Shown here: positions 1 to 64,000 of the stretch, one piece after another | Layout: every line of letters begins with the position of its first letter | Numbering within the stretch: position 1 is the stretch's first letter | Origin: Candidatus Saccharimonadota bacterium | GTDB lineage: Bacteria > Patescibacteriota > Saccharimonadia > CAILAD01 > BJGX01 | Assembly (NCBI GenBank): GCA_046350735.1 | Contig: JAXLZU010000001.1 | Coordinates: forward strand, 307,950 to 371,949 | Length of the DNA: 64,000 nt | Reading direction: 5' to 3' | Notes under the pieces: generated by a model | The model's database searches: none | What the model was told of the DNA's origin: nothing | Seen by the model: the letters and a program-made list of their open reading frames with translations, nothing else | Position numbers and translations under genes: made by a program

Positions 1-1167
1 ATGTTTCTAACAGCCGGTGTGCCAACTACTGCAGCCAGTAAAATTCTAAAAAACTTTGTTCCCCCACACTCTGCGACGGTAATAGATAAGCTAAAATCGG
101 CTGGTGCGATAGTAATTGCAAAGGTTAATCAAGATGAATTTGCCCATGGTGGTAGTACCGAAAATTCTGCTTACAAAAAAACTGCTAACCCATGGAATAG
201 AAACCATGTACCAGGGGGTAGTAGTGGCGGGAGTGCTGCAGCGGTAGCGGCCGACTTTGGTATTTTTAGTCTGGGCACAGATACCGGTGGTTCTATCCGT
301 CAACCTGCTAGTTATTGTGGAGTAACAGGCCTCAAGCCCACTTATGGTCGAGTAAGTCGGTATGGCGTGGTAGCGATGGCTAGCAGTTTTGACTGTATTG
401 GCCCATTAGCACGCAGCGCAGAAGATGCAGAGATAGTACTCAAAGCAATAGAGGGCAGGGATGTAATGGACTCGACAACTATACCTCCTAATTTTAAGGC
501 CAATCATTCGGGTCAATACAAAGTTGGTATTGCAGCAGGGTATACAGACAATATTGTTATGGATGCAATTAGGCAGCATTATCCTAACACAGCAGAAGTA
601 GAATTACCAAGTGGTGAGCTTGCCTTGGCTGCATATTATGTACTTGTGCCTTCAGAAATTAGTAGTAATTTAGAACGATATGATGGTATTCGTTATGGCG
701 CACGCTCTAAAGCTACCAACCTAAATGATACCTATACCAAAACCCGGGATGAATTTTTTGGACCAGAAGTAAAGCGTCGAAATATGATTGGAACATATTC
801 ACTCTCGGCCGGGTATTATGACGCCTATTATGAGAAAGCTATGCGTGTACGAACAGTGTTGCGTGAGCAATTTAATACTGCCTTTGAAGCTTGTGATGTT
901 ATTGTTACACCTACCACACTAGGGCCGGCTTTTGCTTTTGGTGCCAAGGCAGACCCACTAAATATGTACAAAGAAGATATCTTAACAGTATCGAGTAACT
1001 TGGCTGGCCTACCTGCTATTAGCATACCGGCAGGTTTTGACGAGGCAACTAAGCTACCACTCGGCTTACAAATAATTGGTCGCCAGGGCGATGATGCAAC
1101 GGTGTTAGAAATTGCCAAACAAATTCAAGCCAAAACAGACTGGCACCAGAGGAGACCAAAACTATGA
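1..1167 (+). CDS. gatA: Glu-tRNA(Gln)/Asp-tRNA(Asn) amidotransferase subunit A (5' end truncated by window edge)
   Basis: Amidase-signature Gly/Ser-rich stretch GGSSGGSAAAVAA in the translation; ends in ATGA overlap with the next ORF; followed by gatB. Confidence 0.9.
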   Translation: MFLTAGVPTTAASKILKNFVPPHSATVIDKLKSAGAIVIAKVNQDEFAHGGSTENSAYKKTANPWNRNHVPGGSSGGSAAAVAADFGIFSLGTDTGGSIRQPASYCGVTGLKPTYGRVSRYGVVAMASSFDCIGPLARSAEDAEIVLKAIEGRDVMDSTTIPPNFKANHSGQYKVGIAAGYTDNIVMDAIRQHYPNTAEVELPSGELALAAYYVLVPSEISSNLERYDGIRYGARSKATNLNDTYTKTRDEFFGPEVKRRNMIGTYSLSAGYYDAYYEKAMRVRTVLREQFNTAFEACDVIVTPTTLGPAFAFGAKADPLNMYKEDILTVSSNLAGLPAISIPAGFDEATKLPLGLQIIGRQGDDATVLEIAKQIQAKTDWHQRRPKL

Positions 1168-1634
1168 GTTATATTTCGTTAATTATCGCGGTGATAGTAA
1201 TAAGCGTGCTTATTTATTTTCTTATGAAGAGTAAAGCGAGCGACAAACGAGTGTTTAACCCAGATAAAATGAACCGCACAAGCTCGCAAGACAATTCTGT
1301 AACTTCTGGAGTTAACGTTGAACTTGTAAAAACCAAGTGGAGCGAAATTAGTGCCATGCAAAACTCTGGCGCAGCCGGCTTAAAGAATGCACTAATAGAA
1401 GCCGATAAGTTGCTCGACTACGTAATGATACAAAAAGGCTTTAGTGGAGAGACCATGGGAGAGCGCCTAAAGAGTGGCGGCTCGGCATTTAGTAATCTTA
1501 ATGCTATTTGGGCAGCACATAAACTCCGCAACCAAATGGCTCATGAGATAGAGCACGATGTAGTAGCTACTCAGTTTAAGCAAGCTATTACTGATCTTGG
1601 GCAGGGTATACGAGATTTGGGAGTTAGTTTGTAG
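1164..1634 (+). CDS. hypothetical membrane-anchored protein (N-terminal TM helix) translationally coupled between gatA and gatB
   Basis: 156-aa ORF; ATGA overlap with gatA stop; its TAG stop overlaps the GTG start of gatB; hydrophobic N-terminus. Confidence 0.5.
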   Translation: MSYISLIIAVIVISVLIYFLMKSKASDKRVFNPDKMNRTSSQDNSVTSGVNVELVKTKWSEISAMQNSGAAGLKNALIEADKLLDYVMIQKGFSGETMGERLKSGGSAFSNLNAIWAAHKLRNQMAHEIEHDVVATQFKQAITDLGQGIRDLGVSL

Positions 1635-3073
1635 TGGCAAAACAGTATACGCCTACCATTGGTATAGAAATTCACGTACAGCTCGCTACCAAGACCAAAA
1701 TGTTTTGTGCGTGCGATAATAACAGTAGAAGTGCCAAGCCTAATACTAATGTTTGTCCGGTCTGTATGGCTTTTCCGGGTAGTTTGCCCGTAGTTAATAA
1801 AGGCGCTATAGAACTTGCAATAAAGCTAGGGTATGGACTAAATGCTGAGATAGCCAAGACTACTAGCTTTGATCGTAAAAATTATTTTTATCCAGATAGT
1901 CCAAAAGGTTACCAAATTACACAGATGAGAGAGCCAATAATTGGTGAGGGGCATATAGAAATTCTCGTTGATAACGAATTTAAGAAAATTGGTATTCATC
2001 ATGCACACCTAGAAGAAGATGCAGGTAAGTCTACACATCCGGCTGGCAAAGATTATAGCTTGGTAGATTTTAATCGTGCTGGAACACCACTAGTAGAGAT
2101 TGTTTCGGAGCCAGATATGCATAGCCCAACCGAGGCCAAACGTTACCTGCAAGAGGTATATGCCATTGCTACTACACTGGGTGTAAGCGATGGTGATATG
2201 GAGCATGGTAATTTTAAATTCGATCTTAATGTTTCGGTAAGTAACAGTAATGAGCTAGGTACACGCACCGAGCTGAAAAATCTTAACTCATTTAGGAATG
2301 CCGAACGTGCCCTAAACTATGAGATTGCAAGACAAATAGAAGTATTAGAGAGTGGTGAAAAAGTAGTACAAGAAACACGCGGCTGGAATGACGCCAAGGG
2401 CAAAACTGTTCCTCAACGCACAAAAGAAGAAGCTAATGACTATCGATACTTCCCCGAGCCAGATATTCCGCCTATTAATATAGACAAAGAGTTTATTAAT
2501 AGCATTCAAACAGAAGCAAAGAAAGAAGTGTTACCAATTACGGTTCGTCGCGAACTGCTAAATCTAGGTCTAAATACCGATGAGCAAGATATTTTGGTAG
2601 GGCAAACCAAAACCCGAACTATCTTTTATGATGCCAAAAATGTACTGAATAATAGCAAGCTAGAACGTAAGATTGTTAATTGGTTGGTTGGTGACTATCA
2701 GGCGTGGAAGAGCGAAAATAGCGAGGCCAACTCAAAACTGACCGGTCAACATTTGGCAGAGTTAATTTCTTTAATAGAAGAAGGCACTATTTCTTCTAAA
2801 ACAGCCAAAGAAATATTTGCTGATGTTATTGCTGGGCAAAAACCAGCAGAAATTATTCAAGCAAAAGGGCTTACCCAGATGAGTGACGACTCAGAGCTCG
2901 AATCAATTATTACTGGTATTATTGCTAAAAACCCCCAGGCTGTTGCAGATTATAAGTCGGGCAACGAAAAAGCTGCAGGATTTTTTGTGGGTCAGGTAAT
3001 GGCGGCTACAAAAGGTCAGGCAAATCCGGGCAAGGCCAATGCGCTTGTGCTAAAATTATTACAAGAGCAGTAA
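1634..3073 (+). CDS. gatB: Glu-tRNA(Gln)/Asp-tRNA(Asn) amidotransferase subunit B
   Basis: N-terminal IGIEIHVQL...CPVCMAFPGSLPVVNKGA motif typical of GatB; 479 aa; GTG start. Confidence 0.92.
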   Translation: MAKQYTPTIGIEIHVQLATKTKMFCACDNNSRSAKPNTNVCPVCMAFPGSLPVVNKGAIELAIKLGYGLNAEIAKTTSFDRKNYFYPDSPKGYQITQMREPIIGEGHIEILVDNEFKKIGIHHAHLEEDAGKSTHPAGKDYSLVDFNRAGTPLVEIVSEPDMHSPTEAKRYLQEVYAIATTLGVSDGDMEHGNFKFDLNVSVSNSNELGTRTELKNLNSFRNAERALNYEIARQIEVLESGEKVVQETRGWNDAKGKTVPQRTKEEANDYRYFPEPDIPPINIDKEFINSIQTEAKKEVLPITVRRELLNLGLNTDEQDILVGQTKTRTIFYDAKNVLNNSKLERKIVNWLVGDYQAWKSENSEANSKLTGQHLAELISLIEEGTISSKTAKEIFADVIAGQKPAEIIQAKGLTQMSDDSELESIITGIIAKNPQAVADYKSGNEKAAGFFVGQVMAATKGQANPGKANALVLKLLQEQ

Positions 3074-3089
3074 TAATTTCTTACCCCCA

Positions 3090-3716
3090 ATGAATGATTT
3101 TGTAGTAATTAATACCCAGAATGCCATGAACCAGCTTAACACTGGCTTTGTTACCTATGGGCCTCGAATTATTCGTGCAGTGTTGTTTGCTATTGTTGGT
3201 GTTATACTGATACGTTTACTTTCTTATTTATTTGAGAGGGTGTTGGGGTACGTTAAATTTTCTTTTGGTCTCAAAGAAATACTACAAATTATTATCCAGG
3301 GTATTTTGTGGGTATTGCTTGGCATTGGCACACTACAAATTCTTGGCCTAGGTAATATTGCCCTAACTGTAGGTGCTTTAGCGGCGGCATTTTCTTTTGG
3401 TATTTCACAAGGTATATCACCAACTGTTAAAGATTTAGTTTCTGGACTTCAACTAAGTAGCGACCATGACTTTAGGGTGGGAGATAAGGTTATTGTTGGT
3501 ACTAAAGACGAGCGGGCTGAAGGCTATATACTCGAGATGGATGTTAAAAAAACTCGTATTATCGATAAGCATGGCAATTTACATGTGGTACCCAACTCGG
3601 TTGTAGACGAGAATGAGTGGATTTTGCTTGAGCGTGATGAAGCAACATATGAGCATATGCAGAGGGCAGACGTCTTGCAGGCAATACATTACAAGATAAA
3701 TAAACATCATAAATAA
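3090..3716 (+). CDS. small MscS-like mechanosensitive channel family protein
   Basis: TM helices followed by a beta-domain motif resembling the MscS core (DKVIVGTKDERAEGYILEMDVKKTRIIDKHGNLHVVPNS); shorter than canonical MscS. Confidence 0.5.
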   Translation: MNDFVVINTQNAMNQLNTGFVTYGPRIIRAVLFAIVGVILIRLLSYLFERVLGYVKFSFGLKEILQIIIQGILWVLLGIGTLQILGLGNIALTVGALAAAFSFGISQGISPTVKDLVSGLQLSSDHDFRVGDKVIVGTKDERAEGYILEMDVKKTRIIDKHGNLHVVPNSVVDENEWILLERDEATYEHMQRADVLQAIHYKINKHHK

Positions 3717-3780
3717 TTTTTACATACTTCTTTACAAGTGGTAGTATAAAGATATACTTAACATTTGCGAGGAGCTTTTT

Positions 3781-4053
3781 ATGAACACACTACTTATTGT
3801 ATTGATTACGCTAGTTTCGGTGGCATTAATAATTCTTATTATTTATACTGTTGTATTCTTAGTACTGCTTGTTAAAGCACTTAAGCAAGTTCGTTTGGCT
3901 GCCAATAAGGTGCAAGAAAGTGCTGACCAAGCATCAGAATTGGTCGATGAAGTACGCAGAACAGTGGTTAACCCAGGAATTATTGCGATGATGATAGAAA
4001 AGTATTTACACAAGGCTAGTAAACGTTCGCGAAAGGGGAAAAGTGATGAGTAA
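3781..4053 (+). CDS. small hypothetical membrane protein
   Basis: 90-aa ORF with one hydrophobic helix and a basic C-terminus. Confidence 0.4.
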   Translation: MNTLLIVLITLVSVALIILIIYTVVFLVLLVKALKQVRLAANKVQESADQASELVDEVRRTVVNPGIIAMMIEKYLHKASKRSRKGKSDE

Positions 4054-4525
4054 AGAAAAAGGCTTTTTTAAGGGAGTAATTATTGGCGGCCTTGTCGCTG
4101 GTACGGCAGCATTATTGTTTGCCCCTAAGAGCGGTAAAGAAACTCGCGAAGACCTAAAGAAACGCTGCGAAGAGTCTCGCGCCGAATTGCAGGCCAAGAT
4201 TAATACTGCCAAAAAAACTGGCGATAAAGTTACCAAAGAAAAGATAGAGCAGGCCGAAAAACTTGCTGCCGAGCTTTCTCGCAAAAGCGCCGAACTCTCA
4301 AAGTCTTCTAAAAAGGTAGGTAAAGTTGCTGCTGAAGAGACCAAGGTGTTAACAAAGCAGGCAGCCGAGCTTGCACTAGAATTGGCAGAATCTTCTAAAA
4401 AAATTTATGCCACCGGTAAAAAAGAAGCTGCTCGTATGCAACGGGCAAGCGCGCGCGCAGCCGAAAAAAGCAAAGCCGAAATGGCCAAAGCTACTAAATC
4501 TGTCACTAAGTCTGCTAAGAAATAA
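4043..4525 (+). CDS. YtxH-domain (DUF948-like) protein
   Basis: N-terminal GxxIGGLVAGTAALLFAPKSGKETREDL motif characteristic of the YtxH family, followed by a Lys/Ala/Glu-rich coiled region. Confidence 0.55.
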   Translation: MMSKEKGFFKGVIIGGLVAGTAALLFAPKSGKETREDLKKRCEESRAELQAKINTAKKTGDKVTKEKIEQAEKLAAELSRKSAELSKSSKKVGKVAAEETKVLTKQAAELALELAESSKKIYATGKKEAARMQRASARAAEKSKAEMAKATKSVTKSAKK

Positions 4526-4530
4526 TTTAA

Positions 4531-4788
4531 GTGGTCAACAAACAGTCTCCTGATGCTAATAAAGAAATAATAGCTAGCTTGGGTCTCGAGCAAATTAACG
4601 AGTTGCTTGGTAACAAGAAAAAGTTATGGTGGCTGAATTTTCAGACCGGATTTGTACGTGGGTTTGCTGGCGTGCTCGGTGCAGCAGTAATAATTGTACT
4701 TATCGGGTTTTTGGTAACAGTCTTTGGCGGCCTACCATATATTGGCCATATCTTACAGCAAATTGGTGCTGCAACCCAAGCAAAATAA
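4531..4788 (+). CDS. small hypothetical membrane protein
   Basis: 85-aa ORF with a single TM helix. Confidence 0.4.
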   Translation: MVNKQSPDANKEIIASLGLEQINELLGNKKKLWWLNFQTGFVRGFAGVLGAAVIIVLIGFLVTVFGGLPYIGHILQQIGAATQAK

Positions 4789-4855
4789 TCTTTGCTATTC
4801 ATCCTCGTCACTGGTAAAAGCTATCGTGGTAAAATAGATATACAAATGGAGGGTA

Positions 4856-7800
4856 ATGGCAGACGCTATTAAAGTAGGTGAGAATGAAATAATTAACAAA
4901 GCTCGGTCTGAGAAGGGGTTTGTTGATTTTGTGCATTTACACACCCATACTCATTACAGCTTGCTCGATGGCTTACAAAAAGTACCAGACTTGGTTAATC
5001 ATATAGAAAGTCTTGGTCAGAATGCCTGTGCTATTACCGACCATGGTACGCTTTCTGGCGCAATTGAGTTTTATAAAGCCTGCAAAGAGAAGGGTATTAA
5101 ACCAATAATAGGTATCGAAACCTACGTTGCCCCTCGTACTCATTTAGACAAAAACAGTGCAGAAGATAGAACACCATTTCACCTTACGCTCTTAGCTGAG
5201 AATATGCAGGGCTATAAAAATCTAATGAAGCTAAGTACGATAGCCAATCTAGAAGGGTTTTATTACAAGCCCCGCATAGACCACGATCTGCTCGAGAAGT
5301 ATAAAGAAGGGCTTATTGTACTCTCTGGTTGTGCAGGTGGTGAGCTAGGCAGTAAGATACTCGATAATAATTATGCCGAAGCAAAAAAAACTGCCGAGTG
5401 GTACAAGCGTGTTTTTGGTAAAGAAAATTATTTCTTAGAGCTACAACCCCACACCGAAGAATTTCAACAAAAAGTTAATACTGGCATTAAGAAGATTGCA
5501 AAAGAGCTCGATCTCAAATTGGTAGCTACTGGCGACTCACACTATTCGATATCCGACCAACATTATGCTCACGATATTTTGCTTTGCGTGCAGACGGGCA
5601 GCACAGTGGATGATGTTAAGCGCATGAAACTAGAGATGGATCTTTCGGTAGCACCTGGTAGTCATTTTGCAGAGTTCTTTAAAGACGTGCCAGAAGCAGT
5701 AAGTAATACAGTAACAATTGCCGAGCGTTGCGAGATAGATATAGAGCTAGGGCAAATCTTAATTCCTCGATTCCCCGATGTACCAAAAGGGAAGACCGAA
5801 AAATCACTATTACGAGAAATGGTGTTTGCTGGTGCTGCCAAGCGCTATACTGATTTGCAAGGTGATAACCTTACAGAAGACAAGGTAAAGCCACATTTGC
5901 CGGCAGAGGTATTAGAGCGAATTGAGTTTGAGCTAAAAGTAATTGGCGATATGGGCTATGAGGGTTATATGCTAATTGTGTCAGACCTTATTAATTGGAG
6001 CAAAGACCAAGGTATTGTCTGTGGCCCCGGGCGTGGGTCGGCAGCCGGCAGCATTATTGCTTATGCTACAGCCATTACCGAGCTCGATCCACTAAAGTAC
6101 GATCTTCTATTTGAGCGATTCTTAAATCCCGACCGTATTAGTATGCCAGATATTGATATGGACTACGCCGATGATAGACGAGAAGAAGTAATTAATTATG
6201 CCACTGAAAAATATGGCCAAGAGCGGGTAGCCCAGATAATTACCTTTGGAGTAATGGCTGCCCGTAACGCAGTACGTGATACCGGTCGTGTGCTAGGCTT
6301 ACCGTATGGTGAGGTAGATGCAATTGCTAAAGTAATACCGGCTCCTATTCAGGGTAGGCATGTACCACTAAAAAAATCTATTGTCGACAACCCAGAGCTA
6401 AAGGCAGAGTACACCAATAATCCCAAGGCCAAAGAAGTAATAGATATTGCTATGCAGCTAGAGGGTACTATTCGTAATGCTGGTACTCACGCCGCTGGTG
6501 TCGTAATTGCACCAGAAAATTTAGTAGAATATGTACCGCTTACACGGGCAAGCAAGGGTGGTGTAGCTACTCAGTATTCTATGAACCCTATCGAAGAGCT
6601 AGGTCTACTTAAATTTGATTTTCTTGGCCTTTCTAACCTAACAATTATTAAGAATACACTGCGTATTATTAAGAAGGTGTATGGCAAAGACATCGATGTT
6701 AATGACATTCCTATAGACGATAAAAAGACCTACGAATTATTAAGTAGAGGCGATACCACTGGTGTATTTCAGTTAGAGTCGGCAGGTATGAAGCGCTACA
6801 TTCGAGACCTTAAGCCTGATAGGTTTGAAGATATTATTGCCATGGTGGCATTGTATCGTCCAGGACCAATGCAGTGGATAGAAGACTTTATTAATCGAAA
6901 GCACAACCCTGGCCTTATTACGTATGGTCACCCTAAGATGCAAGATGCTCTAGAGAATACTTATGGCATTATTGTGTATCAAGAACAAGTAATGCAAATT
7001 GCCAAAGATCTTAGTGGCTTTACGGGTGGCCAGGCCGATACGTTACGCAAAGGTATTGGTAAGAAAATTCCCGAAGTAATTGCTAAGATGAAGCAAGAAT
7101 TTGTCGAAGGTGCTATTAAGACCAGCAAGGTAGATGAAAAATTTATTAACGATCTCTGGAAGAGTATCGAAGACTTTGCGGCTTATTGTTTTAACAAAAG
7201 TCATGCTGCGTGTTATGCACTTATTAGTGTGCAGACAGCATACTTAAAGGCGCACTATCCATCAGCATTTATGGCCGCCCTGCTTACCTCAGACCATGAA
7301 AACTTAGACCGTATAGCGATAGAAGTAACAGAGTGTCGTAAGATGGGTATAGAACTATTGCCACCCGACATTAACGAAAGTTTTGCCGAGTTCGCTGTAG
7401 TACCAGAGACTGGCAATATTCGCTTTGGCTTAGGAGCAATAAAAAATGTCGGCTCGGCACCCATTGAGATAATTCTAGAAGCTCGCAAAGAGGGTGGTAA
7501 GTTTCAGAATCTCGAAGATTTTTGCAAGCGTGTAGATGCTAGTGCTATCAACAAAAAAGTAATGGAGTCACTTATAAAGTGTGGTGCCTTTGATGGTATG
7601 GGAGATAGAGATACCTTACTCGAAAGTGTGGAGGTTATTACTGGCTATGCCTCTAGATTGCAAAAAAATGCTCTCAGTGGGCAAATAGATATTTTTGGCT
7701 CAATGGGTAAGCCCGAAGAAACTCCGCCACTCCGCCTCGTACCGCCAAGTGGTAAGGTAGACCCCCGCACACATTTAATGTGGGAGAAAGAACTTATGGG

Positions 7801-8479
7801 CTTGTTTGTTAGTAGCCATCCATTGGATGATTTTCGTAATTATCTAACATCTAAGGCACAAAGTATAACTAAGTTTTCTAAAATGGATGATGGTGCAGAG
7901 ATTACCATTGGTGGAATTGTAACTGGATTACGCCAAATTTATACTCGCAATAACGATGCCATGGCATTTGTGCAGCTCGAAACGCTCGATAGTGATGTAG
8001 AAGTAGTGGTTTTTCCACGCGTTTGGGAAAAGAGTAAAGACCATCTGGCGGTTGATAGCGTAGTACTAATTACCGGCAAGATTAATGCCAAAGACAGAGA
8101 AGGTAAGTTGGTAGACGAGCTTAAAGTTTTGGCCGATAGCGTTAAGCCCACAGTAGCTGAGACAGCACGTATGTTTCCGCCACCAGAACAGACTATTGAG
8201 GGTGCAGTTGCACAAGAAGATTTGCCTAATGAAAATATTGAGAGTATTACTATTAGCTTGCAGTCTACTACAGAGGGCGAGAAACTCTTACTTATTAAGC
8301 GACACCTAGAAGCCCACAAAGGCAGTGTGCCAATTATGCTATATTTTGCAGCAACATCGCAAAACCTACGCTTGCCTGGCGGTATTGATGGGTCAGAGAG
8401 TTTAATTGCCGGGCTAATAGAGATAGTTGGTGAGAGTAATGTGGTTATCAAAAAGAAACCCACACCAGTGTCTTCTTAA
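4856..8479 (+). CDS. dnaE: DNA polymerase III alpha subunit
   Basis: PHP-domain start HLHTHTHYSLLDG; 1207 aa; polymerase core motifs; RBS GGAGGG upstream. Confidence 0.95.
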   Translation: MADAIKVGENEIINKARSEKGFVDFVHLHTHTHYSLLDGLQKVPDLVNHIESLGQNACAITDHGTLSGAIEFYKACKEKGIKPIIGIETYVAPRTHLDKNSAEDRTPFHLTLLAENMQGYKNLMKLSTIANLEGFYYKPRIDHDLLEKYKEGLIVLSGCAGGELGSKILDNNYAEAKKTAEWYKRVFGKENYFLELQPHTEEFQQKVNTGIKKIAKELDLKLVATGDSHYSISDQHYAHDILLCVQTGSTVDDVKRMKLEMDLSVAPGSHFAEFFKDVPEAVSNTVTIAERCEIDIELGQILIPRFPDVPKGKTEKSLLREMVFAGAAKRYTDLQGDNLTEDKVKPHLPAEVLERIEFELKVIGDMGYEGYMLIVSDLINWSKDQGIVCGPGRGSAAGSIIAYATAITELDPLKYDLLFERFLNPDRISMPDIDMDYADDRREEVINYATEKYGQERVAQIITFGVMAARNAVRDTGRVLGLPYGEVDAIAKVIPAPIQGRHVPLKKSIVDNPELKAEYTNNPKAKEVIDIAMQLEGTIRNAGTHAAGVVIAPENLVEYVPLTRASKGGVATQYSMNPIEELGLLKFDFLGLSNLTIIKNTLRIIKKVYGKDIDVNDIPIDDKKTYELLSRGDTTGVFQLESAGMKRYIRDLKPDRFEDIIAMVALYRPGPMQWIEDFINRKHNPGLITYGHPKMQDALENTYGIIVYQEQVMQIAKDLSGFTGGQADTLRKGIGKKIPEVIAKMKQEFVEGAIKTSKVDEKFINDLWKSIEDFAAYCFNKSHAACYALISVQTAYLKAHYPSAFMAALLTSDHENLDRIAIEVTECRKMGIELLPPDINESFAEFAVVPETGNIRFGLGAIKNVGSAPIEIILEARKEGGKFQNLEDFCKRVDASAINKKVMESLIKCGAFDGMGDRDTLLESVEVITGYASRLQKNALSGQIDIFGSMGKPEETPPLRLVPPSGKVDPRTHLMWEKELMGLFVSSHPLDDFRNYLTSKAQSITKFSKMDDGAEITIGGIVTGLRQIYTRNNDAMAFVQLETLDSDVEVVVFPRVWEKSKDHLAVDSVVLITGKINAKDREGKLVDELKVLADSVKPTVAETARMFPPPEQTIEGAVAQEDLPNENIESITISLQSTTEGEKLLLIKRHLEAHKGSVPIMLYFAATSQNLRLPGGIDGSESLIAGLIEIVGESNVVIKKKPTPVSS

Positions 8480-8481
8480 AT

Positions 8482-8513
8482 AAAAAAACCGAAGCATTAG
8501 CTTCGGTAAAAAC
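8482..8513. terminator. bidirectional intrinsic terminator (A-tract, CCGAAGC/GCTTCGG hairpin, T-tract on the minus strand)
   Basis: Perfect 7-bp GC-containing hairpin between dnaE (plus) and the convergent minus-strand gene ending at 8517. Confidence 0.7.
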
Positions 8514-8516
8514 AAA

Positions 8517-8951
8517 TTAGTATCTGATCAGACGAGTGCGCAAGGTGTGAGCATCTTTTTGCAAACGAGCAATCTTGGCTCGCAGTGCTTCGATTTCGGC
8601 TTCAGCCTTTTGCTTTCTAATTACATAAGATTCGATAGTAGAAGCGCTTAGGCTTTCGTCGCGGAGTTGATCGGCAAACTGACGGTGACGTGCATGTAAC
8701 AACTCGAAATCGTTCTGTGCTTGCACCAGATCGGCCTCGATGCGTGCAAGTGCACGCTGGCGCCTGGCTTGCTTGCCGCGGGTAAGAAGATGTGTTCTGT
8801 ATGCCGCAGCCTGTCTACCAAGATCGGGGTCGTCATTATCAACAAAGGCATATCTATCATGCGCGGCCATCGGTTGCTCCTTTGCGGATGCGAGGTGCTT
8901 GTCGGGGAGATCCCGCCACAAACTTCGATTCGCCAACTTGCGGACTATCAA
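8517..8951 (-). CDS. hypothetical coiled-coil protein (GC-rich gene)
   Basis: 144-aa ORF; heptad-like C-terminus IEALRAKIARLQKDAHTLRTRL; G+C much higher than neighbours; the true start may be an internal Met. Confidence 0.4.
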   Translation of the reverse strand: MIVRKLANRSLWRDLPDKHLASAKEQPMAAHDRYAFVDNDDPDLGRQAAAYRTHLLTRGKQARRQRALARIEADLVQAQNDFELLHARHRQFADQLRDESLSASTIESYVIRKQKAEAEIEALRAKIARLQKDAHTLRTRLIRY

Positions 8952-8999
8952 AATTTCTGGTGGTGCTGCGATGTATCCCTCGCAGCGGGGGGTAATAAA

Positions 9000-9419
9000 T
9001 TAAGCCACCTCAGGAACGAGACGCTCACCCTTCTGGATGAGATCCTTGTTGCTGAGAACACGACCGTCACCAAAGCGTGGAAGCCAGCCGAAGTAGGTAA
9101 TGGCATCTAGGCTGTTGCGAAACAGCCAGTACACCACCACGGTATCCGCTGCATCGGCCACATAGTGGGCGTTACGCTCGAGAGCATAACGCTTGGCATC
9201 GTCATCCACCTTGCGACTAATGACGCTGCAGTAGTAGCGCCACTCTCGGTCGCTGTCGCGCAGACGAAATGCGGCTTGTACCAAGATGATCTCACCCTGG
9301 TAAACGAAGATCATACCCGGCTTAAAGCGAAGCTTTGGTGGCTTTATCTTGCTCTCATCCACCCACATCATGGCGTTGTGGTGAGAGTGAGGAACAGCAA
9401 CTTGCTTTCCTTGGTTCAT
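9000..9419 (-). CDS. hypothetical protein (GC-rich gene)
   Basis: 139-aa ORF preceded by a GAGGAGAG RBS; no recognisable domain. Confidence 0.45.
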   Translation of the reverse strand: MNQGKQVAVPHSHHNAMMWVDESKIKPPKLRFKPGMIFVYQGEIILVQAAFRLRDSDREWRYYCSVISRKVDDDAKRYALERNAHYVADAADTVVVYWLFRNSLDAITYFGWLPRFGDGRVLSNKDLIQKGERLVPEVA

Positions 9420-9585
9420 CTCATACTCTCCTCAAGGGTGCGAACTGTCTTCTCGATTGAGAACCATAGTATTGTATCAGAAAAACACCAAAAAGTCAAT
9501 TATATTAAAACAATTTTTATGTTGCTGCGCTATGTGGGTAAATACTCTTGCCAGAGTTTACCAGATGTGCTACACTATTTGGGTT

Positions 9586-10266
9586 ATGAATCCTATCGCA
9601 ACCCTAGAAGCTAGCCAGAAGAAGGCCAAATTACCAGAAATTCATTCAGGTGATACTGTTAGAGTACACCAGAGAATTACTGAAGGTAAAAAGAGTCGTG
9701 TTCAGGTATTTGAAGGCCTGGTAATTCGTTACAGCAAGGCTGGCAGCTTGCAAGCTATTATTACTGTACGCAAGATAGCTTCTGGTGTAGGGGTAGAAAA
9801 GAGCTGGTTGGTACACAGTCCATCTGTAGAAAAGATTCAAGTTGTGAAACGTAGTAAGGTACGGAGAGCATTTCTTAGCTATATGCGAGATAGAAGTGGT
9901 AAATCGGCTAGATTGGCCGAAATGGGCTTCGATAAAGAAGCTACCAATGCTGCGGATAACCGCACTGCTACCCAAATAGCCGAAGAATCAAAGGCTGCAG
10001 AAGAGGAAGCAAAAATTGCTAAAGAAGAAGAAAAGCTCGACGGCGATAAAGCTGCTAAAAACGATGAAGCCCTCCAAGTAGAAGAAAGTACCGAAGATGT
10101 TGCTAAAGAAGAAGACAAAAAAGCCGCACAAGATGACGCTACTCCAGCCAGTGATAACGAGCCAAAAGATGCTCCAGCTGACGAAAAAGTAAATTCTGAC
10201 GGTAACGACGAGCAACAAGAAGCCGCCGAAGAATTTAAAGACGGCGTAGACAAAGCCGAGAAGTAA
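9586..10266 (+). CDS. rplS: 50S ribosomal protein L19 with a ~110-aa Lys/Glu/Ala/Asp-rich C-terminal extension
   Basis: Core GDTVRVHQRITEGKKSRVQVFEGLVIRYSKAG...TVRKIASGVGVEKSW...VKRSKVRRAFLSYMRDRSGKSARL matches L19; ATG at 9586 chosen over the upstream ORF-track start. Confidence 0.85.
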   Translation: MNPIATLEASQKKAKLPEIHSGDTVRVHQRITEGKKSRVQVFEGLVIRYSKAGSLQAIITVRKIASGVGVEKSWLVHSPSVEKIQVVKRSKVRRAFLSYMRDRSGKSARLAEMGFDKEATNAADNRTATQIAEESKAAEEEAKIAKEEEKLDGDKAAKNDEALQVEESTEDVAKEEDKKAAQDDATPASDNEPKDAPADEKVNSDGNDEQQEAAEEFKDGVDKAEK

Positions 10267-10361
10267 AAACATTATTTCTAAAAACATCCCCATAAGAGGA
10301 TGTTTTTAGTTATAAATAAAAAGCCCGAGTAAATAACTCGGGCAATAAGTAAGAGTAACAC

Positions 10362-10604
10362 TTAACGTGTAGCCAAGATGTGGCCAATATAGGTGCCTTC
10401 GAGACTCCAGACGCAGTGGTCGATAATCTCCCAACCACGCTGCTCAAACTGCTTGCGCATGTCATTCCAGCTGTCGAAATCTTCGAAATAATTACCATCT
10501 TCGTCATAGACCCTTACAGCAGGCTCTTTTAGAAGCTTACTTACAGGCTCTACAATAAAGTACCTTGTGGTAAATCGTGTCTTTACCTCGAGAAGTTCTT
10601 GCAA
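10362..10604 (-). CDS. hypothetical protein (GC-rich); in frame with the upstream gene across a single TAG
   Basis: 80-aa ORF with a TTG start; same reading frame as 10623-11009, separated only by TAG at 10623-10625 plus 6 codons. Confidence 0.35.
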   Translation of the reverse strand: MQELLEVKTRFTTRYFIVEPVSKLLKEPAVRVYDEDGNYFEDFDSWNDMRKQFEQRGWEIIDHCVWSLEGTYIGHILATR

Positions 10605-10622
10605 CTTAGCCCACCTCTCAGA

Positions 10623-11009
10623 CTAGACCGAGTTCTTCGGCTGGAATAGTGACGGTAATTTGAACACCATACTCAAAGTGGGGCTGAATTTTGCGAAGAT
10701 TTGGCAGTACATCTCTCGGAATTCGCTAGATAGATTGTCGAAACAGGTAAGAATGATGTCTCCAACTTTGCTGGTAACTTCATTCATTTCGCCAAAGCGC
10801 TTGCCGCAGAACGGGCAGTACAGCGCACCAAGAACAAGTGGGGTAAGGGGTGGCCGTAGCTCTTGTGGGTCTCCAAAGGAGTTATCCCAGAGAACGCCGG
10901 CACCATTTTGATGAGTAATTAGCATCCATTCGGGCTTCATCTCACAGGTGTGATCTTTGGCATCTGCAAGCAGTTCGCGATTTAACTGCAGTTCGGCAGC
11001 AGTTGGCAT
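10623..11009 (-). CDS. hypothetical protein with CxxC...HxC zinc-ribbon-like motif (GC-rich)
   Basis: ATG at 11009 chosen (MPTAAELQ...); contains CPFCGKRF and HTCEM; the track start (TTG 11183) would overlap the upstream gene. Confidence 0.4.
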   Translation of the reverse strand: MPTAAELQLNRELLADAKDHTCEMKPEWMLITHQNGAGVLWDNSFGDPQELRPPLTPLVLGALYCPFCGKRFGEMNEVTSKVGDIILTCFDNLSSEFREMYCQIFAKFSPTLSMVFKLPSLFQPKNSV

Positions 11010-11052
11010 TACGCGCTCCTCTCGAGCTTGTCGATGTTCTGGGTAATTTCTC

Positions 11053-11499
11053 TCAGCGAATGATCGCGCCAGGTATCCAGTTAATCGGTTTGGATACGCC
11101 AAGTTCTGAGAGCTCGCGCTCGAGTTCATCTTGATGATGACTGCAATATTCATCGACTTCACTTCTACTAAGTAGCTGGTCAACTCGTTCGAGCTGCTCT
11201 AACGTAACTTCTTCGCGGTGCCATATTAGATAATGCACTGCTAGTGAGTTGGTAGTCTCACCATTAGCAAGTTGATAGTCTACGTTAGAGCTAAGCGCCC
11301 CACATCGGCAGACATGCCGACCCCTTGTTGCTACTCCAGACCGAAATATTCCATCTCGAATACCCAAAACACCAGTCCGCCCACTAGATTTGGCCTCGTG
11401 CAGTGCACACAACATTTTTAGTGTAAATGTATCAATTACTGGTTCTGTCGACCTCCAACTAATTGGTTCGATATAGAGCAATGCATCTTCAGTGTACAT
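11053..11499 (-). CDS. hypothetical protein (GC-rich)
   Basis: ATG at 11499 (MYTEDALLYIEP...); overlaps the stop of the upstream gene by 11 nt. Confidence 0.4.
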   Translation of the reverse strand: MYTEDALLYIEPISWRSTEPVIDTFTLKMLCALHEAKSSGRTGVLGIRDGIFRSGVATRGRHVCRCGALSSNVDYQLANGETTNSLAVHYLIWHREEVTLEQLERVDQLLSRSEVDEYCSHHQDELERELSELGVSKPINWIPGAIIR

Positions 11500-11761
11500 G
11501 AGCACTCCTCTCGAGCAACATGTTGGCGTGGGCAAGCAAGGGTTGCATTTCTTCTGTAGGGCCATGGAATACAATATGCTTAGTAAATGGTTGATGCTGT
11601 TTTTTAAGTCTAAGCACAATGCAACTTCTATCGGTAGAAGCTACCTCATATCTGCTACGTGTATAGACCTGCAGAGAATGCAGACCAATACTAGCAGCTT
11701 CTTCTATGGGGCTTCGAACAACCGGGTCTTCAAGTGTGCTAACAAAGCCGATGGTGATCAT
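11489..11761 (-). CDS. hypothetical protein (GC-rich)
   Basis: 90-aa ORF directly abutting the stop of the upstream gene (11762). Confidence 0.4.
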   Translation of the reverse strand: MITIGFVSTLEDPVVRSPIEEAASIGLHSLQVYTRSRYEVASTDRSCIVLRLKKQHQPFTKHIVFHGPTEEMQPLLAHANMLLERSAHVH

Positions 11762-12139
11762 CTATTCCTGCTCCTCCTCTTCTGGCATATCCCACCACAT
11801 AGGGTCGGGTAATTCGCCAAATCGAGCGGAAAAATGTGGCTCGAGTATCTTAACAAGGTCTATGGCCTTATTATGACGCGAATGTACAAAGATACGGCGG
11901 ATAACAAGTGGGGTACGACTCTGTTGATTTTCAATAAGCCATTCGGCAAGCGCCATGGTGTTGGGCGAGCCAATACCATAATTACTGCTCATGTCATAAT
12001 CGAGCCAGAGCTCATCTATTACTTCAGCAGACTGCAAAAACGAAGTAAGTAGCTCAACAGCTACATCAGTGTTTCGGCAATGAAATGCTCGTGAATCTGC
12101 CGAAAGGCGAATATCGTCTACTACGACGATTTTTCCCAT
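11762..12139 (-). CDS. stand-alone receiver (CheY-like REC fold) domain protein
   Basis: MGKIVVVDD N-terminus (acidic pair), LWLDYDM at the phospho-acceptor position, conserved K near the C-terminus; strong RBS CAGGAGAGAAGG before ATG 12139. Confidence 0.5.
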   Translation of the reverse strand: MGKIVVVDDIRLSADSRAFHCRNTDVAVELLTSFLQSAEVIDELWLDYDMSSNYGIGSPNTMALAEWLIENQQSRTPLVIRRIFVHSRHNKAIDLVKILEPHFSARFGELPDPMWWDMPEEEEQE

Positions 12140-12272
12140 CCTTCTCTCCTGTAGGGTACTCGCTACCAGGGACGATTGCGAACTGGTAAATATTAGCATA
12201 AAAATAATGAATAGTCAATAGATCATAAACCGAGTAGCGGTGGTATAATTGCCCTATTCTTAAAGGAGGCGG

Positions 12273-12878
12273 ATGGTAGTAACAGCAAGCTCTACTCTAG
12301 AGCAAAAGCTATATAAAGAGGGTGTTTTGCTAGTAGCCGGAATAGACGAGGTTGGCAGAGGTGCGTTGGCGGGGCCACTGGTAGCTGGTTGTGTAATATT
12401 ACCACTAGATCATCGGCTCGGCCTGGCAGATTCTAAATTGATATCTGCAAAAAAGCGCACTAGTATAGCCGAGCAGATAAGAAGTAGTGCTGTTGGCTTT
12501 GGTCTTGGTTGGGTTAGCAACACAGAAATTGATGAATTTGGTTTAGCTTGGTGCTTGCAAGAAGCGTATCTAAGAGCTCTAGAAAATATGCACTTAGAGG
12601 TAAGCCATATTATCTTAGACGGCTCGGTAGACTATTTAAAAGAATTTGAAATTTGCCAAACTATGGTTAAGGCCGACCAGAAGGTAAATTGTGTGGCGGC
12701 GGCAAGCATTCTGGCCAAAGTAGCACGCGATAATTACATGCAAAGCCTGTGCGAGCAGTACCCAGAGTACTGTTACGATACCAATGTAGGGTATGGTACC
12801 AAAGCACACAGAGAAGCTCTTTCCAAGCATGGGCTAACAGATATTCATAGAAAAAGTTTTTGTAGACAATTCAAATAA
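12273..12878 (+). CDS. rnhB: ribonuclease HII
   Basis: N-terminal AGIDEVGRGALAGPLVAGCVIL RNase HII motif; 201 aa. Confidence 0.9.
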   Translation: MVVTASSTLEQKLYKEGVLLVAGIDEVGRGALAGPLVAGCVILPLDHRLGLADSKLISAKKRTSIAEQIRSSAVGFGLGWVSNTEIDEFGLAWCLQEAYLRALENMHLEVSHIILDGSVDYLKEFEICQTMVKADQKVNCVAAASILAKVARDNYMQSLCEQYPEYCYDTNVGYGTKAHREALSKHGLTDIHRKSFCRQFK

Positions 12879-12926
12879 AAAACCGACAACCACGTGTCGG
12901 TAAATAAGCTGGCACTGATCTGCAGG

Positions 12927-13235
12927 CTATTCAGCCATTTCTTCATGAAATATTCTCCAAGATCTTTTATCATATGTATGGGATAACTCACCAATAACAA
13001 TTGATAAATACAAACTTAAAAGCATGCCCCCACCAAAGCTTCCAGATAAGATAAGAAATAATGAATTACCTGAAAATAATAGCATTAGACTAAACAAACA
13101 AAAGAGTATTATACAAATCAGTAAGATGACATCAATCTTGCCTTCTAACTCAAACAACACATCAGCCTTAGCTTTACTGCTTATATATTGCTCATGTAAT
13201 TCCAGAAGATGTGATTCTGAAGTTTTTTTACCCAC
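12927..13235 (-). CDS. hypothetical small membrane protein
   Basis: 102 aa; two predicted TM helices; followed on the minus strand by the CCGACA..TGTCGG terminator hairpin at ~12884-12912. Confidence 0.4.
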   Translation of the reverse strand: MGKKTSESHLLELHEQYISSKAKADVLFELEGKIDVILLICIILFCLFSLMLLFSGNSLFLILSGSFGGGMLLSLYLSIVIGELSHTYDKRSWRIFHEEMAE

Positions 13236-13337
13236 TTTGCGACTCCATTTGTAGGGTGCGACTGCTGATTATTTTATTGAATATATTTTTTGAAGTCAAT
13301 TGCTTGCATATTTGCCGCAGTGTGCCACTATAATTAC

Positions 13338-13694
13338 ATGAAAAACACTACTTCTATTGGTAATCAATCAGAAACATTCGCGTGTCATTATCTAGTCGAC
13401 AAAGGTTATACAATAGTACAACGTAACTATAAAGACCGCTTTTGCGAGATAGATATTGTTGCTCGTAATAACACTACTATAGTCTTTGTAGAGGTTAAAT
13501 ATCGCAGACGCCGAGACTTTGGCGGCGCTATAGGGGCAGTTACACCAAATAAAGTTAAAAGAATGCAATACTCGGCCGAATTTTGGCTAAGCCAACACCA
13601 AGAATTGGCCAGACTGCAACCAAGACTAGACGTTATTACTGTTGTGGGTGATATCTCTACGCCCGAAGTAACTCATCTAGAAAATATTATGTAA
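13338..13694 (+). CDS. yraN: YraN/UPF0102 family endonuclease
   Basis: CEIDIVARNNTTIVFVEVKYRRRRDFGG motif; ATG 13338 gives the typical ~118-aa length; commonly follows rnhB. Confidence 0.75.
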   Translation: MKNTTSIGNQSETFACHYLVDKGYTIVQRNYKDRFCEIDIVARNNTTIVFVEVKYRRRRDFGGAIGAVTPNKVKRMQYSAEFWLSQHQELARLQPRLDVITVVGDISTPEVTHLENIM

Positions 13695-13867
13695 AAAACC
13701 TGTGTTAGCACTCTTGCATGCCGAGTGCCAATGTGCTATTATAGACACATAGTTTGAACACTTAGAAAGGAGTCGGAACTGTTTTAAAACAAAAAACAAC
13801 CGGCTCTTTATTGTTCAAACACCAACTACAACTGAATAACAATTGAATAGAAAAGGAAAAGTATACC

Positions 13868-15079
13868 ATGCAAAACCAATTTATATCAGCCATCGAACAA
13901 ATTTGTGAAGAAAAAGGCATTAGTAAAGAGTCTGTACTAGAGGCTATTGCTGCTGCTATGGCTGCTGCCTACAAAAAAGATTATGGCGATAAAGACCAAG
14001 AAGTGCGCGCCGAGCTAGATCCAAAGACTGGTGCAGCACGCATTTTTATTAGCAAAGAAGTGGTAAAGAAGATAGACGAAGGTTTTGAAGAATTACAAAT
14101 GACTCTCGAAGATGCCAAGAAGATTAACTCCGATATTAAGGTTGGCGAAATGGTAGAGTACGAAGAAAAAACTCACACCGATTTTGGTCGTGTAGCTGCA
14201 CAAACTGCCAAGCAAGTTATTATGCAGCGTATTCGCGAAGCCGAGCGAGAAGTAGTATTTAGTGAATTTTCTGATAAAGAAGGCCAAATTATTAACTCTA
14301 CTGTGCAACGCGTAGAGCGAGGTAATGTGTACATAGACCTTGGCCATGCTGTGGGTGTACTTTTTCCTAACGATCAGTTGCCTAACGAGCGCTATTATAC
14401 TGGTCAGCGCATTAAAGTATATGTTGTTCGTGTAGAACAGACACTAAAAGGTCCACAAATTGTGGTAAGCCGTACTCACCCAGAAATGATTCGCCAACTC
14501 TTCGAGATGGAAGTACCAGAAATCTCTGGTGGTAGTGTAGAAATAGTAAATATTGCTCGCGAAGCCGGTGCTCGCACTAAAATTGCCGTAAAAAGTAATA
14601 CCGAAGGTGTAGACCCTGTCGGTACGTTTGTTGGTGGACGTGGATCGCGTGTGCAAGCAGTAATGAACGAAATTGGTGATGAAAAGATAGATATTATTCC
14701 ATTTAGCGAAGACCCTAAGGAATATATTGCCTCAGCACTTAGCCCTACCAAAGTAATTGAAGTAAAGATAAACGAAGAAGAAAAGAAAGCTACAGTAAAA
14801 GTACCAGAAGATCAGCTAAGCTTGGCAATTGGCAAGTCTGGTCAGAATGTTCGTTTGGCTGCCAAGCTAACTGGCTGGAGTGTTGATATTGACGGAGCCG
14901 ATGAAGCCCATGTAGAAGAAACTGCAGATGCAGTTGACGAGCCAAAGACTATTAACACGAAAGACCTCGAAGACTCACTACTAAATGCAGCTAGTACAGA
15001 AGAAACTGCCAAAGAAGATAAAGAAGTAGTAAAAGAAGATCAGACAAAGACAGAAAGCGAACCGCAAGAAGATAAGTAA
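13868..15079 (+). CDS. nusA: transcription termination/antitermination factor NusA with acidic C-terminal tail
   Basis: N-terminal domain, S1 and two KH domains recognisable (e.g. GSRVQAVMNEIGDEKIDIIPFSEDP, IGKSGQNVRLAAKLTGW); 403 aa. Confidence 0.9.
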   Translation: MQNQFISAIEQICEEKGISKESVLEAIAAAMAAAYKKDYGDKDQEVRAELDPKTGAARIFISKEVVKKIDEGFEELQMTLEDAKKINSDIKVGEMVEYEEKTHTDFGRVAAQTAKQVIMQRIREAEREVVFSEFSDKEGQIINSTVQRVERGNVYIDLGHAVGVLFPNDQLPNERYYTGQRIKVYVVRVEQTLKGPQIVVSRTHPEMIRQLFEMEVPEISGGSVEIVNIAREAGARTKIAVKSNTEGVDPVGTFVGGRGSRVQAVMNEIGDEKIDIIPFSEDPKEYIASALSPTKVIEVKINEEEKKATVKVPEDQLSLAIGKSGQNVRLAAKLTGWSVDIDGADEAHVEETADAVDEPKTINTKDLEDSLLNAASTEETAKEDKEVVKEDQTKTESEPQEDK

Positions 15080-15099
15080 CTAAATAGAAGGAGGATGAT

Positions 15100-17568
15100 A
15101 TGGATACCGATTTTCCAGAAGTATTTGAAAGATTTACACAGAATGCAAAATTGGCTTTTCAGTTTGCTGGGCAATTGGCTCTGCAAACAGGAGCTAGCTA
15201 TGTCGGTACCGAACACCTTCTATTAGGAATTGTAAAAACCCAAAACTCTTTGGGTGCTCGCTTACTCTCTGAGGCCGGTGTAAGTCTCGAAAAAGTTAAC
15301 CCTGGCCTTCTTGCTCAACCTACTTCTACTCCTCAGGGTGTAGTAGACCTTTCTGAGACAGCGAAAAAGACTATTACGCTTGCATTGCGTATGGCACAAG
15401 AATATGGCCAAGCCTATGCTGGCACCGAGCATTTATTGTTTGCTATTCTTAGTCAAAAAAATTCGCGGGCGCAGACTATTCTGCACGATCTTAAGGTAGA
15501 CCCTACCAAACTGCGAGCAGATGTAGAGAACAGCCTGGCCAACCAGCCGCATACCTTTGCTCAACATAACGAGCCTAATGGAAAAGGTGGCAAAGCCTCA
15601 AAAACTCCGGCGCTCGATCACTTTAGTATAGATCTTACTCAGAAAGCCCGTGATGGCAAGTTAGACCCTATGGTTGGTCGAGCTGCACAGCTAGCACGTA
15701 TGATCTCTATTCTAAATCGCCGCACCAAAAATAACCCAGTACTTATTGGCGAGCCTGGAGTTGGTAAAACAGCCATAGTCGAAGGTTTGGCGAGTAAGGT
15801 GGTAGAAGAAGACGTACCAGAGCTACTGCTCGGCAAGCGTATTATGATGCTCGACATGGCATCGGTTATTGCCGGTACGAAGTTTCGTGGTGAGTTTGAA
15901 GAACGTCTAAAGAAGATTATTGACGAAGCCTCTGGTGCTGACGATGTAATACTATTTATCGATGAGTTACACAATGTAGTTGGGGCTGGTAGTGCCGAAG
16001 GTGCTATAGATGCTGCAAATATTTTAAAACCAGCTCTTGCACGAGGCGAAGTACAGACAATTGGCGCTACAACTTTAGAGGAATATCGCAAATATATTGA
16101 GAAAGATTCTGCCTTAGAGCGACGATTTCAACCTGTTCAAGTTCCAGAAGCTACAGTAGAAGAGACTATTGAAATTTTACAGGGTCTACGACCACGCTAC
16201 GAAGAGTTTCATCATGTTGCTATTTCTGACGAAGCTATCGAGCAAGCTGCCAAGCTAGCAAAACGCTACGTTAGTGATAGATTTATGCCCGATAAGGCTA
16301 TCGATCTTATCGACGAGGCTGCTGCACAAGCCAGAATTGCTCGTGGTGGTACCAGCAAGCCACAACGTACTCTACAAACCAAGCTAGAAGCACTTACTAC
16401 CAAGATAGATGATGCAGTGTATCATCAAGACTTCGAGCATGCTGCCAAGCTAAAGGCTGAGGCTAGCAGAATAGAAAAACAGATTGCCGAGCTCGACAAA
16501 AAACGCGGTAAGAAAAAAGAAATTAGTATTAGCGCCGAAGATATTGCAGTGGTTATTAATCAGACCACCGGTATTCCACTTACAAAACTCATTAAGATAG
16601 AAACCGAAGCACTCAAGAAGCTCGAAGCCAGCCTTAAGGCTAACGTAATTGGTCAAAACGAGGCTGTTAGTGCAGTGGCACGCGCCATTCGTCGCAGTCG
16701 TACGGGTATTGCTGATGAGAACCGGCCAATAGGATCGTTTATATTTTTAGGCCCAACCGGTGTAGGTAAGACCGAACTCGCTCGTGTACTTGCACAAGAG
16801 CTCTTTCATGATAAAGACGCAATGATAAAAGTTGATATGAGTGAGTTTATGGAGAAACATAATGTATCTCGTTTGGTTGGGGCACCGGCTGGCTATGTTG
16901 GCTTTGAAGAAGGCGGACAGTTAACTGAAAAAGTTAGACGCCGACCATACAGCCTGATACTCTTTGACGAAATAGAAAAAGCCCACCCAGATGTCTTTAA
17001 TATGCTCTTGCAAATCTTAGAAGATGGGCAACTTACCGATGCCAAAGGTCGCAAGGTAGATTTCCGTAACACTATAATTATTATGACGTCTAACGTTGGT
17101 GCGCGACAATTGCATGATGAAGCTGTAATTGGTTTTAACACGCATAACGAAAAAGATGAGGACAAACTAGAGCGTCATCACGAGCAGATGCAGAAGAACT
17201 TAAAAGGCGAACTTAAAAAAGTCTTTCGCCCAGAGTTTTTAAACCGAATTGACCATGTAGTAGTGTTTAGAGCGTTAGCTCCTGCAGATATCGAAAAGAT
17301 TATCGATCTTCAGCTGAAAGATTTAGCTCGCCGGCTAGAAGCTAAGGAAGTCAATCTAAAATTTGCCTCAGGTATTAAGAAGATATTACTTAAAGAAGGT
17401 TATGATGCTGACAATGGTGCTAGACCACTGCGCCGTGCTATTCAGCGTCTTATAGAAGACCCGCTAGCAAGTGAGATGATAGATGGCCGCATACATGCAG
17501 GTGATACGGTAAAGGTTAGTGTAGATAAAGATGATAAGATAGAACTCAAAGTCGCGCTTGGGGTATAA
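15100..17568 (+). CDS. clpC: ATP-dependent Clp protease ATP-binding subunit ClpC-like (Clp_N x2, two AAA+ modules)
   Basis: Two Clp N-repeats; Walker A GEPGVGKT and GPTGVGKT; 822 aa. Confidence 0.9.
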
Positions 17569-17614
17569 AAATTCCCATATAACTTATTGGTTATATGGGA
17601 ATAAGTATGGTTTA

Positions 17615-17953
17615 CTAGTCTGGCAATGCCTTAACTCTGCGTTTCAGCCATCCCAGAGCAAATTTTTCAATTTCTTTTACTCGGCCAAGATTCACATTCC
17701 ACCTATCTGCTAATTTATGTCGTCGGCTAGCAATGGTATCATTACCTGTAAACCTATAAAGATACTCGATCAAGTCGCGTGCTCGATCGTTTCTATTTTT
17801 ATATATATCCTCGATTCCGCCGTGCTTCTGAACAAGTCGCACATAAGAGTCGAGCGTTTCGGTGTCTCGAAGCGGGATTTTAAGTGAAATTCTCAACACT
17901 CGTCTTGTTGATGTTTCATCCCAGGTATTAAGCGTGCTAATACCAGTCATCAC
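17615..17953 (-). CDS. hypothetical protein
   Basis: 112-aa ORF convergent with clpC; no recognisable domain. Confidence 0.4.
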   Translation of the reverse strand: MMTGISTLNTWDETSTRRVLRISLKIPLRDTETLDSYVRLVQKHGGIEDIYKNRNDRARDLIEYLYRFTGNDTIASRRHKLADRWNVNLGRVKEIEKFALGWLKRRVKALPD

Positions 17954-18091
17954 TCACCTCCAGCAGGTACAAAAATATAATAACATCATAATAAGAAAAA
18001 GTAAATAAAATTAATCTAATATTTACTTTCGTTTTGTGTTCGTATTGTGTTACACTAAATATATAAGTAATTTTAGTGTGAACAAAATACT

Positions 18092-19429
18092 ATGCCAAAA
18101 GTAACCAGCCAATTTGTATGCCAAAACTGTGGCGCCACGTTTTCTAAGTGGGCCGGTAAGTGCATGCAATGTGGGGCTTGGGATAGTCTGGTAGAATCAG
18201 CCCCTATTACTACTGGCTCAAAATCTGCTTCTCATGCTGTTGCAGCTAAACCAGATAAACTATCGGCAATTCAGTCTGCCAAAACACCACGCATAACAAC
18301 TACTATCGGCGAGGTAGATACCGTACTGGGTGGCGGTATAGTGCCAGGTAGTTTAATCTTATTGGCTGGTGATCCTGGTATTGGTAAGAGTACATTAGTG
18401 TTGCAACTTGCAGGTATTCTCTCTGGCCAAAAACGCAAAGTACTTTATGTTAGTGGTGAAGAGTCGGCCAACCAAATTAAGTTGCGGGCCGAGCGCATTA
18501 CGGGCTTGAGTGAAGAGTTTGATTTTGCTGCCACAACAGACCTAGATAGTGTGCTGTCTTTGGTGGTTAGTGAAGATTACGACTTGGTAGTGGTAGATTC
18601 TATTCAGACTATGAGCTCTTCGGCATCGGCGTCGGCAGCTGGTACGGTAAGTCAAATTACCAACGGGGCCAATCAGCTAATGCAGTCTGCTAAGAGTACC
18701 AATACTGCCTTTATAATTATTGGCCACGTTACCAAAGAAGGTAATCTGGCTGGGCCACGTCTGCTCGAACATTTGGTAGATGTCGTGTTGTATTTAGAAG
18801 GTGATAAATATGGCATGGTAAAGTTTTTACGCGGCGTAAAAAATCGCTTTGGTGCTACTGACGAGGTAGGGGTGCTCGAGATGACAGACTCAGGCTTGCA
18901 GCCAGTGGTAAACCCTAGTGGATTATTACTAGAAGAACGTAGTCTGGCACCAGGCAGTGTGGTGTTTGCGGCTATGGAGGGTAGTCGGCCGCTACTAGTA
19001 GAAGTGCAAGCACTAGTTAGCCCTAGTGTATTTGGGTATCCCAAGCGTGCTGGTGTAGGGGTAGATCTTAACAGGCTAAATATGCTCTGTGCAGTACTGA
19101 CCAAACGGGGCGGCATTAATTTGAGTGCCTCAGACGTGTATGTTAATATTGTAGGTGGTCTAAAGATAAGTGAGCCAGCTATAGACCTTGCAATTATCTG
19201 TGCACTTGCAAGTGCACAAAAGAATGTTATTATCAACTCTCACTTAGTAGTATTTGGTGAGGTTGGCCTAAGTGGTGAAATTCGCACGGTAAATAGTACC
19301 GAGCGTCGACTACGCGAGGCAAAAAAACTTGGCTACAAATCTGCTCTTACGGCACCACACTCTAGCCTAAAGGGCTTAAGGCTTCCACATAACATTGCCG
19401 AAGCAGTAAAAATTATTACAAAAAAATAA
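18092..19429 (+). CDS. radA: DNA repair protein RadA/Sms
   Basis: N-terminal C4 zinc finger CQNCG...CMQCGAW, RecA-like Walker A GDPGIGKST, Lon-like C-terminal domain; 445 aa. Confidence 0.92.
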   Translation: MPKVTSQFVCQNCGATFSKWAGKCMQCGAWDSLVESAPITTGSKSASHAVAAKPDKLSAIQSAKTPRITTTIGEVDTVLGGGIVPGSLILLAGDPGIGKSTLVLQLAGILSGQKRKVLYVSGEESANQIKLRAERITGLSEEFDFAATTDLDSVLSLVVSEDYDLVVVDSIQTMSSSASASAAGTVSQITNGANQLMQSAKSTNTAFIIIGHVTKEGNLAGPRLLEHLVDVVLYLEGDKYGMVKFLRGVKNRFGATDEVGVLEMTDSGLQPVVNPSGLLLEERSLAPGSVVFAAMEGSRPLLVEVQALVSPSVFGYPKRAGVGVDLNRLNMLCAVLTKRGGINLSASDVYVNIVGGLKISEPAIDLAIICALASAQKNVIINSHLVVFGEVGLSGEIRTVNSTERRLREAKKLGYKSALTAPHSSLKGLRLPHNIAEAVKIITKK

Positions 19430-19449
19430 ACTTTTAAAAAGGAATAATA

Positions 19450-20238
19450 ATGTTAGAAATTATCTTAGTCGTTTTGGCGGCAACAGTAGCAGTTTTAGCT
19501 GTTGCGCTACTTACGCTCATTAACCAAAACAAAAAAAAACCAACGCCAGCTGCAACGAAAAAAGTAAGCAAAATATCAGAAAAATCACAAATTCTTGTAG
19601 ATACCAGTGCTATTATAGATGGACGTATTGCCGATATTGCCAAGAGTGGTTTTGTGCCTGGCAAACTATTAGTACCTCGCTTTGTACTAGCAGAATTGCA
19701 AAACATTGCTGATAGCGAAGATAGTATGCGCCGTAGTCGCGGCCGAAGAGGCTTAGAAATGCTCAATATTATTCGCGAGAACCCAGCCGTAGAGCTTGAT
19801 ATTATCGAAGAGAATCCAGAAGATGTAAAAGAAGTAGACCACAAGCTAGTGCGTATTGCCAGAGACTATGGGACCGACATTTTAACTACCGACTATAATC
19901 TTAATAGAGTGGCTACTATCGAGCAGGTAAAGGTGCTCAATATTAACGAGCTTGCCAATGCTATTAAGGCCGTTGTTATCCCCGGTGAAGAAATGAAGGT
20001 AAAGGTAGTACAGAAGGGCAAAGAAAAAAACCAAGGTCTAGCATATTTAGAAGACGGCACAATGATTGTGGTAGAGAGAGGCGATAAGTTACTGGGCAAA
20101 GAAGTGTCGGTAGAAGTAACCCGAATATTCCAGACAGTAGCCGGCAAGATGATTTTTGCGGTAGAGAAGGGAAGCAAACGACCAGTTCGTGCCAAATCTA
20201 CCAACCATCGTAAACCAGTGCAAAAGCCAAAGCGCTAA
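19450..20238 (+). CDS. PIN/TRAM-domain protein (YacL-like)
   Basis: N-terminal TM segment, PIN core VDTSAIIDGRI, C-terminal TRAM-like beta domain; conserved radA-yacL adjacency. Confidence 0.7.
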   Translation: MLEIILVVLAATVAVLAVALLTLINQNKKKPTPAATKKVSKISEKSQILVDTSAIIDGRIADIAKSGFVPGKLLVPRFVLAELQNIADSEDSMRRSRGRRGLEMLNIIRENPAVELDIIEENPEDVKEVDHKLVRIARDYGTDILTTDYNLNRVATIEQVKVLNINELANAIKAVVIPGEEMKVKVVQKGKEKNQGLAYLEDGTMIVVERGDKLLGKEVSVEVTRIFQTVAGKMIFAVEKGSKRPVRAKSTNHRKPVQKPKR

Positions 20239-20305
20239 GCTTGCAATAAGCAAAATTAATACGTAGAATATCTCTTGTCTTATCCGCGAGGTTAAGAGGT
20301 GCATA

Positions 20306-20875
20306 GTGCGTTTGGCAAAAACCGAAGAGGGAAAGATCGATCTAGCTATTAATCTGACTATCGGCATTTGGATTGTTCTATCAATAACAGCCGGTTTGAT
20401 TGTTATGATACATTTATGGCAAGAGCAATCGCAGAAAGAATCGGATTATTGGGCGCTTGGTTGGAAAACTGTGCAAGCAGATGTTACAGATCTAGGTAAC
20501 ATCAATGGCGACTTTAAACCTATTAGTCAGACAGCTAATCTGCAATATCGTTATAATAGTGAAGAACAAATCACTACTCAGCAGCAAATCGGCCTTGGTT
20601 ACCATGTAGGTGACAACGTGTCGCTATTTGCAAATAAAAACGGTGAAGTGGTGATAAAAAATGTACCAAATGGTTCTCGGATTCCATATGACCCGACAAT
20701 AAAAAGTTTTGGTGGTGACTATTTAGGTTGTATTGTTGCAGGTATATTTGCAAGTATTTTTGCTGCACTTGGTTTACTAGTAGGTGGTGTGATTCTTGTA
20801 TTGATTTTTGCGGGAATTGTAATGCTATATGAAGCAATATTTAAATCAAACAAAAAACCTCAAACTGCCTCCTGA
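20306..20875 (+). CDS. hypothetical membrane protein
   Basis: 189 aa with N- and C-terminal TM helices; the stop codon lies inside the terminator hairpin. Confidence 0.45.
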   Translation: MRLAKTEEGKIDLAINLTIGIWIVLSITAGLIVMIHLWQEQSQKESDYWALGWKTVQADVTDLGNINGDFKPISQTANLQYRYNSEEQITTQQQIGLGYHVGDNVSLFANKNGEVVIKNVPNGSRIPYDPTIKSFGGDYLGCIVAGIFASIFAALGLLVGGVILVLIFAGIVMLYEAIFKSNKKPQTAS

Positions 20876-20892
20876 ATTTCAGGAGGTTTTTT
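20868..20892 (+). terminator. rho-independent terminator (CCTCCTGAA-T-TTCAGGAGG + T6)
   Basis: Perfect 9-bp palindromic hairpin followed by TTTTTT. Confidence 0.8.
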
Positions 20893-20930
20893 ATTACCCG
20901 CTGAATCAGCATACCTGATATAATAACCAT

Positions 20931-21683
20931 ATGCGGTATTCGCACAAAATTCATCAGGCCAACCAGCAAAAATCTCCAGCTATTCAGCGTAGGCAACGTG
21001 TTACCAGCTTTGTATTAATAGGCGCCGTTATATTAAGCTTACTAGTCTTCGCTCAAACTAAGACATTAGACTGGTGGGAGTTTTATCGTTTCTTTTTATC
21101 AAGTCTAGTTAGTGTAATAATTGCCTATGCAATAGCTGCAGTCTTAGCACTTATTCTTGCCCTTGGGGCTACCAAAAACAGATGGCTAGAAAATATTTTA
21201 TTGCCTATTCTCGACGTTGCTCAGAGCTTCCCAACCTTCGCCTTAATACCTGTATTATTGGCGATATTTGGTACAAGTCGCTGGGTGGTTATCTTGTTCT
21301 TGGTAGTTACTATTATCTGGCCAATCGTATTTACACTTATCACTGCCCTAAAAGGCGAACGTGAAGATCTTGGCCAAGCAGCAACTATCTATGATGCCCA
21401 TGGCATAAAGAGATTATGGTATTTTCGCTTGCCTTCGGTGTTCCCGGCCTTTATCTCAGGTTCTATTATTGGCTGGGGAGAAGCCTGGGAGGCATTAATA
21501 GGTGCCGAAATTATTGCCAAAGTATTAGGTATTGGGTCTTATCTTGGCAAACTGGGTGAAAGTGGAAGTGTTTTGCAGTTGGTACTTGGTATTGCAATGT
21601 ATCTATTTCTTATTTTTATTCTCAATCAGATAATTTGGATTCCACTACTTAACTTTTCTTCTAGGTATCAAAATGAATCCTAA
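20931..21683 (+). CDS. ABC transporter permease (binding-protein-dependent inner-membrane component, Ssu/Tau/Nrt-like)
   Basis: 6 TM helices with the conserved EAA-like loop region; 250 aa. Confidence 0.75.
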   Translation: MRYSHKIHQANQQKSPAIQRRQRVTSFVLIGAVILSLLVFAQTKTLDWWEFYRFFLSSLVSVIIAYAIAAVLALILALGATKNRWLENILLPILDVAQSFPTFALIPVLLAIFGTSRWVVILFLVVTIIWPIVFTLITALKGEREDLGQAATIYDAHGIKRLWYFRLPSVFPAFISGSIIGWGEAWEALIGAEIIAKVLGIGSYLGKLGESGSVLQLVLGIAMYLFLIFILNQIIWIPLLNFSSRYQNES

Positions 21684-22401
21684 AAACAAAATTATTAAGA
21701 TAAGAAGGGTTAGTCTAAGCTACAAAGAAAATGGCGGGAAGTTTCCTGTACTAGATGATATAAGTTTTGATGTTGTACCTGGTGAATTTATTTGTATAGT
21801 TGGCTCGAGCGGTGGAGGTAAAAGTACACTACTGAGAATATTGGCAAGCTTGCAACAACAAACTGAAGGAAAAATCATTAACATGCCAGAGCAACTTGGC
21901 TTTGTGTTTCAGAATTTTGCACTTTTTCCGTGGCTAGACGTCGAAAGTAATGTGAGTTTTGGTCTGCGTATGCAGGGACTTAGTAAAAACCAAATTCATA
22001 AACGCGTAAGAGAAGAGATAGCTCGTATTGGTTTAGAGGGTTTCGAAAAAAGCCACCCCAAAGAACTTTCTGGGGGTATGAAACAGAGAGTAGGGATTGC
22101 CCGTGCCTTGGCTGTGCATCCAAAAGTATTGTTACTCGACGAGCCGTTTTCTGCACTCGATGAGATTACTGCCAAGGGCTTGCGTCACGACTTATTGCGC
22201 ATCCATCAACAAACCAAAGAAACGATTATTATGGTAACTCACTTAGTAGAAGAAGCAGTAGAGCTGGCCGATAGAATTATTGTTATGAGCCCGCGCCCTG
22301 GTAGAGTTCGTAAGATTATTGCTAACGATATGCCGCGACCACGCAATACACGCAGTAGAGAATTCTTTAGGCTAGTAGACGAGATAGAATCGCTACTATA
22401 A
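21673..22401 (+). CDS. ABC transporter ATP-binding protein
   Basis: Walker A GSSGGGKST, signature LSGGMKQRV, Walker B LLLDEPFSALD; overlaps the permease by 11 nt. Confidence 0.85.
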   Translation: MNPKNKIIKIRRVSLSYKENGGKFPVLDDISFDVVPGEFICIVGSSGGGKSTLLRILASLQQQTEGKIINMPEQLGFVFQNFALFPWLDVESNVSFGLRMQGLSKNQIHKRVREEIARIGLEGFEKSHPKELSGGMKQRVGIARALAVHPKVLLLDEPFSALDEITAKGLRHDLLRIHQQTKETIIMVTHLVEEAVELADRIIVMSPRPGRVRKIIANDMPRPRNTRSREFFRLVDEIESLL

Positions 22402-22402
22402 T

Positions 22403-25273
22403 CTATGGATAAACTGTATCGCTACCTGCGTTGACACGAACGTTGCTACCGGCGCCACTAATACCATTCCATGCAGGGCCCGCCCAGCCACTCCAAGCAT
22501 ATGGGCTAGTAGAGTCTGGATAAGAACCGCCTCCACTAACTATCAGAGTTGCTGTACCACTAGAAAATCCAGATAAAGTACATGTTTTTGGAACAATACA
22601 ATTCAACGACAAGCTTCCGCCTCCACCAACATTTACGCTTACGCTATTACTTTGTGCACTATAATATCCACTATCGTAGACTTTGGCATAATAACTATGC
22701 GTACCACTACCCGGTGTGTCGGTAATAGTGCCACCACCTCCGGTAGAACTAATTAGGGTATTATCTCGAAAGACATCGACGTGCGATATAGGGAATCGCC
22801 CACCGGTAACTGTGGTAGTAACTGTTACAGTGCCGCCTGGGTTAGCAGTTGCTGCAATGGTTGCAGATGGCTGAGCATCGCCGCATTGGTGTACATCATC
22901 GTTCTGAGTAGGAATAGAACCACCCGCGCCATAACCCAAACTTGCTGCTAATGCCTGAACAGGAGGATTCCAGCGAGGATAGGCAATGTCGGTAGGTGGA
23001 ATCTCAGCAGTAATGAGCGCACCGGTAATATCACGTCTGGCATCTTGTGGCGTACAGGCAGTGGCGAGTTTGCCAGATACTACATCAATAGTAGCGGCCT
23101 GATTGCCCGATGCAGAAGGTAGCTGGTACCAAGAGGCAAAGATGTCGGTTCTGGTTTTCGAACCATTTACAGGGGCCTTGCCGGTATTGGCATCTAGAGT
23201 AACTTGCTTAATTCCACTTGGCTGCTTAAACTGCTCTACCGGTGCATCTTTGAGAGCATTTTTCATATAGGTATTCCATATTGGGGCCGATACAATACTA
23301 GCAGCTTGAGTCATTGGCTTATTATTGTTGTTGCCCGCCCAAACTACTGCTACTAGCTGTGGAGTATAACCAACTGTCCAGGCATCTTTATAATCTTCGG
23401 TGGTACCGGTCTTGGCAGCAACAGGCCTGCCAGACAAAGTAAGGGGGTTATTGCAGGTAAATACACCCAAGCTACAACGGGCACTATTGTCAGAGAGTAT
23501 ACTGCTAATTTCGTAGGCAATTTGTGGGTCAATTACTTGCTTGCCCTTGTTATTTTTATCGGTTGTTTCGTCTATTACTTTGCCATTTGCGTCGGTAATT
23601 TTTAACCAATAGACTTGGTCGTGCTTTATGCCCTGGTCTGCTAAGACAGAAAATGCATTTGCCATATCTATCATTTTTACTTCGCCAGAACCAAGAGCTA
23701 GCGAGAGACCATAGTCAGCAGTGGTTTTATCAAACGTTGTAATACCCATCTCTTTTGCGGTTTTAATAAATTCTTCCTGACCTCCAATATAAAGTGCTTT
23801 TACTGCCGGAATGTTAAGTGAGCTAGAGAGTGCAGTACGTACCGACTGAACGCCATAAAACCTATTGGTATAGTTTTTGGGCGAGTACCCACCACCAAAG
23901 TCAGTTTTTACATCATACATTGTGCTGCCCGGGCCCCAGTTCTTCTTAAAGAGATTCGAGTATACTAGTGGCTTAATTGAGCTACCTGGCTGGCGATTGG
24001 CCGATGCAAGATTGTAGCTACCAAATTCTGGTTGGTTATAATCATAACTACCTACCATAGCCAAAACCTCGCCGTTTTTAGGATCGGCAGAAACCAGGGC
24101 AGCATTACTACCACCAAACTTGCGTACATTATCTATACCAGATACCACAGCTTCTTCAGCTAACTTCTGTTTGTCGACGTCTAAAGTAGTTATTACTTTT
24201 AAACCACCCTGGTTGACAGTCTTAACGCCATATTTTTCTTCGAGTTGCTCGCGAACATACTGAACATAATGAGGGGCGGTAACATTAGCATACGGATTGT
24301 ATGGTTTTAGTTGGGCTAAAACATCTACTTCTTTTGCGGCATTTGCTTGTTCTTGGGTAATCTTCTTTTGTTCTGCCATAAGATCGAGAACACGATTCTT
24401 CTTAGTAATTAGCTCTGCCGTGTGCGTGCCGTATGGTGAGTAATAGGTGGGTGCTTGAGGCAGGCTAGCAAGCAGAGCACATTGGGATAGCGTGAGGTCT
24501 TTGGCATCCACACCAAAGAATTGCTTTGAAGCTGCCTGAACACCATAGGCGGTGCTGCCATAGGGAATTTCATTAAGATAAAGTTTTAAAATATCATCTT
24601 TTTTATACAGCTGTTCTATCTCTATTGCTAAAATCAGCTCTTTAATCTTGCGTGAATAACTTCTCTCATTGGTTAAAAGAGCGTTCTTTACATACTGTTG
24701 AGTAATAGTACTACCGCCACCTCGGCTTGAGTCTTTAAAGATAATACCGGTAAATGCCCTGGCAATACCTTTAGGACTAAATGCTCCCTGACTATAAAAA
24801 TCTTTGTCTTCTAGTGCCACAGTAGAATCTTTAATGCATTGTGGCATTTGGTTAAACTCTATAATACTGCGATTTTTATCACCATAAATTTCGACCAATA
24901 GATGTTGGCCGGTTCTATCGTACAGTTTGGTGGTCTGAGCACTGGTAATAGAGTTAATTTTATTTGGGCTAGGTAAGTCTTTAGCAAACCAAGCAAATAC
25001 TGCTGCTACTACCAAAAAGCCAGTTAGGGCTGCAATGGCATATAGCTTTAGAGCTTTTTTAGAAGTAAGAACCTGGTAAACGTGTTTGGGGTAGAGCTTG
25101 CGAATACCCTTCTCTCGAGGTACGGCCGGAGTAACAAGCCAAGTAAGAATGTTTTTCTTCTTGGTAGATGCGGCAGTAGTAGCAGCGGCTACTTTTTTTG
25201 CAGACGAAGAAGAACCGCGACGAATAACGCGGCGTTTGCTAATAACATTACGTTTGTTGGATTTTTTAGCCAT
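22403..25273 (-). CDS. class A penicillin-binding protein (transglycosylase + transpeptidase) with long basic N-terminal tail and ~230-aa Gly/Thr/Ser-rich C-terminal extension
   Basis: GT51 motifs (ALEDKDFY, GGSTITQQ) and transpeptidase motifs (SxxK region, KTGT); 956 aa. Confidence 0.85.
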   Translation of the reverse strand: MAKKSNKRNVISKRRVIRRGSSSSAKKVAAATTAASTKKKNILTWLVTPAVPREKGIRKLYPKHVYQVLTSKKALKLYAIAALTGFLVVAAVFAWFAKDLPSPNKINSITSAQTTKLYDRTGQHLLVEIYGDKNRSIIEFNQMPQCIKDSTVALEDKDFYSQGAFSPKGIARAFTGIIFKDSSRGGGSTITQQYVKNALLTNERSYSRKIKELILAIEIEQLYKKDDILKLYLNEIPYGSTAYGVQAASKQFFGVDAKDLTLSQCALLASLPQAPTYYSPYGTHTAELITKKNRVLDLMAEQKKITQEQANAAKEVDVLAQLKPYNPYANVTAPHYVQYVREQLEEKYGVKTVNQGGLKVITTLDVDKQKLAEEAVVSGIDNVRKFGGSNAALVSADPKNGEVLAMVGSYDYNQPEFGSYNLASANRQPGSSIKPLVYSNLFKKNWGPGSTMYDVKTDFGGGYSPKNYTNRFYGVQSVRTALSSSLNIPAVKALYIGGQEEFIKTAKEMGITTFDKTTADYGLSLALGSGEVKMIDMANAFSVLADQGIKHDQVYWLKITDANGKVIDETTDKNNKGKQVIDPQIAYEISSILSDNSARCSLGVFTCNNPLTLSGRPVAAKTGTTEDYKDAWTVGYTPQLVAVVWAGNNNNKPMTQAASIVSAPIWNTYMKNALKDAPVEQFKQPSGIKQVTLDANTGKAPVNGSKTRTDIFASWYQLPSASGNQAATIDVVSGKLATACTPQDARRDITGALITAEIPPTDIAYPRWNPPVQALAASLGYGAGGSIPTQNDDVHQCGDAQPSATIAATANPGGTVTVTTTVTGGRFPISHVDVFRDNTLISSTGGGGTITDTPGSGTHSYYAKVYDSGYYSAQSNSVSVNVGGGGSLSLNCIVPKTCTLSGFSSGTATLIVSGGGSYPDSTSPYAWSGWAGPAWNGISGAGSNVRVNAGSDTVYP

Positions 25274-25340
25274 AAGGGTTTTAGTCTATTGAATTGATTA
25301 TACCAAAAAAAACGCTTTGTCTGCTATAATGTGACACAGA

Positions 25341-26561
25341 ATGACTGTAGATAAAGCCAAATTAGAAGAGTTACTTACCCGAGGCGTCGAAGACGTTATT
25401 GTTAGGGCTGACTTAGAGAAGAAGCTACAGAGTGGCAAAAAGTTACGTATTAAGCTTGGTATAGACCCAACTAACCCGCAAATTCATATTGGTAGAGCAG
25501 CTGCATTGTGGAAGTTGCGAGCTTTTCAAGACCTAGGTCATCAAATCACCTTGGTAATTGGTACATTTACCGGTGTTATTGGTGATGCTAGCGATAAAGA
25601 CAGCGAGCGCCCACTAGTAGAACGCAAGACAATAGAAGAAAACATGCAGACGTACGCCAAACAAATTGGCAAGATCTTAGATATGAATAAGGTAGAGCTT
25701 TACTACAATGGTGATTGGTTTGACAAAATGCCCCTGCAAAAATTTTTTGCGCTAACTCAACTCTTTACAATTCAGCAAATGACAGAGCGAGAAAATTTTG
25801 CCAAGCGTATAGAAGCAGGTAAGCCTGTTGGTATACACGAGACTCTCTACCCAATGTTGCAAGGCTATGACAGTGTAGAAATGAAGACCGATGTAGAGAT
25901 TGGTGGCACTGATCAACTCTTTAATATGCTTGCTGGCCGAGAAGTACAAAAAGCCTACAATATGCCAGAGCAAAATGTTATGACGCTTCATTTGCTAGAG
26001 GGTACTGATGGCAGAAAGATGAGTAGCAGCTGGGGAAATTGTATATATATTAATGACGACCCAATTGATATGTATGGCAAGGTAATGACAGTGCGCGACG
26101 AATTAATTCCGGTGTATTTTAAGCTCTGCACCGACGTTCCACTAGGCCAAGTTACCGCACTCGAGCAAGCAATGGCTGGTGCCTTAGTAGAAGACGGTAT
26201 GATGACAGTGTTTGGTGACCCCGCCAACCCACGTGATACTAAGGCGAGTTTGGCACATACTATTGTGGCTCGTTACTATGGCGATAAAGCCGCCCAAGAG
26301 GCAGAAGAAGCTTGGAATGCACAGTTTCAGAAAGGCGAAAAACCCAAAAATATCGCTACCAAAAAAACCAAAGCCGGCACAGTATTAGATGTTGTGTCTG
26401 ATGCTTTTGGTATTAGTAAATCAGAAGTTCGTCGGCTTGTAGCTCAAAAAGGTATTAAGATAGATGACAAGGTAGTAGAAGATGTTGAGCAAAAAATTAG
26501 CAAAGATTGTCTTATACAAGTAGGCAAGCGACGGTTTATTCAGCTTAAGCTGTCTAAGTAA
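25341..26561 (+). CDS. tyrS: tyrosine--tRNA ligase (class I aaRS; KMSSS-type signature, C-terminal S4-like domain)
   Basis: HIGH-region PQIHIGRAAAL, LVIGTFTGVIGD, KMSSS motif, C-terminal S4-like RRLVAQKGIKIDDKVV; TATAAT 10 nt upstream suggests a very short leader. Confidence 0.65.
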   Translation: MTVDKAKLEELLTRGVEDVIVRADLEKKLQSGKKLRIKLGIDPTNPQIHIGRAAALWKLRAFQDLGHQITLVIGTFTGVIGDASDKDSERPLVERKTIEENMQTYAKQIGKILDMNKVELYYNGDWFDKMPLQKFFALTQLFTIQQMTERENFAKRIEAGKPVGIHETLYPMLQGYDSVEMKTDVEIGGTDQLFNMLAGREVQKAYNMPEQNVMTLHLLEGTDGRKMSSSWGNCIYINDDPIDMYGKVMTVRDELIPVYFKLCTDVPLGQVTALEQAMAGALVEDGMMTVFGDPANPRDTKASLAHTIVARYYGDKAAQEAEEAWNAQFQKGEKPKNIATKKTKAGTVLDVVSDAFGISKSEVRRLVAQKGIKIDDKVVEDVEQKISKDCLIQVGKRRFIQLKLSK

Positions 26562-26596
26562 CGTATTTCGTCTTTTGTTCGTGCTAGAATGATGTA

Positions 26597-28630
26597 ATGG
26601 ATCTCAACTCTCCAGTAGCAAGTTTAAAGGGCGTGGGGCCGGTAGTAAAAAGGGGCCTCGAACGGTTAAAAATAAAAACCGTTGGTGATTTGCTATGGCA
26701 CACCCCAAGGCGCTGGGAAGACTACTGCCAAATAACCAAAATACGCAATATTAAGCCAGGCAAAGTAGCGATAGTTGCTAGTATTGAGGCTATTAATGTG
26801 CGCCGTAGTGCTCGTCAGAAACGACTTACTATTACCGAGGCGATACTTAGCGATGGTAGTGGCACAATTAAGGCAGTGTGGTTTAACCAACCATACCTTA
26901 CAACTGCTCTCAAAAAAGACCAAAACTATCTCTTTGCCGGTAACTTTGAGTTTAAGAATAATTACCTTAGTCTAAATACCCCAAGTTTTGAGCCCGCTAA
27001 CGAAGCCAACTTTAAAGGCGCAATTTATCCTATATACCCAGAAACAGCAACTATTTCTTCTAAAATATTACAAAAACTTATAAGCCAGTGTATTGATGCA
27101 ACGCTGCAGATGCAAGATGATTTGCCTAGTAAAGTACGAGCTGATGCTGGAGTAGTTGGTTTGGGTGAGGCTTTGCGATTACTGCACCAGCCTAAAGACT
27201 TAAGTGATGTCGAGCGAGGTAAAGACAGACTTGGTTTTGAGGAATTATTTTGGCTAATGCTGACAGGACTGGTATTAAAGGCCGACATTCAGACCGAAGA
27301 TGCTTACCAGATACCATTTAATCTTTCGGTTGTAGAATCTGTTTTAAACCAACTTAACTTCGAGCTAACCGATGCACAGCGCAAATCTGCTTGGACAATA
27401 TTTAAAGATATAGAACAGAGCAGGCCTATGAATCGTTTACTTGAAGGTGATGTAGGAAGCGGTAAAACGTTGGTAGCACTTCTGGCACTTGCTATGACAG
27501 TCAAAGCTGGTTACCAAGCGGCGTTAATGGTGCCCACCGAAATTCTCGCTCGGCAGCATATGGTAACTCTTACAAAACTTGTTAAGTCACTTGGTATTAA
27601 GACAAGCCTGTTAATCTCGGCTCTACCGGCGGCTGAGAAAAAACTTGTGCAGCAAAACATTAGCAAAGGTAAAACAGATATAGTTATTGGTACTCATGCG
27701 TTATTGAGTGAAGGTGTAGAGTTTAATAATGTAGCATTAGTTGTTATAGACGAGCAGCACCGTTTTGGGGTAAATCAGCGTCGCATGCTAAAAACAAAAG
27801 CCCAGGCCATGCCACACGTACTAACAATGACCGCCACACCTATTCCGCGGAGTTTGGCATTGGTAGTATATGGCGATTTAGATGTGTCTATTATTGATAG
27901 CTTGCCACCCGGGCGTAGCCCAGTAACTACAAAAGTTGCACGCGAGATAGACAGAAGTACTATCTACTTTATGGTAGATTCGCTTATTGGCCAGGGCCAA
28001 CAGGTATATATTGTTTGTCCAGCCATAGAAGAAAACGATCTTACAGGGCTAAAATCTGTAGAGGCAGAGTATAAGAAGCTACAAAAAAGTGTATTTTCGC
28101 ATCGGCGTATTGCAATGCTACATGGCAAAATGAAGCCAGCAGAAAAAGCCGAAATAATGGAAGACTTTCGGGCTAAGAAATACGATATTTTACTTGCTAC
28201 TACTGTAATAGAGGTGGGTGTCGATGTGCCTAATGCCACCGTCTTAATTGTAGAAAATGCCGAACGGTTTGGTTTGGCAGCACTGCATCAGTTGCGCGGT
28301 CGAGTAGGACGAAGTAATTTACAGAGCTACTGTTATCTCTTTTCTGAAAGCCAAAGTCCAATGGCCTACAAACGGCTTAGTGCAATGGAGAAAACTACTG
28401 ATGGTTTTAGATTGGCCCAGATAGATCTAGAATTGCGCGGGCCAGGTGAGATATATGGCACAGCCCAGGCGGGTATACTCGACTTACGTTTTGCCAATCT
28501 GTTTGATGCTACTAGGCTAGCGAAAGCTAAGGATATAGCTAATAATTTCTTAGAGTCGGGCAAAATGGTACAATATAAGCCTGTACTAGAGCGAGTCAAT
28601 CACCTCAAAAAATTAACCTCACTCGATTAA
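26597..28630 (+). CDS. recG: ATP-dependent DNA helicase RecG
   Basis: Wedge domain followed by SF2 helicase motifs GDVGSGKT, DEQHRFG, TATPIPR; 677 aa. Confidence 0.9.
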   Translation: MDLNSPVASLKGVGPVVKRGLERLKIKTVGDLLWHTPRRWEDYCQITKIRNIKPGKVAIVASIEAINVRRSARQKRLTITEAILSDGSGTIKAVWFNQPYLTTALKKDQNYLFAGNFEFKNNYLSLNTPSFEPANEANFKGAIYPIYPETATISSKILQKLISQCIDATLQMQDDLPSKVRADAGVVGLGEALRLLHQPKDLSDVERGKDRLGFEELFWLMLTGLVLKADIQTEDAYQIPFNLSVVESVLNQLNFELTDAQRKSAWTIFKDIEQSRPMNRLLEGDVGSGKTLVALLALAMTVKAGYQAALMVPTEILARQHMVTLTKLVKSLGIKTSLLISALPAAEKKLVQQNISKGKTDIVIGTHALLSEGVEFNNVALVVIDEQHRFGVNQRRMLKTKAQAMPHVLTMTATPIPRSLALVVYGDLDVSIIDSLPPGRSPVTTKVAREIDRSTIYFMVDSLIGQGQQVYIVCPAIEENDLTGLKSVEAEYKKLQKSVFSHRRIAMLHGKMKPAEKAEIMEDFRAKKYDILLATTVIEVGVDVPNATVLIVENAERFGLAALHQLRGRVGRSNLQSYCYLFSESQSPMAYKRLSAMEKTTDGFRLAQIDLELRGPGEIYGTAQAGILDLRFANLFDATRLAKAKDIANNFLESGKMVQYKPVLERVNHLKKLTSLD

Positions 28631-28633
28631 ACT

Positions 28634-29422
28634 ATGAATTCAGGATTTGTTACATATTTTACTAAAGGTAAAGTTTTAAATAATATTGGTACTCACCAAA
28701 AATTCGATAAAGTTGCCTATCGACTTATTCGGCCACGCATTGATGTAAATAAATTCCCACAGCAACGGCAAATATTAAAATTTGAAGGTATGGGTGGCCC
28801 AGATGGTTTAAAGATGAAAAGCAAAAACTATCGGGCAGACCATCTTTGGGACCCAGTTAATAAGATTGGCCATTTACCTACCTGGGTAGAAATTCATTAT
28901 AAGAATGCAGTAGAAGCACTAAAAGTAGGTGATAGTGTAAAAGCGAGTTTCGAGCTAGGCTTTATGGCGCACTACCTTACCGACAGTCTTACCCCGGCGC
29001 ATCATACGAATCACAAGCTTATTACCGCACAGTACGAGGACGCCAATAAATTGCAAAAAAACTGGGTAGTTTGGGGTAGAAAGGGTTTAGTTAGTTCACA
29101 CGTTATGTTTGAAAGTGGCGTCTCAACTGCCATTGCTTTTAACCGTTTGCGAGTTAAATTTGATGAGGCATTATTTAATCGAATTTTAGAAGAGGGTATA
29201 AAAGTGGTGGTAGAAGATGAGTCACTACGTATTGCCAAACTCGATCTGTTTGATAGATATCTCAAAAAAGGCTGGACTGTTGATTTGGCAAAGACTGTGA
29301 AGACAGTGGTAGTAAAACGAATTCCTCAGTTATTGGCTGCAGCTTGGTTAGCTGCATATAGCGAGGCTGGGTACAAAGTAAAACCTCTGCAAGCTAAAAC
29401 GAGCAAATCAAAAATACACTAA
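28634..29422 (+). CDS. hypothetical protein, possibly zinc-dependent phospholipase C / P1-nuclease superfamily
   Basis: His/Asp-rich motif GFMAHYLTDSLTPAHH resembling the metal-binding helix of that superfamily; weak. Confidence 0.35.
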   Translation: MNSGFVTYFTKGKVLNNIGTHQKFDKVAYRLIRPRIDVNKFPQQRQILKFEGMGGPDGLKMKSKNYRADHLWDPVNKIGHLPTWVEIHYKNAVEALKVGDSVKASFELGFMAHYLTDSLTPAHHTNHKLITAQYEDANKLQKNWVVWGRKGLVSSHVMFESGVSTAIAFNRLRVKFDEALFNRILEEGIKVVVEDESLRIAKLDLFDRYLKKGWTVDLAKTVKTVVVKRIPQLLAAAWLAAYSEAGYKVKPLQAKTSKSKIH

Positions 29423-30852
29423 ACAGTAACTTCGGTATCATTTGTAGCTACTTGCGGTAATGGCTGTTCTACCTTTTGTACCTCAGTAGCTCGTTCTAAA
29501 AGATCTATTGGATAATCTCCAGAAAAACATGCAGTGCAGAGTTTATCTTCTGGCAAACCAATTGCTTCTATCATTCCGTTATAACTTAAAAACCCTAGAC
29601 TATCGGCTTTGACATGGTCTTTCATCTGGCTGATAGACATTTTTGATGCCAACAGTTGGGCTTGGTTTGGTGTGTCTATACCATAAAAATCTGGGTATTT
29701 AACAGGTGGTGAGCTAACTCTAATATGTACTTCACGAGCACCGGCATTCTTAAGCATTTTTACAATCTGCTGAGTGGTAGTGCCTCTTACAATAGAGTCG
29801 TCTATTAAGACCACGCTTTTGTCGGCGAGATGCTCGGGCAGAGGGTTAAGCTTCATCTGTACGGCTCGGCTACGCATCTCTTGAGTCGGCTCTATAAATG
29901 TACGGTGAATATATCGGTTCTTAATAAGTCCGTGGTCAAACTCTATACCTAGAGTGTTGGCATACCCAAGTGCTGCCGGAATAGCAGAGTCTGGCACCGG
30001 TATAACTACATCGGCTTTTACTGGCTCTTCGTGTGCTAGTTGTACACCGAGCTGACGTCGCACCTCATTAACTAATTTGCCTGCCAAAATACTGTCTGGA
30101 CGTGCAAAATAAATAAACTCAAAAACTTCTAGCTTAAGATCTGGCTCTTCTATTTGCCAACTCGTAACTCCCTTTGCATCTATGCGCACCAACTCGCCAG
30201 GCTTAATATCGCGCACCAATTTGGCGCCTATCATATCAAACGCACAGGTTTCTGAGGCTACCACATAGCCATCTTTAATTTTTCCAAGTGAGAGCGGCCG
30301 AATGCCGTGCTTGTCGCGAAATGCATACAGACCCTTATGATTAAGTAACACACAACTAAATGCACCAGTAAAGAGTGGCCACGCAGACTGAATAGCATCT
30401 GAGACTGATTGGCCTTGGTACATATAATAGCGAATAGCATCGGTCATCATCTCGCTATCGTTACTACCGCGCTTGAGCAATTTTTTATCTTTTAAAAACT
30501 CCTTGAGTGCGGTAGTGCTAGGTAGGTTGCCGTTATGTGCGAGCGAGATAACATCATCACCGCGATGTACTGGCTGCATATGACGATCGTGCTTGCCACC
30601 CGAGGTAGCATAGCGATTGTGCCCGATAGCCATGTGGCCTTCTAGCTTTTGCAAATCATCTTCTGTATAGACTTGTGCTACTAGGCCGGCCCCGTGGTGT
30701 GAGATAAACCCTTCACCATCGCCACTTACAATTCCCGAGCTTTCTTGGCCTCGATGTTGAAGTGCTGAGAGACCAAAATAGGTAAGTCGTGCAGCCGGTT
30801 GGGTTTTAGTATATACCGCCATTACTGCACACTTTTCTTTTAATTCAGACAA
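29419..30852 (-). CDS. purF: amidophosphoribosyltransferase
   Basis: Short propeptide then nucleophilic Cys (MSELKEKCAV), Ntn glutaminase domain, PRTase motif VVLIDDSIVRGTT, C-terminal Cys cluster; 477 aa. Confidence 0.88.
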   Translation of the reverse strand: MSELKEKCAVMAVYTKTQPAARLTYFGLSALQHRGQESSGIVSGDGEGFISHHGAGLVAQVYTEDDLQKLEGHMAIGHNRYATSGGKHDRHMQPVHRGDDVISLAHNGNLPSTTALKEFLKDKKLLKRGSNDSEMMTDAIRYYMYQGQSVSDAIQSAWPLFTGAFSCVLLNHKGLYAFRDKHGIRPLSLGKIKDGYVVASETCAFDMIGAKLVRDIKPGELVRIDAKGVTSWQIEEPDLKLEVFEFIYFARPDSILAGKLVNEVRRQLGVQLAHEEPVKADVVIPVPDSAIPAALGYANTLGIEFDHGLIKNRYIHRTFIEPTQEMRSRAVQMKLNPLPEHLADKSVVLIDDSIVRGTTTQQIVKMLKNAGAREVHIRVSSPPVKYPDFYGIDTPNQAQLLASKMSISQMKDHVKADSLGFLSYNGMIEAIGLPEDKLCTACFSGDYPIDLLERATEVQKVEQPLPQVATNDTEVTV

Positions 30853-30905
30853 AACTAACCCCTCCTATTTACTTTTATAATTAATTTCATTGTATCATAG
30901 TCCAT

Positions 30906-31445
30906 ATGCTAAAAATTACTTCTGGTACATATGGAGGGCGTAAGTTGGTACAACCAAAAACCGATAAAACTCGTCCGGTAATGGAACGCACTCGCCATGC
31001 GATATTTCAGGTGTTAGGAGATGTATTTGGGATGGTTGTATTGGACTTGTATGCTGGATCTGGTGCATTAGGCCTGGAGGCACTAAGTAATGGTGCGGTT
31101 AGTGCAACTTTTGTTGACTCCTCTCGATTGGCTCAAATGAGTATTGCAGAGAATGTTAATAACCTTGAGGTTCGTGATCAGTCAATTGTCAAACCGATAA
31201 AGGTAGAAAGTTTTTTTGAACAAAATACAGCTAAGTATGATTTAATTTTTCTAGATCCACCATATGCCGAATTTAAGCTTGAAATTCTCGAAGCCGCGAG
31301 CAGTTGTTTGAATGATACTGGCATAATTGTGGTGAGTTGTTCTATGCAAACCAAATTGCCTGAAGAAATCGGCTTAACTAATCTCGTAAAAATAAAAAGA
31401 TATGGTGATACCCAGATTGCTTACTTTAGATATACAAGTCTATAA
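30906..31445 (+). CDS. rsmD: 16S rRNA (guanine966-N2)-methyltransferase RsmD
   Basis: SAM-binding LDLYAGSGALGLEALS and DPPY motif; 179 aa. Confidence 0.85.
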   Translation: MLKITSGTYGGRKLVQPKTDKTRPVMERTRHAIFQVLGDVFGMVVLDLYAGSGALGLEALSNGAVSATFVDSSRLAQMSIAENVNNLEVRDQSIVKPIKVESFFEQNTAKYDLIFLDPPYAEFKLEILEAASSCLNDTGIIVVSCSMQTKLPEEIGLTNLVKIKRYGDTQIAYFRYTSL

Positions 31446-31456
31446 TTACCCTAATA

Positions 31457-32773
31457 ATGAAGAATAATAACAACACTCTTATTATCGAAGGTGGCAAAAA
31501 ACTTTCTGGCACTATAAAAGTACGCGGTGCTAAAAATGCTGTTACAAAGATTATGGTGGCAGCACTACTCAGCGAGCAGCCTAGTGTTATCTCTAATGTA
31601 CCCGATATAGAAGATGTTAGGGTGGTAAGCGAGATGATCCACGAAGTTAGTGGTAGAGTAGAGAATCTTAAAGACGGTGTAATAAAAATAACCCCTGCTT
31701 CATTGCATCAACCCAACACGTCAGCTCTCCATAAGATTGCCGGTACCAGCCGTATACCTATCTTGTTTGCCGGCCCTCTCTTGCACCGTCTGGGTGAGGC
31801 AAAACTGCCAACTCTGGGTGGATGCGAGATTGGCCCTCGACCAGTTGATTTTCATCTTACATCACTCCAAAGTATGGGAGCCGAGGTAGAAGAAGGAGAA
31901 AAAGCACTTGTTATTACTACTCAGAGCCTTAAAGGTGCCAAAATTGAATTAACCTATCCAAGTGTTGGCGCAACCGAGCAAGTATTGCTAAGTTCTGTAC
32001 TCGCCAAGGGGGTTACAGAGTTACGTAACGCTGCTGTAGAACCAGAAATTATCGACCTAATTTGTGTCTTGCAAAAGATGGGTGCAATTATAGAAGTTGG
32101 TACAAATAGGGTTATTACTGTGCAAGGAGTAGAGAAGCTACAAGGCTTTGAACATAGTGTGTTGACTGATCGAATAGAAGTAGCGAGTTGGGCTTGCGTA
32201 GCAGCCGCAACAGATGGCAAGATTTTTATTAAGGGTGCTCAGCAAGAACCAATGATGACGTTTTTGAATACCTTTCGGCGAGTGGGTGGAGAATTTGCAG
32301 TGAAAGGCGATGGTATAGAGTTTTGGCGTGGCCGAGACCTTACCAGTATTACTCTAGAGACCGATGTGCATCCGGGATTTATGACCGACTGGCAGCAGCC
32401 CTTTGTGGTGCTCTTAACCCAGGCAGATGGCAGTAGTACTATTCATGAGACAGTATACGAAGAGCGGTTTGGGTTTACCCAGGCTCTTAATAAAATGGGT
32501 GCACGTATTCAGCTCTACCAAGAATGTCTTGGTGGTACGCATTGTCGGTTTGAAAACAGTAATTATTTACATAGTGCTATTATTAACGGCCCATCAAAAT
32601 TACAGGGTGCTGAAATAGATGTACCAGATTTACGAGCCGGTTTTAGCTATGTAGTGGCAGCCCTTGTTGCACAGGGCAAAACAACAATTAACGGCATAAA
32701 GACAATAGAGCGTGGCTATGAAAAGTTTGAAGACAAATTACGTGCTATTGGTACGGTGATTATTTCAGAATAA
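31457..32773 (+). CDS. murA: UDP-N-acetylglucosamine 1-carboxyvinyltransferase
   Basis: N-terminus LIIEGGKKLSGTIKVRGAKNA; active-site Cys in GGCEIGPRPVD; 438 aa. Confidence 0.92.
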   Translation: MKNNNNTLIIEGGKKLSGTIKVRGAKNAVTKIMVAALLSEQPSVISNVPDIEDVRVVSEMIHEVSGRVENLKDGVIKITPASLHQPNTSALHKIAGTSRIPILFAGPLLHRLGEAKLPTLGGCEIGPRPVDFHLTSLQSMGAEVEEGEKALVITTQSLKGAKIELTYPSVGATEQVLLSSVLAKGVTELRNAAVEPEIIDLICVLQKMGAIIEVGTNRVITVQGVEKLQGFEHSVLTDRIEVASWACVAAATDGKIFIKGAQQEPMMTFLNTFRRVGGEFAVKGDGIEFWRGRDLTSITLETDVHPGFMTDWQQPFVVLLTQADGSSTIHETVYEERFGFTQALNKMGARIQLYQECLGGTHCRFENSNYLHSAIINGPSKLQGAEIDVPDLRAGFSYVVAALVAQGKTTINGIKTIERGYEKFEDKLRAIGTVIISE

Positions 32774-32793
32774 TCTGGTATAATACTTTTTAC

Positions 32794-32880
32794 GCCGCGG
32801 TGGTGGAATTGGTAGACACGCCAGCCTTAGGAGCTGGTGAGGTAACACTCGTGGAGGTTCAAGTCCTCTCCGCGGTACCA
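32794..32880 (+). tRNA. tRNA-Leu (anticodon UAG), class II tRNA with long variable arm, CCA encoded
   Basis: Acceptor GCCGCGG/CCGCGGT, D-arm with AATTGGTAGAC, anticodon stem CCAGC/GCTGG with loop CTTAGGA, T-loop GGTTCAAGTCC, terminal ACCA. Confidence 0.8.
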
Positions 32881-32896
32881 TCATTTGATATCTAGT

Positions 32897-33367
32897 ATGA
32901 AAAAAAATATTACTCAGGCAGAATACAATTTTTTACAAGATCGTTTGAGTAAATTAGATGCTACTGACGCACGCCTAAAACAAGATCTCAAGCATGCGTT
33001 AAATGTAGGAAGTGAGACTTGGCATGACAATGATATGTTTGATACTGCAAAGAATCAAAAGCTTCATGCCGATATAGAACGTGAAGAAATCAATCAAATA
33101 TTACGACAGAGTGAGGTAATAAAAAAAATTCACTCAAATCGTGTAGGTATAGGTACTCTAGTAGAAATACAAGATGAGGACGATAATGTATTAACATTGA
33201 AAATTGGCGGTGATGTAGCCCCTCGTCTAGGTAACAACTGGGTTAGTACAAATGCCCCTTTGCCAAAACTACTCCTCAATAAAAAAGCAGGAGAAATTGT
33301 AACTGGAAAAATTTCAGACGAGAATAGAAAGTATAAAATACTTTCTATATCAATTATCGAACAGTAA
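32897..33367 (+). CDS. greA: transcription elongation factor GreA
   Basis: N-terminal coiled coil with WHDNDMFDTAK-type motif (GreA ...DNAEYDAAK...), C-terminal FKBP-like domain; ~157 aa from ATG 32897. Confidence 0.8.
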   Translation: MKKNITQAEYNFLQDRLSKLDATDARLKQDLKHALNVGSETWHDNDMFDTAKNQKLHADIEREEINQILRQSEVIKKIHSNRVGIGTLVEIQDEDDNVLTLKIGGDVAPRLGNNWVSTNAPLPKLLLNKKAGEIVTGKISDENRKYKILSISIIEQ

Positions 33368-33410
33368 CACGTTATATATTTGGTAATTTTAAAATAAAAA
33401 AACCGAATCA

Positions 33411-33932
33411 TTATGATTCGGTAGTACTACCAATTAGGCCCATTTCTAGAGTTATCTCTGTTAGGGTTAAAGCACCATTTTCTTCAACTTCAATTTCTTC
33501 ATTACAATACATATACACTATCCAAAATCCTGCTATAACTGTAGGAGTAATATTTTCTGGAGAAAAAATTGCTTCATGTGTGACAGACGTAAAGAGATCC
33601 TCAATAGTGATTGGTGAATCTGATTGATAAATCATTCTCAGAATAAATTGGTGTTGCTCTTCTGTCAGCAACGTCCATATCCCAGGTTTATATACCTCGT
33701 ATATTTTACGCAGAGAATCTCGGGGCAATGCAAGATCCCAAACTTTCCTCAGATTTAGCGCATCTTGTGCGGTAAGCCTGGTAAGATTACAATGCTCGAT
33801 AGAACAACTGCGGGGTATTGAACCATCAAGCAAAGAAATACCGCTCGCATCATCCTCGTCTGATTCCGTACAGAGCACTGGATGATGATCACAATCTCTA
33901 TATATGTCACCCGGTAAGAGTTGTATTGTCAT
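33411..33932 (-). CDS. hypothetical protein
   Basis: 173-aa ORF; followed on the minus strand by a CCGAATCAT..ATGATTCGG terminator hairpin at ~33395-33425. Confidence 0.45.
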   Translation of the reverse strand: MTIQLLPGDIYRDCDHHPVLCTESDEDDASGISLLDGSIPRSCSIEHCNLTRLTAQDALNLRKVWDLALPRDSLRKIYEVYKPGIWTLLTEEQHQFILRMIYQSDSPITIEDLFTSVTHEAIFSPENITPTVIAGFWIVYMYCNEEIEVEENGALTLTEITLEMGLIGSTTES

Positions 33933-34014
33933 GGGTACGCCCTTCGTTGGCGAGGAGTCGAAGTTATTCTACATATTTATTAATTATTAGTCAAGAAAAT
34001 AGTAGTTTTGACTA

Positions 34015-34043
34015 TTGACACACTACATTTGTTTTGCTACAAT
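34015..34043 (+). promoter_or_regulatory. near-consensus sigma70 promoter (TTGACA-17 nt-TACAAT) driving the large non-coding transcript
   Basis: -35 TTGACA at 34015-34020, 17-nt spacer, -10 TACAAT at 34038-34043. Confidence 0.75.
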
Positions 34044-34848
34044 CGTAATCACGTTTTTGAACCTTACATTTGCTGCTAAAGAGTAATCTTATGCAGCGAT
34101 AACCAGCTTTTTCTAGAGTATCTGCTTAGCGCGGGTGCACGGTTTGATTCGCCTCATAAAGAATCTGGTTATCGCTGCAGTTTGCAGCAACAGAAGTGTC
34201 ACCGCAGTGTTCTGCGCCTCGCGAGTAATCGCGCTCTGCCCACAGGGGATCGGTGGAGTTGTCGTGTGCCCCAGAACCACACGTTTGCAGCTCTGCCTTA
34301 ATGGTCGGGTATGGGTTAAACTACCAGGCTGCGGTGACACGCCAATCGCTAGCTCGTCATGGATGGCCACGACGTTGGCCGTGAGCTCTCCTGAGCTTGA
34401 AATACGAGCTGGCAGTGATGTGCGGGTTATCTCATGGGTGACCGAACCGAAGTGCGCGCAAGGGAAGACCGATAACCTTGTTCGCTCGGACGATCCTGTG
34501 AGTCGGCAGTAGGCTTCGGTCTCGCCCTCACATCACATGCTCGCGTTCCATCTTGCTTAGTGGGCAGGAATTACCCACCAGGGTGGAACGCACCAATCAG
34601 TGCCGGCTCGCGGAAGCGGGCGAGTACTAGCGGAATCGCCTGTAAAACGGGGGTCTTCGCGAGCCGGCACGTTTTTCCGCGCGCTAGTCTCGCCAGCTGA
34701 GCCATCTCCGGGTGGGGCCAATGCGAGCGGATGCGCCTGAGAGACCGAAGCTGTTGCCAACGGCTGAGGAGCAGTAATTGAGTGCCTACTCCAAAACCAC
34801 TCTTGCCCCGGTCTCTCGGGCGAAATCGAAACAGGTAACTGTTTTGAA

Positions 34849-34917
34849 GGGGACGAAGTTCTTGTGGAAGAACACCTGCCCATCGGCAGGAGGTGTGGTT
34901 CGACTCCACCGTCTCCA
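34849..34917 (+). ncRNA. tRNA-like element inside the large ncRNA (7-bp acceptor, 4-bp D-stem, hairpin with 6-nt loop in place of anticodon arm, tmRNA/tRNA-type T-loop GGTTCGACTCC)
   Basis: GGGGACG...CGTCTCC-A acceptor pairing; GTTC/GAAC D-stem; CCTGC/GCAGG stem with 6-nt loop; the 3' half GTGGTTCGACTCCACCGTCTCCA closely resembles the 3' end of Bacillus-type tmRNA; no encoded CCA. Confidence 0.5.
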
Positions 34918-35237
34918 CTGGTAGTACAATCTCGACGGCGGGCCCTTCCTGTCACCGGCGGAAAGATTGTGCTCCATCCCGGCTTCGGGTCGGGTTGCAC
35001 TAAGGTGTGATGTTCGCTACTAGCGCCTTACGTGTAACTCGGCTCGTCGCCGGACCACCCCCTTGCCTCAATACTAATGTATTGGGGCTTTTCTTATGCA
35101 AACAGGTTGAGTTAAACAAGGTATTATGATATATTTATAAGTATGAATACAGTTAAAACAGCTTGGTTTTATTTTACAAACTCTGTGTCTCGCCGAGGTG
35201 TTTTGCGTTAAAGTCTAAATAGTATGTAATTAATTGT

Positions 35238-35267
35238 AAGCCTCGGCTAAAGCCGAGGCTTTTTTTG
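35238..35267 (+). terminator. rho-independent terminator (AGCCTCGGC-TAAA-GCCGAGGCT + T8)
   Basis: Perfect 9-bp GC-rich hairpin followed by TTTTTTTT. Confidence 0.85.
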
Positions 35268-35335
35268 TTGGTATTACTGTGATTCGCTACAACTTAGAGA
35301 ATCACATCTGTACCTTCAACGCAAAGGAGAAGTAG

Positions 35336-35662
35336 GTGAACAATGTGGTAGTTATGCGGCAATGTACTAACCCATTGGCATACGAATTTGCTGCTCAACT
35401 ACAATTGAGTAACTACCAAAATACAATGTTTTTTACCCAACGGAATATTGAATATTGCCAAAGAGAGCTTGGCAGAGTTGGTATTATGGCCGAACAGATT
35501 GTCCGCCAAGTACTAGCTTTTTACGAAATTCGTACGGTTTTTGTGAGTGATACGCGAATAATGGTGGTGCTAAAAACTGGCAAACAGTGGCAGACACTGC
35601 CTGACCAAATAATGCGTATTGTCGAAAAGGCGCTAGACGAGTACGGAGAACTCCATGAGTGA
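35336..35662 (+). CDS. hypothetical protein
   Basis: 108 aa; GTG start preceded by AAAGGAGA RBS; no recognisable domain. Confidence 0.5.
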   Translation: MNNVVVMRQCTNPLAYEFAAQLQLSNYQNTMFFTQRNIEYCQRELGRVGIMAEQIVRQVLAFYEIRTVFVSDTRIMVVLKTGKQWQTLPDQIMRIVEKALDEYGELHE

Positions 35663-35879
35663 AATAAGCGACGAAAAATTCTTTAAAGCTCTCGACAAAG
35701 ATCTTTACGAAAAATTTCTTTCTCGTGGTGAAGAATACTTCGACGATGCCATGATGCGCTGGGCTTACTTACGAATTCAGGCAGCAAGAGAAGCTAAAAA
35801 ACGTGCCGAATTAGCCAGGCTAGAAAATACCAGAATACAATCTGAGAGTATAAAACTTCGCCGCCCGTACTTTTCTTAA
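35655..35879 (+). CDS. hypothetical small charged protein
   Basis: 74 aa; ATGA overlap with the upstream ORF; the stop codon lies inside the terminator hairpin at 35864-35892. Confidence 0.5.
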   Translation: MSEISDEKFFKALDKDLYEKFLSRGEEYFDDAMMRWAYLRIQAAREAKKRAELARLENTRIQSESIKLRRPYFS

Positions 35880-35892
35880 GTACGGGTTTTTT
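35864..35892 (+). terminator. rho-independent terminator (CCCGTACTT..AAGTACGGG + T6)
   Basis: 9-bp hairpin followed by TTTTTT. Confidence 0.8.
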
Positions 35893-35937
35893 ATTACCCT
35901 AGAAATAGTTTCTGTTTTCTGATAGAATACAACGATT

Positions 35938-37215
35938 ATGATAAAAGTTACAACCAAAAAAGCCCCAAGCCAAGTTATATTAACTATTTCTATAGATGAG
36001 CAATTTATCGCTCCATACAAGCAAGCCGTGCTAAAGCGCCTTAAAAAAGACCTTAAAGTAGCTGGTTTTCGCCCAGGTATGGCACCAGATAATTTAGCCG
36101 AAAAAGAACTAGGCGAAGCTCGCGTGCAAGCTGACGTGTTAGATGAAGTTATTATGCATGCCTATTCTCGAGCAGTGCGCGATGAAAAACTCGAAACCAT
36201 AGCCAGCCCCAAAATTACCTTAAAGAAATTTGTACCATATACCGATTTAGAATTTGAGGCAGAAGCACCAATAATGCCCAAAATTAGTTTTGATCTCACA
36301 AAACTTAAGATTAAACCAATTGAAGCTAAGGTAGACAAAAAAGAAGTCGAAGAAACCCTGCAGGCAATGCAAAAACAAGCCGCTAAAAAGAGCGAAAAGA
36401 AAGGTGCCATTGCTAATGGCGATGAGGTAACATTCGATTTTAGCGGTGTCCGCGAAGGAAAACCAGTAGAAGGCGCTACAGCAACTAACCATGTGTTAGT
36501 AATTGGCAGTAAGCAATTTATTCCTGGTTTTGAAGACAACTTGGTTGGGCTAAAAAAGGGTGATAGTAAAAAATTTACGGTTACGTTTCCTAAAGAATAT
36601 CATGCCAAAGATCTGGCAGGTAAAGATGTAGAGTTTTCGGTAACCATACACAAGATAGAACAAATAGAGCTACCAAATATGGATGATGCATGGGCAAAAA
36701 CTATGGGGCCAGTAAAGAACCTCGCTGAGTTAAAAAAAGATATCGAGAAAACATTACTTACACAAAAACAAACAGAGAGCACTAAGGCCTATGAAAACCA
36801 AGTACTCGAGGCAGCGGTAACTCAGACCAAGTTTGAGGCACCGGCTAGTTTAGTAGAAGAACAAGCCAATCATCTGCGCTCTGAGACAGAAGAGAACCTA
36901 AAAAATTCTGGCTTAGACCTCGACAAATACTTAGAAATTCAAAAACGTAGTCGTGATGATTTTGAGAAAGAACTCAAAACAGAATCTGAAAAGCGTGTTA
37001 AGCTTGGGCTCTTACTTCGACAATTAATTGCAGATGAAAAAATCGTTGTTAGCGATGCCGAAATAGATGGTGAAATTCAAATAATGAAAGAACAATATAG
37101 CGACCCACAAATGCTTGAGCACATAGAGCACGATCATTTTCGTGATGACGTACGCAACCATCTCTTAACCACTAAAGCCGTAAATGTTTTGGTAGAAGCA
37201 GCCGCAAAAAAATAA
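35938..37215 (+). CDS. tig: trigger factor
   Basis: N-terminal ribosome-binding domain, central FKBP-type PPIase segment (GDEVTFDFSGVREGKPVEG...IPGFEDNLVGLKKGD), C-terminal arm; 425 aa. Confidence 0.88.
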   Translation: MIKVTTKKAPSQVILTISIDEQFIAPYKQAVLKRLKKDLKVAGFRPGMAPDNLAEKELGEARVQADVLDEVIMHAYSRAVRDEKLETIASPKITLKKFVPYTDLEFEAEAPIMPKISFDLTKLKIKPIEAKVDKKEVEETLQAMQKQAAKKSEKKGAIANGDEVTFDFSGVREGKPVEGATATNHVLVIGSKQFIPGFEDNLVGLKKGDSKKFTVTFPKEYHAKDLAGKDVEFSVTIHKIEQIELPNMDDAWAKTMGPVKNLAELKKDIEKTLLTQKQTESTKAYENQVLEAAVTQTKFEAPASLVEEQANHLRSETEENLKNSGLDLDKYLEIQKRSRDDFEKELKTESEKRVKLGLLLRQLIADEKIVVSDAEIDGEIQIMKEQYSDPQMLEHIEHDHFRDDVRNHLLTTKAVNVLVEAAAKK

Positions 37216-37254
37216 GCACCAAGCACTATAAGCCAATATTGTGAGTGTGATAAA

Positions 37255-37881
37255 ATGAATGCTATGAAAGAGCGTGGCGAATACAATAATTCTATTTTGG
37301 TCCCCACTGTTGTCGAGAAGACAGCCGGCGGTGAGCGGGCCTATGATATTTACTCGAGGCTCTTAAAAGAGCGCATAATCTTCTTAGGTAGTGAGGTAAA
37401 CGATCAGGTCGCCAATCTAGTGATTGCTCAGTTGTTATTCTTAGAATCTGAAGACAAAACTGCAGATATTAAGCTTTACATAAATAGTCCTGGTGGTAGT
37501 GTATACGCTGGCCTTGCCATGCTCGATACAATGAACCTAATCACTCCAGATGTTAGTACAATATGTGTTGGTATGGCGGCGAGTATGGGGGCGGTACTCC
37601 TTAGCTCTGGCGCTAAAGGCAAACGCTTTGCCTTGCCTAACTCTAAGATAATGATTCACCAAGGTTCGGCCGGATTTTCTGGTACACCTAGCGATATCGA
37701 AATAACTGCCAGAGAAGTACTAAAGAGTAGACAAAAGCTAGATGAGATATTGGCCGAGAATACTGGTAAGAGTATAGATCAAGTACATAAAGATACCGAC
37801 AGAGATTATTGGATGAGCGCTGCAGAAGCTAAAACATATGGGGTAATAGATAGCGTTGTTGCCAAGCGCGACAAAAAATAA
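37255..37881 (+). CDS. clpP: ATP-dependent Clp protease proteolytic subunit
   Basis: Active-site Ser context [11 protein letters not shown], His in MIHQ; 208 aa. Confidence 0.92.
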
Positions 37882-37895
37882 CGAGCAAATAAGCT

Positions 37896-39140
37896 ATGTA
37901 TGCTCAGCTACTAAAAAATCGTAATTTTTTAAAGATATGGTCGGCTCAACTCGTCAGTCAAATTGCTTCCAATCTTCTCAACTTTGCTCTTATTATTCGT
38001 ATTTTCGACCTTGCTTCAAAAACACAATTCGCTAATATCTCAGTAAGTCTGCTTATTCTAAGCTTTGGTATACCGTCTATTATTTTTGCAGTATTGGCGG
38101 GGGCATATGTAGACCATCTCGACCGACGTAAAGTACTTATTGTTACCAATATTGCCAGAGCAGTACTGGTGTTGCTTTTCTTGGTTTTCGAAAATAATAT
38201 CTTTGTGGTTTATGGGCTGGTCTTTTGTATTTCTACTCTCAGCCAATTCTTTACACCTGCAGAAGGTGCGGCACTACCAAAGTTAGTAAAACCCAATCAA
38301 TTCTTAGCAGCCAATAGCTTGTTCTTATTTACGTTGTATTCGAGCTTTGTTATTGGCTATAGTCTGGCCGGTCCGGTTATAGCTACATTTGGTGGCCCAG
38401 CAGTGTATTACTTGGTAGCCGTCTCGTTTGTTTTGGCTGCACTGCTTAGCTGGGGCTTGCCCAAGCTACGCCCAGCAGAGACTGGTATTAACTTTGCTGC
38501 CATTAACAAACAAGTATTCTCAACAATTCGGTCGAGTATGCACCAAATATTTACGTCGCATAACCTTATATTCCCAATTATCAATCTCACCATTGGTCAG
38601 ATGATGATAAATGTTATCGCTGTATTAGCACCGGGCTTGGCGCTTATGCTGTTTAATCAAAGTCTTGCAGTGGTAAGTGTTAAGCTTATTGTGCCTGCAG
38701 CTATCGGAATGATAGCCGGGGCTGTCGTGGTTGGACAGTTTTTAAAGAATACCAAAAAAACCCAAATAATTACCCTGGGAATTGCACTAGCTGCGGTAAT
38801 GCTTGTAAGTATTAGCGGCTTGTATCATCTGCGCGGTATGGCTTATTTTAGCTATCTAGTTGTTGGTTTTTCTGTAGGGCTCGGTTTTGCTAATGGTCTG
38901 GTAAGTGTTTCGGCTCAAACGTTACTTCAGCTTAATTCTACCGACGAACAGCGCGGTAAAATCTTTGGTACATTAAATATGATGATGAATATTGCTGCTT
39001 CTGTGCCGGTTCTCTTGGCTGGTATAACTGCCGATCTAGTCAGCCCAGTAACTGTACTGAGTGGAGCGGGGGTTTTAATAGCAATCTATGGTATTTATCA
39101 GTACAGAGTATTTTCTAATGTTCAGCTAAAAAACAGCTAA
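37896..39140 (+). CDS. MFS transporter
   Basis: ~12 TM helices with the MFS loop motif DHLDRRKVL between TM2 and TM3; 414 aa. Confidence 0.8.
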   Translation: MYAQLLKNRNFLKIWSAQLVSQIASNLLNFALIIRIFDLASKTQFANISVSLLILSFGIPSIIFAVLAGAYVDHLDRRKVLIVTNIARAVLVLLFLVFENNIFVVYGLVFCISTLSQFFTPAEGAALPKLVKPNQFLAANSLFLFTLYSSFVIGYSLAGPVIATFGGPAVYYLVAVSFVLAALLSWGLPKLRPAETGINFAAINKQVFSTIRSSMHQIFTSHNLIFPIINLTIGQMMINVIAVLAPGLALMLFNQSLAVVSVKLIVPAAIGMIAGAVVVGQFLKNTKKTQIITLGIALAAVMLVSISGLYHLRGMAYFSYLVVGFSVGLGFANGLVSVSAQTLLQLNSTDEQRGKIFGTLNMMMNIAASVPVLLAGITADLVSPVTVLSGAGVLIAIYGIYQYRVFSNVQLKNS

Positions 39141-39147
39141 AAAACAC

Positions 39148-39177
39148 TTGACCCAATAGATATAACTAGGGTACAAT
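39148..39177 (+). promoter_or_regulatory. candidate sigma70 promoter for rpoBC (TTGACC-18 nt-TACAAT) followed by a ~240-nt leader
   Basis: -35 TTGACC at 39148-39153, -10 TACAAT at 39172-39177; the leader contains an AACCGG..CCGGTT stem followed by T6 at ~39216-39262. Confidence 0.5.
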
Positions 39178-39414
39178 ATTGCTATTAAGAAGGACGCTTA
39201 AACGAAAACAACCGGTTTATTGTAACCTAAGAAATTGGGATACGCCGGTTTTTTGTCGGTTTAGAAACACCTCCTTTCATTTAAAACAAAAGGGCAATCA
39301 GATTAGTAAAAGTAGTTAGCAGCTATACGTCTTTGGCTCTTATCTACTTACCACTAGTCTTGGTGCTCACCAGCTTCATAAACGTCGTCTAATTTAGGAA
39401 GGTATTATAATAAT

Positions 39415-42400
39415 ATGGCCAAAACCCCAGCTCCTTTGCGTATCTATGCAAACGAAACCAAAAAAGATATTCTGCCCTTACCAAATTTAATTAAAATTCA
39501 GCGCGATTCATACCAGTGGTTTGTCGATGAAGGACTAAAAGAACTTTTTGAAGAAGTTTCTCCTATCGAAGACTTTACCGGCAAAAAGTATTCCTTAACC
39601 CTTAAGGACTATCATTATGAAGCACCAAAGGCTTCAGAATCTTTGGCCAAAGAAAAAAATCTCAGCTACGAAGCCTCTCTAAAAGCTAATGTAGAGCTTC
39701 TCAATAAAGAAACCGGCGAAGTCAAAACGCAAGAAATTTTCTTGGGTGATTATCCAATTATGACAGACCGTGGTACTTTTATTATTAATGGCGTAGAACG
39801 TGTAGTAGTAAGCCAGTTGGTGCGTAGCCCTGGCGTTTTCTTTACTCGTGAAGCTGGTGCCGACTATTTTGGTGCCAAAATTATTCCTTCTCGTGGTGCC
39901 TGGCTCGAAATCGAAACTGGCCAAAACGGGGTAATGAGCGTAAAGATAGATCGCAAGCGTAAGATTGCTGTTACTGCACTATTGCGTGCCTTCGGTTATG
40001 GTACCGATAAAGAGCTCACCGAAATGTTTGCAGACGTTGATACTGGTGAGGTTAAATTTATTCAAGAAACTATCGCCAAAGATCCATCTCACTCAACTGC
40101 CGAAGCTCTAATGGAAGTCTATCGACGTATACGTCCAGGAGATATGGCTACCGTTGAGAACTCTAAGAGTCTAATAGATGGTATGTTCTTCGACTTTAAG
40201 CGTTACGATTTTTCTAAAGTGGGTCGATACAAGATGAACAAGCGTCTAGGCTTAGAATGCAAGAATATTCCAGAAAACCGCATTCTTCGTCGCGAAGACT
40301 TTGTGGCAATTATTAAAGAAGTAATTCGTATGAGCAACACGAATGCTCCAACCGAAGATATTGATCACCTAGGTAATCGCCGTCTTAAGATGGTTGGTGA
40401 GCTTATGCAGCAGCGCTTTAGAGTTGGTATTCTTCGTACCGAACGAATTGTAAAAGACCGTATGGGTATTGCTGATCCAGAAACTATCATGCCAGCCCAG
40501 CTAGTAAATGTTCGTCCAATTGTTGCTTCGGTTAAGGAATTCTTTGCTTCTCACCAACTAAGTCAGTTTATGGATCAAGTTAATCCACTGGCAGAAATTG
40601 TTCACAAGCGCCGATTAAATGCTATGGGTCCAGGTGGTTTGTCTCGAGAACGTGCTGGTTTTGAAGTTCGTGACGTGCACCGTACTCACTATGGCCGTAT
40701 TTGTCCTATTGAAACCCCAGAAGGACCAAACATTGGCTTGGTATCTACACTTGCTACCTATGCTCGGGTAAATGAGTATGGCTTTATAGAAAGCCCATAT
40801 CTAAAGGTTATTAATACTGCAGCTCCTGCTAAAGCTGTAGGAGAAATTCTTAGTCGTCAAGTAAAAGACAGCAAAGGTACTGTACTAGCAAAAGCACAAG
40901 AAAAAGTTACTGCTGCCTTGGCTAAGAAGTTAGAAAAAGCCGGTATCGAAGAAGTTCCATTAAAAGCCCGTCTTACCTCAGAAGTAGTTTATCTCGATGC
41001 CTCTGACGAAGAGAAAGCAGTGATTGCACAGGCTAATACACCAACCAATGAGCAAGGCTATTTTATAGAAAGTCGTGTATCGGTACGTGGTATTGGTGGT
41101 GAAGCTGACGAAGAAGATGTAAATAATGTAAGCTATATGGATGTTACTAGTAAGCAAACTGTTGGCGTATCTGCCAGTCTTATTCCATTCTTAGAACACG
41201 ATGATGCCAAACGTGCTCTCATGGGTGCAAACATGCAACGCCAAGCAGTAGCACTGGTACGACCAGACTCTCCAGTAGTTGGTACTGGTATAGAAGATAC
41301 TGTAGCAGTTGACTCTGGCCAAGTAATTGTTGCCGAAGAAGATGGTGAAGTTGTAAGCGCCACAGCTTCAGAAATTACCGTTAAATACAAAAAACTTGGT
41401 ACCAAAACATACGAGCTGATTACGTTTGTTCGTTCTAACCAGGCCAGCTGTATTCATCAGCGAACCGTTGCTCATGCCGGACAAAAAGTTAAAAAAGGTG
41501 ATATCCTTGCCGATGGTATGAGTACCCAAAATGGCGAGCTTGCCCTTGGGCAGAACGTAGTAGTAGCCTTTATGCCATTTGATGGTCTTAACTTTGAGGA
41601 TGCAATTGTACTTTCTCAACGACTCGTGCAAGACGATCGCTACACAAGCATCCATATCGAAACCCATCAAATTGATGTGCGCGATACCAAGCTAGGTCCA
41701 GAAGTTGTTACTCGCGATATTCCAAATGTATCAGAAGAAAGTCTTAAAGACCTCGATGACGAAGGTATTGTTCGTATCGGTGCCGAAGTAACTGCTGGTG
41801 ATATCTTGGTTGGTAAGATTACTCCAAAAGGCGAAACAGAACTCACCTCAGAAGAACGTTTATTGCGCGCTATCTTTGGCGAAAAGGCACGTGATGTAAA
41901 AGATACAAGTTTACGTATGCCAAACGGTGCTTCTGGTAAGGTAGTGGATGTTAAGATTTTGAGCCGCGAAGCTGGTGATGACTTGCCCGCTGGATGTATG
42001 ACACAGATCTATGTTGCTATTGCCGAACTTCGTAAGATTCAAGTAGGTGATAAAATGGCTGGTCGACATGGTGATAAGGGTGTTATTTCAAAAATTATGC
42101 CTATCGAAGATATGCCATACCTAGAAGATGGTACGCCTGTAGATATCGTACTAAACACTTTAGGTGTAGGTACTCGTATGAACCTCGGTCAGATACTCGA
42201 AACCCATCTTGGTTGGGCTGCTCAGGCACTTGGCTATAAGATTGCTAGCCCAGTCTTTAATGGAGTAAAAATTGACCAAATTAAAGCAGAACTTAAGAAG
42301 GCTGGTTTGCCAGAAGATGGTAAGGCCCAGCTTTACGACGGTTTTACTGGTGAGCCACTCACGCACAAAACTACCGTTGGGGTTAAATACATGCTGAAGC

Positions 42401-42933
42401 TACAGCATATGGTAGATGATAAGATTCATGCTCGCTCAACTGGTCCATACGCTATGGTTACCCAGCAGCCACTTGGTGGTAAAGCCCAAATGGGTGGACA
42501 GCGATTTGGTGAAATGGAAGTATGGGCACTTGAAGCTTATGGCGCAGCCAATACACTACAAGAAATTCTTACTATTAAGTCTGACGATGTTATTGGACGC
42601 TCAAAGGCATATGAATCAATCATTAAAGGTGAAGAGATTAAAGGCCCACGGGTACCAGAAAGCTTTAATGTGTTAGTTAAAGAATTGCAAAGTCTTGGTT
42701 TGGCAGTAGACCTCGAGCGTAGTAAGTTGGCTACAAGCATTGATGCCGAAGAAGTTTTGGCTGCCCAGACTGACGCCGAAGTAAAAGAATTAGCCGACGA
42801 AGAATTGTTGGTGGGAGAATCGGCAGCCGAAGGTGAGGCTATAGTTGACCTAACTGATGCTGGAGGCGGAGACGACTTTGCTGCATTGGCAGAAGCAGAA
42901 TTAACCAAAGATATAGAATCGGAAGAGGTATAA
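39415..42933 (+). CDS. rpoB: DNA-directed RNA polymerase subunit beta
   Basis: 1172 aa; conserved rifampicin-cluster and catalytic regions (e.g. [25 protein letters not shown]). Confidence 0.97.
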
Positions 42934-42935
42934 AA

Positions 42936-45900
42936 ATGGATAGAGACACACTTATTCACGAACAACAAATTATCGATTTCGATGGTATTCGCCTTGGCGT
43001 AGCCAGCTCAGATCATATTCTCGACTGGTCGCATGGTGAAGTGGTAAAACCAGAAACCATCAATTATCGTACACAAAAGCCAGAAAAAGATGGGTTATTC
43101 TGCGAAAAAATCTTCGGCCCTACTAAAGATTGGCAGTGTTACTGTGGTAAATATAAAGGCATTCGTTACAAAGGTATAGTTTGTGACAAATGTGGAGTTT
43201 TGGTAACTCGTGCGATTGTACGACGCGAACGAATGGGACATATTGGTCTATCTGTTCCAGTAGCTCACATCTGGTTCTTACGTGGTACACCAAGCCCAAT
43301 TAGTCTGGTACTTAATGTCGGTATTCGCGACCTAGAACGAGTTGTGTATTTTGCTAACTTTATCGTTACCGATGTCGATGAGAAGCTAAAGACCGAGGCC
43401 CTAGAAGAACTCGATCGCGACTTTAATACAAAACGCAAAGATATTTTGCAGAAGCATCAAATAAAAGATGCAAAAAATGCCGAGATTTCAGAAGAAGCCA
43501 CCAAAGAGCTAACTGACCTCGAGACTAACTATACGAATGCCAAGACCGATCTAAGTAATTTGGCTAAATACCAATTGCTTCCAGAAGGTCGTTACCGCGA
43601 GCTTAATATGAAGTTTGGGCAGGTATTTAAAGCTGGTATTGGTGCCGAAGCACTTCAATTGCTTTTGGAAGAAATCGATCTTAAAAAACTTGTAAAAGAT
43701 CTTCGTAAAGAGTCAGAAGAAGCACAGGGACAAAAGAAGAAAAAAGCTCTTAAGCGCCTTAAGCTAATTGAAGGCATGGAGCAAGCTGGTATTCGTCCAG
43801 AATCGATGATAATGACTAATGTACCTGTTATTCCACCAGATTTGCGACCAATGGTACAGCTCGACGGTGGTCGTTTTGCAGCATCAGATCTTAACGATTT
43901 GTATCGTCGTGTAATTAATCGTAATAACCGACTTAAGAAGCTCTATAACCTACAAGCCCCAGAAGTAATTTGCCGCAACGAAAAGCGAATGCTACAAGAA
44001 GCTGTGGATGCACTTATCGATAACAATGCTCGACGTGATCGTGCCGTTTCTGCAGCTGGTAGTCGTAAAAAGCTAAAGAGCTTAACAGACTTGCTCAAAG
44101 GTAAGCAGGGACGATTTAGACAGAACTTGCTTGGTAAGCGCGTAGATTATTCTGGTCGATCAGTAATTGTTATTGGTCCGCATCTTAAGCTAGACCAGTG
44201 TGGTCTACCTAAGATGATGGCGCTCGAGCTCTTTAAGCCATTTGTTATTGGCCAGTTAATAGAAAAAGGCATTGCTCATAATGTAAAAAGTGCTAGTAGA
44301 ATGATAGAGCGAGCACGTACAGAAGTTTGGGATACACTAGAAGAAGTTATTTCTGGCAAATACGTGTTACTTAACCGTGCGCCTACCTTGCACCGTCTTG
44401 GTATTCAGGCTTTTAAACCAGTCTTAATTGAAGGTAAAGCTATTCAGCTTCACCCAATGGTATGTACTGCCTTTAATGCCGACTTCGATGGTGACCAAAT
44501 GGCTGTACACGTTCCACTGTCTGAAGCTGCACAGGCCGAAGCCCGAGAAATAATGCTTTCTAAGATTAACTTGCTTAAGCCAAGTAGTGGTGAGCCAGTT
44601 GTTAACCCAAGCCAAGATATTGTGTTAGGCTGCTACTTCTTAACCAGCGAAATTACTGAAGGTTTGGGTGCTGGTAAGGTATTTAGTAATACCGATGAAG
44701 CAATTATGGCTTTCCAAGAAAAATGTGTAGATTTGCGAGCAAAAATTAAAGTCCGCCTCGAGAGTGGTATTATCGAAACTACTCCTGGCCGTCTACTCTT
44801 TAATGAAATCCTGCCACCAGAAATTGATTTTGTTAACGAGACAGTAACTAAGAGCAAGCTAAAACGCATTATGGCACAAGTCTTTACTATAAAAGGCCAA
44901 GAAGCCACAGCAGACCTAGCTGATGCTATTAAGAACCTTGGTTTCCGCTATGCTACTAGCTCTGGTATCTCAATTGGTATGGATGACCTAGTTATTCCTG
45001 CCAACCGCGATAAATTAGTAGCTGCCGCCGAAGCAAAGACTATCGAGTATATTAATCAGTACCAACAAGGTCTTATTACTAACGAAGAACGTCGTGCTCA
45101 CACCGTAGATGTATGGAAGAAGACTGGTGAAGAGGTAGAAGCAGAACTAGAAAATACTCTTCTCGAATCTGACTCTACACTGTATGACGATTTGCAGTCA
45201 GGTGCACGTGCTAGTATTGGTCAGATAAATAAGATGAGCGGTATGCTTGGTCTAATGCTTTCTCCTTCGGGACGTATTATTGAGCTACCGGTAAAATCTA
45301 ACTATAAAGATGGTTTGGGAGTGCTTGAATACTTTATCTCTACGCATGGTGCCCGTAAGGGTCTTACCGACACGGCTTTGCGAACTTCAGAGTCTGGATA
45401 TCTTACCCGTCGTCTGGTTGATGTTGCTCAGGACGTTGTAATTACCGAACCAGATTGTGGCGACAAAGAAGGCTACATTATGACTCGCAGCGAAGCTTTG
45501 GCTACTGGTGAAGAAGGCTTGAGTGCCTGGATAGCTGGCCGTACTGCGATGAAGAAAGTTGTTCATCCAAAGACCAACGAAGTAATTGTAAAAGCCGGAG
45601 CTACAATTGGTGATGATGCTGCAAAGCTTATCGACCAACTCGAAATAGAAGCTGTGCATATCCGCTCTATTCTCAAGTGTAAAAGCACTTGGGGTCTATG
45701 CCAGCGCTGTTACGGTCTCGATTTGGCTAAAGGCACACCTATCGAAATGGGAGAAGCTGTTGGTATTGTAGCCGCCCAAAGTATTGGTGAGCCAGGTACC
45801 CAGCTAACCATGAACACCAAACACTCTACTGGTATTGGTGGTGATATTACTCAAGGTTTACCGCGTGTTGAAGAAATTTTTGAAGCTCGCGCACCAAAGG

Positions 45901-46727
45901 GCCAAGCTATCTTGGCCGACATTGAGGGTACTGTTAAGATTACCAAAAAAGATAATAAGCAGCTTATTACAGTAATTCCGCTAAATCAAAAAGTTACCGA
46001 ATACGAGCTAAAAGACATGAAGCCATCTGTTAAAACTGGTGATACTGTAAAAAGAAGTGCTGTAATGGCCAAGTCAGCTGACGGTAAGAAGACTATTAAA
46101 GCTGGTGGTAACGGTACTGTAAAAGTTACCAAAGATGGTATTACTCTTGTACATGAAGGCGGCAACTTGCGCGAGTATACTGTGAGTGAATATACCACTC
46201 TCGAAGTAAAGAATGGCGATACAGTCTCTATTGGCCAACGTCTTACTGAGGGATCGGTTAACTTACAAGACATGCTCTTGCTTAGTGGTGAAGAAGCTGT
46301 ACAGCGTTATATTATTGACGAAGTACAAGCTATCTACTTAAGTCAGGGCCAAACAATTGCTGCCAAGCACATTGAGGTGATTATTCGTCAGATGTTTAGT
46401 CGTGTACGTATTGAAGAACCAAACGATACAGATTTTATTTCTGGTGATATTGTTTCTACTACTGCACTCAACGAAGAAAATATGCGTGCAAAAGACAATA
46501 AGGGCAAACCAGCTACTTATGAGAAGCTATTAATGCCAATTACTAAGATTTCTACTAGTTCTGATAGCTGGCTCTCTGCTGCTAGCTTCCAAGAAACCAC
46601 CAAGGTGCTTATTTCTGGAGCCATGCGTGGCAAGGTAGACAAGCTTCATGGTCTAAAAGAAAACGTTATTATCGGTCGGTTAATTCCTGTCGGTACTGGT
46701 TTTCGTGATGATGAAGATAATGCTTGA
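42936..46727 (+). CDS. rpoC: DNA-directed RNA polymerase subunit beta'
   Basis: 1263 aa; zinc-binding [20 protein letters not shown], catalytic NADFDGD motif. Confidence 0.97.
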
Positions 46728-46761
46728 TTAACAGATAAGAATCTGATAGAATACTTTTGTT

Positions 46762-47187
46762 ATGCCAACAATCAACCAACTAATTCGCAAACCACGTGTT
46801 CGTAAAGTAAAGAAAACCAAGGCTCCAGCCCTGGGGAAGAGCTTTAACGCACTTAAAGTCCGCTCTACTAGCATGAACTCACCACTAAAACGTGGGGTTT
46901 GTACAAAAGTGTTTACCCAAACACCTAAGAAGCCAAACTCGGCGCTTCGTAAGGTTGCCCGTGTACGCCTTACAAACGGTATGGAAGTAACTGCCTATAT
47001 TGGTGGTGAAGGTCACAACCTGCAAGAACACTCTGTTGTGCTGATTCGTGGTGGCCGTGTAAAAGACTTACCTGGTGTGCGTTATCACGTGGTACGTGGT
47101 GCGCTCGACACCGGTGGGGTATCAGATCGCAAACAAGGTCGTAGCAAATATGGTACCAAGCTAGAAAAGGGCGGAAAGAGCGAATAA
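46762..47187 (+). CDS. rpsL: 30S ribosomal protein S12
   Basis: [12 protein letters not shown]...KKPNSALRK; 141 aa. Confidence 0.97.
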
Positions 47188-47663
47188 TGCCAAGAAAAAC
47201 TACCAAATCTCTCAAACGAGTTATTCCAGCAGATACTAAGTATCAGAATGTTTTGGTGCAAAAAACCATCAATAAGGTAATGAAAGACGGCAAAAAACGT
47301 CTTGCCGAGAACTTGGTTTATTCTGCAATAGAATCTGCTGCTGCCAAGAGCAAGAAAGAACCTGTAGAAATTCTCGAGCTAGCGGTAAAGAATGTTAGCC
47401 CAGCGGTAATGGTAAAGAGCAAGCGTATTGGCGGTGCTAACTATCAGGTACCTATGGAAGTTAGAGGCGATAGAAAAACCCACTATGCACTTACCTGGAT
47501 ATTGGATAGTGCTCGTAACAAGTCTGGTAAGAGTTTCGACAAAAAACTCTCTGCCGAGCTATTAGCTGCAGCCAATAACGAAGGTGATGCCATTAAGAAA
47601 AAACAGGATGCTCACCAAATGGCCGAGGCTAACAAGGCCTTTGCTCACTTTGCCAGATACTAA
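47187..47663 (+). CDS. rpsG: 30S ribosomal protein S7
   Basis: 158 aa with the typical S7 core; start overlaps the rpsL stop. Confidence 0.95.
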   Translation: MPRKTTKSLKRVIPADTKYQNVLVQKTINKVMKDGKKRLAENLVYSAIESAAAKSKKEPVEILELAVKNVSPAVMVKSKRIGGANYQVPMEVRGDRKTHYALTWILDSARNKSGKSFDKKLSAELLAAANNEGDAIKKKQDAHQMAEANKAFAHFARY

Positions 47664-47678
47664 GCAAATATCAAAAAA

Positions 47679-47701
47679 CCACCTGAAAATGGTGGTTTTT
47701 T
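47679..47701 (+). terminator. rho-independent terminator after rpsG (CCACC-TGAAAAT-GGTGG + T6)
   Basis: Hairpin followed by TTTTTT immediately after the rpsG stop; in most bacteria fusA follows rpsG without a break. Confidence 0.7.
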
Positions 47702-47718
47702 GATATATAAAAACCCAA

Positions 47719-48108
47719 TCATTGCCGATTGGGTATATTTGCACGTTGATTCTTGACTCTCTGATAAATCTTTATCCCGGGCCAGCTTAGTAGCCAGATA
47801 GTAAAGATTGGCCAGCAAAGAATTGCTAAAACTATTTTTGGCTGAGTATCTACCTGGATCTTGCTCCAGCCTCGAAACCCATAGCAATACTTCTGAGAAA
47901 TCCTTTTTGATAGTGAGAAGGTATTGTTAAGCCAGGCTGGCGTTCCACTGAATAGTACGATTAGTACACGTATGGTAAAGTCGGGATTAACAGATATAAC
48001 CAGAATTAATGTAAAGAAGAAGAGGTAGCAAATATAGGCTTTTACTACAGCAAAGGCAAACTCACCATATGGCGCATTTCTCCTGCTAACGAGCTCTTCT
48101 GTCTCCAT
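47719..48108 (-). CDS. hypothetical membrane protein
   Basis: 129 aa with 3 TM helices; minus-strand terminator hairpin CCCAATC..GATTGGG at 47711-47738. Confidence 0.45.
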   Translation of the reverse strand: METEELVSRRNAPYGEFAFAVVKAYICYLFFFTLILVISVNPDFTIRVLIVLFSGTPAWLNNTFSLSKRISQKYCYGFRGWSKIQVDTQPKIVLAILCWPIFTIWLLSWPGIKIYQRVKNQRANIPNRQ

Positions 48109-48186
48109 GTCGCTCCATGGCCTAGAGGTTCAAAGCTAGAATATAATACCACAAATTATTAATTATTACAATAAAAAACCCAAACT

Positions 48187-48591
48187 CTAAAGTTCGGGTA
48201 GTGCAGCTAAAAGTGCTGCATACATCTCATCGATGATTTTCTGTAGCTCATCGATTTCAAACATCTGACATTCTTCAGAAAACTGGCTATATACAGCGAT
48301 GTACTTTTCTCTTAACTCGTAACTGTCAATCTCACCAAATCGATTTTGTTCGAAAGCATGCTTGAAGGCTTCCTCTGCTTCTTTCAATATTCTCTGCTTG
48401 AGCGTTGCTTTGTATTTGAGTAATTCAATCTTATTGGCAGAATTTTCTTCTAATTCATGGAGATATTTTGCTTGGTAGCTTCTTTTTTGTAGCAGAGCTA
48501 CGACTATATTGGTAATAACTTCAAGAACCTTTGTAATACTGAGAAAGATAACAAGAGCAAAGATGACATTGATTTCATCGGCTGTTGTCAC
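48187..48591 (-). CDS. hypothetical protein with N-terminal TM helix
   Basis: 134-aa ORF. Confidence 0.45.
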   Translation of the reverse strand: MTTADEINVIFALVIFLSITKVLEVITNIVVALLQKRSYQAKYLHELEENSANKIELLKYKATLKQRILKEAEEAFKHAFEQNRFGEIDSYELREKYIAVYSQFSEECQMFEIDELQKIIDEMYAALLAALPEL

Positions 48592-48666
48592 CCGTAACCA
48601 CCTCCTGGTACAAGACTACGATATATTATCATAATATTAGTATTTAGTAAATAAAAAACCCAATCA

Positions 48667-49212
48667 TTACTGATTGGGAAGTATTTTGGCCAGAACTTGG
48701 CTGAGACGTGGTTCGGCCAGGCCGGTGCCATAGTTCCACATTAACCCTTTATAGTGACGGCGACCATAGCTACCCAGCTCAATGCCGGTGTAGTGTTCTA
48801 CTATATCGGTTTGTTCATACGGAAAGTATTGGTACTTTGTCTTGCAGTAACCCGTAAAGAACCCTAATGCAATATATGCAAGCTCCATAAAACTAGTTGG
48901 TTGATTCGTAATCTCGATAAGCTCGACTTTGTAGAAGTAGGGGAGGTGTAGCTCGTCGTATGCTTCATCTCGAAAACAAGGTGTAGTGCACTGATATCTA
49001 CCCTCAGAGAGCTCATTATTGAGTATTAAGTGCAAAAAACTTTGCTCGCCGCTGGCTGGCAAAAACCCGCCAAGTGTAAAGAATGGAAAAGATCCTTCAG
49101 GAAAAGTTGCTTCGTATGCTTCTCGACAAACCACCCAAGGAACATCAATTTTTTTAAACCCCGCTGCTTCATAATAGGCTTCGGCAGCAGCAATTTTGGT
49201 GTGATCAATCAT
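48667..49212 (-). CDS. minimal class II aminoacyl-tRNA-synthetase-like catalytic-core protein (AspRS/AsnA-type motif 2)
   Basis: 181 aa carrying all three class II motifs in compact form: motif 1-like AGFKKIDVPWVV, motif 2 CFRDE(x9)YFYKVELIEI (compare E. coli AspRS CFRDEDLRADRQPEFTQID), motif 3-like GTGLAEPRL. Confidence 0.5.
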   Translation of the reverse strand: MIDHTKIAAAEAYYEAAGFKKIDVPWVVCREAYEATFPEGSFPFFTLGGFLPASGEQSFLHLILNNELSEGRYQCTTPCFRDEAYDELHLPYFYKVELIEITNQPTSFMELAYIALGFFTGYCKTKYQYFPYEQTDIVEHYTGIELGSYGRRHYKGLMWNYGTGLAEPRLSQVLAKILPNQ

Positions 49213-49472
49213 TTTCTTGCTCCGTTCTGGAATGCGCGAGCAGTGATATTACTCATAACAATCAGGTCATTCAGACTAATCGAAGGATGTTCTTCTTGTA
49301 GATAGAGACGAATGGCACCGATGAGATCACTCAACTCTTGCAGAGCCATCAGACTACATTCTTGTTCGAGTGCATCCTCAAACTCCTCAAGTTCCTCTCG
49401 TATCTTACCGGCGCTCCCTGTAGGTTGTTTTGCAATATCTGCTAGGTGGTAACCTGGTTTTTTTACCGGCAT
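49209..49472 (-). CDS. MazG-like all-alpha NTP pyrophosphohydrolase domain protein
   Basis: 87 aa; IREELEEFEDA...ELSDLIGAI...LNDLIV pattern typical of MazG/EE-x2-E all-alpha NTP-PPase; ATGA overlap with the downstream gene. Confidence 0.45.
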   Translation of the reverse strand: MPVKKPGYHLADIAKQPTGSAGKIREELEEFEDALEQECSLMALQELSDLIGAIRLYLQEEHPSISLNDLIVMSNITARAFQNGARK

Positions 49473-50119
49473 ATTGCCCCTCCTTTGGTCGTAGTAATAA
49501 TTAGCTCATGAACTTGTGCAATCTTTTCTTCGAGTGGAATTATAGAGCTAATACAATGGAAATTATTTCTTAGTTTCCAAACGTCAAAAGTGAGTTGGTT
49601 TACTCGCTTTGCATCCCCCAGGGATTCATATCGGTGCTCATTACCGATTTTGCCAAACAGATCGGGTTTGCCTACTGCGAGAGATTCTAGAAAAATAACT
49701 AGGTTATAACGACGTTGTAGCGTGTTTATAGTTATATCGAATTGGGATGTGAAGCCAGAAGTATTCTCGGGATGATAAGCAGCGATGTCAATCATTCCTC
49801 TGTCGCAGATCATTAAACTTTTTCTTTCAAGTCTAGCTTCTGCAACTGCTAAATCTTCTAGTGCTAACTGTGTATGATAGACTGCACTCTGAAAATGTCG
49901 CATCCAGCTATTAAATTGTTCATTACCAAGAAACCTTTGTGCTGGGGGTGGTGGAAACCCACCACTAAGAATAAGTGTGGCACATTCTGGTACAAAAACT
50001 GCTTCTTCATTCAATCTATCTTTTAATGCATTTACCACGGTAGTTTTACCTGCACATGGACCGCCAGTAATCACTATTTTTTTCATTTGTCTCCTTCGGT
50101 TGTTAAGGTACTTTTCCAC
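49463..50119 (-). CDS. P-loop NTPase / small-molecule kinase-like protein (AAA_28, NadR-RNK-like)
   Basis: Walker A ITGGPCAGKTT immediately at the N-terminus; 218 aa; no second AAA+ features. Confidence 0.5.
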   Translation of the reverse strand: MEKYLNNRRRQMKKIVITGGPCAGKTTVVNALKDRLNEEAVFVPECATLILSGGFPPPPAQRFLGNEQFNSWMRHFQSAVYHTQLALEDLAVAEARLERKSLMICDRGMIDIAAYHPENTSGFTSQFDITINTLQRRYNLVIFLESLAVGKPDLFGKIGNEHRYESLGDAKRVNQLTFDVWKLRNNFHCISSIIPLEEKIAQVHELIITTTKGGAICR

Positions 50120-50225
50120 ATTATATTTACCTCAAAATTTTATCTAGTCTAGAGATTTTTACTCAAAATTATTTAACCAATCAATAAATTGACTCAAATA
50201 ATCTGTGGATATATAGTACTTAGTA

Positions 50226-50894
50226 ATGACACATCACATCCAGAAACAGATTTTAGCCAAACTTATTTCACATCCGTATTTGCGGTTTAGCAGGCTAAAG
50301 CCAAGCAATATTGAGAGTAACCACTTTATGTACCATCTTAAATCTCTTATGCGAGAGGGTTTGGTAGTAAAAAACGACGAGGGTTTGTATTTACTTAGTG
50401 CCGAGGGTAAACAGTTTGCCGATAACTTAAGTCTCGATACATACAAACCTCGCAAACAGCCTAATATTGTCACACTGGTCACTTGTCAGAACGAAAAAGG
50501 GCAATGGCTGGTATACAAACGAGCTCGCCAACCATTAATTAACCAAGTGGGGTTTGTATATGGCAAAGTTCATTTGGGCGAAACAGTCTCAGAAGCTGCT
50601 CATAGAGAGTTAAAAGAAAAGACTGGCTTACAATGCGAGCTTACCCACAAGGGCGATGGCTACATTACTATTTACGAAAGTAATGAGCCTGTAAGTCAGA
50701 TACTGTTTCATATGTTTTATGGAAGAAATCCGTATGGAGAAATTAAGCCAACCAAAAAGCCGGGTACGGCCTCGTGGGCATGGCAAGAAGAATTTGGCCA
50801 CCCGCCTTATATGGCAAGCATGCCAGAGCTAGCCCGACTCGCTAAAGAACCAGGTGAGAGATTCTTTGTAGAACTAACATATAAACCAGGTTAG
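50226..50894 (+). CDS. winged-HTH + NUDIX hydrolase fusion protein
   Basis: N-terminal wHTH-like region; Nudix box GKVHLGETVSEAAHRELKEKTGL (Gx5Ex7REUxEExGU); 222 aa. Confidence 0.6.
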   Translation: MTHHIQKQILAKLISHPYLRFSRLKPSNIESNHFMYHLKSLMREGLVVKNDEGLYLLSAEGKQFADNLSLDTYKPRKQPNIVTLVTCQNEKGQWLVYKRARQPLINQVGFVYGKVHLGETVSEAAHRELKEKTGLQCELTHKGDGYITIYESNEPVSQILFHMFYGRNPYGEIKPTKKPGTASWAWQEEFGHPPYMASMPELARLAKEPGERFFVELTYKPG

Positions 50895-50945
50895 AGATAT
50901 AAAAAATTGGCCTTATCTCTAATAAGGTAAATAAAAACCCCAACC

Positions 50946-51527
50946 TTAGTTGGGGGTAGTGGTGAGTTTTTGGATGACAAATTTGTCTCTGTCTCGATCA
51001 AAAATCTGCTTCATCCGAAATTCGATTTCGGAGAGCAATTTGTCTAGATCAAAACCCATTAGCCTATATTGTGACATGAGAGAATTCAAAATAGGGTAAG
51101 GAATTTCTTGCAAGAAGAAGCAACGATCATACGGAATTCTAACCATATCATTTGGATCATAATCGTCCCAAAATGACCACTCTACATATATTACTTCAGA
51201 ATCAGTATTATTCAATTTATTTGCAGCAATCATGCAAAGTGCATACACCAAATATTGTACACGATTCATGCCCTCAGTGATTTTTTGGTTTAGTTCGTTT
51301 CGCAGGGTTTCTGTACTGAGATCGAGAATCTGATCGTAGGTAAGACCAAGCTTCTCACAGTGCTCTACTACAACTGCAGAACTTTCTGGCTCGGAGAATC
51401 CATCTACTACGGCAATCTCCCAGAAGACACTGGCAATAGATTCTACAGCAAACACCGAATCTGGAAATTCCTTCTTTTTGGCAATTTCGAGTAGTATTGG
51501 GAGGGCTGCAACGAGTTTCTCGTCCAC
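50946..51527 (-). CDS. hypothetical protein
   Basis: 193-aa ORF preceded by a CCCCAAC..GTTGGGG terminator hairpin at 50934-50960. Confidence 0.4.
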   Translation of the reverse strand: MDEKLVAALPILLEIAKKKEFPDSVFAVESIASVFWEIAVVDGFSEPESSAVVVEHCEKLGLTYDQILDLSTETLRNELNQKITEGMNRVQYLVYALCMIAANKLNNTDSEVIYVEWSFWDDYDPNDMVRIPYDRCFFLQEIPYPILNSLMSQYRLMGFDLDKLLSEIEFRMKQIFDRDRDKFVIQKLTTTPN

Positions 51528-51607
51528 TTCTGGGCCTTTCGAGGTACGAATAGGTATGTATAAACATATACTTCATAGGTGTATTTGTCAAGTAAAAAGC
51601 CCCGGTG

Positions 51608-51844
51608 TTAACCAGGGCGAAGAGAATAGAGGGAATACGCTATCATTAACGCTGCAGATGTCCAAAATACAAACAAGACCCCTAGTAGTGCATTTCTATC
51701 GCTTCTGCGTAGATACTTGGCCATCTCAGCCGAGCTTGCGCCTTCGTAATTACTTGGCGATTTACGCCAGCCATAAATAAAGACAAAGCCAAGAGCAATC
51801 AATACAACTGATAGAAAAAGCAAAAAACCTATCCCGATACTCAT
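51608..51844 (-). CDS. small hypothetical membrane protein (2 TM)
   Basis: 78 aa. Confidence 0.4.
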   Translation of the reverse strand: MSIGIGFLLFLSVVLIALGFVFIYGWRKSPSNYEGASSAEMAKYLRRSDRNALLGVLFVFWTSAALMIAYSLYSLRPG

Positions 51845-52275
51845 CGTCGGTGCTTGTTTCGGTATCTGCGTGCACGGGCATTATTGGCTTTCTCTGAAGC
51901 TTCAGATGAGTCGATTACCTTAATTTCTGTTAGTTTGGGTAAAACACATTCCTGCACACAGTTAAAGTGCAAGTGGCAATGCTGCCATCTTTTCGACATT
52001 TGAATACGCCTCATAATGACGTGGTCAGCACCAATCGGAATCTCGAGTTGACAACAGTAACAACGATATGGCTTCTTTGCAAAAGACTGGGCGAGAAAGA
52101 TAGTGATGTAATTACTATCTTTTGCGCGTAATGCCTGTCGCTTATTTGGTAAATCAATAAACTTTTGCAAATCCTCTTCGGATGGTGGACTTGAAAGGCC
52201 CAAGGTATTCACCCCATTTCTCGAAGGTACTGATTTAACAGAAGTTATAATACATATATTTATACATATTGTCAA
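51841..52275 (-). CDS. hypothetical Cys/His-rich protein (start uncertain)
   Basis: YRCYCCQ...HCHLHFNCVQEC motif; the track start is TTG; the true start may be an internal ATG. Confidence 0.3.
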   Translation of the reverse strand: MTICINICIITSVKSVPSRNGVNTLGLSSPPSEEDLQKFIDLPNKRQALRAKDSNYITIFLAQSFAKKPYRCYCCQLEIPIGADHVIMRRIQMSKRWQHCHLHFNCVQECVLPKLTEIKVIDSSEASEKANNARARRYRNKHRR

Positions 52276-52306
52276 TAATATAATGTTATTGATAGTCTGG
52301 TTATTA

Positions 52307-52335
52307 TTGCCACATTTATAACAATCTGCTACAAT
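52307..52335 (+). promoter_or_regulatory. candidate sigma70 promoter for fusA (TTGCCA-17 nt-TACAAT)
   Basis: -35 at 52307-52312, -10 at 52330-52335; ~70 nt upstream of the fusA ATG. Confidence 0.55.
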
Positions 52336-52407
52336 TATTCAGAAATAGCCATTATTTGGCGCTTTTTCATTTTTGCAATAATTATAGAAGGAGAGAATAC
52401 AAACCCC

Positions 52408-54534
52408 ATGGCGCGCGATTATAGCTTAGAAGACACCAGAAATATTGGTATTATTGCCCATATTGATGCTGGTAAAACTACCGTTACCGAAGGTGTACTA
52501 TACCGAACAGGTAAGGTGCATAAAATTGGTGAAGTTCACGAAGGTGAAGCCACCATGGACTGGATGGAACAAGAACGTGAACGTGGCATTACTATTACCT
52601 CTGCTGCTACCACATGTTTCTGGAACAACAAGCGCATTAATATTATTGATACTCCTGGTCATATCGACTTTACTGTAGAAGTAGAGCGCTCTCTTCGTGT
52701 GCTTGATGGTGCGGTTACTGTATTCGACGGCAAAATGGGTGTGGAGCCGCAAAGTGAAACTGTGTGGCGTCAAGCTGATAAATATGGTGTACCACGCATT
52801 TGTTTTATTAACAAAATTAACCAAACCGGTGGTGACTTTTATAAATCGTTAGAATCTATTCACGAACGACTTACTAAGCACGCGTATCCCATTCACTTGC
52901 CAATTGGTTTCGAGCAGCAAATAAATGGTGTAGTAGACCTTATTAGTATGAAGGCATACACCTATAAAGACTACACTGACAAAGAACTTATTGAGGGTGA
53001 AATTCCTGCAGATATGAAAGAAAAGGCTGAAAAATATCGTCAGCACCTAATAGAAGCTGCAGTAGAAGCTGATGATGCAGTTATGGAGAAATATCTAGAA
53101 GGTACCGAGCTAAGTGATGAAGAAATAAAGACCGTTATTCGCAAGTCGGTACTACGTGGAGACTTCTTTATTGTTTCTGGTGGTGATGGCCGTGGTGTAA
53201 TTGTAGAGAAATTACTCGACATTATTACCGACTACCTACCAAACCCACTCGAGGTAACTCCACCGCTTTCTATCGATACCAAGACAGGCGAAGAAAAAGT
53301 ACTAGAAGTGAGCGATGACGCACCTTTTGCTGCGTTGGCCTTTAAGATTGCTACCGATCCATTTGTGGGTAAACTAGCTTTCTTTAGGGTGTATGCAGGT
53401 ACGGTAAAGACTGGTAGCTATGTGCTCAATAGCAGTACTGGCGAAAAAGAACGTATTGGTCGTATTGTACGAATGCATGCCAATAACCGCGAAGAAGTAG
53501 ATGAAGTATATGCTGGCGAAATTGCAGCAGCAGTAGGTCTAAAAGCAACAATTACCGGTAACACCTTGTGTGATCCGGGTGGAAACATTGTTCTTGAGAG
53601 TATTACCTTCCCAGAACCTGTTATTAGTATTGCTATCGAGCCAAAAACTAAGGCCGACCAAGAAAAGATGAGTATAGCACTTGGTCGCTTGGCCGAAGAA
53701 GACCCTACCTTTAGGGTGCACACCGACGAAGATAGTGGCCAAACCATTATTGACGGTATGGGCGAGCTTCATCTCGAGGTGATTGTTGATAGAATGAAGC
53801 GCGAATTTAAAGTAGAAGCTAACGTTGGCCGACCACAGGTAGCCTTTAGAGAAACCATTAAAGGTACCACGCAGATAGAAGGTAAGTTTGTTAGACAATC
53901 TGGCGGACGTGGTCAGTTTGGTCATGTTTGGCTCGAGCTTAGTCCGTTAGTAAAAACCGAAGATGACGAAAAAGGTAAGATCTTTGAGTTTGAAAATGCC
54001 ATTGTTGGTGGTGCGGTACCAAAAGAATACATTAAGCCAGTAGAGCAAGGTATTATTGAGGCTATGAGTAACGGTGTTATTGCTGGTTACCCTGTAGTGG
54101 ATATTCATGCCAAGCTTTACGATGGTAGTTATCACGAGGTAGATAGTAGTGAGGTGGCCTTTAAAATTGCTGCTTCTATGGCCTTGCAAGAAGGTGTCAA
54201 AAAAGCCCAGCCAGTTATTATGGAACCTATTATGAAGGTAGAAATTACTACCCCAGAAGAATCGATGGGTGATGTTATAGGTGATATTAATGCCAAACGT
54301 GGACGAATAGATGAGATGGAAGACCGAAGTGGCGCCAAGGTTATTCGATGTTTTGTTCCACTTGCTGAAATGTTTGGTTATGCCACAAGTCTTCGTAGTC
54401 TTACTCAGGGTCGCGCCAGTTATGCTATGGAGTTTGACCACTACGCCGAAGTGCCTGGTAATGTAGCCGAAGAACTCAAAGGCAAATACACTGCCGCTAG
54501 AGAATCTGGCGACGCCTCGGCTCGCGCTAGCTAA
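52408..54534 (+). CDS. fusA: elongation factor G
   Basis: 708 aa; GTPase motifs [18 protein letters not shown]. Confidence 0.97.
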
Positions 54535-54669
54535 TATATTGTTCGAGGTAATTCTAGGGCTATAGTTCTTACTTTGTTCGAACAATAAGACAATCTCAAA
54601 AAAAGACTCGTTCCCTGGGTCTTTTTTTGTAATAAAAAATCCCAGTTTTTCACTGGGAAATAGTACTCA

Positions 54670-55218
54670 TTATCCTGGGACAGGTGGAGGTAAGGCATTA
54701 GGAGAAGGTACTTTAATATTCTTGACAGCTTTTGCCAAGGTTTCGGCTTTTTGTCGAATCCAACCCTTTCCTCGCGGTATTGTATCGGCTGCAAAATAGA
54801 TAGAAACCGAATATAGCAGCCAACTCAGATCAACAAGAGCGTGAAATTTATCGCTATTCAACAGATCAGTAATTAGGAAAAAGAGATTAATAGTACCTAG
54901 ACCTAGCCTGATAACAATCCATCCATCCCCATTAAACTCACTTTTTAGCTTGGCATCAGAACCAGACTCAAGGTTCTGTTGGTCTTTGCGAAATAGCAAA
55001 ATTAGCATAATAAAAGCCATAAAGATAGCTAGCCATACTAACCCATCTAATGCATCAAACTTACCAATTGAGTACTTATAAAAGTAATAAAGTGTCGTAA
55101 CTAATTCAGAAAAAATTACGACTGCTATGGCAAAAAAATAGTTCGATCTACCAGTTAGCTTACACAAGAAGCTTAATGGCACATGCAAAATGCTTGCAAT
55201 AAATTGGTCAATTTTCAT
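54670..55218 (-). CDS. hypothetical integral membrane protein
   Basis: ATG at 55218 with GGGAGG RBS chosen over the longer track ORF; ~5 TM helices. Confidence 0.45.
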   Translation of the reverse strand: MKIDQFIASILHVPLSFLCKLTGRSNYFFAIAVVIFSELVTTLYYFYKYSIGKFDALDGLVWLAIFMAFIMLILLFRKDQQNLESGSDAKLKSEFNGDGWIVIRLGLGTINLFFLITDLLNSDKFHALVDLSWLLYSVSIYFAADTIPRGKGWIRQKAETLAKAVKNIKVPSPNALPPPVPG

Positions 55219-55445
55219 ACATCCAGCCTCCCTAGAAAGGTGCGAAAGTATCAAATACTATAGCATCTAAATATAGTTATTACAATAAAAATTATTATGC
55301 TTGCAAAATAGCACAAAAAGCGTATTGTTGTTCTTGCCTTCCTGGGTTGGTGCAACCTCGTAAAATCGCTACAGCGACTAGCGGGGGAGTGAAGCGGGCG
55401 GAGTAACCCACTTTTCAGCCACCGGCGAGTAGCAAGGAGATTAGT

Positions 55446-55718
55446 ATGAGCGATGAGCCGGATCAGGAAGAAGTAAGGCAAGTTAATGACGATGATTGGC
55501 GTTCTCGTCCACTAACGCGACGACAAAAGCCAGCTCCAAAAGAACCTGATGTACCTGTAACAAGTGCAGAAGAACTCGCCGCAGAGCAGCGAGAGATACA
55601 AACATTTTTGCAGGCCAGCCAGCAGGCCGGGGTAGACCCTAGTGTCTTAACCGAGCGTCTTGGAAAAGTAGCCGAGCGCCTTGCTAAAGAAGACGATAGC
55701 ACTAACTCTTTGGAGTAG
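55446..55718 (+). CDS. hypothetical acidic protein (GC-rich gene with GC-rich 5' leader)
   Basis: AAGGAG RBS; 90 aa, low-complexity acidic; followed by a CTCCTACC..GGTAGGAG + T6 terminator at 55727-55757. Confidence 0.4.
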   Translation: MSDEPDQEEVRQVNDDDWRSRPLTRRQKPAPKEPDVPVTSAEELAAEQREIQTFLQASQQAGVDPSVLTERLGKVAERLAKEDDSTNSLE

Positions 55719-55865
55719 TTTAGTCACTCCTACCACAACCGGGTAGGAGATTTTTTATCCTACTAAAAAAGAATAGGTGAGCCTCTCTTGTATAATGATT
55801 TATGCAGAAGAGCAATCTTATGATAGAATATGGTCTGTCCTCAAACCCTTCCATCAGGAGGCTAA

Positions 55866-56138
55866 ATGGACGGAATGTACCTCGACGAACCTTTAGAACG
55901 ACTCAAGTTTGCATTGTTTGTTGTGGCTATTACGCTTTTCTCAATAATTATCTGTGTAGGCTTTGTGGCCTGGATATTCACCGGTGATATCGATATTCTG
56001 GCACGTACTTTGCTAGTGTTTGTTATTGCAACCCTCATGGTCCGTTTCTTTTTTGGCTATGAAGCTGAGGGGTATCGACCATCTCCTCCAGATAGTTCTC
56101 ATCCTGATATGGACGTTTGGACAGAAGATGAGCTCTAA
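55866..56138 (+). CDS. small hypothetical membrane protein (2 TM)
   Basis: 90 aa; followed by a terminator at 56142-56169. Confidence 0.4.
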   Translation: MDGMYLDEPLERLKFALFVVAITLFSIIICVGFVAWIFTGDIDILARTLLVFVIATLMVRFFFGYEAEGYRPSPPDSSHPDMDVWTEDEL

Positions 56139-56141
56139 GTA

Positions 56142-56169
56142 TAGACCTTTGTTTGCAAGGGTCTTTTTT
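56142..56169 (+). terminator. rho-independent terminator (AGACCTTTG..CAAGGGTCT + T6)
   Basis: 9-bp hairpin with one GU pair, followed by TTTTTT. Confidence 0.7.
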
Positions 56170-56183
56170 CATAATAAAAGCCT

Positions 56184-56212
56184 TTACAAATCGAGAGAGA
56201 TTAGCTATACTA
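56184..56212 (+). promoter_or_regulatory. candidate sigma70 promoter for tuf-rpsJ (TTTACA-17 nt-TATACT)
   Basis: -35 at 56184-56189, -10 at 56207-56212. Confidence 0.5.
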
Positions 56213-56287
56213 AATACAAGCTATTCCAAGGCGATTTTTTATTGTCTAAAATAATATATTAATAACCCAAAATAATAAGGAGAAATA

Positions 56288-57469
56288 ATGGCAGATTTTA
56301 AGCGCGACAAACCACACGTTAATGTAGGTACTATGGGTCACGTCGACCACGGTAAAACTACCTTAACTGCAGCTATCACTCACGTTTTGGCAAAGAAATT
56401 GCCTAGTGATGTAAACAAACCAATTAAGTACGACGAAATCGATAAGGCTCCAGAAGAAAAAGAACGCGGTATTACTATCGCTACTTCTCACCAAGAGTAC
56501 GAAAGCGAAAAGCGTCACTATGCTCACGTTGATATGCCTGGTCATGCCGACTACGTTAAGAACATGATTACCGGTGCTGCACAGGTAGATGGTGCTATCT
56601 TGGTAGTAAGTGCAGCTGATGGTCCTATGCCACAAACTCGCGAGCACGTATTGCTTGCTAAGCAAGTTGGTGTGCCAAAAATCTTAGTTTTCATGAACAA
56701 GATGGATATGGCCGACCCAGAACTTGCCGAACTCGTTGAAGTAGAAATTCGCGAACTCTTAGAAAAATACGATTTCGACAAAGATGCTCCAATTGTTAAG
56801 GGTTCTGCTCTTAAAGCTCTAGAAGGCGACGCTGCATCAGAAGATGCCATTATGGAGCTCGTAAAGGCTATGGATGAATACATTCCAGAACCAAAGCGCG
56901 ATCTCGACAAGCCATTCCTTATGCCAATCGAAGACGTATTCTCTATTAAGGGTCGTGGTACTGTTGCTACCGGTCGTATCGAACAAGGTAAAGTTAATAT
57001 TAACGACGAAGTTGAAATTGTTGGTATTAAAGACACTTCTAAAACCGTAGTAACCGGTGTAGAAATGTTTAAGAAAATGCTCGACGAAGGTCAAGCTGGT
57101 GATAACGTAGGTATCTTGCTTCGTGGTATTGAACGCGATGATATCGAACGTGGTCAGGTACTTGCCAAACCAGGCAGCATTACTCCACACACCGAATTTG
57201 AATGTGAAGTATATGTTCTTAAAAAAGAAGAAGGCGGACGTCACACCCCATTCTTTAAAGGCTACAAGCCACAATTTTACTTCCGTACTACCGACGTTAC
57301 TGGCGAAGTAGAGCTTCCAGAAGGTACCGAAATGGTAATGCCTGGCGATAATATCTCTGTTAAGGTAAAACTCCTTGCTCCAATCGCTATGGAAGACGGC
57401 TTACGCTTTGCTATCCGCGAAGGTGGTAAGACTGTTGGCGCTGGTGTTGTAACTAAGATTATCAAGTAG
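56288..57469 (+). CDS. tuf: elongation factor Tu
   Basis: 393 aa; [18 protein letters not shown] motifs. Confidence 0.97.
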
Positions 57470-57484
57470 TAGAATACAAATACC

Positions 57485-57805
57485 ATGCCAGACGCACCAA
57501 CCAAGCAACGTATCCGCATTAAGCTAAAAGCTTATGACAATAAAGTAATGGATCAGTCGACTAAGCAAATTATCGATACCGCTATTCGTACTGGTGCGAA
57601 TGTAGCCGGGCCTATTCCTCTACCTACCGATAAGAAGAAGTACACTGTTAACAAGAGCCCACACATCTATAAGACCTCACGAGAGCAGTTTGAAATGCGT
57701 ACTCACAAACGTCTTATCGATATTACCGAGCCAACACCTAAGACGATTGATAATCTCATGAATCTTAGCTTGCCAGCCGGTGTAGACATCGAAATTAAAA
57801 TGTAA
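57485..57805 (+). CDS. rpsJ: 30S ribosomal protein S10
   Basis: [11 protein letters not shown]...PLPT...[21 protein letters not shown]; 106 aa. Confidence 0.95.
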
Positions 57806-57821
57806 AACATACAATCTAAAA

Positions 57822-57845
57822 GGGCTCCTCTAGAGGAGCCCTTTT
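57822..57845 (+). terminator. rho-independent terminator directly after rpsJ (GGGCTCCTC-TA-GAGGAGCCC + T4)
   Basis: Perfect 9-bp palindromic hairpin; its position is unusual because rplC normally follows rpsJ. Confidence 0.7.
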
Positions 57846-57942
57846 AGATTACTAATAAATTGATGATAGTACTAATGACTAATATAAATAACCTAACAAC
57901 TTCTTAGCATATAAAAAACCCCAGATTTCTCTGGGGTATAAA

Positions 57943-59355
57943 TTACTCTTTGTCAGTTTCTGCTTTTTCTATCATAGTACGAATATCTCGCTGCATACGA
58001 GCCTTAATAAAACGTGGAAGCTTATAGTAGCCTTCAATACTTGGTGAAATATGGGGTCGTACAAAGGTAAAACCTGGTTTGATATAACGAATTACTCTCA
58101 AGCCTGTTGTTTTTTCAAACTCTTCTAGCTCAATACGGTGCTTCGCGCTCATGTTCTTTCCATCGGGCAAACGTCGCAAGTGCCCAGTTACGTGGTGTGG
58201 CTCACGGGTAATTGCGTTCAAGATGGGTTTACGTGGCTCGACTTCTTGCTGGCGTCCAGCTTTGTCGACATAAGTACGGCGTATGTATAAGAAATGTTCT
58301 GACGAATCAGAATCTGAGTATGGTTGTCCCGACTTCGGCTCATGATCTGTCGAGGGTTCAACAACGATCGTGTCCGCTGTCACCAGATCGTGATAGACTG
58401 AGCAAATCAGAAATACAACATTTTTAAAAATATTTGAATCATTGGATCCTAACTTGATTTCATCATCAAGATCTGTGTCCGTCAGAAAAGCCTCTTCGTT
58501 AATAAAGTAAGTTGCCTTTTTGCCACTGCTATCCACAAGGAATACCTGAAACTGCAAGTAGTCATCAAACGTGGGAAGTACTAAGAGCTGTAGTTCTACA
58601 ATCGCACCATAACCAGAAAGTCTTACCCGTACACCTCGCTCGTGCACAAGATATCGTTGATTGTAGTATGCGTCTTCCAGAAATTTTCTTGACTCTATCA
58701 AGATATCTGAGTTAGGTTCTTGTTCTAAAATATGTGAATTTTGAACCCAAAGGTTAATGTCACGGGGGTCGGGGTAAAAATCAATAGCACTCTCTGAAAC
58801 CGTACACATATCAATTGAGTATCCTACAAGCTTTCGTAGTACATCAAATATATCGTCAGCGGTATTGAGCCTGGTTTTGTATTTCTTATAGATGAGCTGC
58901 CCAGTACTACGGTTCTTGCCTAGCAAAAATTGCTTTTCGTTACCGATAAGTATACGAATGGTGGCAAAATACAGCATTAACACATTCCCAAGAGTATTTT
59001 CGTATGTGCCTGACTCTGTTTGGCCAAGGGTAATGTGTGCAATTTGAATTAAGATGTTTAATTCATTGACGTTATCCGCAAAATATTCGGGCACCCCAGA
59101 AAAAAGTTGTGCAATATTGTGGTAATATTGTCTCTCAGCTTCATTGGTCTGCATACCGTTCCGCACATTTTGCTTGCATGCCTCGATGATTAATAGCAGT
59201 TCATGGACAACGGTTTCAAGATATTTATGTCCCCTGGCAAAAACTTCATCCTCACTAACAAATGGGTATTTTTGCATGTGTGTATCGACATCACTAAAGA
59301 GACTAACGCAAGTTTCTGCGAACACGTTGGTAACTAGGCGGGGTTTACGCCACAT
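57943..59355 (-). CDS. large hypothetical protein (471 aa), no recognisable domain
   Basis: ATG at 59355 with GGGGTGG RBS (the track start TTG 59373 is slightly longer); own minus-strand terminator CCCCAGA..TCTGGGG at 57914-57940. Confidence 0.5.
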   Translation of the reverse strand: MWRKPRLVTNVFAETCVSLFSDVDTHMQKYPFVSEDEVFARGHKYLETVVHELLLIIEACKQNVRNGMQTNEAERQYYHNIAQLFSGVPEYFADNVNELNILIQIAHITLGQTESGTYENTLGNVLMLYFATIRILIGNEKQFLLGKNRSTGQLIYKKYKTRLNTADDIFDVLRKLVGYSIDMCTVSESAIDFYPDPRDINLWVQNSHILEQEPNSDILIESRKFLEDAYYNQRYLVHERGVRVRLSGYGAIVELQLLVLPTFDDYLQFQVFLVDSSGKKATYFINEEAFLTDTDLDDEIKLGSNDSNIFKNVVFLICSVYHDLVTADTIVVEPSTDHEPKSGQPYSDSDSSEHFLYIRRTYVDKAGRQQEVEPRKPILNAITREPHHVTGHLRRLPDGKNMSAKHRIELEEFEKTTGLRVIRYIKPGFTFVRPHISPSIEGYYKLPRFIKARMQRDIRTMIEKAETDKE

Positions 59356-59433
59356 GATACCACCCCATGTCAAGGTCCTGGACTGAGCTTATATTAACAT
59401 AAATATAATAATTTGTAAATAAAAACCCTAGAG

Positions 59434-59913
59434 CTATCTAGGGAGAGGCTGGAGCAAATCAACTATGTAGCGTTCATTTAGACCAGCTGTAAAGAGTAAA
59501 TTTACCACTTTGTATGGGTCTTCATCTCTAATGCGAGCCATATCAATCTCGAGCGAGTAGGGCCGCAAAAAACTCGGTAGAGTAGGCTGTGCCAAAAAAG
59601 TAATTACTCTCTTAAGCAGTTCATCGCTACTGCATTCCGGCTCGCGAAATCGTGTTTCTGATATAGGAATACGAGGAGCGTGAAAATGCAGGGTGTTATT
59701 AAACTTCCTCACCGCCCGTGGCGAAGACAGCACAATTAAGAATGGTTCTTCTTGCCAGGTCCAATCGCCAAGGCCACGCGTGGCGGCAATGGCCCAAGCA
59801 ATGTCTGAATTTCGCAAGCACTTCATTAACTGAATATAGGTGACCTGATCGATTCTACCAGTAATTACTTCGAGACGGCCAATATCTGGGTCGTTCGGAA
59901 AAGGATGATCCAC
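59434..59913 (-). CDS. hypothetical protein
   Basis: 159 aa; GTG start with AGAAAGG RBS; candidate TTGCAC-17-TACAAT promoter upstream on the minus strand at ~59945-59975; terminator hairpin CCCTAGA..TCTAGGG at 59422-59445. Confidence 0.4.
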   Translation of the reverse strand: MDHPFPNDPDIGRLEVITGRIDQVTYIQLMKCLRNSDIAWAIAATRGLGDWTWQEEPFLIVLSSPRAVRKFNNTLHFHAPRIPISETRFREPECSSDELLKRVITFLAQPTLPSFLRPYSLEIDMARIRDEDPYKVVNLLFTAGLNERYIVDLLQPLPR

Positions 59914-60072
59914 CTGGAATGACCTTTCTGGTTGGAGAGAGCAGAGGTACGGCGAAATAGGATTGTATCAAGCAAATTGGCTGCGTGCAAGTAGTGAGAC
60001 AAAATAAAAACCCCGTCTGCTGATGCAAACGAGGAATGTCGAGCTCCAATCTCGACAGCGAACTTGTGGGGG

Positions 60073-60525
60073 TTAGCTGCTACGGTCGGTAACGAGCTGT
60101 AGTGAGGCGGATCTAGCGGTAAGCCGGTCGTACAGGTGAGGAAGCTGCTTCTCGAAAAAGCTTCGCAACGCAGAGGCAGAAGATCCGCTAAGGCGCTGCC
60201 GCTTCAACTGGCTTGGCATGATGTTGCGATACCTAGCGACAGAATCGAAGATGGCTGAGATCTGCCCCTCGACAAACTTCTCGTCAGGAACGATGGCCAC
60301 CACGGTGTTGCTGAGCCGAATAACCGTGATGCCATTCCGGTCGAGATAGCCTTCGATGGTATCTCCAAACCCGCTCTTGGTCTTCTCGCACATCGGCATG
60401 CTAATCAGCATTACCGTGCGACGTCTTTTGGTATTACCTACTTTCTGTGTTGGGTAGAACATGGCATACTCAGCTACCAAGCAACTACCCTCTTCTGAAG
60501 ACGGGGGTTTTTGATCTTGTGTCAC
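60073..60525 (-). CDS. hypothetical protein (GC-rich gene)
   Basis: 150 aa; GTG start with AGAGGGAGAGAGA RBS; a central segment VMLISMPMCEK...GITVIRLSNTVVAIVPDEKFVEGQISAIFDSV has a Rossmann-like alternation. Confidence 0.4.
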   Translation of the reverse strand: MTQDQKPPSSEEGSCLVAEYAMFYPTQKVGNTKRRRTVMLISMPMCEKTKSGFGDTIEGYLDRNGITVIRLSNTVVAIVPDEKFVEGQISAIFDSVARYRNIMPSQLKRQRLSGSSASALRSFFEKQLPHLYDRLTARSASLQLVTDRSS

Positions 60526-60729
60526 TCTCTCTCCCTCTGTGATTGATGAGCGACTGCGGATAGGTACTTTTGCATCGTTGCGAGATTGCAGCGATAAATT
60601 TTATAGTAGCCCTAATAATATAATACTGTCAATATATTTTGTGAAGCATACTACAAAAGCTTGCGCTTTATTCTTAAGCTGTATTACAATGTGTTTAAGT
60701 TAAAAAATGCTATTAAAAAAGGAGATAAA

Positions 60730-61095
60730 ATGCCAGAAGATAAAAAACCAGCAACAACAAGTAATGATTCAAATGATACCCTGATGGGTGTATTGGCGTA
60801 TTTAGGAATTCTATGTCTTATACCTTTTCTTGCAGCAAAAGACTCTAAATTTGCTCAATACCACGCTAAGCAAGGTCTTACACTATTCATTTGCGAAGTT
60901 GGTGTAACTGTATTGTGGTGGGTAATTATGTTTATTAGCGCATTTGGCGGATTAGGCTTCTTAGGTCTACTTGGTCTATTAGTATGGCTTGTTCAGATTG
61001 GTTTCTTTGTACTATCTATACTCGGTATTGTTAATGTTGTTAACAAGAAGATGGTTCCACTACCAATTATTGGTGGTCTCAATATCATCAAGTAA
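60730..61095 (+). CDS. DUF4870-like small membrane protein
   Basis: ATG at 60730 with AAAGGAGA RBS; motif LAYLGILCLIPFLAAKDSKFAQYHAKQG typical of the DUF4870/YhaH-like family; 121 aa. Confidence 0.5.
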   Translation: MPEDKKPATTSNDSNDTLMGVLAYLGILCLIPFLAAKDSKFAQYHAKQGLTLFICEVGVTVLWWVIMFISAFGGLGFLGLLGLLVWLVQIGFFVLSILGIVNVVNKKMVPLPIIGGLNIIK

Positions 61096-61139
61096 TTGCC
61101 AATCTTTAAACAGGCTTGCCTGTATATAAAAAATCCCCC

Positions 61140-61628
61140 ATGCCAAAACGTAAACAAAATAGCAAAGCCTATAGCTGGAATAGTAAGAACTCCACGGGAG
61201 TAATGTCTGCTCTAGATAAGGTCTTTGGAGAAAAAGGTCCACTTCAGCTGCCCAATTCTGTAAAAGATTGGGTGGCGGAGTGGGTTTGGGTGTTTGCACT
61301 TATTGGTGTAGTTATTCGTGGATTTGGCCTGCTAACTCTACTTGGGCTTGGTGCAGTATTTTCTGGAGTAGCAGCATCTACTGGCACATTTAGCTTCTTC
61401 TCGACTATTGGGTTTGGGATAGTATTTTTGGCTGCCGAGGGAATTTTGCTCCTTATATCTATTCCGGGCTTAAAACACAAAAGGCTACTTGGGTGGGACT
61501 TTGCCTTTTATGCCGAAGTAGTGGCCATTGTAGGTAATTTACTTAATCTAAATATAATTGGGGCAATCATCTCGGCGATTATTGGGTTTTATTTCTTGTT
61601 TCAGATTAGATCTCGATTTAGAAAATGA
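61140..61628 (+). CDS. hypothetical membrane protein (4 TM)
   Basis: ATG 61140 chosen over TTG 61116; hydrophobic helices throughout. Confidence 0.4.
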   Translation: MPKRKQNSKAYSWNSKNSTGVMSALDKVFGEKGPLQLPNSVKDWVAEWVWVFALIGVVIRGFGLLTLLGLGAVFSGVAASTGTFSFFSTIGFGIVFLAAEGILLLISIPGLKHKRLLGWDFAFYAEVVAIVGNLLNLNIIGAIISAIIGFYFLFQIRSRFRK

Positions 61629-61876
61629 GCACAAAAAAACCAAAACGCTCCATTGCTCGAGACTTTGTCTTTTTGGTAAAAGCAGCTCTTTATCTTCTTT
61701 TGGGCACAATTTGGATTAGTTTTGGCGGCCATCGTTTGTTACCTGTGGGTCTAGTGCTGGGGTTTGGCTTCTCTCAGCTAGATTTTTTACGGATAGATAG
61801 AAAAATCGAATATGCATTATTGGTGGTTGGCGCACTTCTGGGTCTGTATGGCCTAGGCATTACAATTCAGCTATAG
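61625..61876 (+). CDS. small hypothetical membrane protein
   Basis: 83 aa; ATGA overlap with the upstream gene. Confidence 0.4.
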   Translation: MSTKKPKRSIARDFVFLVKAALYLLLGTIWISFGGHRLLPVGLVLGFGFSQLDFLRIDRKIEYALLVVGALLGLYGLGITIQL

Positions 61877-61884
61877 TTTTAGGG

Positions 61885-61914
61885 TTGACATTTCAGGTAA
61901 GTTTCTGATACACT
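61885..61914 (+). promoter_or_regulatory. candidate sigma70 promoter for the rplC-rplD-rplW-rplB operon (TTGACA-18 nt-TACACT) followed by a structured ~130-nt leader
   Basis: -35 TTGACA at 61885-61890, -10 at 61909-61914; the leader carries a CTGAACA...TGTTCAG stem (61976-62024) enclosing TCGGT-AAAA-ACCGA, followed by a T-rich run. Confidence 0.5.
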
Positions 61915-62045
61915 ACTAGGCGACTAAAGAAATCTTCTAGATAGTGAAGTTTTACTTCTCAAAAGTCACCCCAGCTGAACATAGGAAAGGTCGGTAAAAA
62001 CCGAAACCATCAAGTGTTCAGATATTATTTTTTAAATTTGTTTTT

Positions 62046-62657
62046 ATGAAAGCTTTAATCGCCCAAAAGATTGGTATGACTCAAGTGTTCTCGGAAAAGG
62101 GAACAGTTATTCCTGTTACATTACTTTTGGCAGGCCCATGTGTGGTGACTCAAGTTAAGACTGACGAGACTGATGGTTATAGTGCTGTTCAGCTTGGTTA
62201 TGGTGAAGCCAAAAAGTTGGCCAAACCACAGGTTGGCCATGTCAAAAAAAGTGGTGCTACCCCAAAGACTCTCAGCGAATTTAGAATTGAAGGTGAAGAC
62301 GATATGCCGAAAGTTGGTGATAGCATTACTGCCGAAGTTTTCTCTGTTGGTGACACTATAACCGTAAGTGGTGTTTCTAAAGGAAAAGGCTTTGCCGGAA
62401 CAATTAAGCGTCATAATTTTGCTCGTGGTCCAAAAACTCATGGTAGTCACAATTATCGGGCTCCAGGTTCGATAGGTGCTGGTTATCCACAGCATGTTTT
62501 TAAGGGTCAAAAAATGGCTGGTCATATGGGTAATGCACAGGTTACAACCAAGAATCTTACTGTGGCGCATGTAGATGCTAAAAACAACATTATTGGTATT
62601 AAAGGTGCCATTCCTGGACCTAAAAAATCAATTGTACGAATATGGGGGATCGCATAA
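62046..62657 (+). CDS. rplC: 50S ribosomal protein L3
   Basis: [25 protein letters not shown]...; 203 aa. Confidence 0.96.
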
Positions 62658-63313
62658 TGAAGGCTGCTACCTTTTCTAAGAATGGTACAAAAGCTGCCGA
62701 AACGGTATTACCAAAAGCAGTTTTTGAGGCAGAAGTAACCGAGGTTACCCTGCAACAAGCAGTAGTGCGTGCCAATGCTAATTTGCGTCACGCAAACGCC
62801 AAAACACTTACCCGTGCTGAAGTTCGGGGCGGTGGTCGTAAGCCATGGCGACAGAAAGGTACTGGTCGAGCTCGTTTTGGTTCGACACGCGTTCCTATCT
62901 GGCGAAGTGGTGGTGTTGCGCATGGCCCTCATGGAGAGCAAAACTACACCAAAGATATGCCCAAAAATATGGTTCACGCTAGTGTTCGTATGGCTCTTAC
63001 CACTCAAGCCAATACTGTTATTGTAGTCGAAAAGTTTGAAGTAAAAGAGCCAAAAACTCGCCTGGCAATAGATCTTATTGATAAGTTAAATGCCGAAGGT
63101 AATGTAATTATTATTTCATCAGCTCTAAGCGAGCCTACACTACTTGCACTTGCTAACGTGCCAGGTGTTATGGCAATTCGCCCAACCCAGTTACGGGCAT
63201 ACGATGTTATGATTGCCGATACTATTATTATCGAAAAGCCAGCTTTGAGCGACCTTGAAAAGCAGTATGGCAAAGCCACAAAACAACCGGCAGCTATGAA
63301 AGGTAGCAAATGA
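62657..63313 (+). CDS. rplD: 50S ribosomal protein L4
   Basis: ATG overlapping the rplC stop (TAATG); [10 protein letters not shown]...[17 protein letters not shown]. Confidence 0.93.
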
Positions 63314-63597
63314 AAACAGTAGGTTTACGACCAATTATTAGCGAGAAGAGCATGAATATGGCCGCCACAGGTGTATATATGTTTGAAGCTAATAAAGCAG
63401 CCAATAAGATGGAAATTGCTAGCGAAGTAGCCAAGCTCTTTAAGGTAAATGTAGTCGCTGTACGTACTACCATCCTAAAAGGCAAAGTAAAGCGCTTTAA
63501 GGGAGTTACAGGTACACGCAAAGATACCAAACGTGCCTTTGTACAGCTTAAAGAAGGTCAAAAGATTACTATTTTTGACGCCGAGGAGAAGAAATAA
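63310..63597 (+). CDS. rplW: 50S ribosomal protein L23
   Basis: 95 aa; the L23 core is recognisable; ATGA overlaps with both neighbours. Confidence 0.92.
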
Positions 63598-64000
63598 TGG
63601 CTACTCGAACCGTCAAACCAAATACTGGTGCTCGTCGCAACATGAGTTTTGCTGACTTCTCAAAACTTACTCGTAAAAAACCAGAAAAATCATTACTTAT
63701 TAGCAAGAAGCAAAAAGCTGGTCGTAACAACACAGGGAAGATAACAATACGTCATCGTGGCGGTGGTGCTAAAAAACATATACGAATAGTTGATTTTCGT
63801 CTCGATAGTGTTGAAGATGCAAAAATCTTGGCGTTCGAATACGACCCAAATCGTAGCGCTCGTCTGGCTCTCTTGCAACTAAGTGACAATAGTAAAGCGT
63901 ATATCTTGGCTACAACTGGTATGAAGATTGGTCAGACTATTAGTGCTGGTAAAGAAGTTGAAATCCGTTCTGGTAACCGACTCAAATTACGAGATATCCC
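63597..64000 (+). CDS. rplB: 50S ribosomal protein L2 (3' end truncated by window edge)
   Basis: Translation [23 protein letters not shown]...IRHRGGGAKKHIRIVDF matches the L2 N-terminus; this ORF is not in the supplied track because it runs off the window. Confidence 0.9.
   Translation, partial: MATRTVKPNTGARRNMSFADFSKLTRKKPEKSLLISKKQKAGRNNTGKITIRHRGGGAKKHIRIVDFRLDSVEDAKILAFEYDPNRSARLALLQLSDNSKAYILATTGMKIGQTISAGKEVEIRSGNRLKLRDI

Follow-up and report, generated by a model that had tools for sequence, protein, structure and literature searches.

A putative cREC-anchored operon of small, exchangeable genes in a clade of Saccharibacteria

The closest described systems are the cREC systems of phages. 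The name stands for cyclic-phosphate processing Receiver, and the domain is found in jumbo and medium-sized phages and in prophages (PMC7824862 of 2021, PMC9503650 of 2022). Its members are predicted to hydrolyse 2',3'- or 1''-2''-cyclic phosphates, and the family is reported never to occur with histidine kinases (PMC7824862, PMC9503650). According to published surveys, as many as 18% of jumbo phages encode a cREC domain. No experimental paper on cREC was found in the literature, and no member's activity has been measured. Any mechanism proposed for such a protein therefore rests on the published prediction and on residue conservation.

A protein of this family is encoded at the head of a group of five small genes in the chromosome of a Candidatus Saccharimonadota bacterium, within a stretch of 64,000 nucleotides that is referred to here as the window. 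The initial annotation had placed five minus-strand genes at this site, and all of them are borne out. The open reading frames are present, each has a GGAG-type ribosome-binding site upstream, and independent gene callers predict the same genes on other metagenome contigs. The features of the locus are as follows.

12190..12218, minus strand: promoter-like site (TTGACT, 17 nt, TG-extended TAATAT), a consensus match only
11762..12139, minus strand: g1, stand-alone cREC protein, 125 aa
11489..11761, minus strand: g2, orphan partner of the cREC, 90 aa
11500..11850, minus strand: recombination patch covering the C-terminal tail of the cREC and most of g2
11053..11499, minus strand: g3, member of a phage-borne family with a Cys/His motif, 148 aa
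11007..11046, minus strand: degraded second copy of the 3' end of g2 and of its junction with g4, as judged against the intact junction in lineage L017, which lacks g3
10623..11009, minus strand: g4, zinc-ribbon-like protein, 128 aa
10362..10604, minus strand: g5, 80 aa, TTG start, no family match
10323..10343, minus strand: intrinsic terminator directly after g5 (8-bp stem with 6 GC pairs, T-run)

The promoter-like site lies inside a 133-nt divergent spacer that is common to rnhB. Together with the terminator, the ribosome-binding sites, and the abutting or overlapping genes, it indicates that g1-g5 form one putative operon. The genes had been described as tightly chained. This is true of the first three, since g1 and g2 abut and g2 and g3 overlap by 11 nt, but gaps of 43 nt and 18 nt separate g3 from g4 and g4 from g5. 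All five genes have dN/dS values of 0.1-0.6 and evolve under purifying selection. An Rfam scan of the region gave no match.

The first gene belongs to the cREC family. Residues 5-91 of its product match the Pfam model cREC_REC (PF20274) with 39.4 bits (E 1e-9; curated cut-off 27), and the protein also matches PHROG 1479. All 13 homologues bear a precomputed cREC Pfam label, and the NCBI name for g1 agrees. Among these homologues, down to 56% identity, residues D8, D9, D47, D49, H86, and S87 are invariant, H89 is nearly so, and the tail (LPD-MWW-QPE) is conserved. The protein is a phage-type cREC of receiver fold, predicted to act as a phosphoesterase and not as a signalling receiver.

Like the phage cREC systems, g1 passes PF20274, has a receiver-like fold with conserved aspartates, and is a small stand-alone protein. 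The phage affinities are also shared. A distant g1 homologue is found in an 88-kb viral contig, and in one phage a homologue of g3 comes immediately after genes for an RNA ligase and an HNH protein. The differences lie in setting and company. The cassette is chromosomal, sits at a fixed site, and belongs to an ultra-small CPR bacterium. Its partner genes are four orphans of 80-148 aa; among g2-g5 and the flanks, none of the published partner enzymes was found (RNA ligase, Nudix, sirtuin, KptA, 2H, Macro, WYL). Nor is there a BLAST-level match to deposited phages or plasmids, in DNA or protein, for g1, g4, or gA, tblastn with g1 having found none in either. Sequence and profile searches of the PDB with g1 gave no meaningful match.

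In about ten species-level lineages of Saccharibacteria, a cREC-led cassette separates rnhB from rplS and is encoded on the opposite strand. Every one of them has the cREC, accompanied by g2 in 8/10, a g4-like gene in 7/10, g5 in 4/10, and g3 in 2/10. Across these lineages the cREC is 56-75% identical and rnhB 65-74% identical. The similarity of the two ranges fits vertical descent, and the shared chromosomal site means that the cassette is old, not recently imported. The cREC has been retained over a long period although the genome is reduced.

This bears on the earlier proposal of a foreign origin, against which presence across relatives was expected to count. Such presence is largely what is seen, and the origin is not recent. 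In the distant past, however, a foreign source is supported. In many bacteria rplS and rnhB are neighbours on one strand; the gene order in Bacillus is trmD-rplS-ylqF-rnhB. The cassette interrupts this pair in the opposite orientation, and two of its families, the cREC and g3, are phage-associated. The nearest cRECs found outside Saccharibacteria are from Actinobacteria (Intrasporangiaceae) and from a high-GC viral contig. These observations support, for the distant past only, an acquisition from a phage-related or actinobacterial pool with insertion between rplS and rnhB on the opposite strand. No locus contains integrase, structural, or replication genes, and around the block there are no flanking direct repeats longer than chance and no att-like repeats.

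The model preferred here, to which about even confidence is given, is that of an old cREC-anchored operon of a small Saccharibacteria clade, in which the cREC is an enzyme with exchangeable tiny partners. The cREC would act catalytically and not as a phospho-relay receiver, using an acidic pocket of D8/D9 and D47/D49 together with the family-specific H86-S87-x-H89. Its substrate would be a cyclic phosphodiester, in line with the activity that the literature proposes for the family: a 2',3'-cyclic phosphate carried by a nucleotide or by the end of an RNA, or a cyclic phosphate of ADP-ribose. The product of g2 may bind the cREC, possibly via the conserved Pro/Trp-rich acidic tail, and serve as a regulatory or targeting subunit. 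The putatively zinc-binding g3 and g4 would supply recognition of the substrate or of nucleic acid. Because the partners turn over, the operon may serve in conflict, the opponent being phages or the host bacterium, and not in housekeeping. The locus thus places a known but uncharacterised domain in a new gene context, and we only infer a mechanism for it.

Of the partners, g2 is the most constant. Of the roughly ten lineages, 8 have it adjacent to the cREC, and L019 and L064 lack it there. The TAG stop of one gene abuts the ATG start of the next, or elsewhere overlaps it by 4 nt, and this is so in either gene order, the order being reversed in L015. The N-terminus of the protein, MITIG, is invariant. 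An exhaustive profile search yields about five real 50%-identity clusters of relatives only, all of 86-105 aa; a scan of IMG/VR found none, and Pfam, PHROGs, NCBIfam, and PADLOC have no match above threshold. By these comparisons g2 is an orphan restricted to the clade, and its translation is nearly always coupled to that of the cREC. Its predicted structure is a small beta-sheet with two helices, weakly like PH/EVH1-type folds, and the model contains no HTH, RHH, or AbrB fold. Kinship with the TY-chaperones that occur beside an actinobacterial cREC was considered and rejected (hhalign probability 0.1%), and hhalign finds no relation between g2 and g5.

The pair can also be exchanged together. 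One co-occurring strain, otherwise 97-100% identical, has a 63%-identical allele in place of g2 and the cREC tail; the allele that replaces the recombination patch is given as 52-81% identical. The swapped g2 allele has a dS of 1.34 and a dN/dS of 0.24, which points to import of a diverged allele and not to positive selection in place. In the same strain rplS and nusA show no nucleotide difference, and dS is only 0.05-0.10 for rnhB and dnaE. That g2 and the cREC tail were exchanged together may be no more than the effect of one recombination tract. Mosaicism occurs elsewhere in these genomes: compared with L017, dnaE has a dS of 1.5 but nusA one of 0.04.

Another partner with a traceable history is g3. 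The genes other than the first and fourth had been reported to have no recognisable features, which fails for this one. It contains the motifs LLYIEP, G-x-H-x-C-x-C-G, and TNSLA-x-HYL-x-x-HR, with a Cys/His motif of the form Cys-x-Cys...His-x4-His, and its family occurs in 12 viral contigs, whose GC contents span 28-68%. This is a new and widespread family of phage proteins that neither Pfam nor PHROGs contains; PADLOC and NCBIfam likewise have no match to g3 above threshold, and the PDB has no meaningful one. In a 635-kb phage, an RNA ligase gene (PF09414, E 1e-26) and an HNH gene immediately precede the g3 homologue. Such a context is already reported for cREC, and this huge phage provides the sole link, an indirect one, of the cassette to RNA-repair or NAD+/ADP-ribose-processing enzymes. 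The immediate adjacency is seen in this phage only; two related phages have the ligase within 5 kb, the nine others lack it, and g3 has no recurrent phage neighbours beyond closely related contigs.

Within the cassette, g3 is a later insertion between g2 and g4 in the lineage of the window. The decayed duplicate at 11007..11046 is the scar of this event, and it also contributes the ribosome-binding site of g4.

The fourth gene had been noted for a zinc-ribbon-like CxxC/HxC motif, and this is confirmed: its core consists of invariant H20-x-C22 and C65-P-F-C68. For g4, no meaningful PDB match was obtained, and neither tblastn against deposited phages nor a scan of IMG/VR found a relative. Both g3 and g4 have zinc motifs, and hhalign finds no relation between them. 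Scans of Pfam, PHROGs, NCBIfam, and PADLOC gave nothing above threshold for g4 or g5. A sub-threshold match of g5 to PD-T7-1 in PADLOC-DB 2.0 (E 0.005, 13.7 bits) is the sole defence-model match in the cassette. The g5 protein is 68-79% identical in three related lineages. The last ~30 residues of g4 are frameshifted compared with other strains, and in one strain g4 and g5 are fused. Given this tolerated frameshift at the C-terminus of g4, and two lineages without g2, the cREC does not depend on every one of its partners.

The best-surviving alternative, possible but unlikely, is a toxin-antitoxin-like conflict pair. In this model, the cREC and g2 would be an enzyme-inhibitor or effector-immunity couple, with the downstream genes as exchangeable accessory or immunity factors, acting in phage defence, in counter-defence, or in the interaction between the epibiont and its actinobacterial host. 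As in type II toxin-antitoxin systems, the two genes are small (125 and 90 aa), adjacent, and translationally coupled. The flipping of their order, the import of a divergent g2 allele with the cREC tail into an otherwise near-identical strain, the rapid downstream turnover with GC3-rich insertions at the site, and the phage affinities of the cREC and g3 are also consistent with such a pair. However, Pfam, NCBIfam, and PADLOC reveal no toxin, antitoxin, or defence match, g2 belongs to no known toxin-antitoxin family, and it has no recognisable DNA-binding fold. The cREC also occurs without adjacent g2 in L019 and L064, which would be lethal if it were a toxin neutralised by g2 alone, and the dN/dS of the swapped allele indicates a diverged import, not positive selection in place. 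The earlier idea of a conflict module is accordingly plausible but unproven, with gene flux, the imported g2 allele, and the phage affinities in its favour and the missing PADLOC match against it.

A bolder version, distinctly unlikely, would make the cREC, g2, and the exchangeable tiny zinc-binding or orphan proteins a compact and so far unrecognised conflict system of episymbiotic CPR bacteria, captured from actinobacterial hosts or their phages. The cREC would destroy or make a cyclic-phosphate nucleotide signal, or repair cleaved RNA, and its partners would retarget or gate it in an arms race. If a conflict-system reading is true, the locus is a minimal and genetically tractable system for studying cREC function. 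With a stand-alone cREC of 125 aa, a near-obligatory partner of 90 aa, and natural variants with and without the accessory genes, it is a convenient minimal system for biochemistry.

Nucleotide salvage is an improbable alternative. Saccharibacteria rely on host-derived nucleotides under this model, and the cREC would open 2',3'-cyclic nucleotides from RNA breakdown for reuse, its small partners being incidental. The predicted cyclic-phosphate chemistry of the family suits this role, as does the fact that g1 has been stably inherited by vertical descent while changing about as fast as rnhB. The nearest outside relatives of the cREC are in Actinobacteria, the phylum of the known hosts of cultured Saccharibacteria. 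But the cREC has no linked gene for a transporter, nuclease, or nucleotidase, and tight coupling to fast-evolving orphans is atypical of metabolic enzymes. A cREC motif scan of species-level representative genomes, moreover, found just 3 that are apparently Saccharibacteria, so salvage of this kind is not a phylum-wide solution.

It is very improbable that g1 is an atypical CheY-like single-domain response regulator, with D47 phosphorylated by a kinase encoded elsewhere and g2-g5 as output partners. The likeness to CheY-like regulators (PF00072), on which the earlier description as a CheY-like receiver was based, is real in the fold and in the KIVVVDD...LWLDYD motifs. g1 has a flavodoxin-like alpha/beta fold of about 125 aa and no output domain, and in its AF2 model the strands and helices follow one another as in a receiver, with Asp-Asp (D8/D9) after beta1, Asp (D47) ending beta3, and Ser (Ser/Thr in the regulators; S87 here) after beta4. 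The rest of the comparison does not hold. The model is without alpha1, where residues 8-17 form a loop, and without alpha5, and the family has H-S-x-H instead of a conserved Lys after beta5. Response_reg (PF00072) gives no match at E<=1, nor does NCBIfam, yet cREC_REC passes its cut-off. No kinase gene lies within 10 kb of any locus, and a crude regex test finds no H-box in the window. The description of the block as signalling-linked is likewise not supported, given the missing Response_reg match, the missing helices and Lys, and the report that the family never occurs with histidine kinases.

The least probable reading is that a prophage or moron cluster is decaying here and that what is left of it no longer has a function, which the phage-type families, the g4 frameshift polymorphism, the g4-g5 fusion, and gene loss and gain between lineages might suggest, but which is opposed by dN/dS well below 1 in all five genes, catalytic-type residues of g1 invariant down to 56% identity, an intact promoter, ribosome-binding sites, and terminator, the lack of integrase, att-like repeats, or structural genes, and retention at one site in about ten lineages.

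The preferred model of a cREC-anchored operon with exchangeable partners can also be compared with accessory-gene hotspots. In both, fixed flanks (here dnaE, rplS, and rnhB) surround changing small genes, insertions are GC3-rich, alleles are replaced by recombination, and genes vary in presence between strains, as do g3, g5, and a 135-aa membrane protein found at the locus in L001. Here, however, the cREC is invariant across the lineages examined and evolves no faster than rnhB, and the cassette has no recognised defence genes, integrase, or tRNA target.

The block had been described as much higher in G+C than rnhB and rplS. The excess is real but small, just +3.4 points: the block has 46.5% G+C, compared with 43.1±1.0% when pieces of the same length are drawn from 32 housekeeping genes (0/5000 samples reached 46.5%), 43.2% for rnhB, and 43.7% for rplS. 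Gene by gene, the deviation is not significant for g1, g2, or g3 (p = 0.07-0.29). Only g4 (GC3 0.535) and g5 (GC3 0.494) are significant and stand out, in GC3. Genes of the island show a GC3 excess in every relative, which speaks for the ancient foreign source.

A sister island is located on the other side of rplS.

8488..9499, minus strand: sister island (promoter-like site, gA, gB, terminator)
9499-9471, minus strand: promoter-like site
9419-9000, minus strand: gA, 139 aa
8870-8517, minus strand: gB, coiled coil; start at 8951 if TTG is used
8507-8488, minus strand: terminator

The strongly G+C-rich genes nearby are this gA/gB pair, which was absent from the initial annotation. Neither gene has a match above threshold in Pfam, PHROGs, PADLOC, or NCBIfam, and for gA the sequence and profile searches of the PDB gave no meaningful match and tblastn against deposited phages none.

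The two intervals flanking rplS are a hotspot of gene flux, which take up G+C-rich foreign genes and swap alleles by recombination. This flux is relevant to the routes of gene acquisition in episymbionts, for which their actinobacterial hosts are a possible source. The gA/gB segment (9419-8517) has 52-53% GC and a GC3 of 0.50-0.62, richer in G+C than g1-g5, and the sister island is kept in related lineages.

The window, at 42.3% G+C, is made up of housekeeping genes (gatA/gatB, dnaE, rplS, rnhB, yraN, nusA, clpC, tig, clpP, recG, EF-G/EF-Tu and ribosomal proteins). Between rnhB and rplS lie five ORFs, exactly where the initial annotation placed them.

Features of the block, from promoter to terminator
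12218-12190, minus strand: TG-extended promoter-like site ahead of g1
12139-11762, minus strand: g1, 125 aa, G+C 45.8%
11761-11489, minus strand: g2, 90 aa, G+C 45.1%
11499-11053, minus strand: g3, 148 aa, G+C 46.1%
11009-10623, minus strand: g4, 128 aa, G+C 48.6%
10604-10362, minus strand: g5, 80 aa, TTG start, G+C 44.9%
10343-10323, minus strand: strong intrinsic terminator after g5

Genes g1 and g2 abut, g2 and g3 overlap by 11 nt, and gaps of 43 and 18 nt follow g3 and g4. Each gene has a GGAG-type ribosome-binding site. Since the promoter-like site and the terminator enclose all five, they form one transcription unit, an operon divergent from rnhB and convergent with rplS. These are real genes. 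Other pipelines likewise predict them on independent metagenome contigs, and each gives a pairwise dN/dS of 0.1-0.6 when compared with relatives.

The g1 product is a cREC protein. It matches Pfam PF20274, "Cyclic-phosphate processing Receiver domain" (39.4 bits, cut-off 27), and PHROG 1479 (function unknown; E 4e-8); no other Pfam family, Response_reg included, matches it at E<=1. The description of g1 as a CheY-like receiver thus holds for the fold and fails for the family, which public annotation already labels correctly. NCBI assigns a database copy of g1 to a Candidatus Saccharibacteria MAG. The invariant residues of g1 and its homologues are placed as follows: D8 and D9 follow beta1, D47 and D49 stand where beta3 ends, and H86 and S87 follow beta4. 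The tail motif L-P-x-x-x-W is invariant too; near-invariant are H89, D112 and W116.

The cREC family was defined in two papers, which find it mostly in phages and prophages (carried by up to 18% of jumbo phages), linked to genes for RNA ligases, Nudix, sirtuin, KptA, 2H and WYL proteins, and predict that it resolves 2',3'- or 1''-2''-cyclic phosphates (PMC7824862, PMC9503650). A literature search found no experimental paper on cREC.

The cassette has long resided at one site, with a variable set of partner genes around the cREC. Related loci were gathered by exact-protein look-up and by cREC-alignment scans of genome, metagenome and viral collections, and were compared by tblastn and HMMs. In all Saccharibacteria-like loci with the flanking genes on the contig, the cREC gene is flanked by rnhB and rplS and is encoded on the other strand, and every long-enough contig encoding the window's exact rplS carries the cassette.

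Gene content of the window and of related loci (L numbers)
Window, L001-L010: g1 g2 g3 g4 g5
L011/L012: g1 g2 g3 g4 g5, with another allele of g2 and the g1 tail
L017: g1 g2 g4
L040-L042: g1 g2 g4 g5
L063: g1 g2 g4, a 90-aa ORF, start of a 176-aa-type ORF (contig ends)
L062: g1 g2, a g4-like gene, a 151-aa-type gene
L064: g1, a g4-like gene, a g5-like gene; no g2
L014: g1 g2, a 176-aa gene
L015: g2 g1 (reversed order), a 151-aa gene, a 176-aa gene
L019: g1, then directly a g3 homologue (contig ends)

Across lineages, identity to the window is 65-74% for rnhB, 80-90% for rplS and 56-75% for g1; g1 therefore changes at about the rate of rnhB. Among the partners, g2 (31-64%) and g4 (under 30% to 71%) diverge more quickly; for g5 the figure is 68-79% in L040-L042 and about 40% in L064. 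Scanning one genome per species by motif gave three representatives with such a cREC, one named Saccharibacteria, and five Intrasporangiaceae (Actinobacteria) with cRECs 33-49% identical; these counts are lower bounds because exact matches to two short motifs are required. Uniform presence and composition in related genomes had been named as evidence against a foreign origin: presence is largely uniform, but content is not. What is new is the setting of this cREC: a fixed chromosomal site in a CPR bacterium, and partners that are orphan micro-proteins rather than NAD+/RNA-repair enzymes.

Two actinobacterial loci (L020 4063-5193, L024 6447-8480) have a cREC homologue near or immediately ahead of a DUF3293 protein; a literature search gave no paper that mentions DUF3293. 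A metagenome contig of high G+C (L052 5366-6237) encodes two TY-Chap1/YbjN-type peptide-binding chaperones after its cREC homologue.

Given the published prediction, the invariant acidic pocket and the H-S-x-H motif, g1 may be a phosphoesterase acting on a cyclic phosphate. The g2 product would bind to it as a partner, g3 and g4 with their zinc motifs would supply substrate or nucleic-acid recognition, and the module would serve a conflict-type function rather than housekeeping. The main weakness of this explanation is that the block lacks every enzyme by which published cREC contexts are defined.

A toxin-antitoxin-like pair is unlikely: g1 and g2 do abut in the window, but L064 has g1 and no g2. 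A nucleotide-salvage enzyme is improbable. It is very improbable that g1, for all its receiver fold, is a true phospho-relay receiver: the alignment of its homologues has no conserved Lys after beta5, and the family is reported never to occur with histidine kinases (PMC7824862, PMC9503650). Least probable is a non-functional phage remnant, the five genes showing the dN/dS given.

Among the partners, g3 belongs to an uncatalogued phage family, itself new. A homologue 34% identical (E 4e-9) occurs in a 635-kb uncultured phage, and eleven further viral contigs (28-68% GC) carry others. Invariant are L-L-x-I/V-E-P, G-x-H, C66, T-N-S-L-A, Y90 and R95. Residues C64, C66, H89 and H94 form a Cys2-His2-like set; in one clade C64, H89 and H94 are replaced together and C66 stays. 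No member matches a Pfam or PHROG model, and the family has no conserved neighbours, an RNA ligase lying within 5 kb in 3 of 12 contigs. In the 635-kb phage (LR745206.1, L028 5044-6411), genes for an RNA ligase (PF09414, E 1e-26), an HNH endonuclease and the g3-family protein overlap in a string, with HD-domain (HD_4) and Dam methylase genes in the neighbourhood.

The invariant core of g4 is D-H-x-C ... Y-C-P-F-C-G, and no relatives were found in viral contigs. Compared with L001 and L017, the window has its last ~30 residues in another frame; in this 3' end of g4 (10623-10740), a 1-bp indel polymorphism gives co-occurring strains two alternative C-termini of that length. In L060 (1125-1790), one 221-aa ORF is predicted in place of g4 and g5. 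No family matches g5. Relationships of g3 to g4 and of g2 to g5 were rejected, as hhalign sees neither.

One sign of acquisition is the cassette's position as an insertion into a conserved gene pair: rplS and rnhB share one strand and enclose the cassette, which runs the other way. The Bacillus gene order trmD-rplS-ylqF-rnhB puts the two close together on a single strand.

Within the cassette, g3 is a later insertion with a visible scar. L017 has no g3, and there the stop codon of g2 and the start codon of g4 overlap in "...GCCCACGCCAACATGTTGCTCGAGAGGAGCGCGTAATGCC". The window has this junction sequence twice: intact at the end of g2, where it also carries the start of g3, and as a decayed second copy ahead of g4 at 11046-11007.

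The g2/cREC-tail of L011 represents an imported allele, by recombinational replacement, and not divergence in place. The locus is 97-100% identical to the window except for a ~350-bp patch (window 11850-11500), which spans the cREC tail and g2 and reaches 52-81% identity. For g2, dS is 1.34 and dN/dS 0.24; rplS, nusA and g4 are identical. Divergence from L017 is strongly mosaic across 4856-15079 (dS 1.5 for dnaE, 0.53 for rplS, 0.04 for nusA and g1), which indicates frequent homologous recombination in the population and tempers any special reading of the g2 swap.

The initial annotation gave the block much higher G+C than its flanks; the contrast is real but modest. Whole, the block (46.5%) exceeds all 5000 length-matched, in-frame samples drawn from reference genes (43.1±1.0%). 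The 32 reference genes average 42.2±2.2%, rnhB 43.2% and rplS 43.7%. Only g4 (GC3 0.535) and g5 (GC3 0.494) are outliers singly; g1, g2 and g3 are not (p = 0.07-0.29).

Clearly deviant composition, with higher G+C than the block, is found in a second two-gene unit between dnaE and rplS (8488-9499), which has its own promoter-like site and terminator.

Genes of the second unit
9419-9000, minus strand: gA, 53.3% GC, GC3 0.62
8870/8951-8517, minus strand: gB, 51.7% GC, GC3 0.50, predicted coiled coil

Neither matches a family. Five related lineages carry gA (53-88% identical) and three carry gB (50-76%). Beside the pair, some strains (L001) have an extra 135-aa membrane-protein gene (58% GC, GC3 0.74) that the window lacks. 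Island genes on both sides of rplS, this one included, are GC3-rich in every relative (0.5-0.74 vs 0.25-0.40 in housekeeping genes), another sign of acquisition. The rplS flanks are a gene-flux hotspot, newly recognized here.

The rplS gene itself (9532-10266, plus strand) encodes an L19 of about twice the usual length, its ~120-residue C-terminal extension, rich in Glu, Asp, Lys and Ala, being kept in all related loci. Between rnhB and yraN, a hydrophobic 102-aa ORF (12927-13235, minus strand; ~32% G+C) is called by other pipelines in all close strains; in the more distant L014 it is absent and rnhB and yraN are adjacent.

Elsewhere, a 1-kb patch of 54-61% G+C (34100-35100) stands out in this 42% genome, ~1.2 kb downstream of the window's only tRNA gene (32794-32877).

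ORFs in the patch, both without Pfam match
34135-34512, plus strand
34557-35000, minus strand

This patch may be another foreign insertion.

Follow-up and report, generated by a model that had tools for sequence, protein, structure and literature searches.

The window analysed here, a stretch of 64,000 nt from a Saccharibacteria (TM7) MAG, contains a non-coding RNA unit of about 1,050 nt on its plus strand (34050-35096). With high confidence, the unit is an independently transcribed, modular and highly structured non-coding RNA of a previously undescribed family. The best overall explanation is that it represents a new modular large non-coding RNA carrying an alanine-type, non-decoding tRNA mimic, to which we assign a probability of about 0.5. 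Its function may lie in processing by RNase P and RNase Z with release of an alanine acceptor, or in that of a GOLLD-like scaffold.

The G + C content over 34050-35100 is 0.52-0.61, compared to 0.33-0.45 in the flanks, and the unit has 58-60% versus a background of about 40%, in line with the GC-rich segment described in an earlier note on this DNA. The flanking genes are also those named there, a minus-strand hypothetical gene of 173 aa (33411-33932) on one side and two small ORFs of 108 and 74 aa (35336-35879) on the other. The neighbourhood is of the housekeeping type and not mobile (gatB, dnaE, nusA, clpC, radA, murA, greA, tig, clpP, rpoB, rpoC, fusA, tuf). A phage origin was rejected based on these neighbours and on a blastn search in distant mode, which found no match to the RNA among 50,697 phage records.

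The best promoter-like site of the region is the sigma-70-type element already proposed in the earlier note (Table 1). It stood up to re-examination and is conserved in homologues. Transcription would start at about 34050. Two terminators were found downstream of the promoter, at 35065-35096 and 35238-35267. The second had been taken as the end of a transcript of about 1.2 kb; this terminator is real, but it belongs to a separate leader-peptide attenuator and is not the end of the RNA. The 3' end is most likely the first terminator, and the unit therefore measures about 1,050 nt and not about 1,200 nt. Peptide and pairing of the attenuator are also kept in the related loci L007, L008, L087 and L100.

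Table 1 Features of the RNA unit and of the adjoining attenuator, given as positions in the window
Feature	Position	Strand	Basis or remark
Sigma-70-type promoter TTGACA-17-TACAAT with TG extension	34015-34043	+	11/12 match
5' leader, single-stranded motif UUUUG(A/U)ACCUU	34050-34071	+	Part of model R1
P1, GCUGC / GCAGC	34072-34076 / 34184-34188	+	Encloses P2 (whole element 34072-34188)
P2, long hairpin	34092-34112 / 34159-34179	+	21 nt, 90% complementary; MFE fold and covariation
Junction AACAGAA, then domain P3	34189-34340	+	
P3 stem	34196-34208 / 34328-34340	+	12/12 at 34196-34207 / 34329-34340; MFE fold
GNRA hairpin CGCGA-GUAA-UCGCG	34220-34233	+	Inside P3, which holds further hairpins
P4-P6, dispensable block	34347-34592	+	Missing from L007
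P4	34348-34413	+	Fold
P5, strain-variable domain	34415-34536	+	Fold; exchange between strains
P6	34543-34591	+	Helix 34543-34555 / 34579-34591, 13 nt, 85%
P7	34597-34611 / 34656-34670	+	34600-34612 / 34658-34670 complementary in 13/13
P8	about 34676-34730	+	Fold
P9	34731-34747 / 34809-34822	+	34734-34747 / 34809-34822: 14 nt, 93% complementary
P10, hairpin AAACAG-GUAA-CUGUUU	34826-34847	+	Fold; 1 nt (A34848) before the tRNA-like module
tRNA-like cloverleaf, 69 nt	34849-34917	+	ARAGORN, folding of the segment alone, Rfam
3' domain	34920-35060	+	-72.6 kcal/mol, z = -6.0
P11, conserved loop CCUUCCUGUCAC	34923-34973	+	Stem co-varies with L087, loop kept
P12, long hairpin	34979-35052	+	
Intrinsic terminator	35065-35096	+	10-bp stem within 35065-35088, then UUUUCUU; U tract to about 35096
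Leader-peptide attenuator, not part of the RNA	35107-35267	+	Weak Rfam Phe_leader match; conserved peptide and pairing
Attenuator promoter-like site	35107-35135	+	
Attenuator ORF, 22 codons	35143-35211	+	Peptide MNTVKTAWFYFTNSVSRRGVLR*
Attenuator anti-terminator strand GCCGAGG	35191-35197	+	
Attenuator terminator	35238-35267	+	

Compared to dinucleotide shuffles, the plus strand folds with a minimum free energy of -448.5 kcal/mol (z = -7.5) and the minus strand with -393 kcal/mol (z = -4.6). All helices listed in the earlier note are present, and all of them are part of the minimum-free-energy fold. The GNRA hairpin noticed at the same time exists as well, displaced by 1-3 nt from where it had been placed. 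The TTG-ACC columns of the 5' leader are invariant (alignment A5). A direct repeat, CCAAUC (34341-34346 and 34593-34598), borders the P4-P6 block, and P9 contains a small hairpin (34749-34765) whose loop UUGCCAA (34754-34760) recurs in homologues. A conserved long-range helix closing the 5' part on the 3' part was sought in the family and not found.

Homologues were collected and the helices checked for covariation, as the earlier note had suggested. In P2, both sides were changed in 7 of the 12 pairs, with 97% of cells paired, while the P3 stem showed such double changes in 10 of 12 pairs, with 95.8% paired. Taken together, both sides changed in 17/24 pairs at a pairing level of 96.6%, which was matched by none of 500 shuffles; slid controls drop to 20-46% paired. 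RNAalifold recovered 22 pairs from the untrimmed sequences, 14 of them compensatory, and found P2 independently. This strong covariation supports the structured RNA claimed before. Changes that create G.U pairs were seen only when the plus strand was read.

The closest relative, L007, shares 89-91% identity with the RNA of the window, compared to only 81-84% for tig, clpP and murA. Between the two RNAs, pairing is kept in 28 changed pairs and broken in 8, and substitutions affect 7.4% of the paired sites versus 14% of the unpaired sites. At a larger distance, nhmmer aligns 34597-34823 of the window to positions 2377-2581 of L087; the changes in P7-P9 are a C>U that makes a G.U pair and a G-C>A-U at the end of P9. 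Selection acting on the RNA structure is well supported.

Homologous RNAs with a length of about 0.35-1.4 kb are found upstream of tig in relatives. The sample comprises about 12 lineages of a single clade, and as far as sampled the family is very probably confined to one Saccharibacteria sub-clade, at a fixed site upstream of tig. A TTGAC(A/G/T)-17-extended -10 box is located at the equivalent place in L007, L008, L009, L010, L011, L087, L100, L101 and L105. In the ten homologues read that bear the 5' module, a TTGAC-type extended -10 promoter and an intrinsic terminator are kept. The promoter of L106 is weaker, with a TTGCAT-type box, and none was identified in L109. A terminator is found at the equivalent relative position in every homologue.

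The middle of the RNA is subject to exchange. In strains that are otherwise 99.4-99.8% identical, 34378-34529 of the window (152 nt) is swapped for an unalignable stretch of 275 nt, which shares the motif AAGACCAGAUA..GUUCAGC..GAGUCUGGCAG with L008 and L100. The closing stem of P5 stays paired across this exchange (GC>CG, GC>UA, AU>UG, UG>UA). L007 is devoid of a block of 246 nt and has no match for the equivalents of 34348-34592, and no conservation is seen between P3 and the tRNA-like module. The 5' module was not detected with model R1 in L106 or L109, the 5' parts of which differ, so that large domains may be accessory. In all likelihood, members of the family consist of a conserved 5' module (leader UUUUGWACCUU, P1, P2 and P3), an exchangeable or dispensable middle, at least one embedded tRNA-like cloverleaf, 3' hairpins and an intrinsic terminator.

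The composite nature suspected in the earlier note is supported by the embedded tRNA-like module. The note placed this module near the 3' part and reported it separately, but it is the most conserved element of the RNA family. The acceptor stem GGGGACG/CGUCUCC (34849-34855 / 34910-34916) contains G3 (34851) and U70 (34914) as a pair, and the discriminator is A (34917). The T loop reads GGUUCGACUCC, and the elbow nucleotides of a canonical tRNA (D-loop GG, T-loop UUC) are present. The anticodon arm is cut down to CCUGCC-CAUC-GGCAGG. Folded alone, the segment 34849-34917 adopts a cloverleaf. ARAGORN labels it 'tRNA-???' with a 2-nt 'anticodon', and Rfam returns tRNA-Sec with 20.7 bits; for the corresponding modules of relatives, the Rfam tRNA model gives 44-57 bits.

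G3:U70 was found in all ten modules compared, with an acceptor stem that is 100% paired and co-varies at 2:71, 4:69, 5:68 and 7:66. L109 and module 4 of L106 have the pair as well, whereas the first tRNA-like module of L106 is without it. Seven of the 10 modules carry A as discriminator, and the remaining three carry U or C. G3:U70 is the major determinant for AlaRS and acts in anticodon-less minihelices and in tmRNA; the anticodon is not read by this enzyme. The anticodon loops of the modules are tetraloops, triloops or longer (3-6 nt or long extensions) and vary from lineage to lineage; a conserved triplet or a 7-nt anticodon loop with U33 was not found in the modules. The module cannot decode, since its anticodon arm is a mere hairpin of variable length. 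CCA is not encoded in any of the tRNA-like modules, which are followed by N73-C-D (ACUGG in the window). The genuine tRNA-Leu gene of the same genome encodes CCA at 32878-32880.

For processing and charging of the module we tentatively propose the following mechanism. With its minihelix of acceptor stem and T arm and its intact elbow, the module would be recognised by tRNA enzymes as a substrate. Cleavage of the primary transcript at this point by RNase P and a 3' endonuclease would set the ends of the large 5' RNA and free an alanine-type acceptor of about 70 nt. CCA would be added to the released module, which AlaRS could then charge because the enzyme does not depend on the anticodon. The product would be an alanine carrier, or a ligand of AlaRS or other tRNA enzymes, that is kept from ribosomal decoding. 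Transcription, processing, charging and any downstream use of the RNA are steps that we infer. A charging role is disfavoured by the missing CCA, which a module adapted to charging would be expected to encode. The RNAs of the family carry 1-4 tRNA-like modules, among them a Phe(GAA)-type module in L009, L010, L011 and L105. In relatives, other modules have odd anticodon loops unsuited to most synthetases, and aminoacylation therefore cannot explain all modules.

It is a rather unlikely, more far-reaching proposal that Saccharibacteria encode an anticodon-less alanine acceptor, a tmRNA-style domain without a message, which a giant modular RNA would either yield or display. If this were true, alanyl groups would be supplied or sensed outside decoding, for instance in tRNA-dependent aminoacylation of cell wall or lipids, in ribosome rescue or in the control of AlaRS, and the ornate RNA of about 1 kb would represent, within a minimal genome, a novel class of RNA machine linked to tRNA. 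In any case, the invariant G3:U70 without an anticodon offers a concrete hypothesis, namely charging by AlaRS and excision by RNase P. To our knowledge, structured bacterial RNAs longer than 500 nt are few (rRNAs, RNase P, tmRNA, group I/II introns, GOLLD, ROOL, OLE, HEARO and raiA), and each known class of large bacterial RNA has yielded new biochemistry or structural biology. The RNA described here would add a class from the minimal genomes of the Candidate Phyla Radiation, and in such a genome a conserved non-coding stretch of 1 kb that adjoins core genes of translation and transcription is unlikely to be idle.

The RNA would also be a natural parallel to the tRNAs embedded in GOLLD and to processing of the MALAT1/mascRNA type. 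Cleavage by RNase P and RNase Z is reported to set the ends of MALAT1 and NEAT1 and to free the small tRNA-like RNAs mascRNA and menRNA, which likewise fold as cloverleaves, have a non-canonical anticodon arm and are located towards the 3' part of a long structured non-coding RNA. They are eukaryotic and unrelated in sequence, with only a sub-threshold Rfam match of 14-20 bits in L010. We know of no aminoacylation of mascRNA. A bacterial case of tRNA mimicry is YrlA, a Y RNA-like molecule of about 100 nt that adjoins rsr/Ro; its tRNA-mimicking domain combines a T arm, a D arm and a stem resembling an acceptor, and the Ro-binding helix extends from the anticodon position. YrlA and the RNA described here are both bacterial non-coding RNAs with such a domain. 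However, YrlA gave only a sub-threshold match of 17.5 bits in L010, and the neighbourhood here contains no rsr gene.

Rfam was searched with the whole window (gathering score), the region (E ≤ 10) and nine related loci (gathering score), as well as with five related loci at E ≤ 1 and, for L087 and L010 alone, at E ≤ 10. In the window, the region and the related loci only tRNA and terminator-like noise was returned. No match to RNase P, tmRNA, GOLLD, ROOL, OLE, HEARO or group I/II introns was obtained at the gathering score or at E ≤ 10, nor did the raiA covariance model match. The assignment to no known class in the earlier note is supported by these searches. No described large non-coding RNA of Saccharibacteria or Patescibacteria was found in the literature.

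A possible, if doubtful, alternative to excision is that the RNA stays uncut as an integral scaffold or assembly like GOLLD or ROOL, with the modules as structural or recognition elements. The modules would then serve, for example, in the recruitment of AlaRS, RNase P, EF-Tu or the ribosome, or would be stored in a higher-order RNA assembly, and the ornate body would possibly be oligomeric. GOLLD and ROOL sit in tRNA arrays, and some GOLLD RNAs embed tRNAs, including tRNA-Phe, in a linker (PMC12286853; PMC12990946); the Phe(GAA)-type module of four relatives agrees with this. Structured hairpins adjoin the module on both sides at a distance of 1-4 nt, an arrangement no less compatible with an integral structural role than with excision, and the lack of an encoded CCA also favours the scaffold. 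So do the size (0.7-1.4 kb), the many long helices, the GNRA loops, the conserved loop motifs (UGCCAA, CCUUCCUGUCAC) and the peripheral domains that vary about a conserved core. GOLLD and, more loosely, ROOL are likewise ornate bacterial RNAs of more than 0.8 kb that are physically tied to tRNAs, and GOLLD also has one conserved and one highly variable part.

However, GOLLD has no detectable sequence or structure match to the RNA described here, and searches spanning about 1-1.5 kb matched neither GOLLD nor ROOL even at E ≤ 10. The locus is a chromosomal housekeeping context, neither phage nor prophage, whereas GOLLD occurs in phages, prophages or a mycobacterial tRNA array. Conservation concerns the 3' region in GOLLD but the 5' module in the present RNA, the middle of which is variable. 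Unlike in GOLLD, the embedded modules are non-decoding mimics, one of which, of the alanine type, is kept across lineages. The strict invariance of G3:U70 would not be predicted by a purely architectural role.

Improbable in our view is an operon of non-canonical or decaying tRNA genes, in which the long structured leader would be functionless or serve only processing or stability and the GC-rich body would be debris. Relatives do hold 2-4 tandem tRNA-like modules with aberrant anticodon loops, and a Lys(CUU)-like module in L087 has two mismatches in the acceptor stem. The content also varies widely among lineages, and the RNA is missing from the tig-upstream site in L088, L090 and L103. Against this stands the heavy compensatory covariation in the 5' module, and among close relatives the RNA has changed less than the essential genes next to it. 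Outside the modules no similarity to tRNA was seen, promoter and terminator are kept in the ten lineages that bear the 5' module, and a reduced genome of about 1 Mb is unlikely to retain 1 kb of debris.

Even less probable is a highly divergent member of a known family that the models missed, such as a one- or two-piece tmRNA, an RNase P RNA or a group I intron of the Patescibacteria type. We take the acceptor stem, G3:U70 and the T loop GGUUCGACUCC to resemble the tRNA-like domain of Bacillus tmRNA, and this resemblance is the point in favour of a tmRNA. Both the tRNA-like domain of tmRNA and the module are acceptors of the alanine type for which an anticodon is not needed, and they share G1:C72, G3:U70, a canonical T arm and usually A73. 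Unlike in tmRNA, the acceptor strands close only the cloverleaf of 69 nt, which has a D arm and, at the anticodon position, a hairpin, and the module is without an enclosed message, a pseudoknot ring, a tag frame or an encoded CCA. Neither ARAGORN nor Rfam called a tmRNA, and a tag-peptide frame ending in ..A(A/V)-stop was found in none of the 12 homologue sequences tested.

RNase P RNA was rejected based on the lack of a match to RNaseP_bact_a/b at E ≤ 10 and on the middle region, the required site of a catalytic core, which is exchanged, deleted or absent between close relatives. The RNase P-like strings 'GCUCCAUAGGG' (in L008) and 'GACCAGA' were dropped, since the domain carrying them is dispensable (absent from L007) and Rfam gives no support. 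Rfam Intron_gpI also gave no match, with the caveat that IA introns of Patescibacteria can escape the model; group I introns at tRNA position 35/36 in Patescibacteria escape both Rfam RF00028 and ARAGORN (PMC13011429). However, no split host gene flanks the RNA, and the element begins at its own promoter, about 7 nt past it.

A protein-coding gene or pseudogene from a GC-rich donor is hardly credible: the G + C content far exceeds the background and gene callers of public assemblies annotate a minus-strand ORF of 147 aa over the RNA (34557-35000), but among 5.8 billion proteins this ORF has no homologue beyond the cluster of 98% identity to which it belongs, the region holds only short overlapping ORFs, the four longest of which gave no Pfam match, and changes preserve base pairs and not codons. 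No reading frame is conserved across the homologous loci, so the protein-coding signal considered in the earlier note did not appear and its non-coding assignment holds. Only stretches of 22-60 aa match between lineages, and as we read them they coincide with the tRNA-like modules or lie close by. The annotated 147-aa protein is spurious.

Model R1 revealed no further copy of the 5' module, either in the 64-kb window or at some 80 further tig loci from Saccharibacteria. The GC islands that precede tig in the more distant Saccharibacteria L014 and L017 were rejected, as they read as coding with a long ATG-initiated frame. A metagenome scan with the pattern TTTTGWACCT N{5,8} GCTG N{50,80} AGCAACANNNGTG yielded nine stretches. 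Eight of these (L091-L097 and L099) are chance matches that look eukaryotic and are without a tRNA-like module; L093 and L099, the two that were scored, reach 24-25 bits on model R1. The ninth, L098, matches L011 across the 5' part of about 200 nt that was read.

By every test applied, the RNA predicted on the forward strand at about 34050–35096 of the window represents a new RNA family, large and structured. It is conserved, independently framed, strongly structured and modular. The overall interpretation of the earlier note is supported, with the 3' end corrected. The G + C content is 0.52–0.61 at about 34050–35100, compared to 0.33–0.45 in the surroundings, as expected from the GC-rich segment described in that note. 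The sigma70 promoter it had named turned out to be the top promoter-like site of the region. Two intrinsic terminators were found. The second one, which the earlier note took for the end of the transcript, is a genuine terminator, but belongs to a separate attenuator unit; the RNA is therefore roughly 1,050 nt long and probably ends at the first.

From 5' to 3', the RNA consists of the leader UUUUG(A/U)ACCUU, helix P1 (GCUG/CAGC) around the long hairpin P2, the junction AACA followed by the P3 domain, a variable middle (P4–P9 in the window), hairpin P10, a tRNA-like cloverleaf, P11 with the conserved loop CCUUCCUGUCAC, P12 and the terminator. The long helices listed in the earlier note are all present, most of them longer than stated, as is its GNRA hairpin. 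The fold energy of the plus strand is −448.5 kcal/mol (z = −7.5), that of the reverse complement −393 kcal/mol (z = −4.6).

Coordinates of the RNA, its helices and the downstream attenuator
Feature	Window position	Strand	Basis
Promoter of the RNA	34015–34043	+	TTGACA-17-TACAAT, 11/12, TG extension
Helix P2	34092–34112 / 34159–34179	+	complementarity
Further helix, 12/12 paired	34196–34207 / 34329–34340	+	beyond the list of the earlier note
GNRA hairpin CGCGA-GUAA-UCGCG	34220–34233	+	sequence
Helix	34543–34555 / 34579–34591	+	complementarity
Helix	34600–34612 / 34658–34670	+	complementarity
Helix	34734–34747 / 34809–34822	+	complementarity
tRNA-like cloverleaf	34849–34917	+	
Terminator of the RNA	35065–35088 (RNA end ~35096)	+	intrinsic terminator
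Promoter-like site of attenuator unit	within 35107–35267	+	TTGAGT-17-TATATT
22-codon ORF, MNTVKTAWFYFTNSVSRRGVLR*	35143–35211	+	start about 8 nt after -10 box
Anti-terminator strand GCCGAGG	35191–35197, inside ORF	+	complements terminator 5' arm CCUCGGC (35241–35247)
Attenuator terminator	35238–35261 (unit to 35267)	+	intrinsic terminator

The window is core chromosome, with the gene order gatB, dnaE, L19, nusA, clpC-like, radA, PBP, class-I aaRS, recG, purF, methyltransferase, murA, tRNA-Leu, greA, hyp173 (a 173-aa hypothetical), the RNA, orf108, orf74, tig, clpP, MFS transporter, rpoB, rpoC, fusA and tuf. No phage-like or mobile genes were found near the RNA and blastn against phages gave no match. 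The tRNA-Leu gene (anticodon UAG, 32794–32880, CCA encoded) lies directly after murA, a pairing conserved in many Saccharibacteria loci. The hyp173 protein was found on near-identical contigs, among them MAG GCA_964570715.1.

Homologues were sampled from tig-linked loci of GTDB species representatives and by exact-protein look-ups; the named trigger-factor homologues are Candidatus Saccharibacteria or Saccharimonadia. A homologous element is located directly upstream of tig (or of small ORFs) in the loci L007 (Tig identity 92%, RNA ~800 nt), L087 (76%, ~1,390 nt), L100 (77%, ~870 nt), L008 (63%, ~860 nt), L009/L105 (61%, ~850 nt), L010 (60%, ~930 nt), L011/L098 (59%, ~820 nt) and L101 (64%, ~700 nt), with more divergent or reduced forms in L106 and L109 (60%). 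It is missing upstream of tig in L088, L090 and L103 and at all examined loci with a Tig identity of ≤53%. The 5' module was turned into the covariance model R1, which scores 67–86 bits on 11 loci, ten of which were used to build it and match by construction, the other being L098. R1 found no second copy in the window and none in about 80 other Saccharibacteria loci. A TTGAC-type -35 box, 17-nt spacer and extended -10 box precede the element in 10/10 homologues with the 5' module; the box is weaker in L106 (TTGCAT-type), and L109 yielded no recognisable promoter. An intrinsic terminator ends the element in every homologue. Eight exact matches to a 23-base gapped 5' motif in JGI metagenome contigs (L091–L097 and L099) were rejected as copies, being chance matches in one AT-rich, eukaryotic-looking contig family.

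Covariation was demonstrated in the 5' module, in the tRNA-like module and in several helices specific to the window, and our conclusions rest on about 12 lineages of one clade. With P2 and P3 each trimmed to the basal 12 bp (nine lineages), 96.6% of cells are paired and 17/24 pairs changed on both sides, values reached by 0/500 shuffles; sliding the partners by 1–3 columns lowers pairing to 20–46%. RNAalifold arrived at these helices independently, from a MAFFT alignment in which the 5' modules were left untrimmed (22 pairs, 14 compensatory). Between the window and L007, 36 pairs of the window MFE fold are changed, of which 28 still pair and 8 break, and substitutions affect 7.4% of paired versus 14% of unpaired positions. 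DNA identity is 89–91% for the RNA and 81–84% for tig, clpP and murA.

The variable middle is exchangeable. In strains that are 99.4–99.8% identical elsewhere (L001, L002, L004, L005, L006), the 152 nt at 34378–34529 are swapped for an unalignable 275-nt stretch (e.g. L001 9281–9555), while the closing stem 34415–34426 / 34525–34536 stays paired via GC>CG, GC>UA, AU>UG and UG>UA. Since the 275-nt version has AAGACCAGAUA...GUUCAGC...GAGUCUGGCAG as a motif in common with L008 and L100, both versions are alternative states of one module, and the swap points to recombination between divergent alleles within the population. The P4–P6 block (34347–34592, 246 nt), bounded in the window by the direct repeat CCAAUC (34341–34346, 34593–34598), is wholly missing from L007. 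Its precise absence there could be due to deletion between the repeats, or the block could be an insertion that duplicated its target site. The hairpin loop UUGCCAA (34754–34760) recurs in relatives.

The alanine-type tRNA mimic without an anticodon is the hallmark of the RNA and makes its function directly testable. Taken alone, the module folds as a cloverleaf, for which ARAGORN returned 'tRNA-???' with a 2-nt anticodon; equivalent modules of relatives score 44–57 bits with the Rfam tRNA model (threshold 29). In an alignment of ten lineages, the acceptor stem is 100% paired: 2:71 (CG/GC), 4:69 (GC/UA), 5:68 (AU/GC/GU) and 7:66 (GC/AU) co-vary, and G1:C72, C6:G67 and the wobble G3:U70 are invariant. 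G3:U70 also occurs in L109 and, among the four modules of L106, in the fourth and not the first. The acceptor/T minihelix is intact, as is the elbow in most lineages. The anticodon arm is a plain stem-loop (CAUC, AGUU, UACG, GAAA, UUCG, UUA, GUUU or a 20–25-nt extension) with no conserved triplet across lineages; the module therefore cannot decode.

AlaRS recognises G3:U70 without an anticodon, as established for minihelices and tmRNA. As AlaRS needs no anticodon, retention of G3:U70 in an anticodon-less module would most simply be explained by a continued interaction with AlaRS or another acceptor-arm enzyme. The scheme we prefer, with a probability of about 0.3–0.35, is a tRNA-style punctuation of the RNA. 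RNase P and a 3' nuclease would cut at the module, setting the 3' end of a large 5' RNA and releasing a ~70-nt alanine acceptor barred from decoding, which may serve in non-ribosomal alanyl transfer, ribosome rescue, or AlaRS sensing or titration. Counted against it are that none of the tRNA-like modules encodes CCA, in contrast to the tRNA-Leu gene of the same genome, that hairpins adjoin the module on both sides and that its discriminator varies between lineages.

The main rival scheme, almost as probable, leaves the RNA uncut and acting as GOLLD or ROOL do, with the mimic as a displayed or stored element. Both of these RNAs are reported from tRNA arrays, and certain GOLLD members are described with embedded tRNAs, tRNA-Phe among them (PMC12286853, PMC12990946).

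We consider it improbable that the locus is a tRNA array in decay whose leader is inert. Extra modules in relatives are Phe(GAA)-like, in which T-loop position 54 is C or A, Lys(CUU)-like with two acceptor-stem mismatches, or His(GUG)-like, and several have 5-, 6- or 8-nt loops.

A divergent known RNA is very improbable. The Rfam comparison suggested in the earlier note, run with Rfam 15, yielded tRNA only, both at gathering score and with E ≤ 10, the latter for the 1.5-kb region and for L087 and L010 by themselves; RNase P, tmRNA, GOLLD, ROOL, OLE, HEARO, raiA and group I/II introns all went unmatched. A tmRNA was rejected, ARAGORN having called none and a tag frame being absent. The negative for introns carries a caveat: RF00028 is reported to miss group I introns of Patescibacteria that sit at tRNA position 35/36 (PMC13011429). 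Three observations speak against an intron: the RNA starts at its own promoter, it interrupts no gene, and the stretch that would have to hold a catalytic core is swapped, deleted or absent when close relatives are compared. Literature searches returned no description of such an RNA.

Protein coding can be dismissed almost entirely: as the earlier note held, only short, overlapping ORFs occur, with no Pfam match and no reading frame conserved across lineages, and the cross-lineage protein-level matches are 22–60-aa stretches that, by our reading, fall on or near tRNA-like modules. The 147-aa 'hypothetical protein' that public assemblies show on the minus strand (34557–35000; cluster P0121, 8 members) runs antisense to the RNA and its tRNA-like module. 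Beyond that cluster, whose members are 98% identical, it has no relatives; almost certainly, gene callers have mistaken GC-rich non-coding DNA for a gene here.

Tandem tRNA-like genes were observed in L010 (1991–2065 and 2197–2269), L011 (3180–3253), L101 (4357–4433) and L106 (3059–3417). With C33, the A34 'anticodons' ACC and ATC and 5-, 6- and 8-nt loops, together they resemble a small tRNA array whose members are non-canonical or do not decode. L009 (6414–6605) and L105 (3918–4111) contain a split element with 5' GGGGAUG, a 3' T arm plus CAUCCUC, about 150 nt replacing the D/anticodon arms, and G2.U71 in place of G3.U70. Its topology is like that of a miniature tmRNA, with no tag frame and no ARAGORN call.

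The segment 35107–35267 looks like a classical leader-peptide attenuator before orf108 and orf74 (108 and 74 aa). Its ORF is apparently leaderless, an alternative anti-terminator fold was computed to be feasible, and Rfam yielded a weak Phe_leader resemblance. The peptide (W-F-Y-F or W-Y-F-F-F run) and the GCCGAGG pairing are conserved in L007, L087, L100 and L008; the aromatic codons suggest that the attenuator may sense Trp/Phe/Tyr-tRNA charging. G(U/A)ACCUU is present as a motif both in the conserved 5' leader of the RNA (34059–34066) and at 35311–35317, shortly before the orf108 Shine-Dalgarno sequence; L087, L100 and L008 have it too. The CCUU of the copy near orf108 can pair with AAGG of that Shine-Dalgarno sequence.

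Follow-up and report, generated by a model that had tools for sequence, protein, structure and literature searches.

A tRNA-like cloverleaf of 69 nt, lying at positions 34849-34917 of the window (the whole stretch of 64,000 nucleotides analysed here), is a fixed part of a structured non-coding RNA without earlier description, and the main finding of this work is that surrounding RNA, whose family is matched by no Rfam family. In the window the RNA is extensively folded and about 1,050 nt long (about 34050-35096), a transcript defined by the near-consensus promoter and the intrinsic terminator that bound it. The large RNA was found at the same locus in at least ten further contigs, which were collected as contigs encoding relatives of the trigger factor and by one pattern scan of metagenomes. 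Family members range from about 0.4 to 1.4 kb, each with one to three tRNA-like modules, and have in common a promoter, a 5' motif, a hairpin with a CUGCCAA-type loop, the tRNA-like module and a terminator. No account of such an RNA came up in searches of the literature. The parts of the transcription unit described below are all on the forward strand.

The module reads GGGGACG-AA-GTTC-TTGTGGAA-GAAC-A- from 34849 onward and continues CCTGCC-CATC-GGCAGG-AGGT-GTGG-TTCGACT-CCAC-CGTCTCC-A up to 34917. Its acceptor stem (34849-34855 with 34910-34916) includes the G3:U70 pair and is followed by the discriminator A at 34917; the D arm covers 34858-34873, the T arm, with the loop TTCGACT, covers 34895-34909, and a capped hairpin (34875-34890, CCTGCC-CATC-GGCAGG) occupies the position of the anticodon arm. 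ARAGORN called the segment 34849-34918 as 'tRNA-???' with an anticodon of 2 nt, that is, a loop of 6 nt, and the minimum-free-energy fold of the module was the cloverleaf itself (-32.1 kcal/mol, z = -2.9 over 200 shuffles, 2 of which folded equally well). With Rfam, no family passed the gathering score over the window module; in a permissive search the top match was tRNA-Sec (20.7 bits, E = 0.87), and the score on the Rfam tRNA model (RF00005) was below 20.7 bits and thus short of its gathering score of 29 bits. The T stem has 4 bp in the window module, compared with 5 bp in most relatives, and position 8 is A instead of U. The sequence, ARAGORN, the fold and the Rfam results together indicate that the preliminary description, which had reported from the letters a cloverleaf with an odd anticodon loop, was correct. 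Its non-standard loop stands, and the 5-bp stem closing a 6-nt loop that it drew is better described as a 6-bp stem with a tetraloop; both the D and the 'anticodon' arms can alternatively be drawn as 6-bp stems with tetraloops. Its statement that the module can present no standard anticodon also holds, given the 2-nt anticodon called by ARAGORN and the capped arm of the relatives: a 7-nt loop presenting a 3-nt anticodon is absent from the module in every member of the family. Across the family, tRNA finders label the modules as 'tRNA-???', Arg, Lys or Pyl.

The module is present at 11 loci (the window and 10 related contigs), always at the same place upstream of tig. A covariance model built from three copies of the module recovered it at each of the 10 related loci, the E-values lying between 1e-23 and 5e-4, and all the copies folded individually into a cloverleaf as their minimum-free-energy structure. 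The four helices were complete in 7 distinct sequences when they were parsed manually, and in the module alignment, which also holds two antisense rows and one tRNA-Lys-like row, 95.7% of the cells were paired and 12 pairs were changed on both sides; none of 500 shuffles matched the pairing values of this alignment. The sequence of the 'anticodon' stem differs in nearly every lineage and its pairing is always kept by compensation, as in CCTGCC/GGCAGG capped by CAUC, CCCGCC/GGTGGG by AGUU, TTTCGC/GCGGAA by UUCG, CCCCGAC/GTTGGGG by GAAA and TTCGTC/GACGAA by GUUU, and further in CTTTGCC/GGTAAAG and in CCGTC/GACGG, the latter with a triloop. These stems have 5-7 bp and their caps 3-5 nt (UUA and CCUAG were also seen, besides the five caps just named), with arms of about 40 nt instead in L009 and L037. 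The D stem covaries between GUUC/GAAC and GCUC/GAGC, and the acceptor stem occurs as GGGGACG, GCGGACG and GGGTGCG, its pairs 2:71, 4:69 and 5:68 changing by double substitution. No other segment of the RNA is as well conserved in the distant members as the module, and three homologous copies scored above the Rfam tRNA threshold (L006, 43.8 bits; L009, 51.3 bits; L035, 43.2 bits), the loop being counted as an insertion in these scores. Since the homologues come from one clade, part of the conservation of the module could be inherited and not selected.

These observations bear directly on whether the module might be a decaying tRNA pseudogene, a real tRNA-Ala with an indel, or the remnant of an integration into a tRNA or ssrA gene; the preliminary description had allowed for a degenerated tRNA, an indel and an island integrated into ssrA. 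Its stem CCUGC/GCAGG and the AGGU variable region, which we take to resemble those of tRNA-Ala, speak for such an origin, as do the tRNA-Leu gene lying 2 kb upstream and the variation of the locus between relatives. However, compensatory changes maintain all the helices of the full cloverleaf across the 11 loci, and the loop has been exchanged for different stable caps, which is not the pattern of random decay. A sequencing indel in a normal tRNA is at odds with this covariation and with the independent assembly L011, in which the module is letter-identical. Neither an integrase nor repeat boundaries were found, and the module sits within a conserved transcription unit. The pattern of conservation refutes an island integrated into ssrA, a degenerated tRNA and an indel as explanations.

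All 11 loci have the G3:U70 pair, although the acceptor sequence around it takes three forms, and 10 of them have A73 (C in L035). The window module carries both, and with them the identity set of tRNA-Ala, confirming the tmRNA- or tRNA-Ala-type acceptor stem that had been recognised earlier. When the acceptor/T-arm pattern was run against viral contigs, about 14 of the 23 matches were genuine tRNA-Ala genes; the remainder consisted of mini-tmRNAs and of a few tRNA-like genes lacking an anticodon, with no relation to the large RNA. The likeness to the 3' end of Bacillus tmRNA that had been pointed out is consequently due to a common alanine-type acceptor/T arm, the pattern matching mostly tRNA-Ala. 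Because it retrieves mostly bona fide tRNA-Ala genes, and given the anatomy of the family, the module seems to be derived from tRNA-Ala, and selection on it would concern the shape and the alanine identity pair, not decoding. The invariance of G3:U70 argues that recognition by AlaRS, or by some other reader of this pair, matters; processing of RNA ends alone leaves the conserved pair unexplained.

One way to account for it would be that a released, alanine-charged RNA is itself the selected function, either as a non-decoding carrier donating alanine to a non-ribosomal reaction (a cell-wall cross-bridge or lipid aminoacylation) or as a reporter or titrator of AlaRS, the large RNA being mainly the precursor or regulator of the charged RNA. 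AlaRS ignores the anticodon arm, and the free variation of this arm in the family is what would be expected with such an enzyme; the retention of G3:U70 despite the covarying neighbour pairs, the near-constant A73 and an acceptor/T pattern equal to that of genuine tRNA-Ala genes point the same way. Against it, neither the scanned ORFs of the window nor the related loci included an aminoacyl-tRNA transferase gene, whether of the Fem type, the MprF type or another, CCA is seldom encoded, and 0.4-1.3 kb of conserved flanking structure would be left unexplained. We consider this function improbable on present evidence.

The resemblance of the acceptor stem and the T loop to tmRNA-type sequences also raised the question of whether the module belongs to an unrecognised tmRNA layout or to an SmpB-titrating variant consisting only of the tRNA-like domain (TLD-only), as in DS6A. 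A precedent for TLD-only genes exists (PMC4131195), and the same pattern found four viral TLD-only tmRNA-like genes of about 80 nt (L017, L029, L030 and L033) that lie above the Rfam tmRNA threshold. These viral genes reached 54-76 bits on RF00023, so the tmRNA model does discriminate, whereas the window module remained below 20.7 bits and the window gave no match to RF00023 either at the gathering score or at E <= 10. ARAGORN found no tmRNA, the permuted tmRNA model gave only 17-18 bits on L009 and L035, and in three-frame translations of three homologues there was no conserved tag-peptide frame with a resume codon; the earlier conclusion that the module is neither a normal nor a permuted tmRNA was therefore borne out. 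In addition to failing RF00023, the window module differs from the TLD-only mini-tmRNAs in having a D stem of 4 bp and in missing the GGAUUCGAC-type D-loop motif, and its D stem and anticodon-arm hairpin fill the space in which SmpB would bind. A tmRNA relative is thus largely refuted, and we regard it as very improbable. Taken together, the compensated changes of the variable arm, the retention of G3:U70 and A73, and the lack of a tmRNA match or tag frame indicate that the module is not a decaying tRNA, a tRNA with an indel or a tmRNA.

The transcription unit that contains the module, which the preliminary description had missed, begins with a promoter at 34015..34043 (TTGACA, a 17-nt spacer and TG-n-TACAAT). 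This promoter, the best one in the region, matches 11 of 12 consensus positions, and the predicted start of the transcript is probably near 34050. In L001, L002, L005, L006, L009, L035 and L038 both the -35 and the -10 element are conserved, as are the first bases of the transcript. The 5' domain (34050..34345) contains the conserved 5' motif UUUGAACCUU, of which the form UUUG(A/U)ACCUU was present in all the family members read, and a long helix of the consensus fold between UGCAGCGAUAACCAG (34091-34105) and CUGGUUAUCGCUGCA (34165-34179). The consensus fold of this domain, obtained from six sequences, has 25 predicted pairs, 5 of them with changes on both sides. It is followed by a variable insert of 252 nt (about 34348..34599), delimited by alignment and BLAST coordinates and flanked by CCAATC repeats, which is missing in L001 and differs in length and sequence in L002 and L005.

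The conserved core helices (34600..34848), supported by consensus folds with compensatory changes, include a hairpin with a UGCCA loop at 34751-34765 and a hairpin just before the module at 34828-34845, which is separated from it by the 3-nt linker GAA. The CUGCCAA-type-loop hairpin located 55-100 nt upstream of the module is a family trait, and the related 15-mer GGTGCTGCCAACACC was found exactly in L006, L010 and L035 (55-80 nt upstream of the module) and also in L038. The module itself lies in a GC-rich island (55-62% GC) that extends between the promoter and the terminator. Downstream of it, the 3' domain (34918..35062) consists of two hairpins: the first (34924-34972) encloses a conserved GACGG...CUGUC hairpin with a pyrimidine-rich loop, and the second is a long hairpin (about 34980-35055) in whose place the relatives have additional tRNA-like modules. 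The unit ends in an intrinsic terminator at 35065..35096, a 10-bp stem and then a T tract, whose position is kept, with G-C/G-U/A-U changes in the stem, in L001, L002, L005, L006, L009, L010, L035, L037 and L038. The terminator lies about 150 nt downstream of the module, in GC-rich sequence. The roughly 350 nt of AT-rich sequence that had been placed between module and terminator does not, therefore, belong to this RNA: the AT-rich part (35100-35270) forms a small-ORF unit of its own, which some members of the family lack.

No conserved ORF was found in the large RNA by three-frame translation of three homologues. Gene callers predict a 147-aa ORF running antisense across the large RNA; it is annotated in L011 and was discarded as spurious, since frameshifts break it in L005 and L002 and neither L006 nor L009 has it. 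We also considered that the RNA could be a cis-regulatory leader of the downstream genes, which was rejected because it has its own terminator and because the next genes vary among members (a small ORF plus the 108-aa gene, a MOSC gene, or tig).

Among the relatives, L011 is a near-identical independent assembly, L001, L002 and L005 are 83-88% identical, L006 and L009 are divergent members, L010 is cut by the end of its contig, and in L035, L037 and L038 the trigger factor is 61-64% identical; L036 contains only the 3' end of the RNA. Four of the contigs derive from the samples JGI 3300006092 (L011), ERR15009265 (L006), SRR20818734 (L009) and SRR27197497 (L038). The RNA was not found at the locus in L007 and L008, two relatives at a similar distance, and the metagenome sequence L004 was dismissed as a chance match, having only 21 shared bases and no match to the covariance model. 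Several members carry extra modules downstream in the same transcription unit. The one in L006 is tRNA-Lys(CUU)-like (67.1 bits, with two U·U mismatches in the acceptor stem) and one in L038 was called as tRNA-Phe(GAA); extra modules in L035, L010 and L038 are non-standard, with an 8-nt loop, or degenerate. As the tRNA-Lys and tRNA-Phe modules score as genuine tRNAs, the transcripts that contain them must enter tRNA maturation.

The window comes from a bacterial chromosome of about 40% GC and is a stretch of housekeeping genes that carries gatA/B, dnaE, nusA, clpC, radA, recG, purF, rsmD, aroA, tRNA-Leu, a greA-like gene, tig, clpP, rpoB and rpoC; relatives of the trigger factor with 52-58% identity carry the label Candidatus Saccharibacteria, so that the bacterium most likely belongs to this group of the CPR/Patescibacteria. 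Four neighbouring ORFs (173, 108, 74 and about 157 aa) had no informative match in Pfam or NCBIfam, only a weak one to Nfu_N, and the 108-aa protein has just 3 homologues among 5.8 billion proteins. These ORFs are absent beside the RNA in L010, L035, L037 and, most likely, L038, and the neighbouring proteins were accordingly rejected as partners of the RNA on the basis of the uninformative domain searches and of their absence beside several members. A phage origin was rejected as well: blastn gave no match in 50,697 phage records, three family-specific patterns found nothing in viral contigs, and a fourth one, the alanine-type acceptor/T arm, found there no member of the large-RNA family.

Judging from the sequence and its conservation, the best reading of the module, about as likely as not, is a built-in tRNA-type handle, which would be cut at its borders and release an RNA that could probably be CCA-tailed and alanylated. 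RNase P, the 3' trimming enzymes, the CCA-adding enzyme and AlaRS read the stack of acceptor stem and T arm and the elbow of a tRNA and ignore its anticodon, and the parts conserved in the module are the acceptor stem, the T arm and the D/T elbow. Enzymes that read the shape of a tRNA and are indifferent to its anticodon could thus recognise the module: RNase P would make the 5' cut, at 34848|34849, and the 3' side would be trimmed after A34917 by RNase Z or exonucleases. These cuts would give an upstream RNA of about 800 nt with a defined 3' end and a downstream piece of about 150 nt with a defined 5' end, and would free the 69-nt tRNA-like RNA. With G3:U70 and A73 conserved, the freed RNA could gain CCA and, through AlaRS, alanine, and it could not decode. 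At the loci whose flanks were read, the linker before G1 is unpaired and 1-6 nt long, which would fit access by RNase P, and no pairing between leader and trailer lengthens the acceptor stem. The reading as a processing handle, the option that the preliminary description favoured, gained indirect support from the genuine-looking tRNAs that related RNAs carry in the same unit. Against it are the few encoded CCAs (2 of the 11 copies, the adjoining genuine tRNA-Leu encoding its CCA), the A at position 8 and the 4-bp T stem of the window module, and its failure to reach the Rfam tRNA threshold.

Some of these points would be better accommodated if the module were never excised and had a structural or docking role within the large RNA, using the tRNA elbow and the acceptor-T stack as a contact, either within the molecule or with a tRNA-binding partner such as the ribosome, EF-Tu, AlaRS or a modification enzyme. 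The module would then resemble the tRNAs that the linker of GOLLD sometimes carries covalently linked (PMC12286853). Two facts agree with this arrangement: within a far larger RNA that is itself conserved, the module is conserved best of all, and CCA is mostly unencoded. In addition, a tentative long-range helix joining the trailer (34918-34925) to 34320-34327, three pairs of which have changed on both sides in L002, would suit a module that remains part of the RNA. In L005, however, this helix pairs imperfectly and in L006 it is missing, and about two 8-bp matches per large RNA would be expected by chance. Moreover, bacterial RNase P cleaves almost all exposed acceptor/T-arm mimics, the leader before G1 is unpaired, and the sister modules look like tRNAs that need to be released; we therefore find a permanently embedded module rather unlikely.

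Returning to the module as a processing handle with an alanine identity, its wider meaning can be put forward only as a tentative possibility: the RNA could represent a new class of large ornate RNA specific to a Saccharibacteria (CPR) lineage, linked to alanylation and having as its hallmark an anticodon-less mimic chargeable with alanine. If this were true, the RNA or a piece of it would be aminoacylated, or would engage AlaRS or the ribosome through the mimic, and it would be a chromosomal counterpart of the tRNA-carrying GOLLD RNAs, with a function beyond decoding, trans-translation and simple end-processing. Large bacterial RNAs with elaborate structure and no assigned function are rare, and OLE, GOLLD, ROOL, HEARO and raiA each opened new biology. 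For the little-studied, genome-reduced Saccharibacteria, a non-coding gene of 1 kb is a large investment, and the combination of a lost anticodon and a kept alanine-specifying pair offers a concrete experimental entry point; it also bears on the question, posed by GOLLD, of why giant RNAs carry covalently linked tRNAs. For genome annotation, the lesson is that such modules are mislabelled by tRNA finders and that gene callers add a spurious ORF.

Large non-coding RNAs with tRNA-like modules are, as a kind, already known. Rfam searches of the window and of three divergent homologues, at gathering and permissive scores, gave only tRNA-type models, always on the tRNA-like modules, and there was no match to GOLLD, ROOL, OLE, HEARO or raiA at E <= 10 for the window RNA, at E <= 5 for L006 and L009, and at E <= 1 for L035. 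GOLLD (RF01998) and ROOL are giant ornate RNAs of bacteria and phages that are associated with tRNA arrays, and GOLLD RNAs sometimes have tRNAs in a linker region (PMC12286853). The RNA described here is similar to GOLLD and ROOL in being about 1 kb long, highly structured and free of ORFs, with a conserved and a variable part, and to GOLLD in its covalently linked tRNA or tRNA-like units and its neighbouring tRNA gene, here tRNA-Leu. Unlike GOLLD and ROOL, the window RNA is surrounded by housekeeping genes on a cellular chromosome and is not part of a phage or prophage, and its invariant linked unit, in contrast to that of GOLLD, is an anticodon-less mimic and not a decoding tRNA. With the tRNA-like domain of tmRNA and with the TLD-only homologue known from mycobacteriophage DS6A (PMC4131195), the module has in common G3:U70/A73, a canonical T arm and the lack of an anticodon. 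It differs from the tmRNA domain in having a real D stem and an anticodon-arm hairpin and in being associated with no mRNA-like domain; its two acceptor strands are separated by 60 nt that form an ordinary cloverleaf. In comparison with tRNA-Ala (RF00005), the acceptor stem and the T arm follow the pattern of the genuine genes, whereas no member has a 7-nt anticodon loop, the window module has A8 and CCA is mostly unencoded.

A further parallel is found in eukaryotes, where MALAT1-mascRNA and NEAT1-menRNA (RF01684) have a tRNA-like structure in a long non-coding RNA that is cut by RNase P and RNase Z. As in MALAT1-mascRNA, the cloverleaf is embedded in a long non-coding RNA, near its 3' part, and lacks a functional anticodon, and the role that we propose, here from inference, is the same, namely giving the flanking RNA defined ends and setting free a small tRNA-like RNA. 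The mascRNA system is eukaryotic and nuclear, and no homology is implied by this comparison, the mascRNA model giving only 18 bits on L035. By the tests made, the RNA and its module belong to none of the families compared here. Finally, mascRNA is not aminoacylated, whereas the bacterial module keeps the alanine identity pair.

The place of a tRNA gene relative to the large RNA, the structured non-coding RNA of about 1,050 nt, varied among the related contigs. A tRNA-Leu(UAG) gene with an encoded CCA was found at window positions 32794-32880 and, with the CCA likewise encoded, at the locus in most of the relatives having sequence there, including L037 (3309-3395), but neither its place nor its orientation was constant: the copy in L006 (5138-5224, reverse strand) was inverted and lay directly 5' of the large RNA promoter. 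Since two relatives without the large RNA at this locus (L007 and L008) had tRNA-Leu alone between aroA and tig, and since the position and orientation of this gene varied in the others, the large RNA and the small genes behave as an insertion beside a tRNA gene.

Within the large RNA, a long-range helix could be formed between ACUACCAG (34320-34327) and CUGGUAGU (34918-34925), the latter beginning immediately 3' of the discriminator base of the tRNA-like module. The corresponding sites of the related contig L002 read ACUGCUGG and CCAGCGGU, which amounts to three double changes. The pairing was imperfect in L005 and was not found in L006. This helix can be taken only as a lead, because chance alone should produce about two matches of that size in each RNA. 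Further 3', the hairpin at 34924-34972 contained a conserved inner hairpin, GACGG...CUGUC (34934-34953), with a pyrimidine-rich loop (CGGGCCCUUC; CCUUUC in L006); the inner sequence was kept and the enclosing stem covaried (ACAAUCU/AGAUUGU versus UCUCUCU/AGAGAGA).

Relatives of the large RNA bore a second tRNA-derived module 5' of the terminator, and L038 a third one. The module of L006 (6549-6622) was a tRNA-Lys(CUU)-like gene scoring 67 bits in spite of two U·U mismatches in the acceptor stem. Others were localised in L035 (9857-9933), L038 (2043-2116 and 2271-2340) and L010 (about 462-553); one module of these three contigs had an 8-nt loop ('cgcg'), and the tRNA-Phe(GAA) call in L038 had atypical D and T loops. 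The remaining modules were degenerate, with the T arm present.

A 147-aa ORF antisense to the large RNA overlaps the tRNA-like module (34557-35000, reverse strand), and its counterpart in L011 (5056-5499, reverse strand) is a gene call in a public metagenome annotation. This ORF was not conserved, being frameshifted in L005 and L002 and missing in L006 and L009, and is almost certainly spurious.

Directly 3' of the large RNA terminator, a small separate unit (35107-35268) comprised a conserved 22-codon ORF (35143-35211), preceded by a promoter-like site (35107-35135) and followed by a strong terminator (35238-35268), all of them 5' of the 108-aa and 74-aa genes. The encoded peptide, MNTVKTAWFYFTNSVSRRGVLR, has four aromatic residues in a row (WFYF), some of the substitutions between the window and L006 were synonymous, and the Rfam Phe_leader model gave weak matches in both (24.6 and 24.2 bits, respectively). 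The unit looks like a leader-peptide attenuator. It was missing from L010 and L035, and the stretches of L037 and L038 that were read showed no homologue of the ORF.

Viral contigs from IMG/VR carried genes of about 80 nt corresponding to the tRNA-like domain (TLD) of tmRNA alone, without the mRNA-like part: L017 (5131-5214), L030 (9912-9996), L029 (6056-6137) and L033 (2817-2893). All four scored above the Rfam tmRNA threshold (54-76 bits), and some adjoined tRNA genes. In L017, an EGFOA RNA (RF02955, 61.6 bits; 5398-5503) lay about 200 nt 3' of the mini-tmRNA-like gene and a tRNA-Leu gene. One TLD-only case, that of phage DS6A, has been described in the literature (PMC4131195), so the present examples point to a wider occurrence of such genes among phages. 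Two other viral contigs contained, within phage tRNA clusters, tRNA-Ala-like genes with G3:U70 (L026, 5439-5511, and L012, 2671-2753, both on the reverse strand), whose anticodon arms were tetraloop-capped hairpins (GTCGCC-ATCC-GGCGGC and CCGCC-GCAA-GGCGG, respectively). In kind, these anticodon-less alanine mimics match the window module, from which they differ in being free-standing genes.

Follow-up and report, generated by a model that had tools for sequence, protein, structure and literature searches.

The rpsL-rpsG-fusA-tuf genes are usually arranged as one continuous operon (str). Interruptions of the conserved transcription/translation cluster are known, in which small blocks of unrelated genes occur in particular lineages and the genes downstream need promoters of their own. 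The locus described here shares these features. Those known insertions, however, sit between operons, as in Salmonella, where three to four genes separate str from S10, while those reported here sit inside str (rpsG|fusA and fusA|tuf) and inside S10 (rpsJ|rplC). They differ further in that an old core, conserved across a large part of the phylum, is combined with cassettes turning over at the strain level.

Genomic islands and integron-like cassette arrays are a second term of comparison, being similarly composed of short, mostly same-strand single-gene units, ended by hairpins and present or absent according to strain. Unlike such arrays, the block lacks an integrase, att/attC-type sites and a tRNA target, its hairpins, of 18-22 nt and with T-runs after them, are ordinary terminators, and its core is vertically inherited.

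Gene order at the rpsG|fusA junction

The window, i.e. the whole 64-kb stretch of DNA analysed, derives from a Saccharibacteria (TM7) genome in which a 4.7-kb block of nine genes interrupts rpsL-rpsG-fusA-tuf. The genes rpsL (46762-47187, plus strand) and rpsG (47187-47663, plus strand), identified as open reading frames and by the Pfam matches Ribosom_S12_S23 and Ribosomal_S7 on the identical public contig L082, are the final genes of a rpoB-rpoC-rpsL-rpsG unit (rpoB, 39415-42933; rpoC, 42936-46727). The interval which follows, 47664-52407, contains nine ORFs, eight on the minus strand (129, 134, 181, 87, 218, 193, 78 and 144 aa) and one on the plus strand (222 aa), and precedes fusA, coding for EF-G (52408-54534, plus strand; ORF list and annotation of L082). 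The ORF list and an independent gene caller, which returned the same nine genes on L082, both bear out the original prediction of nine intervening genes, eight of them on the opposite strand. The rpsG|fusA gap is below 300 bp in every non-CPR record of a FusA-anchored set of 80 loci from GTDB species-representative genomes, so that a 4.7-kb gap is far outside the norm.

Since the sequence is of metagenome origin, the arrangement might have been produced by assembly or binning, a chimeric contig placing unrelated DNA between rpsG and fusA. Over the stretch compared, the window and a JGI contig are 100% identical, and the arrangement recurs in at least ten independent assemblies (NCBI, JGI and Logan; many samples). 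Identical joins in these assemblies, obtained from differing samples and pipelines, and in diverged relatives make the probability of an artefact practically negligible.

Transcription signals

The str operon is broken physically and its wiring is changed, with a conserved terminator after rpsG and a conserved promoter before fusA. The rpsG gene is followed by a bidirectional intrinsic terminator (47668-47706), a hairpin preceded by an A-run and followed by a T-run, whose 16-nt arms (47668-47683 and 47691-47706) are 100% complementary and enclose a 7-nt loop. The terminator originally proposed at 47679-47701 is the inner portion of this perfect hairpin, which is found, with compensatory stem changes, in the island-bearing loci L091, L093, L097, L107 and L103.

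The region 52307-52407, on the plus strand, comprises the fusA promoter (TTGCCA-17-TGCTACAAT) and a leader of about 75 nt. The promoter itself, at 52307-52335, reads TTGCCA-17-TACAAT, with the TG present, and has 10/12 matches. Its -35, extended -10 and leader are kept in five relatives (L086, L091, L093, L105 and L097), in which the sequence 5' of the -35 is not conserved; the pattern agrees with the earlier proposal that fusA is re-started from a consensus-like promoter at this site. No significant RNA fold was detected in the leader (z = 0.58). A promoter scan yielded 39 sites against 34.6 +/- 6.3 in shuffled sequences; as this is no enrichment, the scan by itself says little here.

Terminator-like hairpins are instead enriched about threefold, 36 being found in 46500-62500 against 11.8 +/- 3.2 in shuffles. 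Five of them mark the 3' end of a minus-strand island gene (47713-47734, 48178-48199, 48659-48678, 50938-50955 and 51599-51618). Hairpins thus do punctuate the minus-strand genes, but of the three or more bidirectional terminators initially claimed only the rpsG hairpin is clearly such, the other island hairpins having a T-run on the minus strand only.

From these signals and their conservation, transcription of rpoB-rpoC-rpsL-rpsG would halt at the conserved bidirectional terminator, island genes would be transcribed from their own promoters, mainly toward rpsG, and fusA would use a promoter of its own, conserved and of sigma-70 type; for tuf-rpsJ, and for the genes from rplC onward, transcription would likewise start at separate promoters.

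Conservation and history of the block

Relatives were sampled opportunistically, anchoring the searches on RpsG, on the aminoacyl-tRNA-synthetase (aaRS)-like protein or on the Nudix protein described below. Twelve sequenced loci (L091, L093, L097, L103, L104, L105, L107, L114, L119, L133, L185 and L186), and the P0130 record, which came without DNA, have a gene coding for a winged-helix (wHTH)-Nudix protein located after rpsG and before fusA or an ABC-F gene. The common order is rpsG, a minus-strand module, the wHTH-Nudix gene on the plus strand and, further on, fusA or ABC-F. In the ten island-bearing loci scored, the C-terminal region of RpoC is 54-96% identical to that of the window, and the wHTH-Nudix gene, in many loci together with its divergent AAA_28 operon, also follows rpsG where this identity is only 54-69%. 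Nudix identity to relatives (95, 85, 75, 55 and 48%) falls in step with that of housekeeping genes; pairwise, its Pearson correlation with that of RpsG+RpsL is r = 0.86 (45 pairs), and its Spearman correlation with that of RpoC is 0.65.

The block is missing from L094 and L100, in which rpsG and fusA are contiguous, as they are in the outgroups L001 and L003. A rough UPGMA tree, built on about 900 residues, nests L094 and L100 inside the island-bearing clade, which makes secondary loss of the block more likely. Many family members, with 31-54% Nudix identity, occupy different surroundings, where the nearest 10 kb contain no rpsG; on some occasions at least, then, the gene has moved, and it may have been captured repeatedly at the rpsG|fusA junction.

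The block could also be a recently acquired island, a phage remnant or mobile element which landed horizontally between rpsG and fusA. Its variable gene content and the contiguous loci just mentioned would fit, as would the strong matches of two of its nine genes to phage families, the two being adjacent in about 250 large phage genomes. For the core, however, this is largely refuted by its deep conservation, at RpoC C-terminal identities of 54-69%, and by a divergence which tracks that of housekeeping genes. No integrase or transposase domain was found by domain searches of the block, no tRNA at its borders, and none of the short direct repeats sought at its ends. There are no phage structural genes in the block, and no close relatives among 2.9 million viral contigs. 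Composition is close to the genome background, with no clear anomaly: the island has a GC content of 0.398 and the window one of 0.423, the GC and GC3 of the genes fall within the background range, and the tetranucleotide distance, ranking 9th of 119 windows, is similar to that of the rpoB region. Recent acquisition is thus highly improbable, and a single 4.7-kb insertion event, as originally envisaged, is not supported. Conservation throughout the lineage with uniform composition, which had been held to argue for ancient rearrangement, was largely found for the core, while the edges vary between strains. The strongest named matches of the aaRS-like/MazG-like pair being phage families, there is room for a phage origin of these two genes.

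Taken as architecture and history, the block is probably an old break in the operon, handed down vertically and subject to cassette turnover, and a composite neighbourhood specific to Saccharibacteria lineages. Synteny suggests that the wHTH-Nudix gene settled between rpsG and fusA, on the operon strand, before a large Saccharibacteria group diverged, that in many lineages it became paired with a divergent minus-strand operon headed by an AAA_28 gene, and that this core would have been passed on vertically ever since. Around it, short single-gene cassettes appear to have been gained, lost and replaced even between 95-99% identical strains, each closing with its own hairpin terminator and most apparently encoding small orphan or membrane proteins. 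The lineages of L094 and L100 would have deleted the entire block, looking canonical again.

Edge cassettes

Between strains, the small edge genes are exchanged, gained or lost, and the core is stable. Next to rpsG, a variable edge cassette (47719-48108, minus strand; hairpin 47713-47734) consists of an ORF for a small hydrophobic protein of 129 aa, 95% identical in strains and 50% in L091, with no match in family searches. The following cassette (48187-48591, minus strand; hairpin 48178-48199), present or absent according to strain, encodes a 134-aa protein; by eye, its N-terminus is hydrophobic and the region after it charged and rich in helix. In L081, L083 and L090 it is swapped for a segment carrying a gene of a 203-aa family, with breakpoints at window positions 48181 and 48692. 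Strain variants also gain a C39-peptidase-like gene after the rpsG terminator and a 203-aa gene after the 48659-48678 hairpin, and lose the 144-aa gene described below.

On the fusA side, an acidic protein of 193 aa (50946-51527, minus strand; hairpin 50938-50955) belongs to an orphan family that is narrow and evolves fast. In relatives with 96-97% RpoC identity it retains 53-54% identity, and it is only 53% identical where its neighbours are 95% identical; it has only 7 matches in 1.84 billion representative proteins, and matches no protein family. A 78-aa protein (51608-51844, minus strand; hairpin 51599-51618), with two hydrophobic helices by eye, is 77-85% identical in L091 and L086. The last gene (51841-52275, minus strand), for a Cys/His-rich protein of 144 aa (123 aa according to the gene caller), is confined to the species/strain group, being absent from L086, L091 and L093; L086 lacks the window segment 51804-52305.

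The wHTH-Nudix anchor and its control region

NrtR proteins, Nudix-related regulators of NAD metabolism, fuse a Nudix domain with a degraded signature to a winged-helix, have neighbours of nucleotide metabolism, including a NadR-type member of the AAA_28 kinase family, and are accompanied by a conserved palindromic site upstream. All of this is shared by the wHTH-Nudix gene (50226-50894, plus strand; Pfam NUDIX E 9e-12, weak wHTH hits), which is the conserved anchor in the rpsG|fusA interval. In the 222-aa product the winged-helix occupies residues 1-66 and is followed by a MutT/MTH1-like Nudix domain, while in NrtR the wHTH is C-terminal. The AlphaFold2 model has a pLDDT of 94, and Foldseek matched MTH1/MutT across the Nudix half only; this half is nearest to MutT/MTH1 and not, as in NrtR, to ADP-ribose pyrophosphatases. 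In the Nudix box an invariant lysine, K132, takes the position of a catalytic Glu of MutT. A further difference from NrtR is that no NAD genes lie near the Nudix gene.

The divergent control region (50120-50225), between the AAA_28 gene and the Nudix gene, contains the exact palindrome TTGACTCAA at 50189-50197, which coincides with the -35 of the Nudix promoter (50189-50217) and is its single exact copy in the window. Degenerate copies are found at 50158 and about 50126, along with a second palindrome, ATCTAGTCTAGA, at 50142-50153, and mirrored ATATCCACA / TGTGGATAT-like elements. The region is conserved in L091, L097 and L107 despite different minus-strand cargo. The 9-bp TTGA[C/G]TCAA, the site predicted here in place of that of NrtR, is present in 58 of the 63 family loci, at most 200 bp upstream of where the Nudix gene starts; the 8-mers that compose it are found in 58-59 loci against about 2.5 expected. 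This recurrence suggests that the Nudix protein is an autoregulator. It combines DNA-binding at the N-terminus with a lysine in place of a catalytic Glu. Its ligand is probably of nucleotide type and its probable target TTGA[C/G]TCAA, overlapping the -35 of its own promoter; once bound there, the protein would regulate both its own gene and the divergent operon for a kinase, an NTP-pyrophosphatase and an adenylate-forming ligase. The 9-mer could alternatively be a promoter element rather than an operator, as TTGACT itself makes a good -35 hexamer.

The divergent minus-strand operon

The first gene of the operon (49463-50119, minus strand; Pfam AAA_28 E 6.5e-19) encodes a P-loop nucleoside/nucleotide-kinase-like protein of 218 aa from a GTG start, or 207 aa from the likelier ATG at 50086, with weak similarity to thymidylate kinase. 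It is divergent to the Nudix gene in L093, L107, L103, L185, L127, L129, L160 and the P0130 contig, often being followed by a MazG-like gene and a gene for a 180-aa minimal class II aaRS-like protein; in L107 a CYTH triphosphatase replaces this pair.

The second gene (49209-49472, minus strand) encodes a MazG/HisE-like protein of 87 aa, which matches phrog_6408 over its full length (E 5e-34) and is a putative all-alpha NTP pyrophosphohydrolase. Its assignment to MazG by Pfam is weak (PRA-PH, E 0.035), but an EXXE...EXXD motif is present (E27-E30, E46-D49). The gene shares 4 bp with the start of the aaRS-like gene, and the two are therefore probably translationally coupled.

The third gene (48667-49212, minus strand; hairpin 48659-48678) encodes a minimal class II aaRS-like core of 181 aa (phrog_4806, E 1e-35; Pfam tRNA-synt_2d, 19.9 bits against a cut-off of 19.8), in which no anticodon-binding or tRNA-binding domain was found. 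In its AlphaFold2 model (pLDDT 95.5) the best Foldseek PDB matches are the cores of PylRS, SepRS, PheRS-alpha and SerRS (query-normalised TM-score about 0.73), and R81 of motif 2 and R169 of motif 3 are invariant among 65 homologues. The class II fold and the motif 2/3 arginines are shared with tRNA-independent aaRS paralogues (AsnA, HisZ, EpmA/PoxA, amino acid:carrier-protein ligases), as is the lack of an anticodon-binding domain; this combination predicts ATP-dependent carboxylate activation. The protein differs in its far smaller size, about 180 aa compared with about 275-330 aa, in being always paired with the 87-aa MazG-like protein, and in belonging to a family common to Saccharibacteria and large/jumbo phages. 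PDB and literature searches returned no characterised member.

On fold and family, the divergent operon is read as a nucleotide salvage or nucleotide-pool sanitation pathway, which would suit an organism that, by what is established for Saccharibacteria, has no de novo nucleotide synthesis. The functional reading of the core as a whole, a Nudix regulator governing this operon, is offered tentatively, with rather less than even confidence.

Alternatively, the interval genes might be functional additions to the translation operon, kept by rpsG and fusA for co-regulation and acting on ribosomes, elongation factors or tRNA; the modelled aaRS fold of the 181-aa enzyme would fit, and by analogy with EpmA and EF-P it might aminoacylate a translation factor. 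ABC-F proteins are a family of ribosome-binding translation factors, and in L119 and L133 the space separating the Nudix gene from fusA holds a co-directional ABC-F gene; in L103, L104 and L114 an ABC-F gene immediately follows the Nudix gene. The window, on the other hand, has none in its 64 kb. Adjacency to rpsG is kept across deep divergence, but Saccharibacteria genomes are generally reported as highly syntenic, so that conserved adjacency is weak evidence of function. Moreover, most island genes lie on the opposite strand with promoters and terminators of their own, the phage pair sits amid helicase and ribonucleotide reductase genes rather than translation genes, and CYTH triphosphatase as a possible AAA_28 partner points to nucleotide chemistry. 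A role in translation is thus unlikely.

Likewise, the junctions might be a hot spot of defence or conflict, harbouring anti-phage or host-interaction cassettes, with Nudix, MazG and kinase forming an immune module that depletes nucleotides or degrades signals. The small orphan genes turn over rapidly and diverge fast, the Nudix domain matches the PADLOC candidate PDC-S07 (E 6.6e-7), one strain has the C39-peptidase-like gene, and the pair carried by phages could be a counter-measure. No complete known defence system was matched, however, nucleases, TIR, Sir2 or similar effector domains were not found, and a stable, vertically inherited core is unlike typical defence islands. This explanation is very unlikely.

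The fusA|tuf and rpsJ|rplC junctions

All three junctions predicted to carry cargo do so, with 9, 3 and 5 ORFs at rpsG|fusA, fusA|tuf and rpsJ|rplC. The same junctions hold different cargo in relatives (L005, with a GH13-like gene, L185, L186, L097, L107 and L100). This and the strain-polymorphic cassettes fit the proposal of preferred landing or retention sites as regards retention and turnover, but not as regards a single insertion.

The 1.75-kb fusA|tuf interval (54535-56287) contains three ORFs. One, of 194 aa, lies on the minus strand and is restricted to the window and its strain variants at 95-99%, L081, L082 and L086; the other two, both of 90 aa and read from the plus strand, are conserved in L091 and L093. 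A terminator (56143-56164) and the tuf promoter (56183-56211) precede tuf (56288-57469, plus strand). Next comes rpsJ (57485-57805, plus strand), followed by a hairpin with a 19-bp stem (57811-57852). The 4.2-kb rpsJ|rplC interval (57943-62045) contains five ORFs, of 476, 159 and 150 aa on the minus strand and of 144 and 170 aa on the plus strand; the rplC promoter lies at 61885-61914 and rplC starts at 62046. The 144-aa gene of this interval is DUF4870/MamF_MmsF-like, and a DUF4870 gene is conserved at the same junction in L091, L097 and L100.

Organization of the interrupted str and S10 operons

Few gene arrangements in bacteria are as strongly conserved as the str/S10 cluster. In the ORF map of the window, rpoB (39415-42933), rpoC (42936-46727), rpsL (46762-47187) and rpsG (47187-47663) are separated from fusA (52408-54534) by an island of nine ORFs, eight of them on the minus strand, which occupies positions 47664-52407. 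Three further ORFs lie between fusA and tuf (56288-57469), and five between rpsJ (57485-57805) and rplC, which starts at 62046. The canonical contiguous rpsL-rpsG-fusA-tuf arrangement with short gaps is not found, the gaps being 4744 bp at the rpsG|fusA junction and 1753 bp at fusA|tuf. In a FusA-anchored set of 80 loci from GTDB species-representative genomes, the rpsG|fusA gap is smaller than 300 bp in every non-CPR record.

A perfect hairpin with arms of 16 nt (47668-47683 and 47691-47706), with an A-run on one side and a T-run on the other, follows rpsG and is kept, with compensatory stem changes, in relatives that carry the island. The promoter scan located a fusA promoter at 52307-52335 (TTGCCA-17-TACAAT, with a TG extension); its -35, its extended -10 and the leader are kept in relatives, the sequence immediately upstream is not. 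The layout described in the original prediction, in which rpsG ends at its own terminator and fusA is restarted from a separate promoter after nine intervening genes, was accurate, as the ORFs, the hairpin and the promoter were all found. At least three hairpins had also been described as bidirectional: this holds for the rpsG terminator, but overstates the internal hairpins, whose T-runs are confined to the minus strand.

Promoter-like sites and terminators were also detected by the signal scan at tuf-rpsJ and from rplC onwards. Over the region 46500-62500, terminator-like hairpins are about three times commoner than in shuffled sequences (36 versus 11.8 +/- 3.2), and promoter-like matches are no commoner (39 versus 34.6 +/- 6.3). 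The perfect rpsG terminator, together with the conserved fusA and tuf promoters, argues against a single rpsL-to-tuf transcript. Judging from these signals, transcription of rpoBC-rpsL-rpsG would stop at the rpsG hairpin, and fusA would be transcribed from its own promoter.

Two elements of this region deserve separate mention. The fusA leader (52336-52407, about 75 nt) is kept in sequence in relatives whose RpoC is as little as about 79% identical; a structured RNA was ruled out here, given a fold z of 0.58 and no match in Rfam. The point at which rpsJ is separated from the remaining S10 genes is marked by an unusually long hairpin (57811-57852), with a 19-bp stem and a 4-nt loop, directly 3' of rpsJ.

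Recurrence of the joins and conservation in relatives

Contigs from NCBI, JGI and many Logan assemblies encode a protein identical at every residue to the RpsG of the window. The JGI contig Ga0082021_1092598 is 100% identical to the window over the 11 kb compared, and further strains, MAG GCA_964570715.1 among them, are 95-99% identical; the nearest named homologues are from Candidatus Saccharibacteria. Because the same joins recur in at least ten independent assemblies, a chimeric contig was ruled out.

Relatives were sampled opportunistically and in three ways, by RpsG identity and by searches with the aaRS-like and the Nudix proteins of the island. A scan of the genome collection with FusA was saturated by the universal EF-G motif and yielded only distant relatives, at most 72% identical; for this reason, close synteny was taken from look-ups of exact proteins.

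The interval is built around a Nudix gene, accompanied in the window by a trio of minus-strand genes coding for an AAA_28 protein, an 87-aa MazG-like protein and a 181-aa aaRS-like protein. The trio, the Nudix gene and the 193-aa gene are found in one close relative (L093, RpoC 96% identical). In two others (L091, RpoC 97%; L105, fusA 96%) the Nudix, 193-aa and 78-aa genes are kept, and the trio is replaced by genes of 203 and 158 aa. At larger distances, the full trio converges on rpsG and is followed by Nudix and ABC-F genes in L103 and L104 (RpoC 62-63%), and a record without DNA, P0130 (aaRS-like protein 66% identical), lists the trio, the Nudix gene and then fusA. In L107 (RpoC 81%) the AAA_28 gene is followed by a CYTH triphosphatase gene, in place of the MazG-like and aaRS-like genes, and then by Nudix; L097 (RpoC 79%) combines Nudix with different cargo. 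Among loci identified through the Nudix protein, L185 (63%) has a 6-kb interval ahead of fusA with AAA_28 divergent from Nudix, L186 (51%) has seven small ORFs followed by Nudix, PCC and Metallophos genes and then fusA, and L133 and L119 (48-51%) have the order rpsG, short gap, Nudix, ABC-F, fusA, tuf. The island is absent, and rpsG and fusA are contiguous, in L094 and L100 (RpoC 79-80%) and in the outgroup CPR loci L001 and L003 (RpoC 52-60%).

Pairwise identity of the Nudix proteins tracks that of RpsG plus RpsL (r = 0.86, 45 pairs) and that of RpoC. In a rough UPGMA tree, based on the RpoC C-terminal region, RpsL and RpsG from a biased sample, the island-less L094 and L100 fall inside the island-bearing clade. 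Members of the Nudix family at 31-54% identity are also sited elsewhere in other genomes. The simplest account of these comparisons would be one old acquisition of a Nudix-centred core, followed by vertical descent and by later loss in a few lines. No direct report of str operon breaks in Patescibacteria was found in the literature.

Two further observations came from the comparison. In L107 (8667-9862) the AAA_28 gene is coupled to the CYTH triphosphatase gene and the MazG-like/aaRS-like pair is absent; the occurrence of CYTH in the place of the pair suggests that the triphosphate-handling partners of AAA_28 are interchangeable. A gene for an ABC-F-type ATPase, absent from the 64-kb window, changes junction within the cluster, being located between Nudix and fusA in some lineages and 3' of rpsJ in others (L119 4483-6132, L133 10898-12820, L103 4617-6275 and L104 4958-6637; also L093 18646-20292 and L100 15056-16699).

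Turnover at the edges and cargo at the other junctions

Changes at the edges of the island were scored between strains 95-99% identical to each other, and four were found. A cassette containing the 134-aa gene is replaced, one breakpoint falling within a terminator hairpin (48181) and the other at 48692; in one strain (L086, 710-1342) a Peptidase_C39_2-like gene, complete with promoter and terminator, has been added immediately 3' of the rpsG terminator; the hairpin at 48659-48678 is immediately followed by an additional 203-aa gene; and the 144-aa gene is missing. In addition, the 193-aa protein retains only 53-54% identity in relatives with neighboring genes about 95% identical.

The other two junctions are similarly occupied. 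The fusA|tuf cargo consists of one to many small ORFs, varying between lineages, and the rpsJ|rplC cargo of a conserved DUF4870 gene plus variable genes (ABC-F, HAD, Nudix, CYTH). Another Saccharibacterium, L005, has a GH13-like gene at rpsG|fusA and no Nudix gene. Within the 80-locus set (L001-L080), fusA|tuf gaps of 0.5-3.6 kb are common in the records nearest to the window, which were taken as Patescibacteria, several bearing other labels, while in all other phyla this gap does not exceed 422 bp. This distribution, along with the lineage-variable cargo and the turnover between strains, supports the proposal that cargo is tolerated or retained at these junctions in the lineage. The label 'uncultured Gammaproteobacteria', borne by several of the near records, is apparently wrong.

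Two compositional outliers are found among the cargo genes, against a background GC of 0.428 +/- 0.017 and GC3 of 0.347 +/- 0.025: a 150-aa gene at 60073-60525 (GC 0.525, GC3 0.62) and the first 90-aa gene at 55446-55718 (GC 0.505). Both are conserved in L091 despite their outlying composition.

Search for traces of a mobile element

The nine proteins and the variant cassettes contain no integrase, recombinase or transposase domain. Short direct repeats shared by 47664-47720 and 52276-52407 were looked for; none were detected, apart from terminator-like A-run motifs. No tRNA target is present at the borders of the island, the nearest tRNA being located at 32794. Integron-like attC sites were considered and rejected by eye, since the hairpins are short terminators with T-runs. 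Composition is not that of foreign DNA: GC of the island is 0.398 versus 0.423, no single gene falls outside the background range in GC, GC3 values match their background or exceed it slightly, and in tetranucleotide distance the island comes 9th among 119 windows, with a value not above that of the rpoB region. A prophage remnant is similarly unsupported, as no phage structural genes were found in the island by PHROG scan. The original prediction is confirmed as an observation and supported in part as an interpretation: junctions retaining cargo are borne out, and the central claim of a recent insertion fails.

The wHTH-Nudix protein and its control region

The gene at 50226-50894, on the plus strand, encodes a 222-aa protein in which an N-terminal winged helix is followed by a MutT/MTH1-like Nudix domain. 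In the predicted structure (pLDDT 94) the wHTH covers residues 1-66 and the Nudix domain approximately residues 75-220. The Nudix box reads R127-E128-L-x-E131-K132. Its Lys, which does not vary among 54 sequences, stands where the REUxEE motif has its second Glu. In MutT the Glu at this position is catalytic. A degenerate catalytic signature of this kind is shared with NrtR regulators, from which the protein differs in domain order: in NrtR the Nudix domain is N-terminal and the winged helix C-terminal, here the order is reversed. By analogy, the putative regulator may work in the manner of an NrtR-type factor.

Between the divergent AAA_28 and Nudix genes lie 106 bp that stay conserved even when other cargo occupies the minus strand. 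The 200 bp ahead of the Nudix start were inspected in loci L105-L163, L185 and L186 and in the window, and the 9-bp palindrome TTGA[C/G]TCAA was found in 58 of 63 family loci, whatever the genomic context. It occurs in both orientations, mostly 19-52 nt ahead of the Nudix start, and its component 8-mers are present in 58-59 loci versus about 2.5 expected. The copy in the window (50189-50197) is also the -35 of the Nudix promoter, and the corresponding -10 ends 8 nt ahead of the ATG, which suggests that the Nudix mRNA is leaderless. The palindrome is a candidate operator of an uncharacterised regulator family; it could alternatively be just a strong promoter element. A search for TTGACTCAA across the 64-kb window, at up to one mismatch, showed no enrichment (16 found versus 18 expected), so that a wider regulon within the window is unsupported and the motif was rejected as a sign of one.

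Enzymes of the island and their phage counterparts

The island proteins were analyzed by family-profile scans and by two structure predictions. The aaRS-like protein (48667-49212, 181 aa) corresponds to the catalytic core only of a class II aaRS. Its AlphaFold2 model (pLDDT 95.5) matches best, among PDB entries searched with Foldseek, the cores of PylRS, SepRS, PheRS-alpha and SerRS, with E about 4e-9 and a query-normalised TM-score of about 0.73. The arginines of motif 2 (FRDE, R81) and motif 3 (GLAEPR, R169) are invariant in 65 homologues, so that both the fold and the motif arginines expected of class II enzymes are present. In the model the core takes up the whole chain, and no tRNA- or anticodon-binding domain is seen; the protein is predicted to have the class II fold and motifs, yet to be no tRNA synthetase.

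The gene for the 87-aa MazG-like protein (49209-49472) and the start of the aaRS-like gene have 4 bp in common. The protein matches phrog_6408 end to end (E 5e-34), a PHROG family which itself carries no function label, and Pfam PRA-PH weakly, below the cut-off (E 0.035); its sequence shows the pattern E27xxE30...E46xxD49, i.e. the EXXE...EXXD typical of MazG-like NTP pyrophosphohydrolases. The third member of the trio, at 49463-50119, is an AAA_28 P-loop kinase-like protein (E 6.5e-19), with a weak PDB match to thymidylate kinase. PDB sequence searches with the aaRS-like and MazG-like proteins returned nothing useful. No family match was obtained in the family scans for the proteins of 129, 134, 193, 78 and 144 aa, and the 193-aa protein has just seven relatives among 1.84 billion representative proteins. 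PADLOC reported no complete defence system among the island proteins, only single weak matches (Nudix to PDC-S07, and the P-loop protein).

The aaRS-like and MazG-like proteins are the only ones in the island with strong PHROG matches. About 250 large phage genomes, including Phapecoctavirus, Caulobacter and Brevundimonas jumbo phages and uncultured huge phages, have the two genes as neighbors in the order seen here, near either helicase and ribonucleotide reductase genes or glycosyltransferase and lysis genes (e.g. L101, L102). The window proteins are 35-59% identical to the phage versions; close relatives of the aaRS-like protein were not found in 2.9 million viral contigs, and the viral contig scan gave none for the 193-aa protein. 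The stretch 48667-49472 contains, as a side result, a fixed gene pair, coding for an approximately 180-aa class II aaRS core together with the 87-aa MazG-like protein and common to Saccharibacteria and large or jumbo phages, for which PDB and literature searches gave neither a solved structure nor a characterising paper.

Possible function and implications

The wHTH-Nudix factor may be a ligand-sensing, autoregulated protein, which would also control the divergent kinase/pyrophosphatase/ligase operon. The association of a P-loop kinase, a MazG-like or CYTH triphosphatase, an adenylate-forming ligase and a MutT-like sensor suggests nucleotide salvage or cleaning of the nucleotide pool. Taken as a whole, the rpsG-fusA interval of Saccharibacteria might represent an uncharacterised regulated pathway, in which a wHTH-Nudix autoregulator, acting on a 9-bp operator, would govern a P-loop kinase, a MazG-like pyrophosphatase and an adenylating enzyme of about 180 aa; an aminoacyl- or acyl-nucleotide would be made or destroyed, or salvaged nucleotides sanitised, and the siting inside a translation operon would couple the pathway to the translational or nucleotide status of an obligate epibiont. 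That regulator, enzymes, product and placement should all be correct together is considered rather unlikely.

The block is no new kind of system. It differs from known interruptions of the cluster in that the breaks fall inside the str and S10 operons, and in that the core appears old and vertically inherited, with edges that turn over between strains. Contiguity of str/S10 has been argued to be under selection (Brandis et al. 2019). Here a group of ultra-small, host-dependent bacteria has long-standing breaks inside these operons, with promoters and terminators rebuilt, and the arrangement offers a natural test of the importance of operon contiguity. Operon gaps in Saccharibacteria serve as sites of small-gene turnover, and the three junctions are places where strain-specific genes, some of which may be involved in host interaction, can be sought. 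Two leads are also provided, a Nudix-type regulator whose candidate operator is very well conserved, and the minimal aaRS-like/MazG-like pair shared with large phages.

Elsewhere in the window, about 900 bp at 34120-35050 have 56-62% GC in a 42% GC genome. ORFs in this stretch have no Pfam match, Rfam matches are at chance level only, and ARAGORN reports an odd 'tRNA-???' at 34849-34918; the stretch may represent a large structured RNA, or else foreign DNA.
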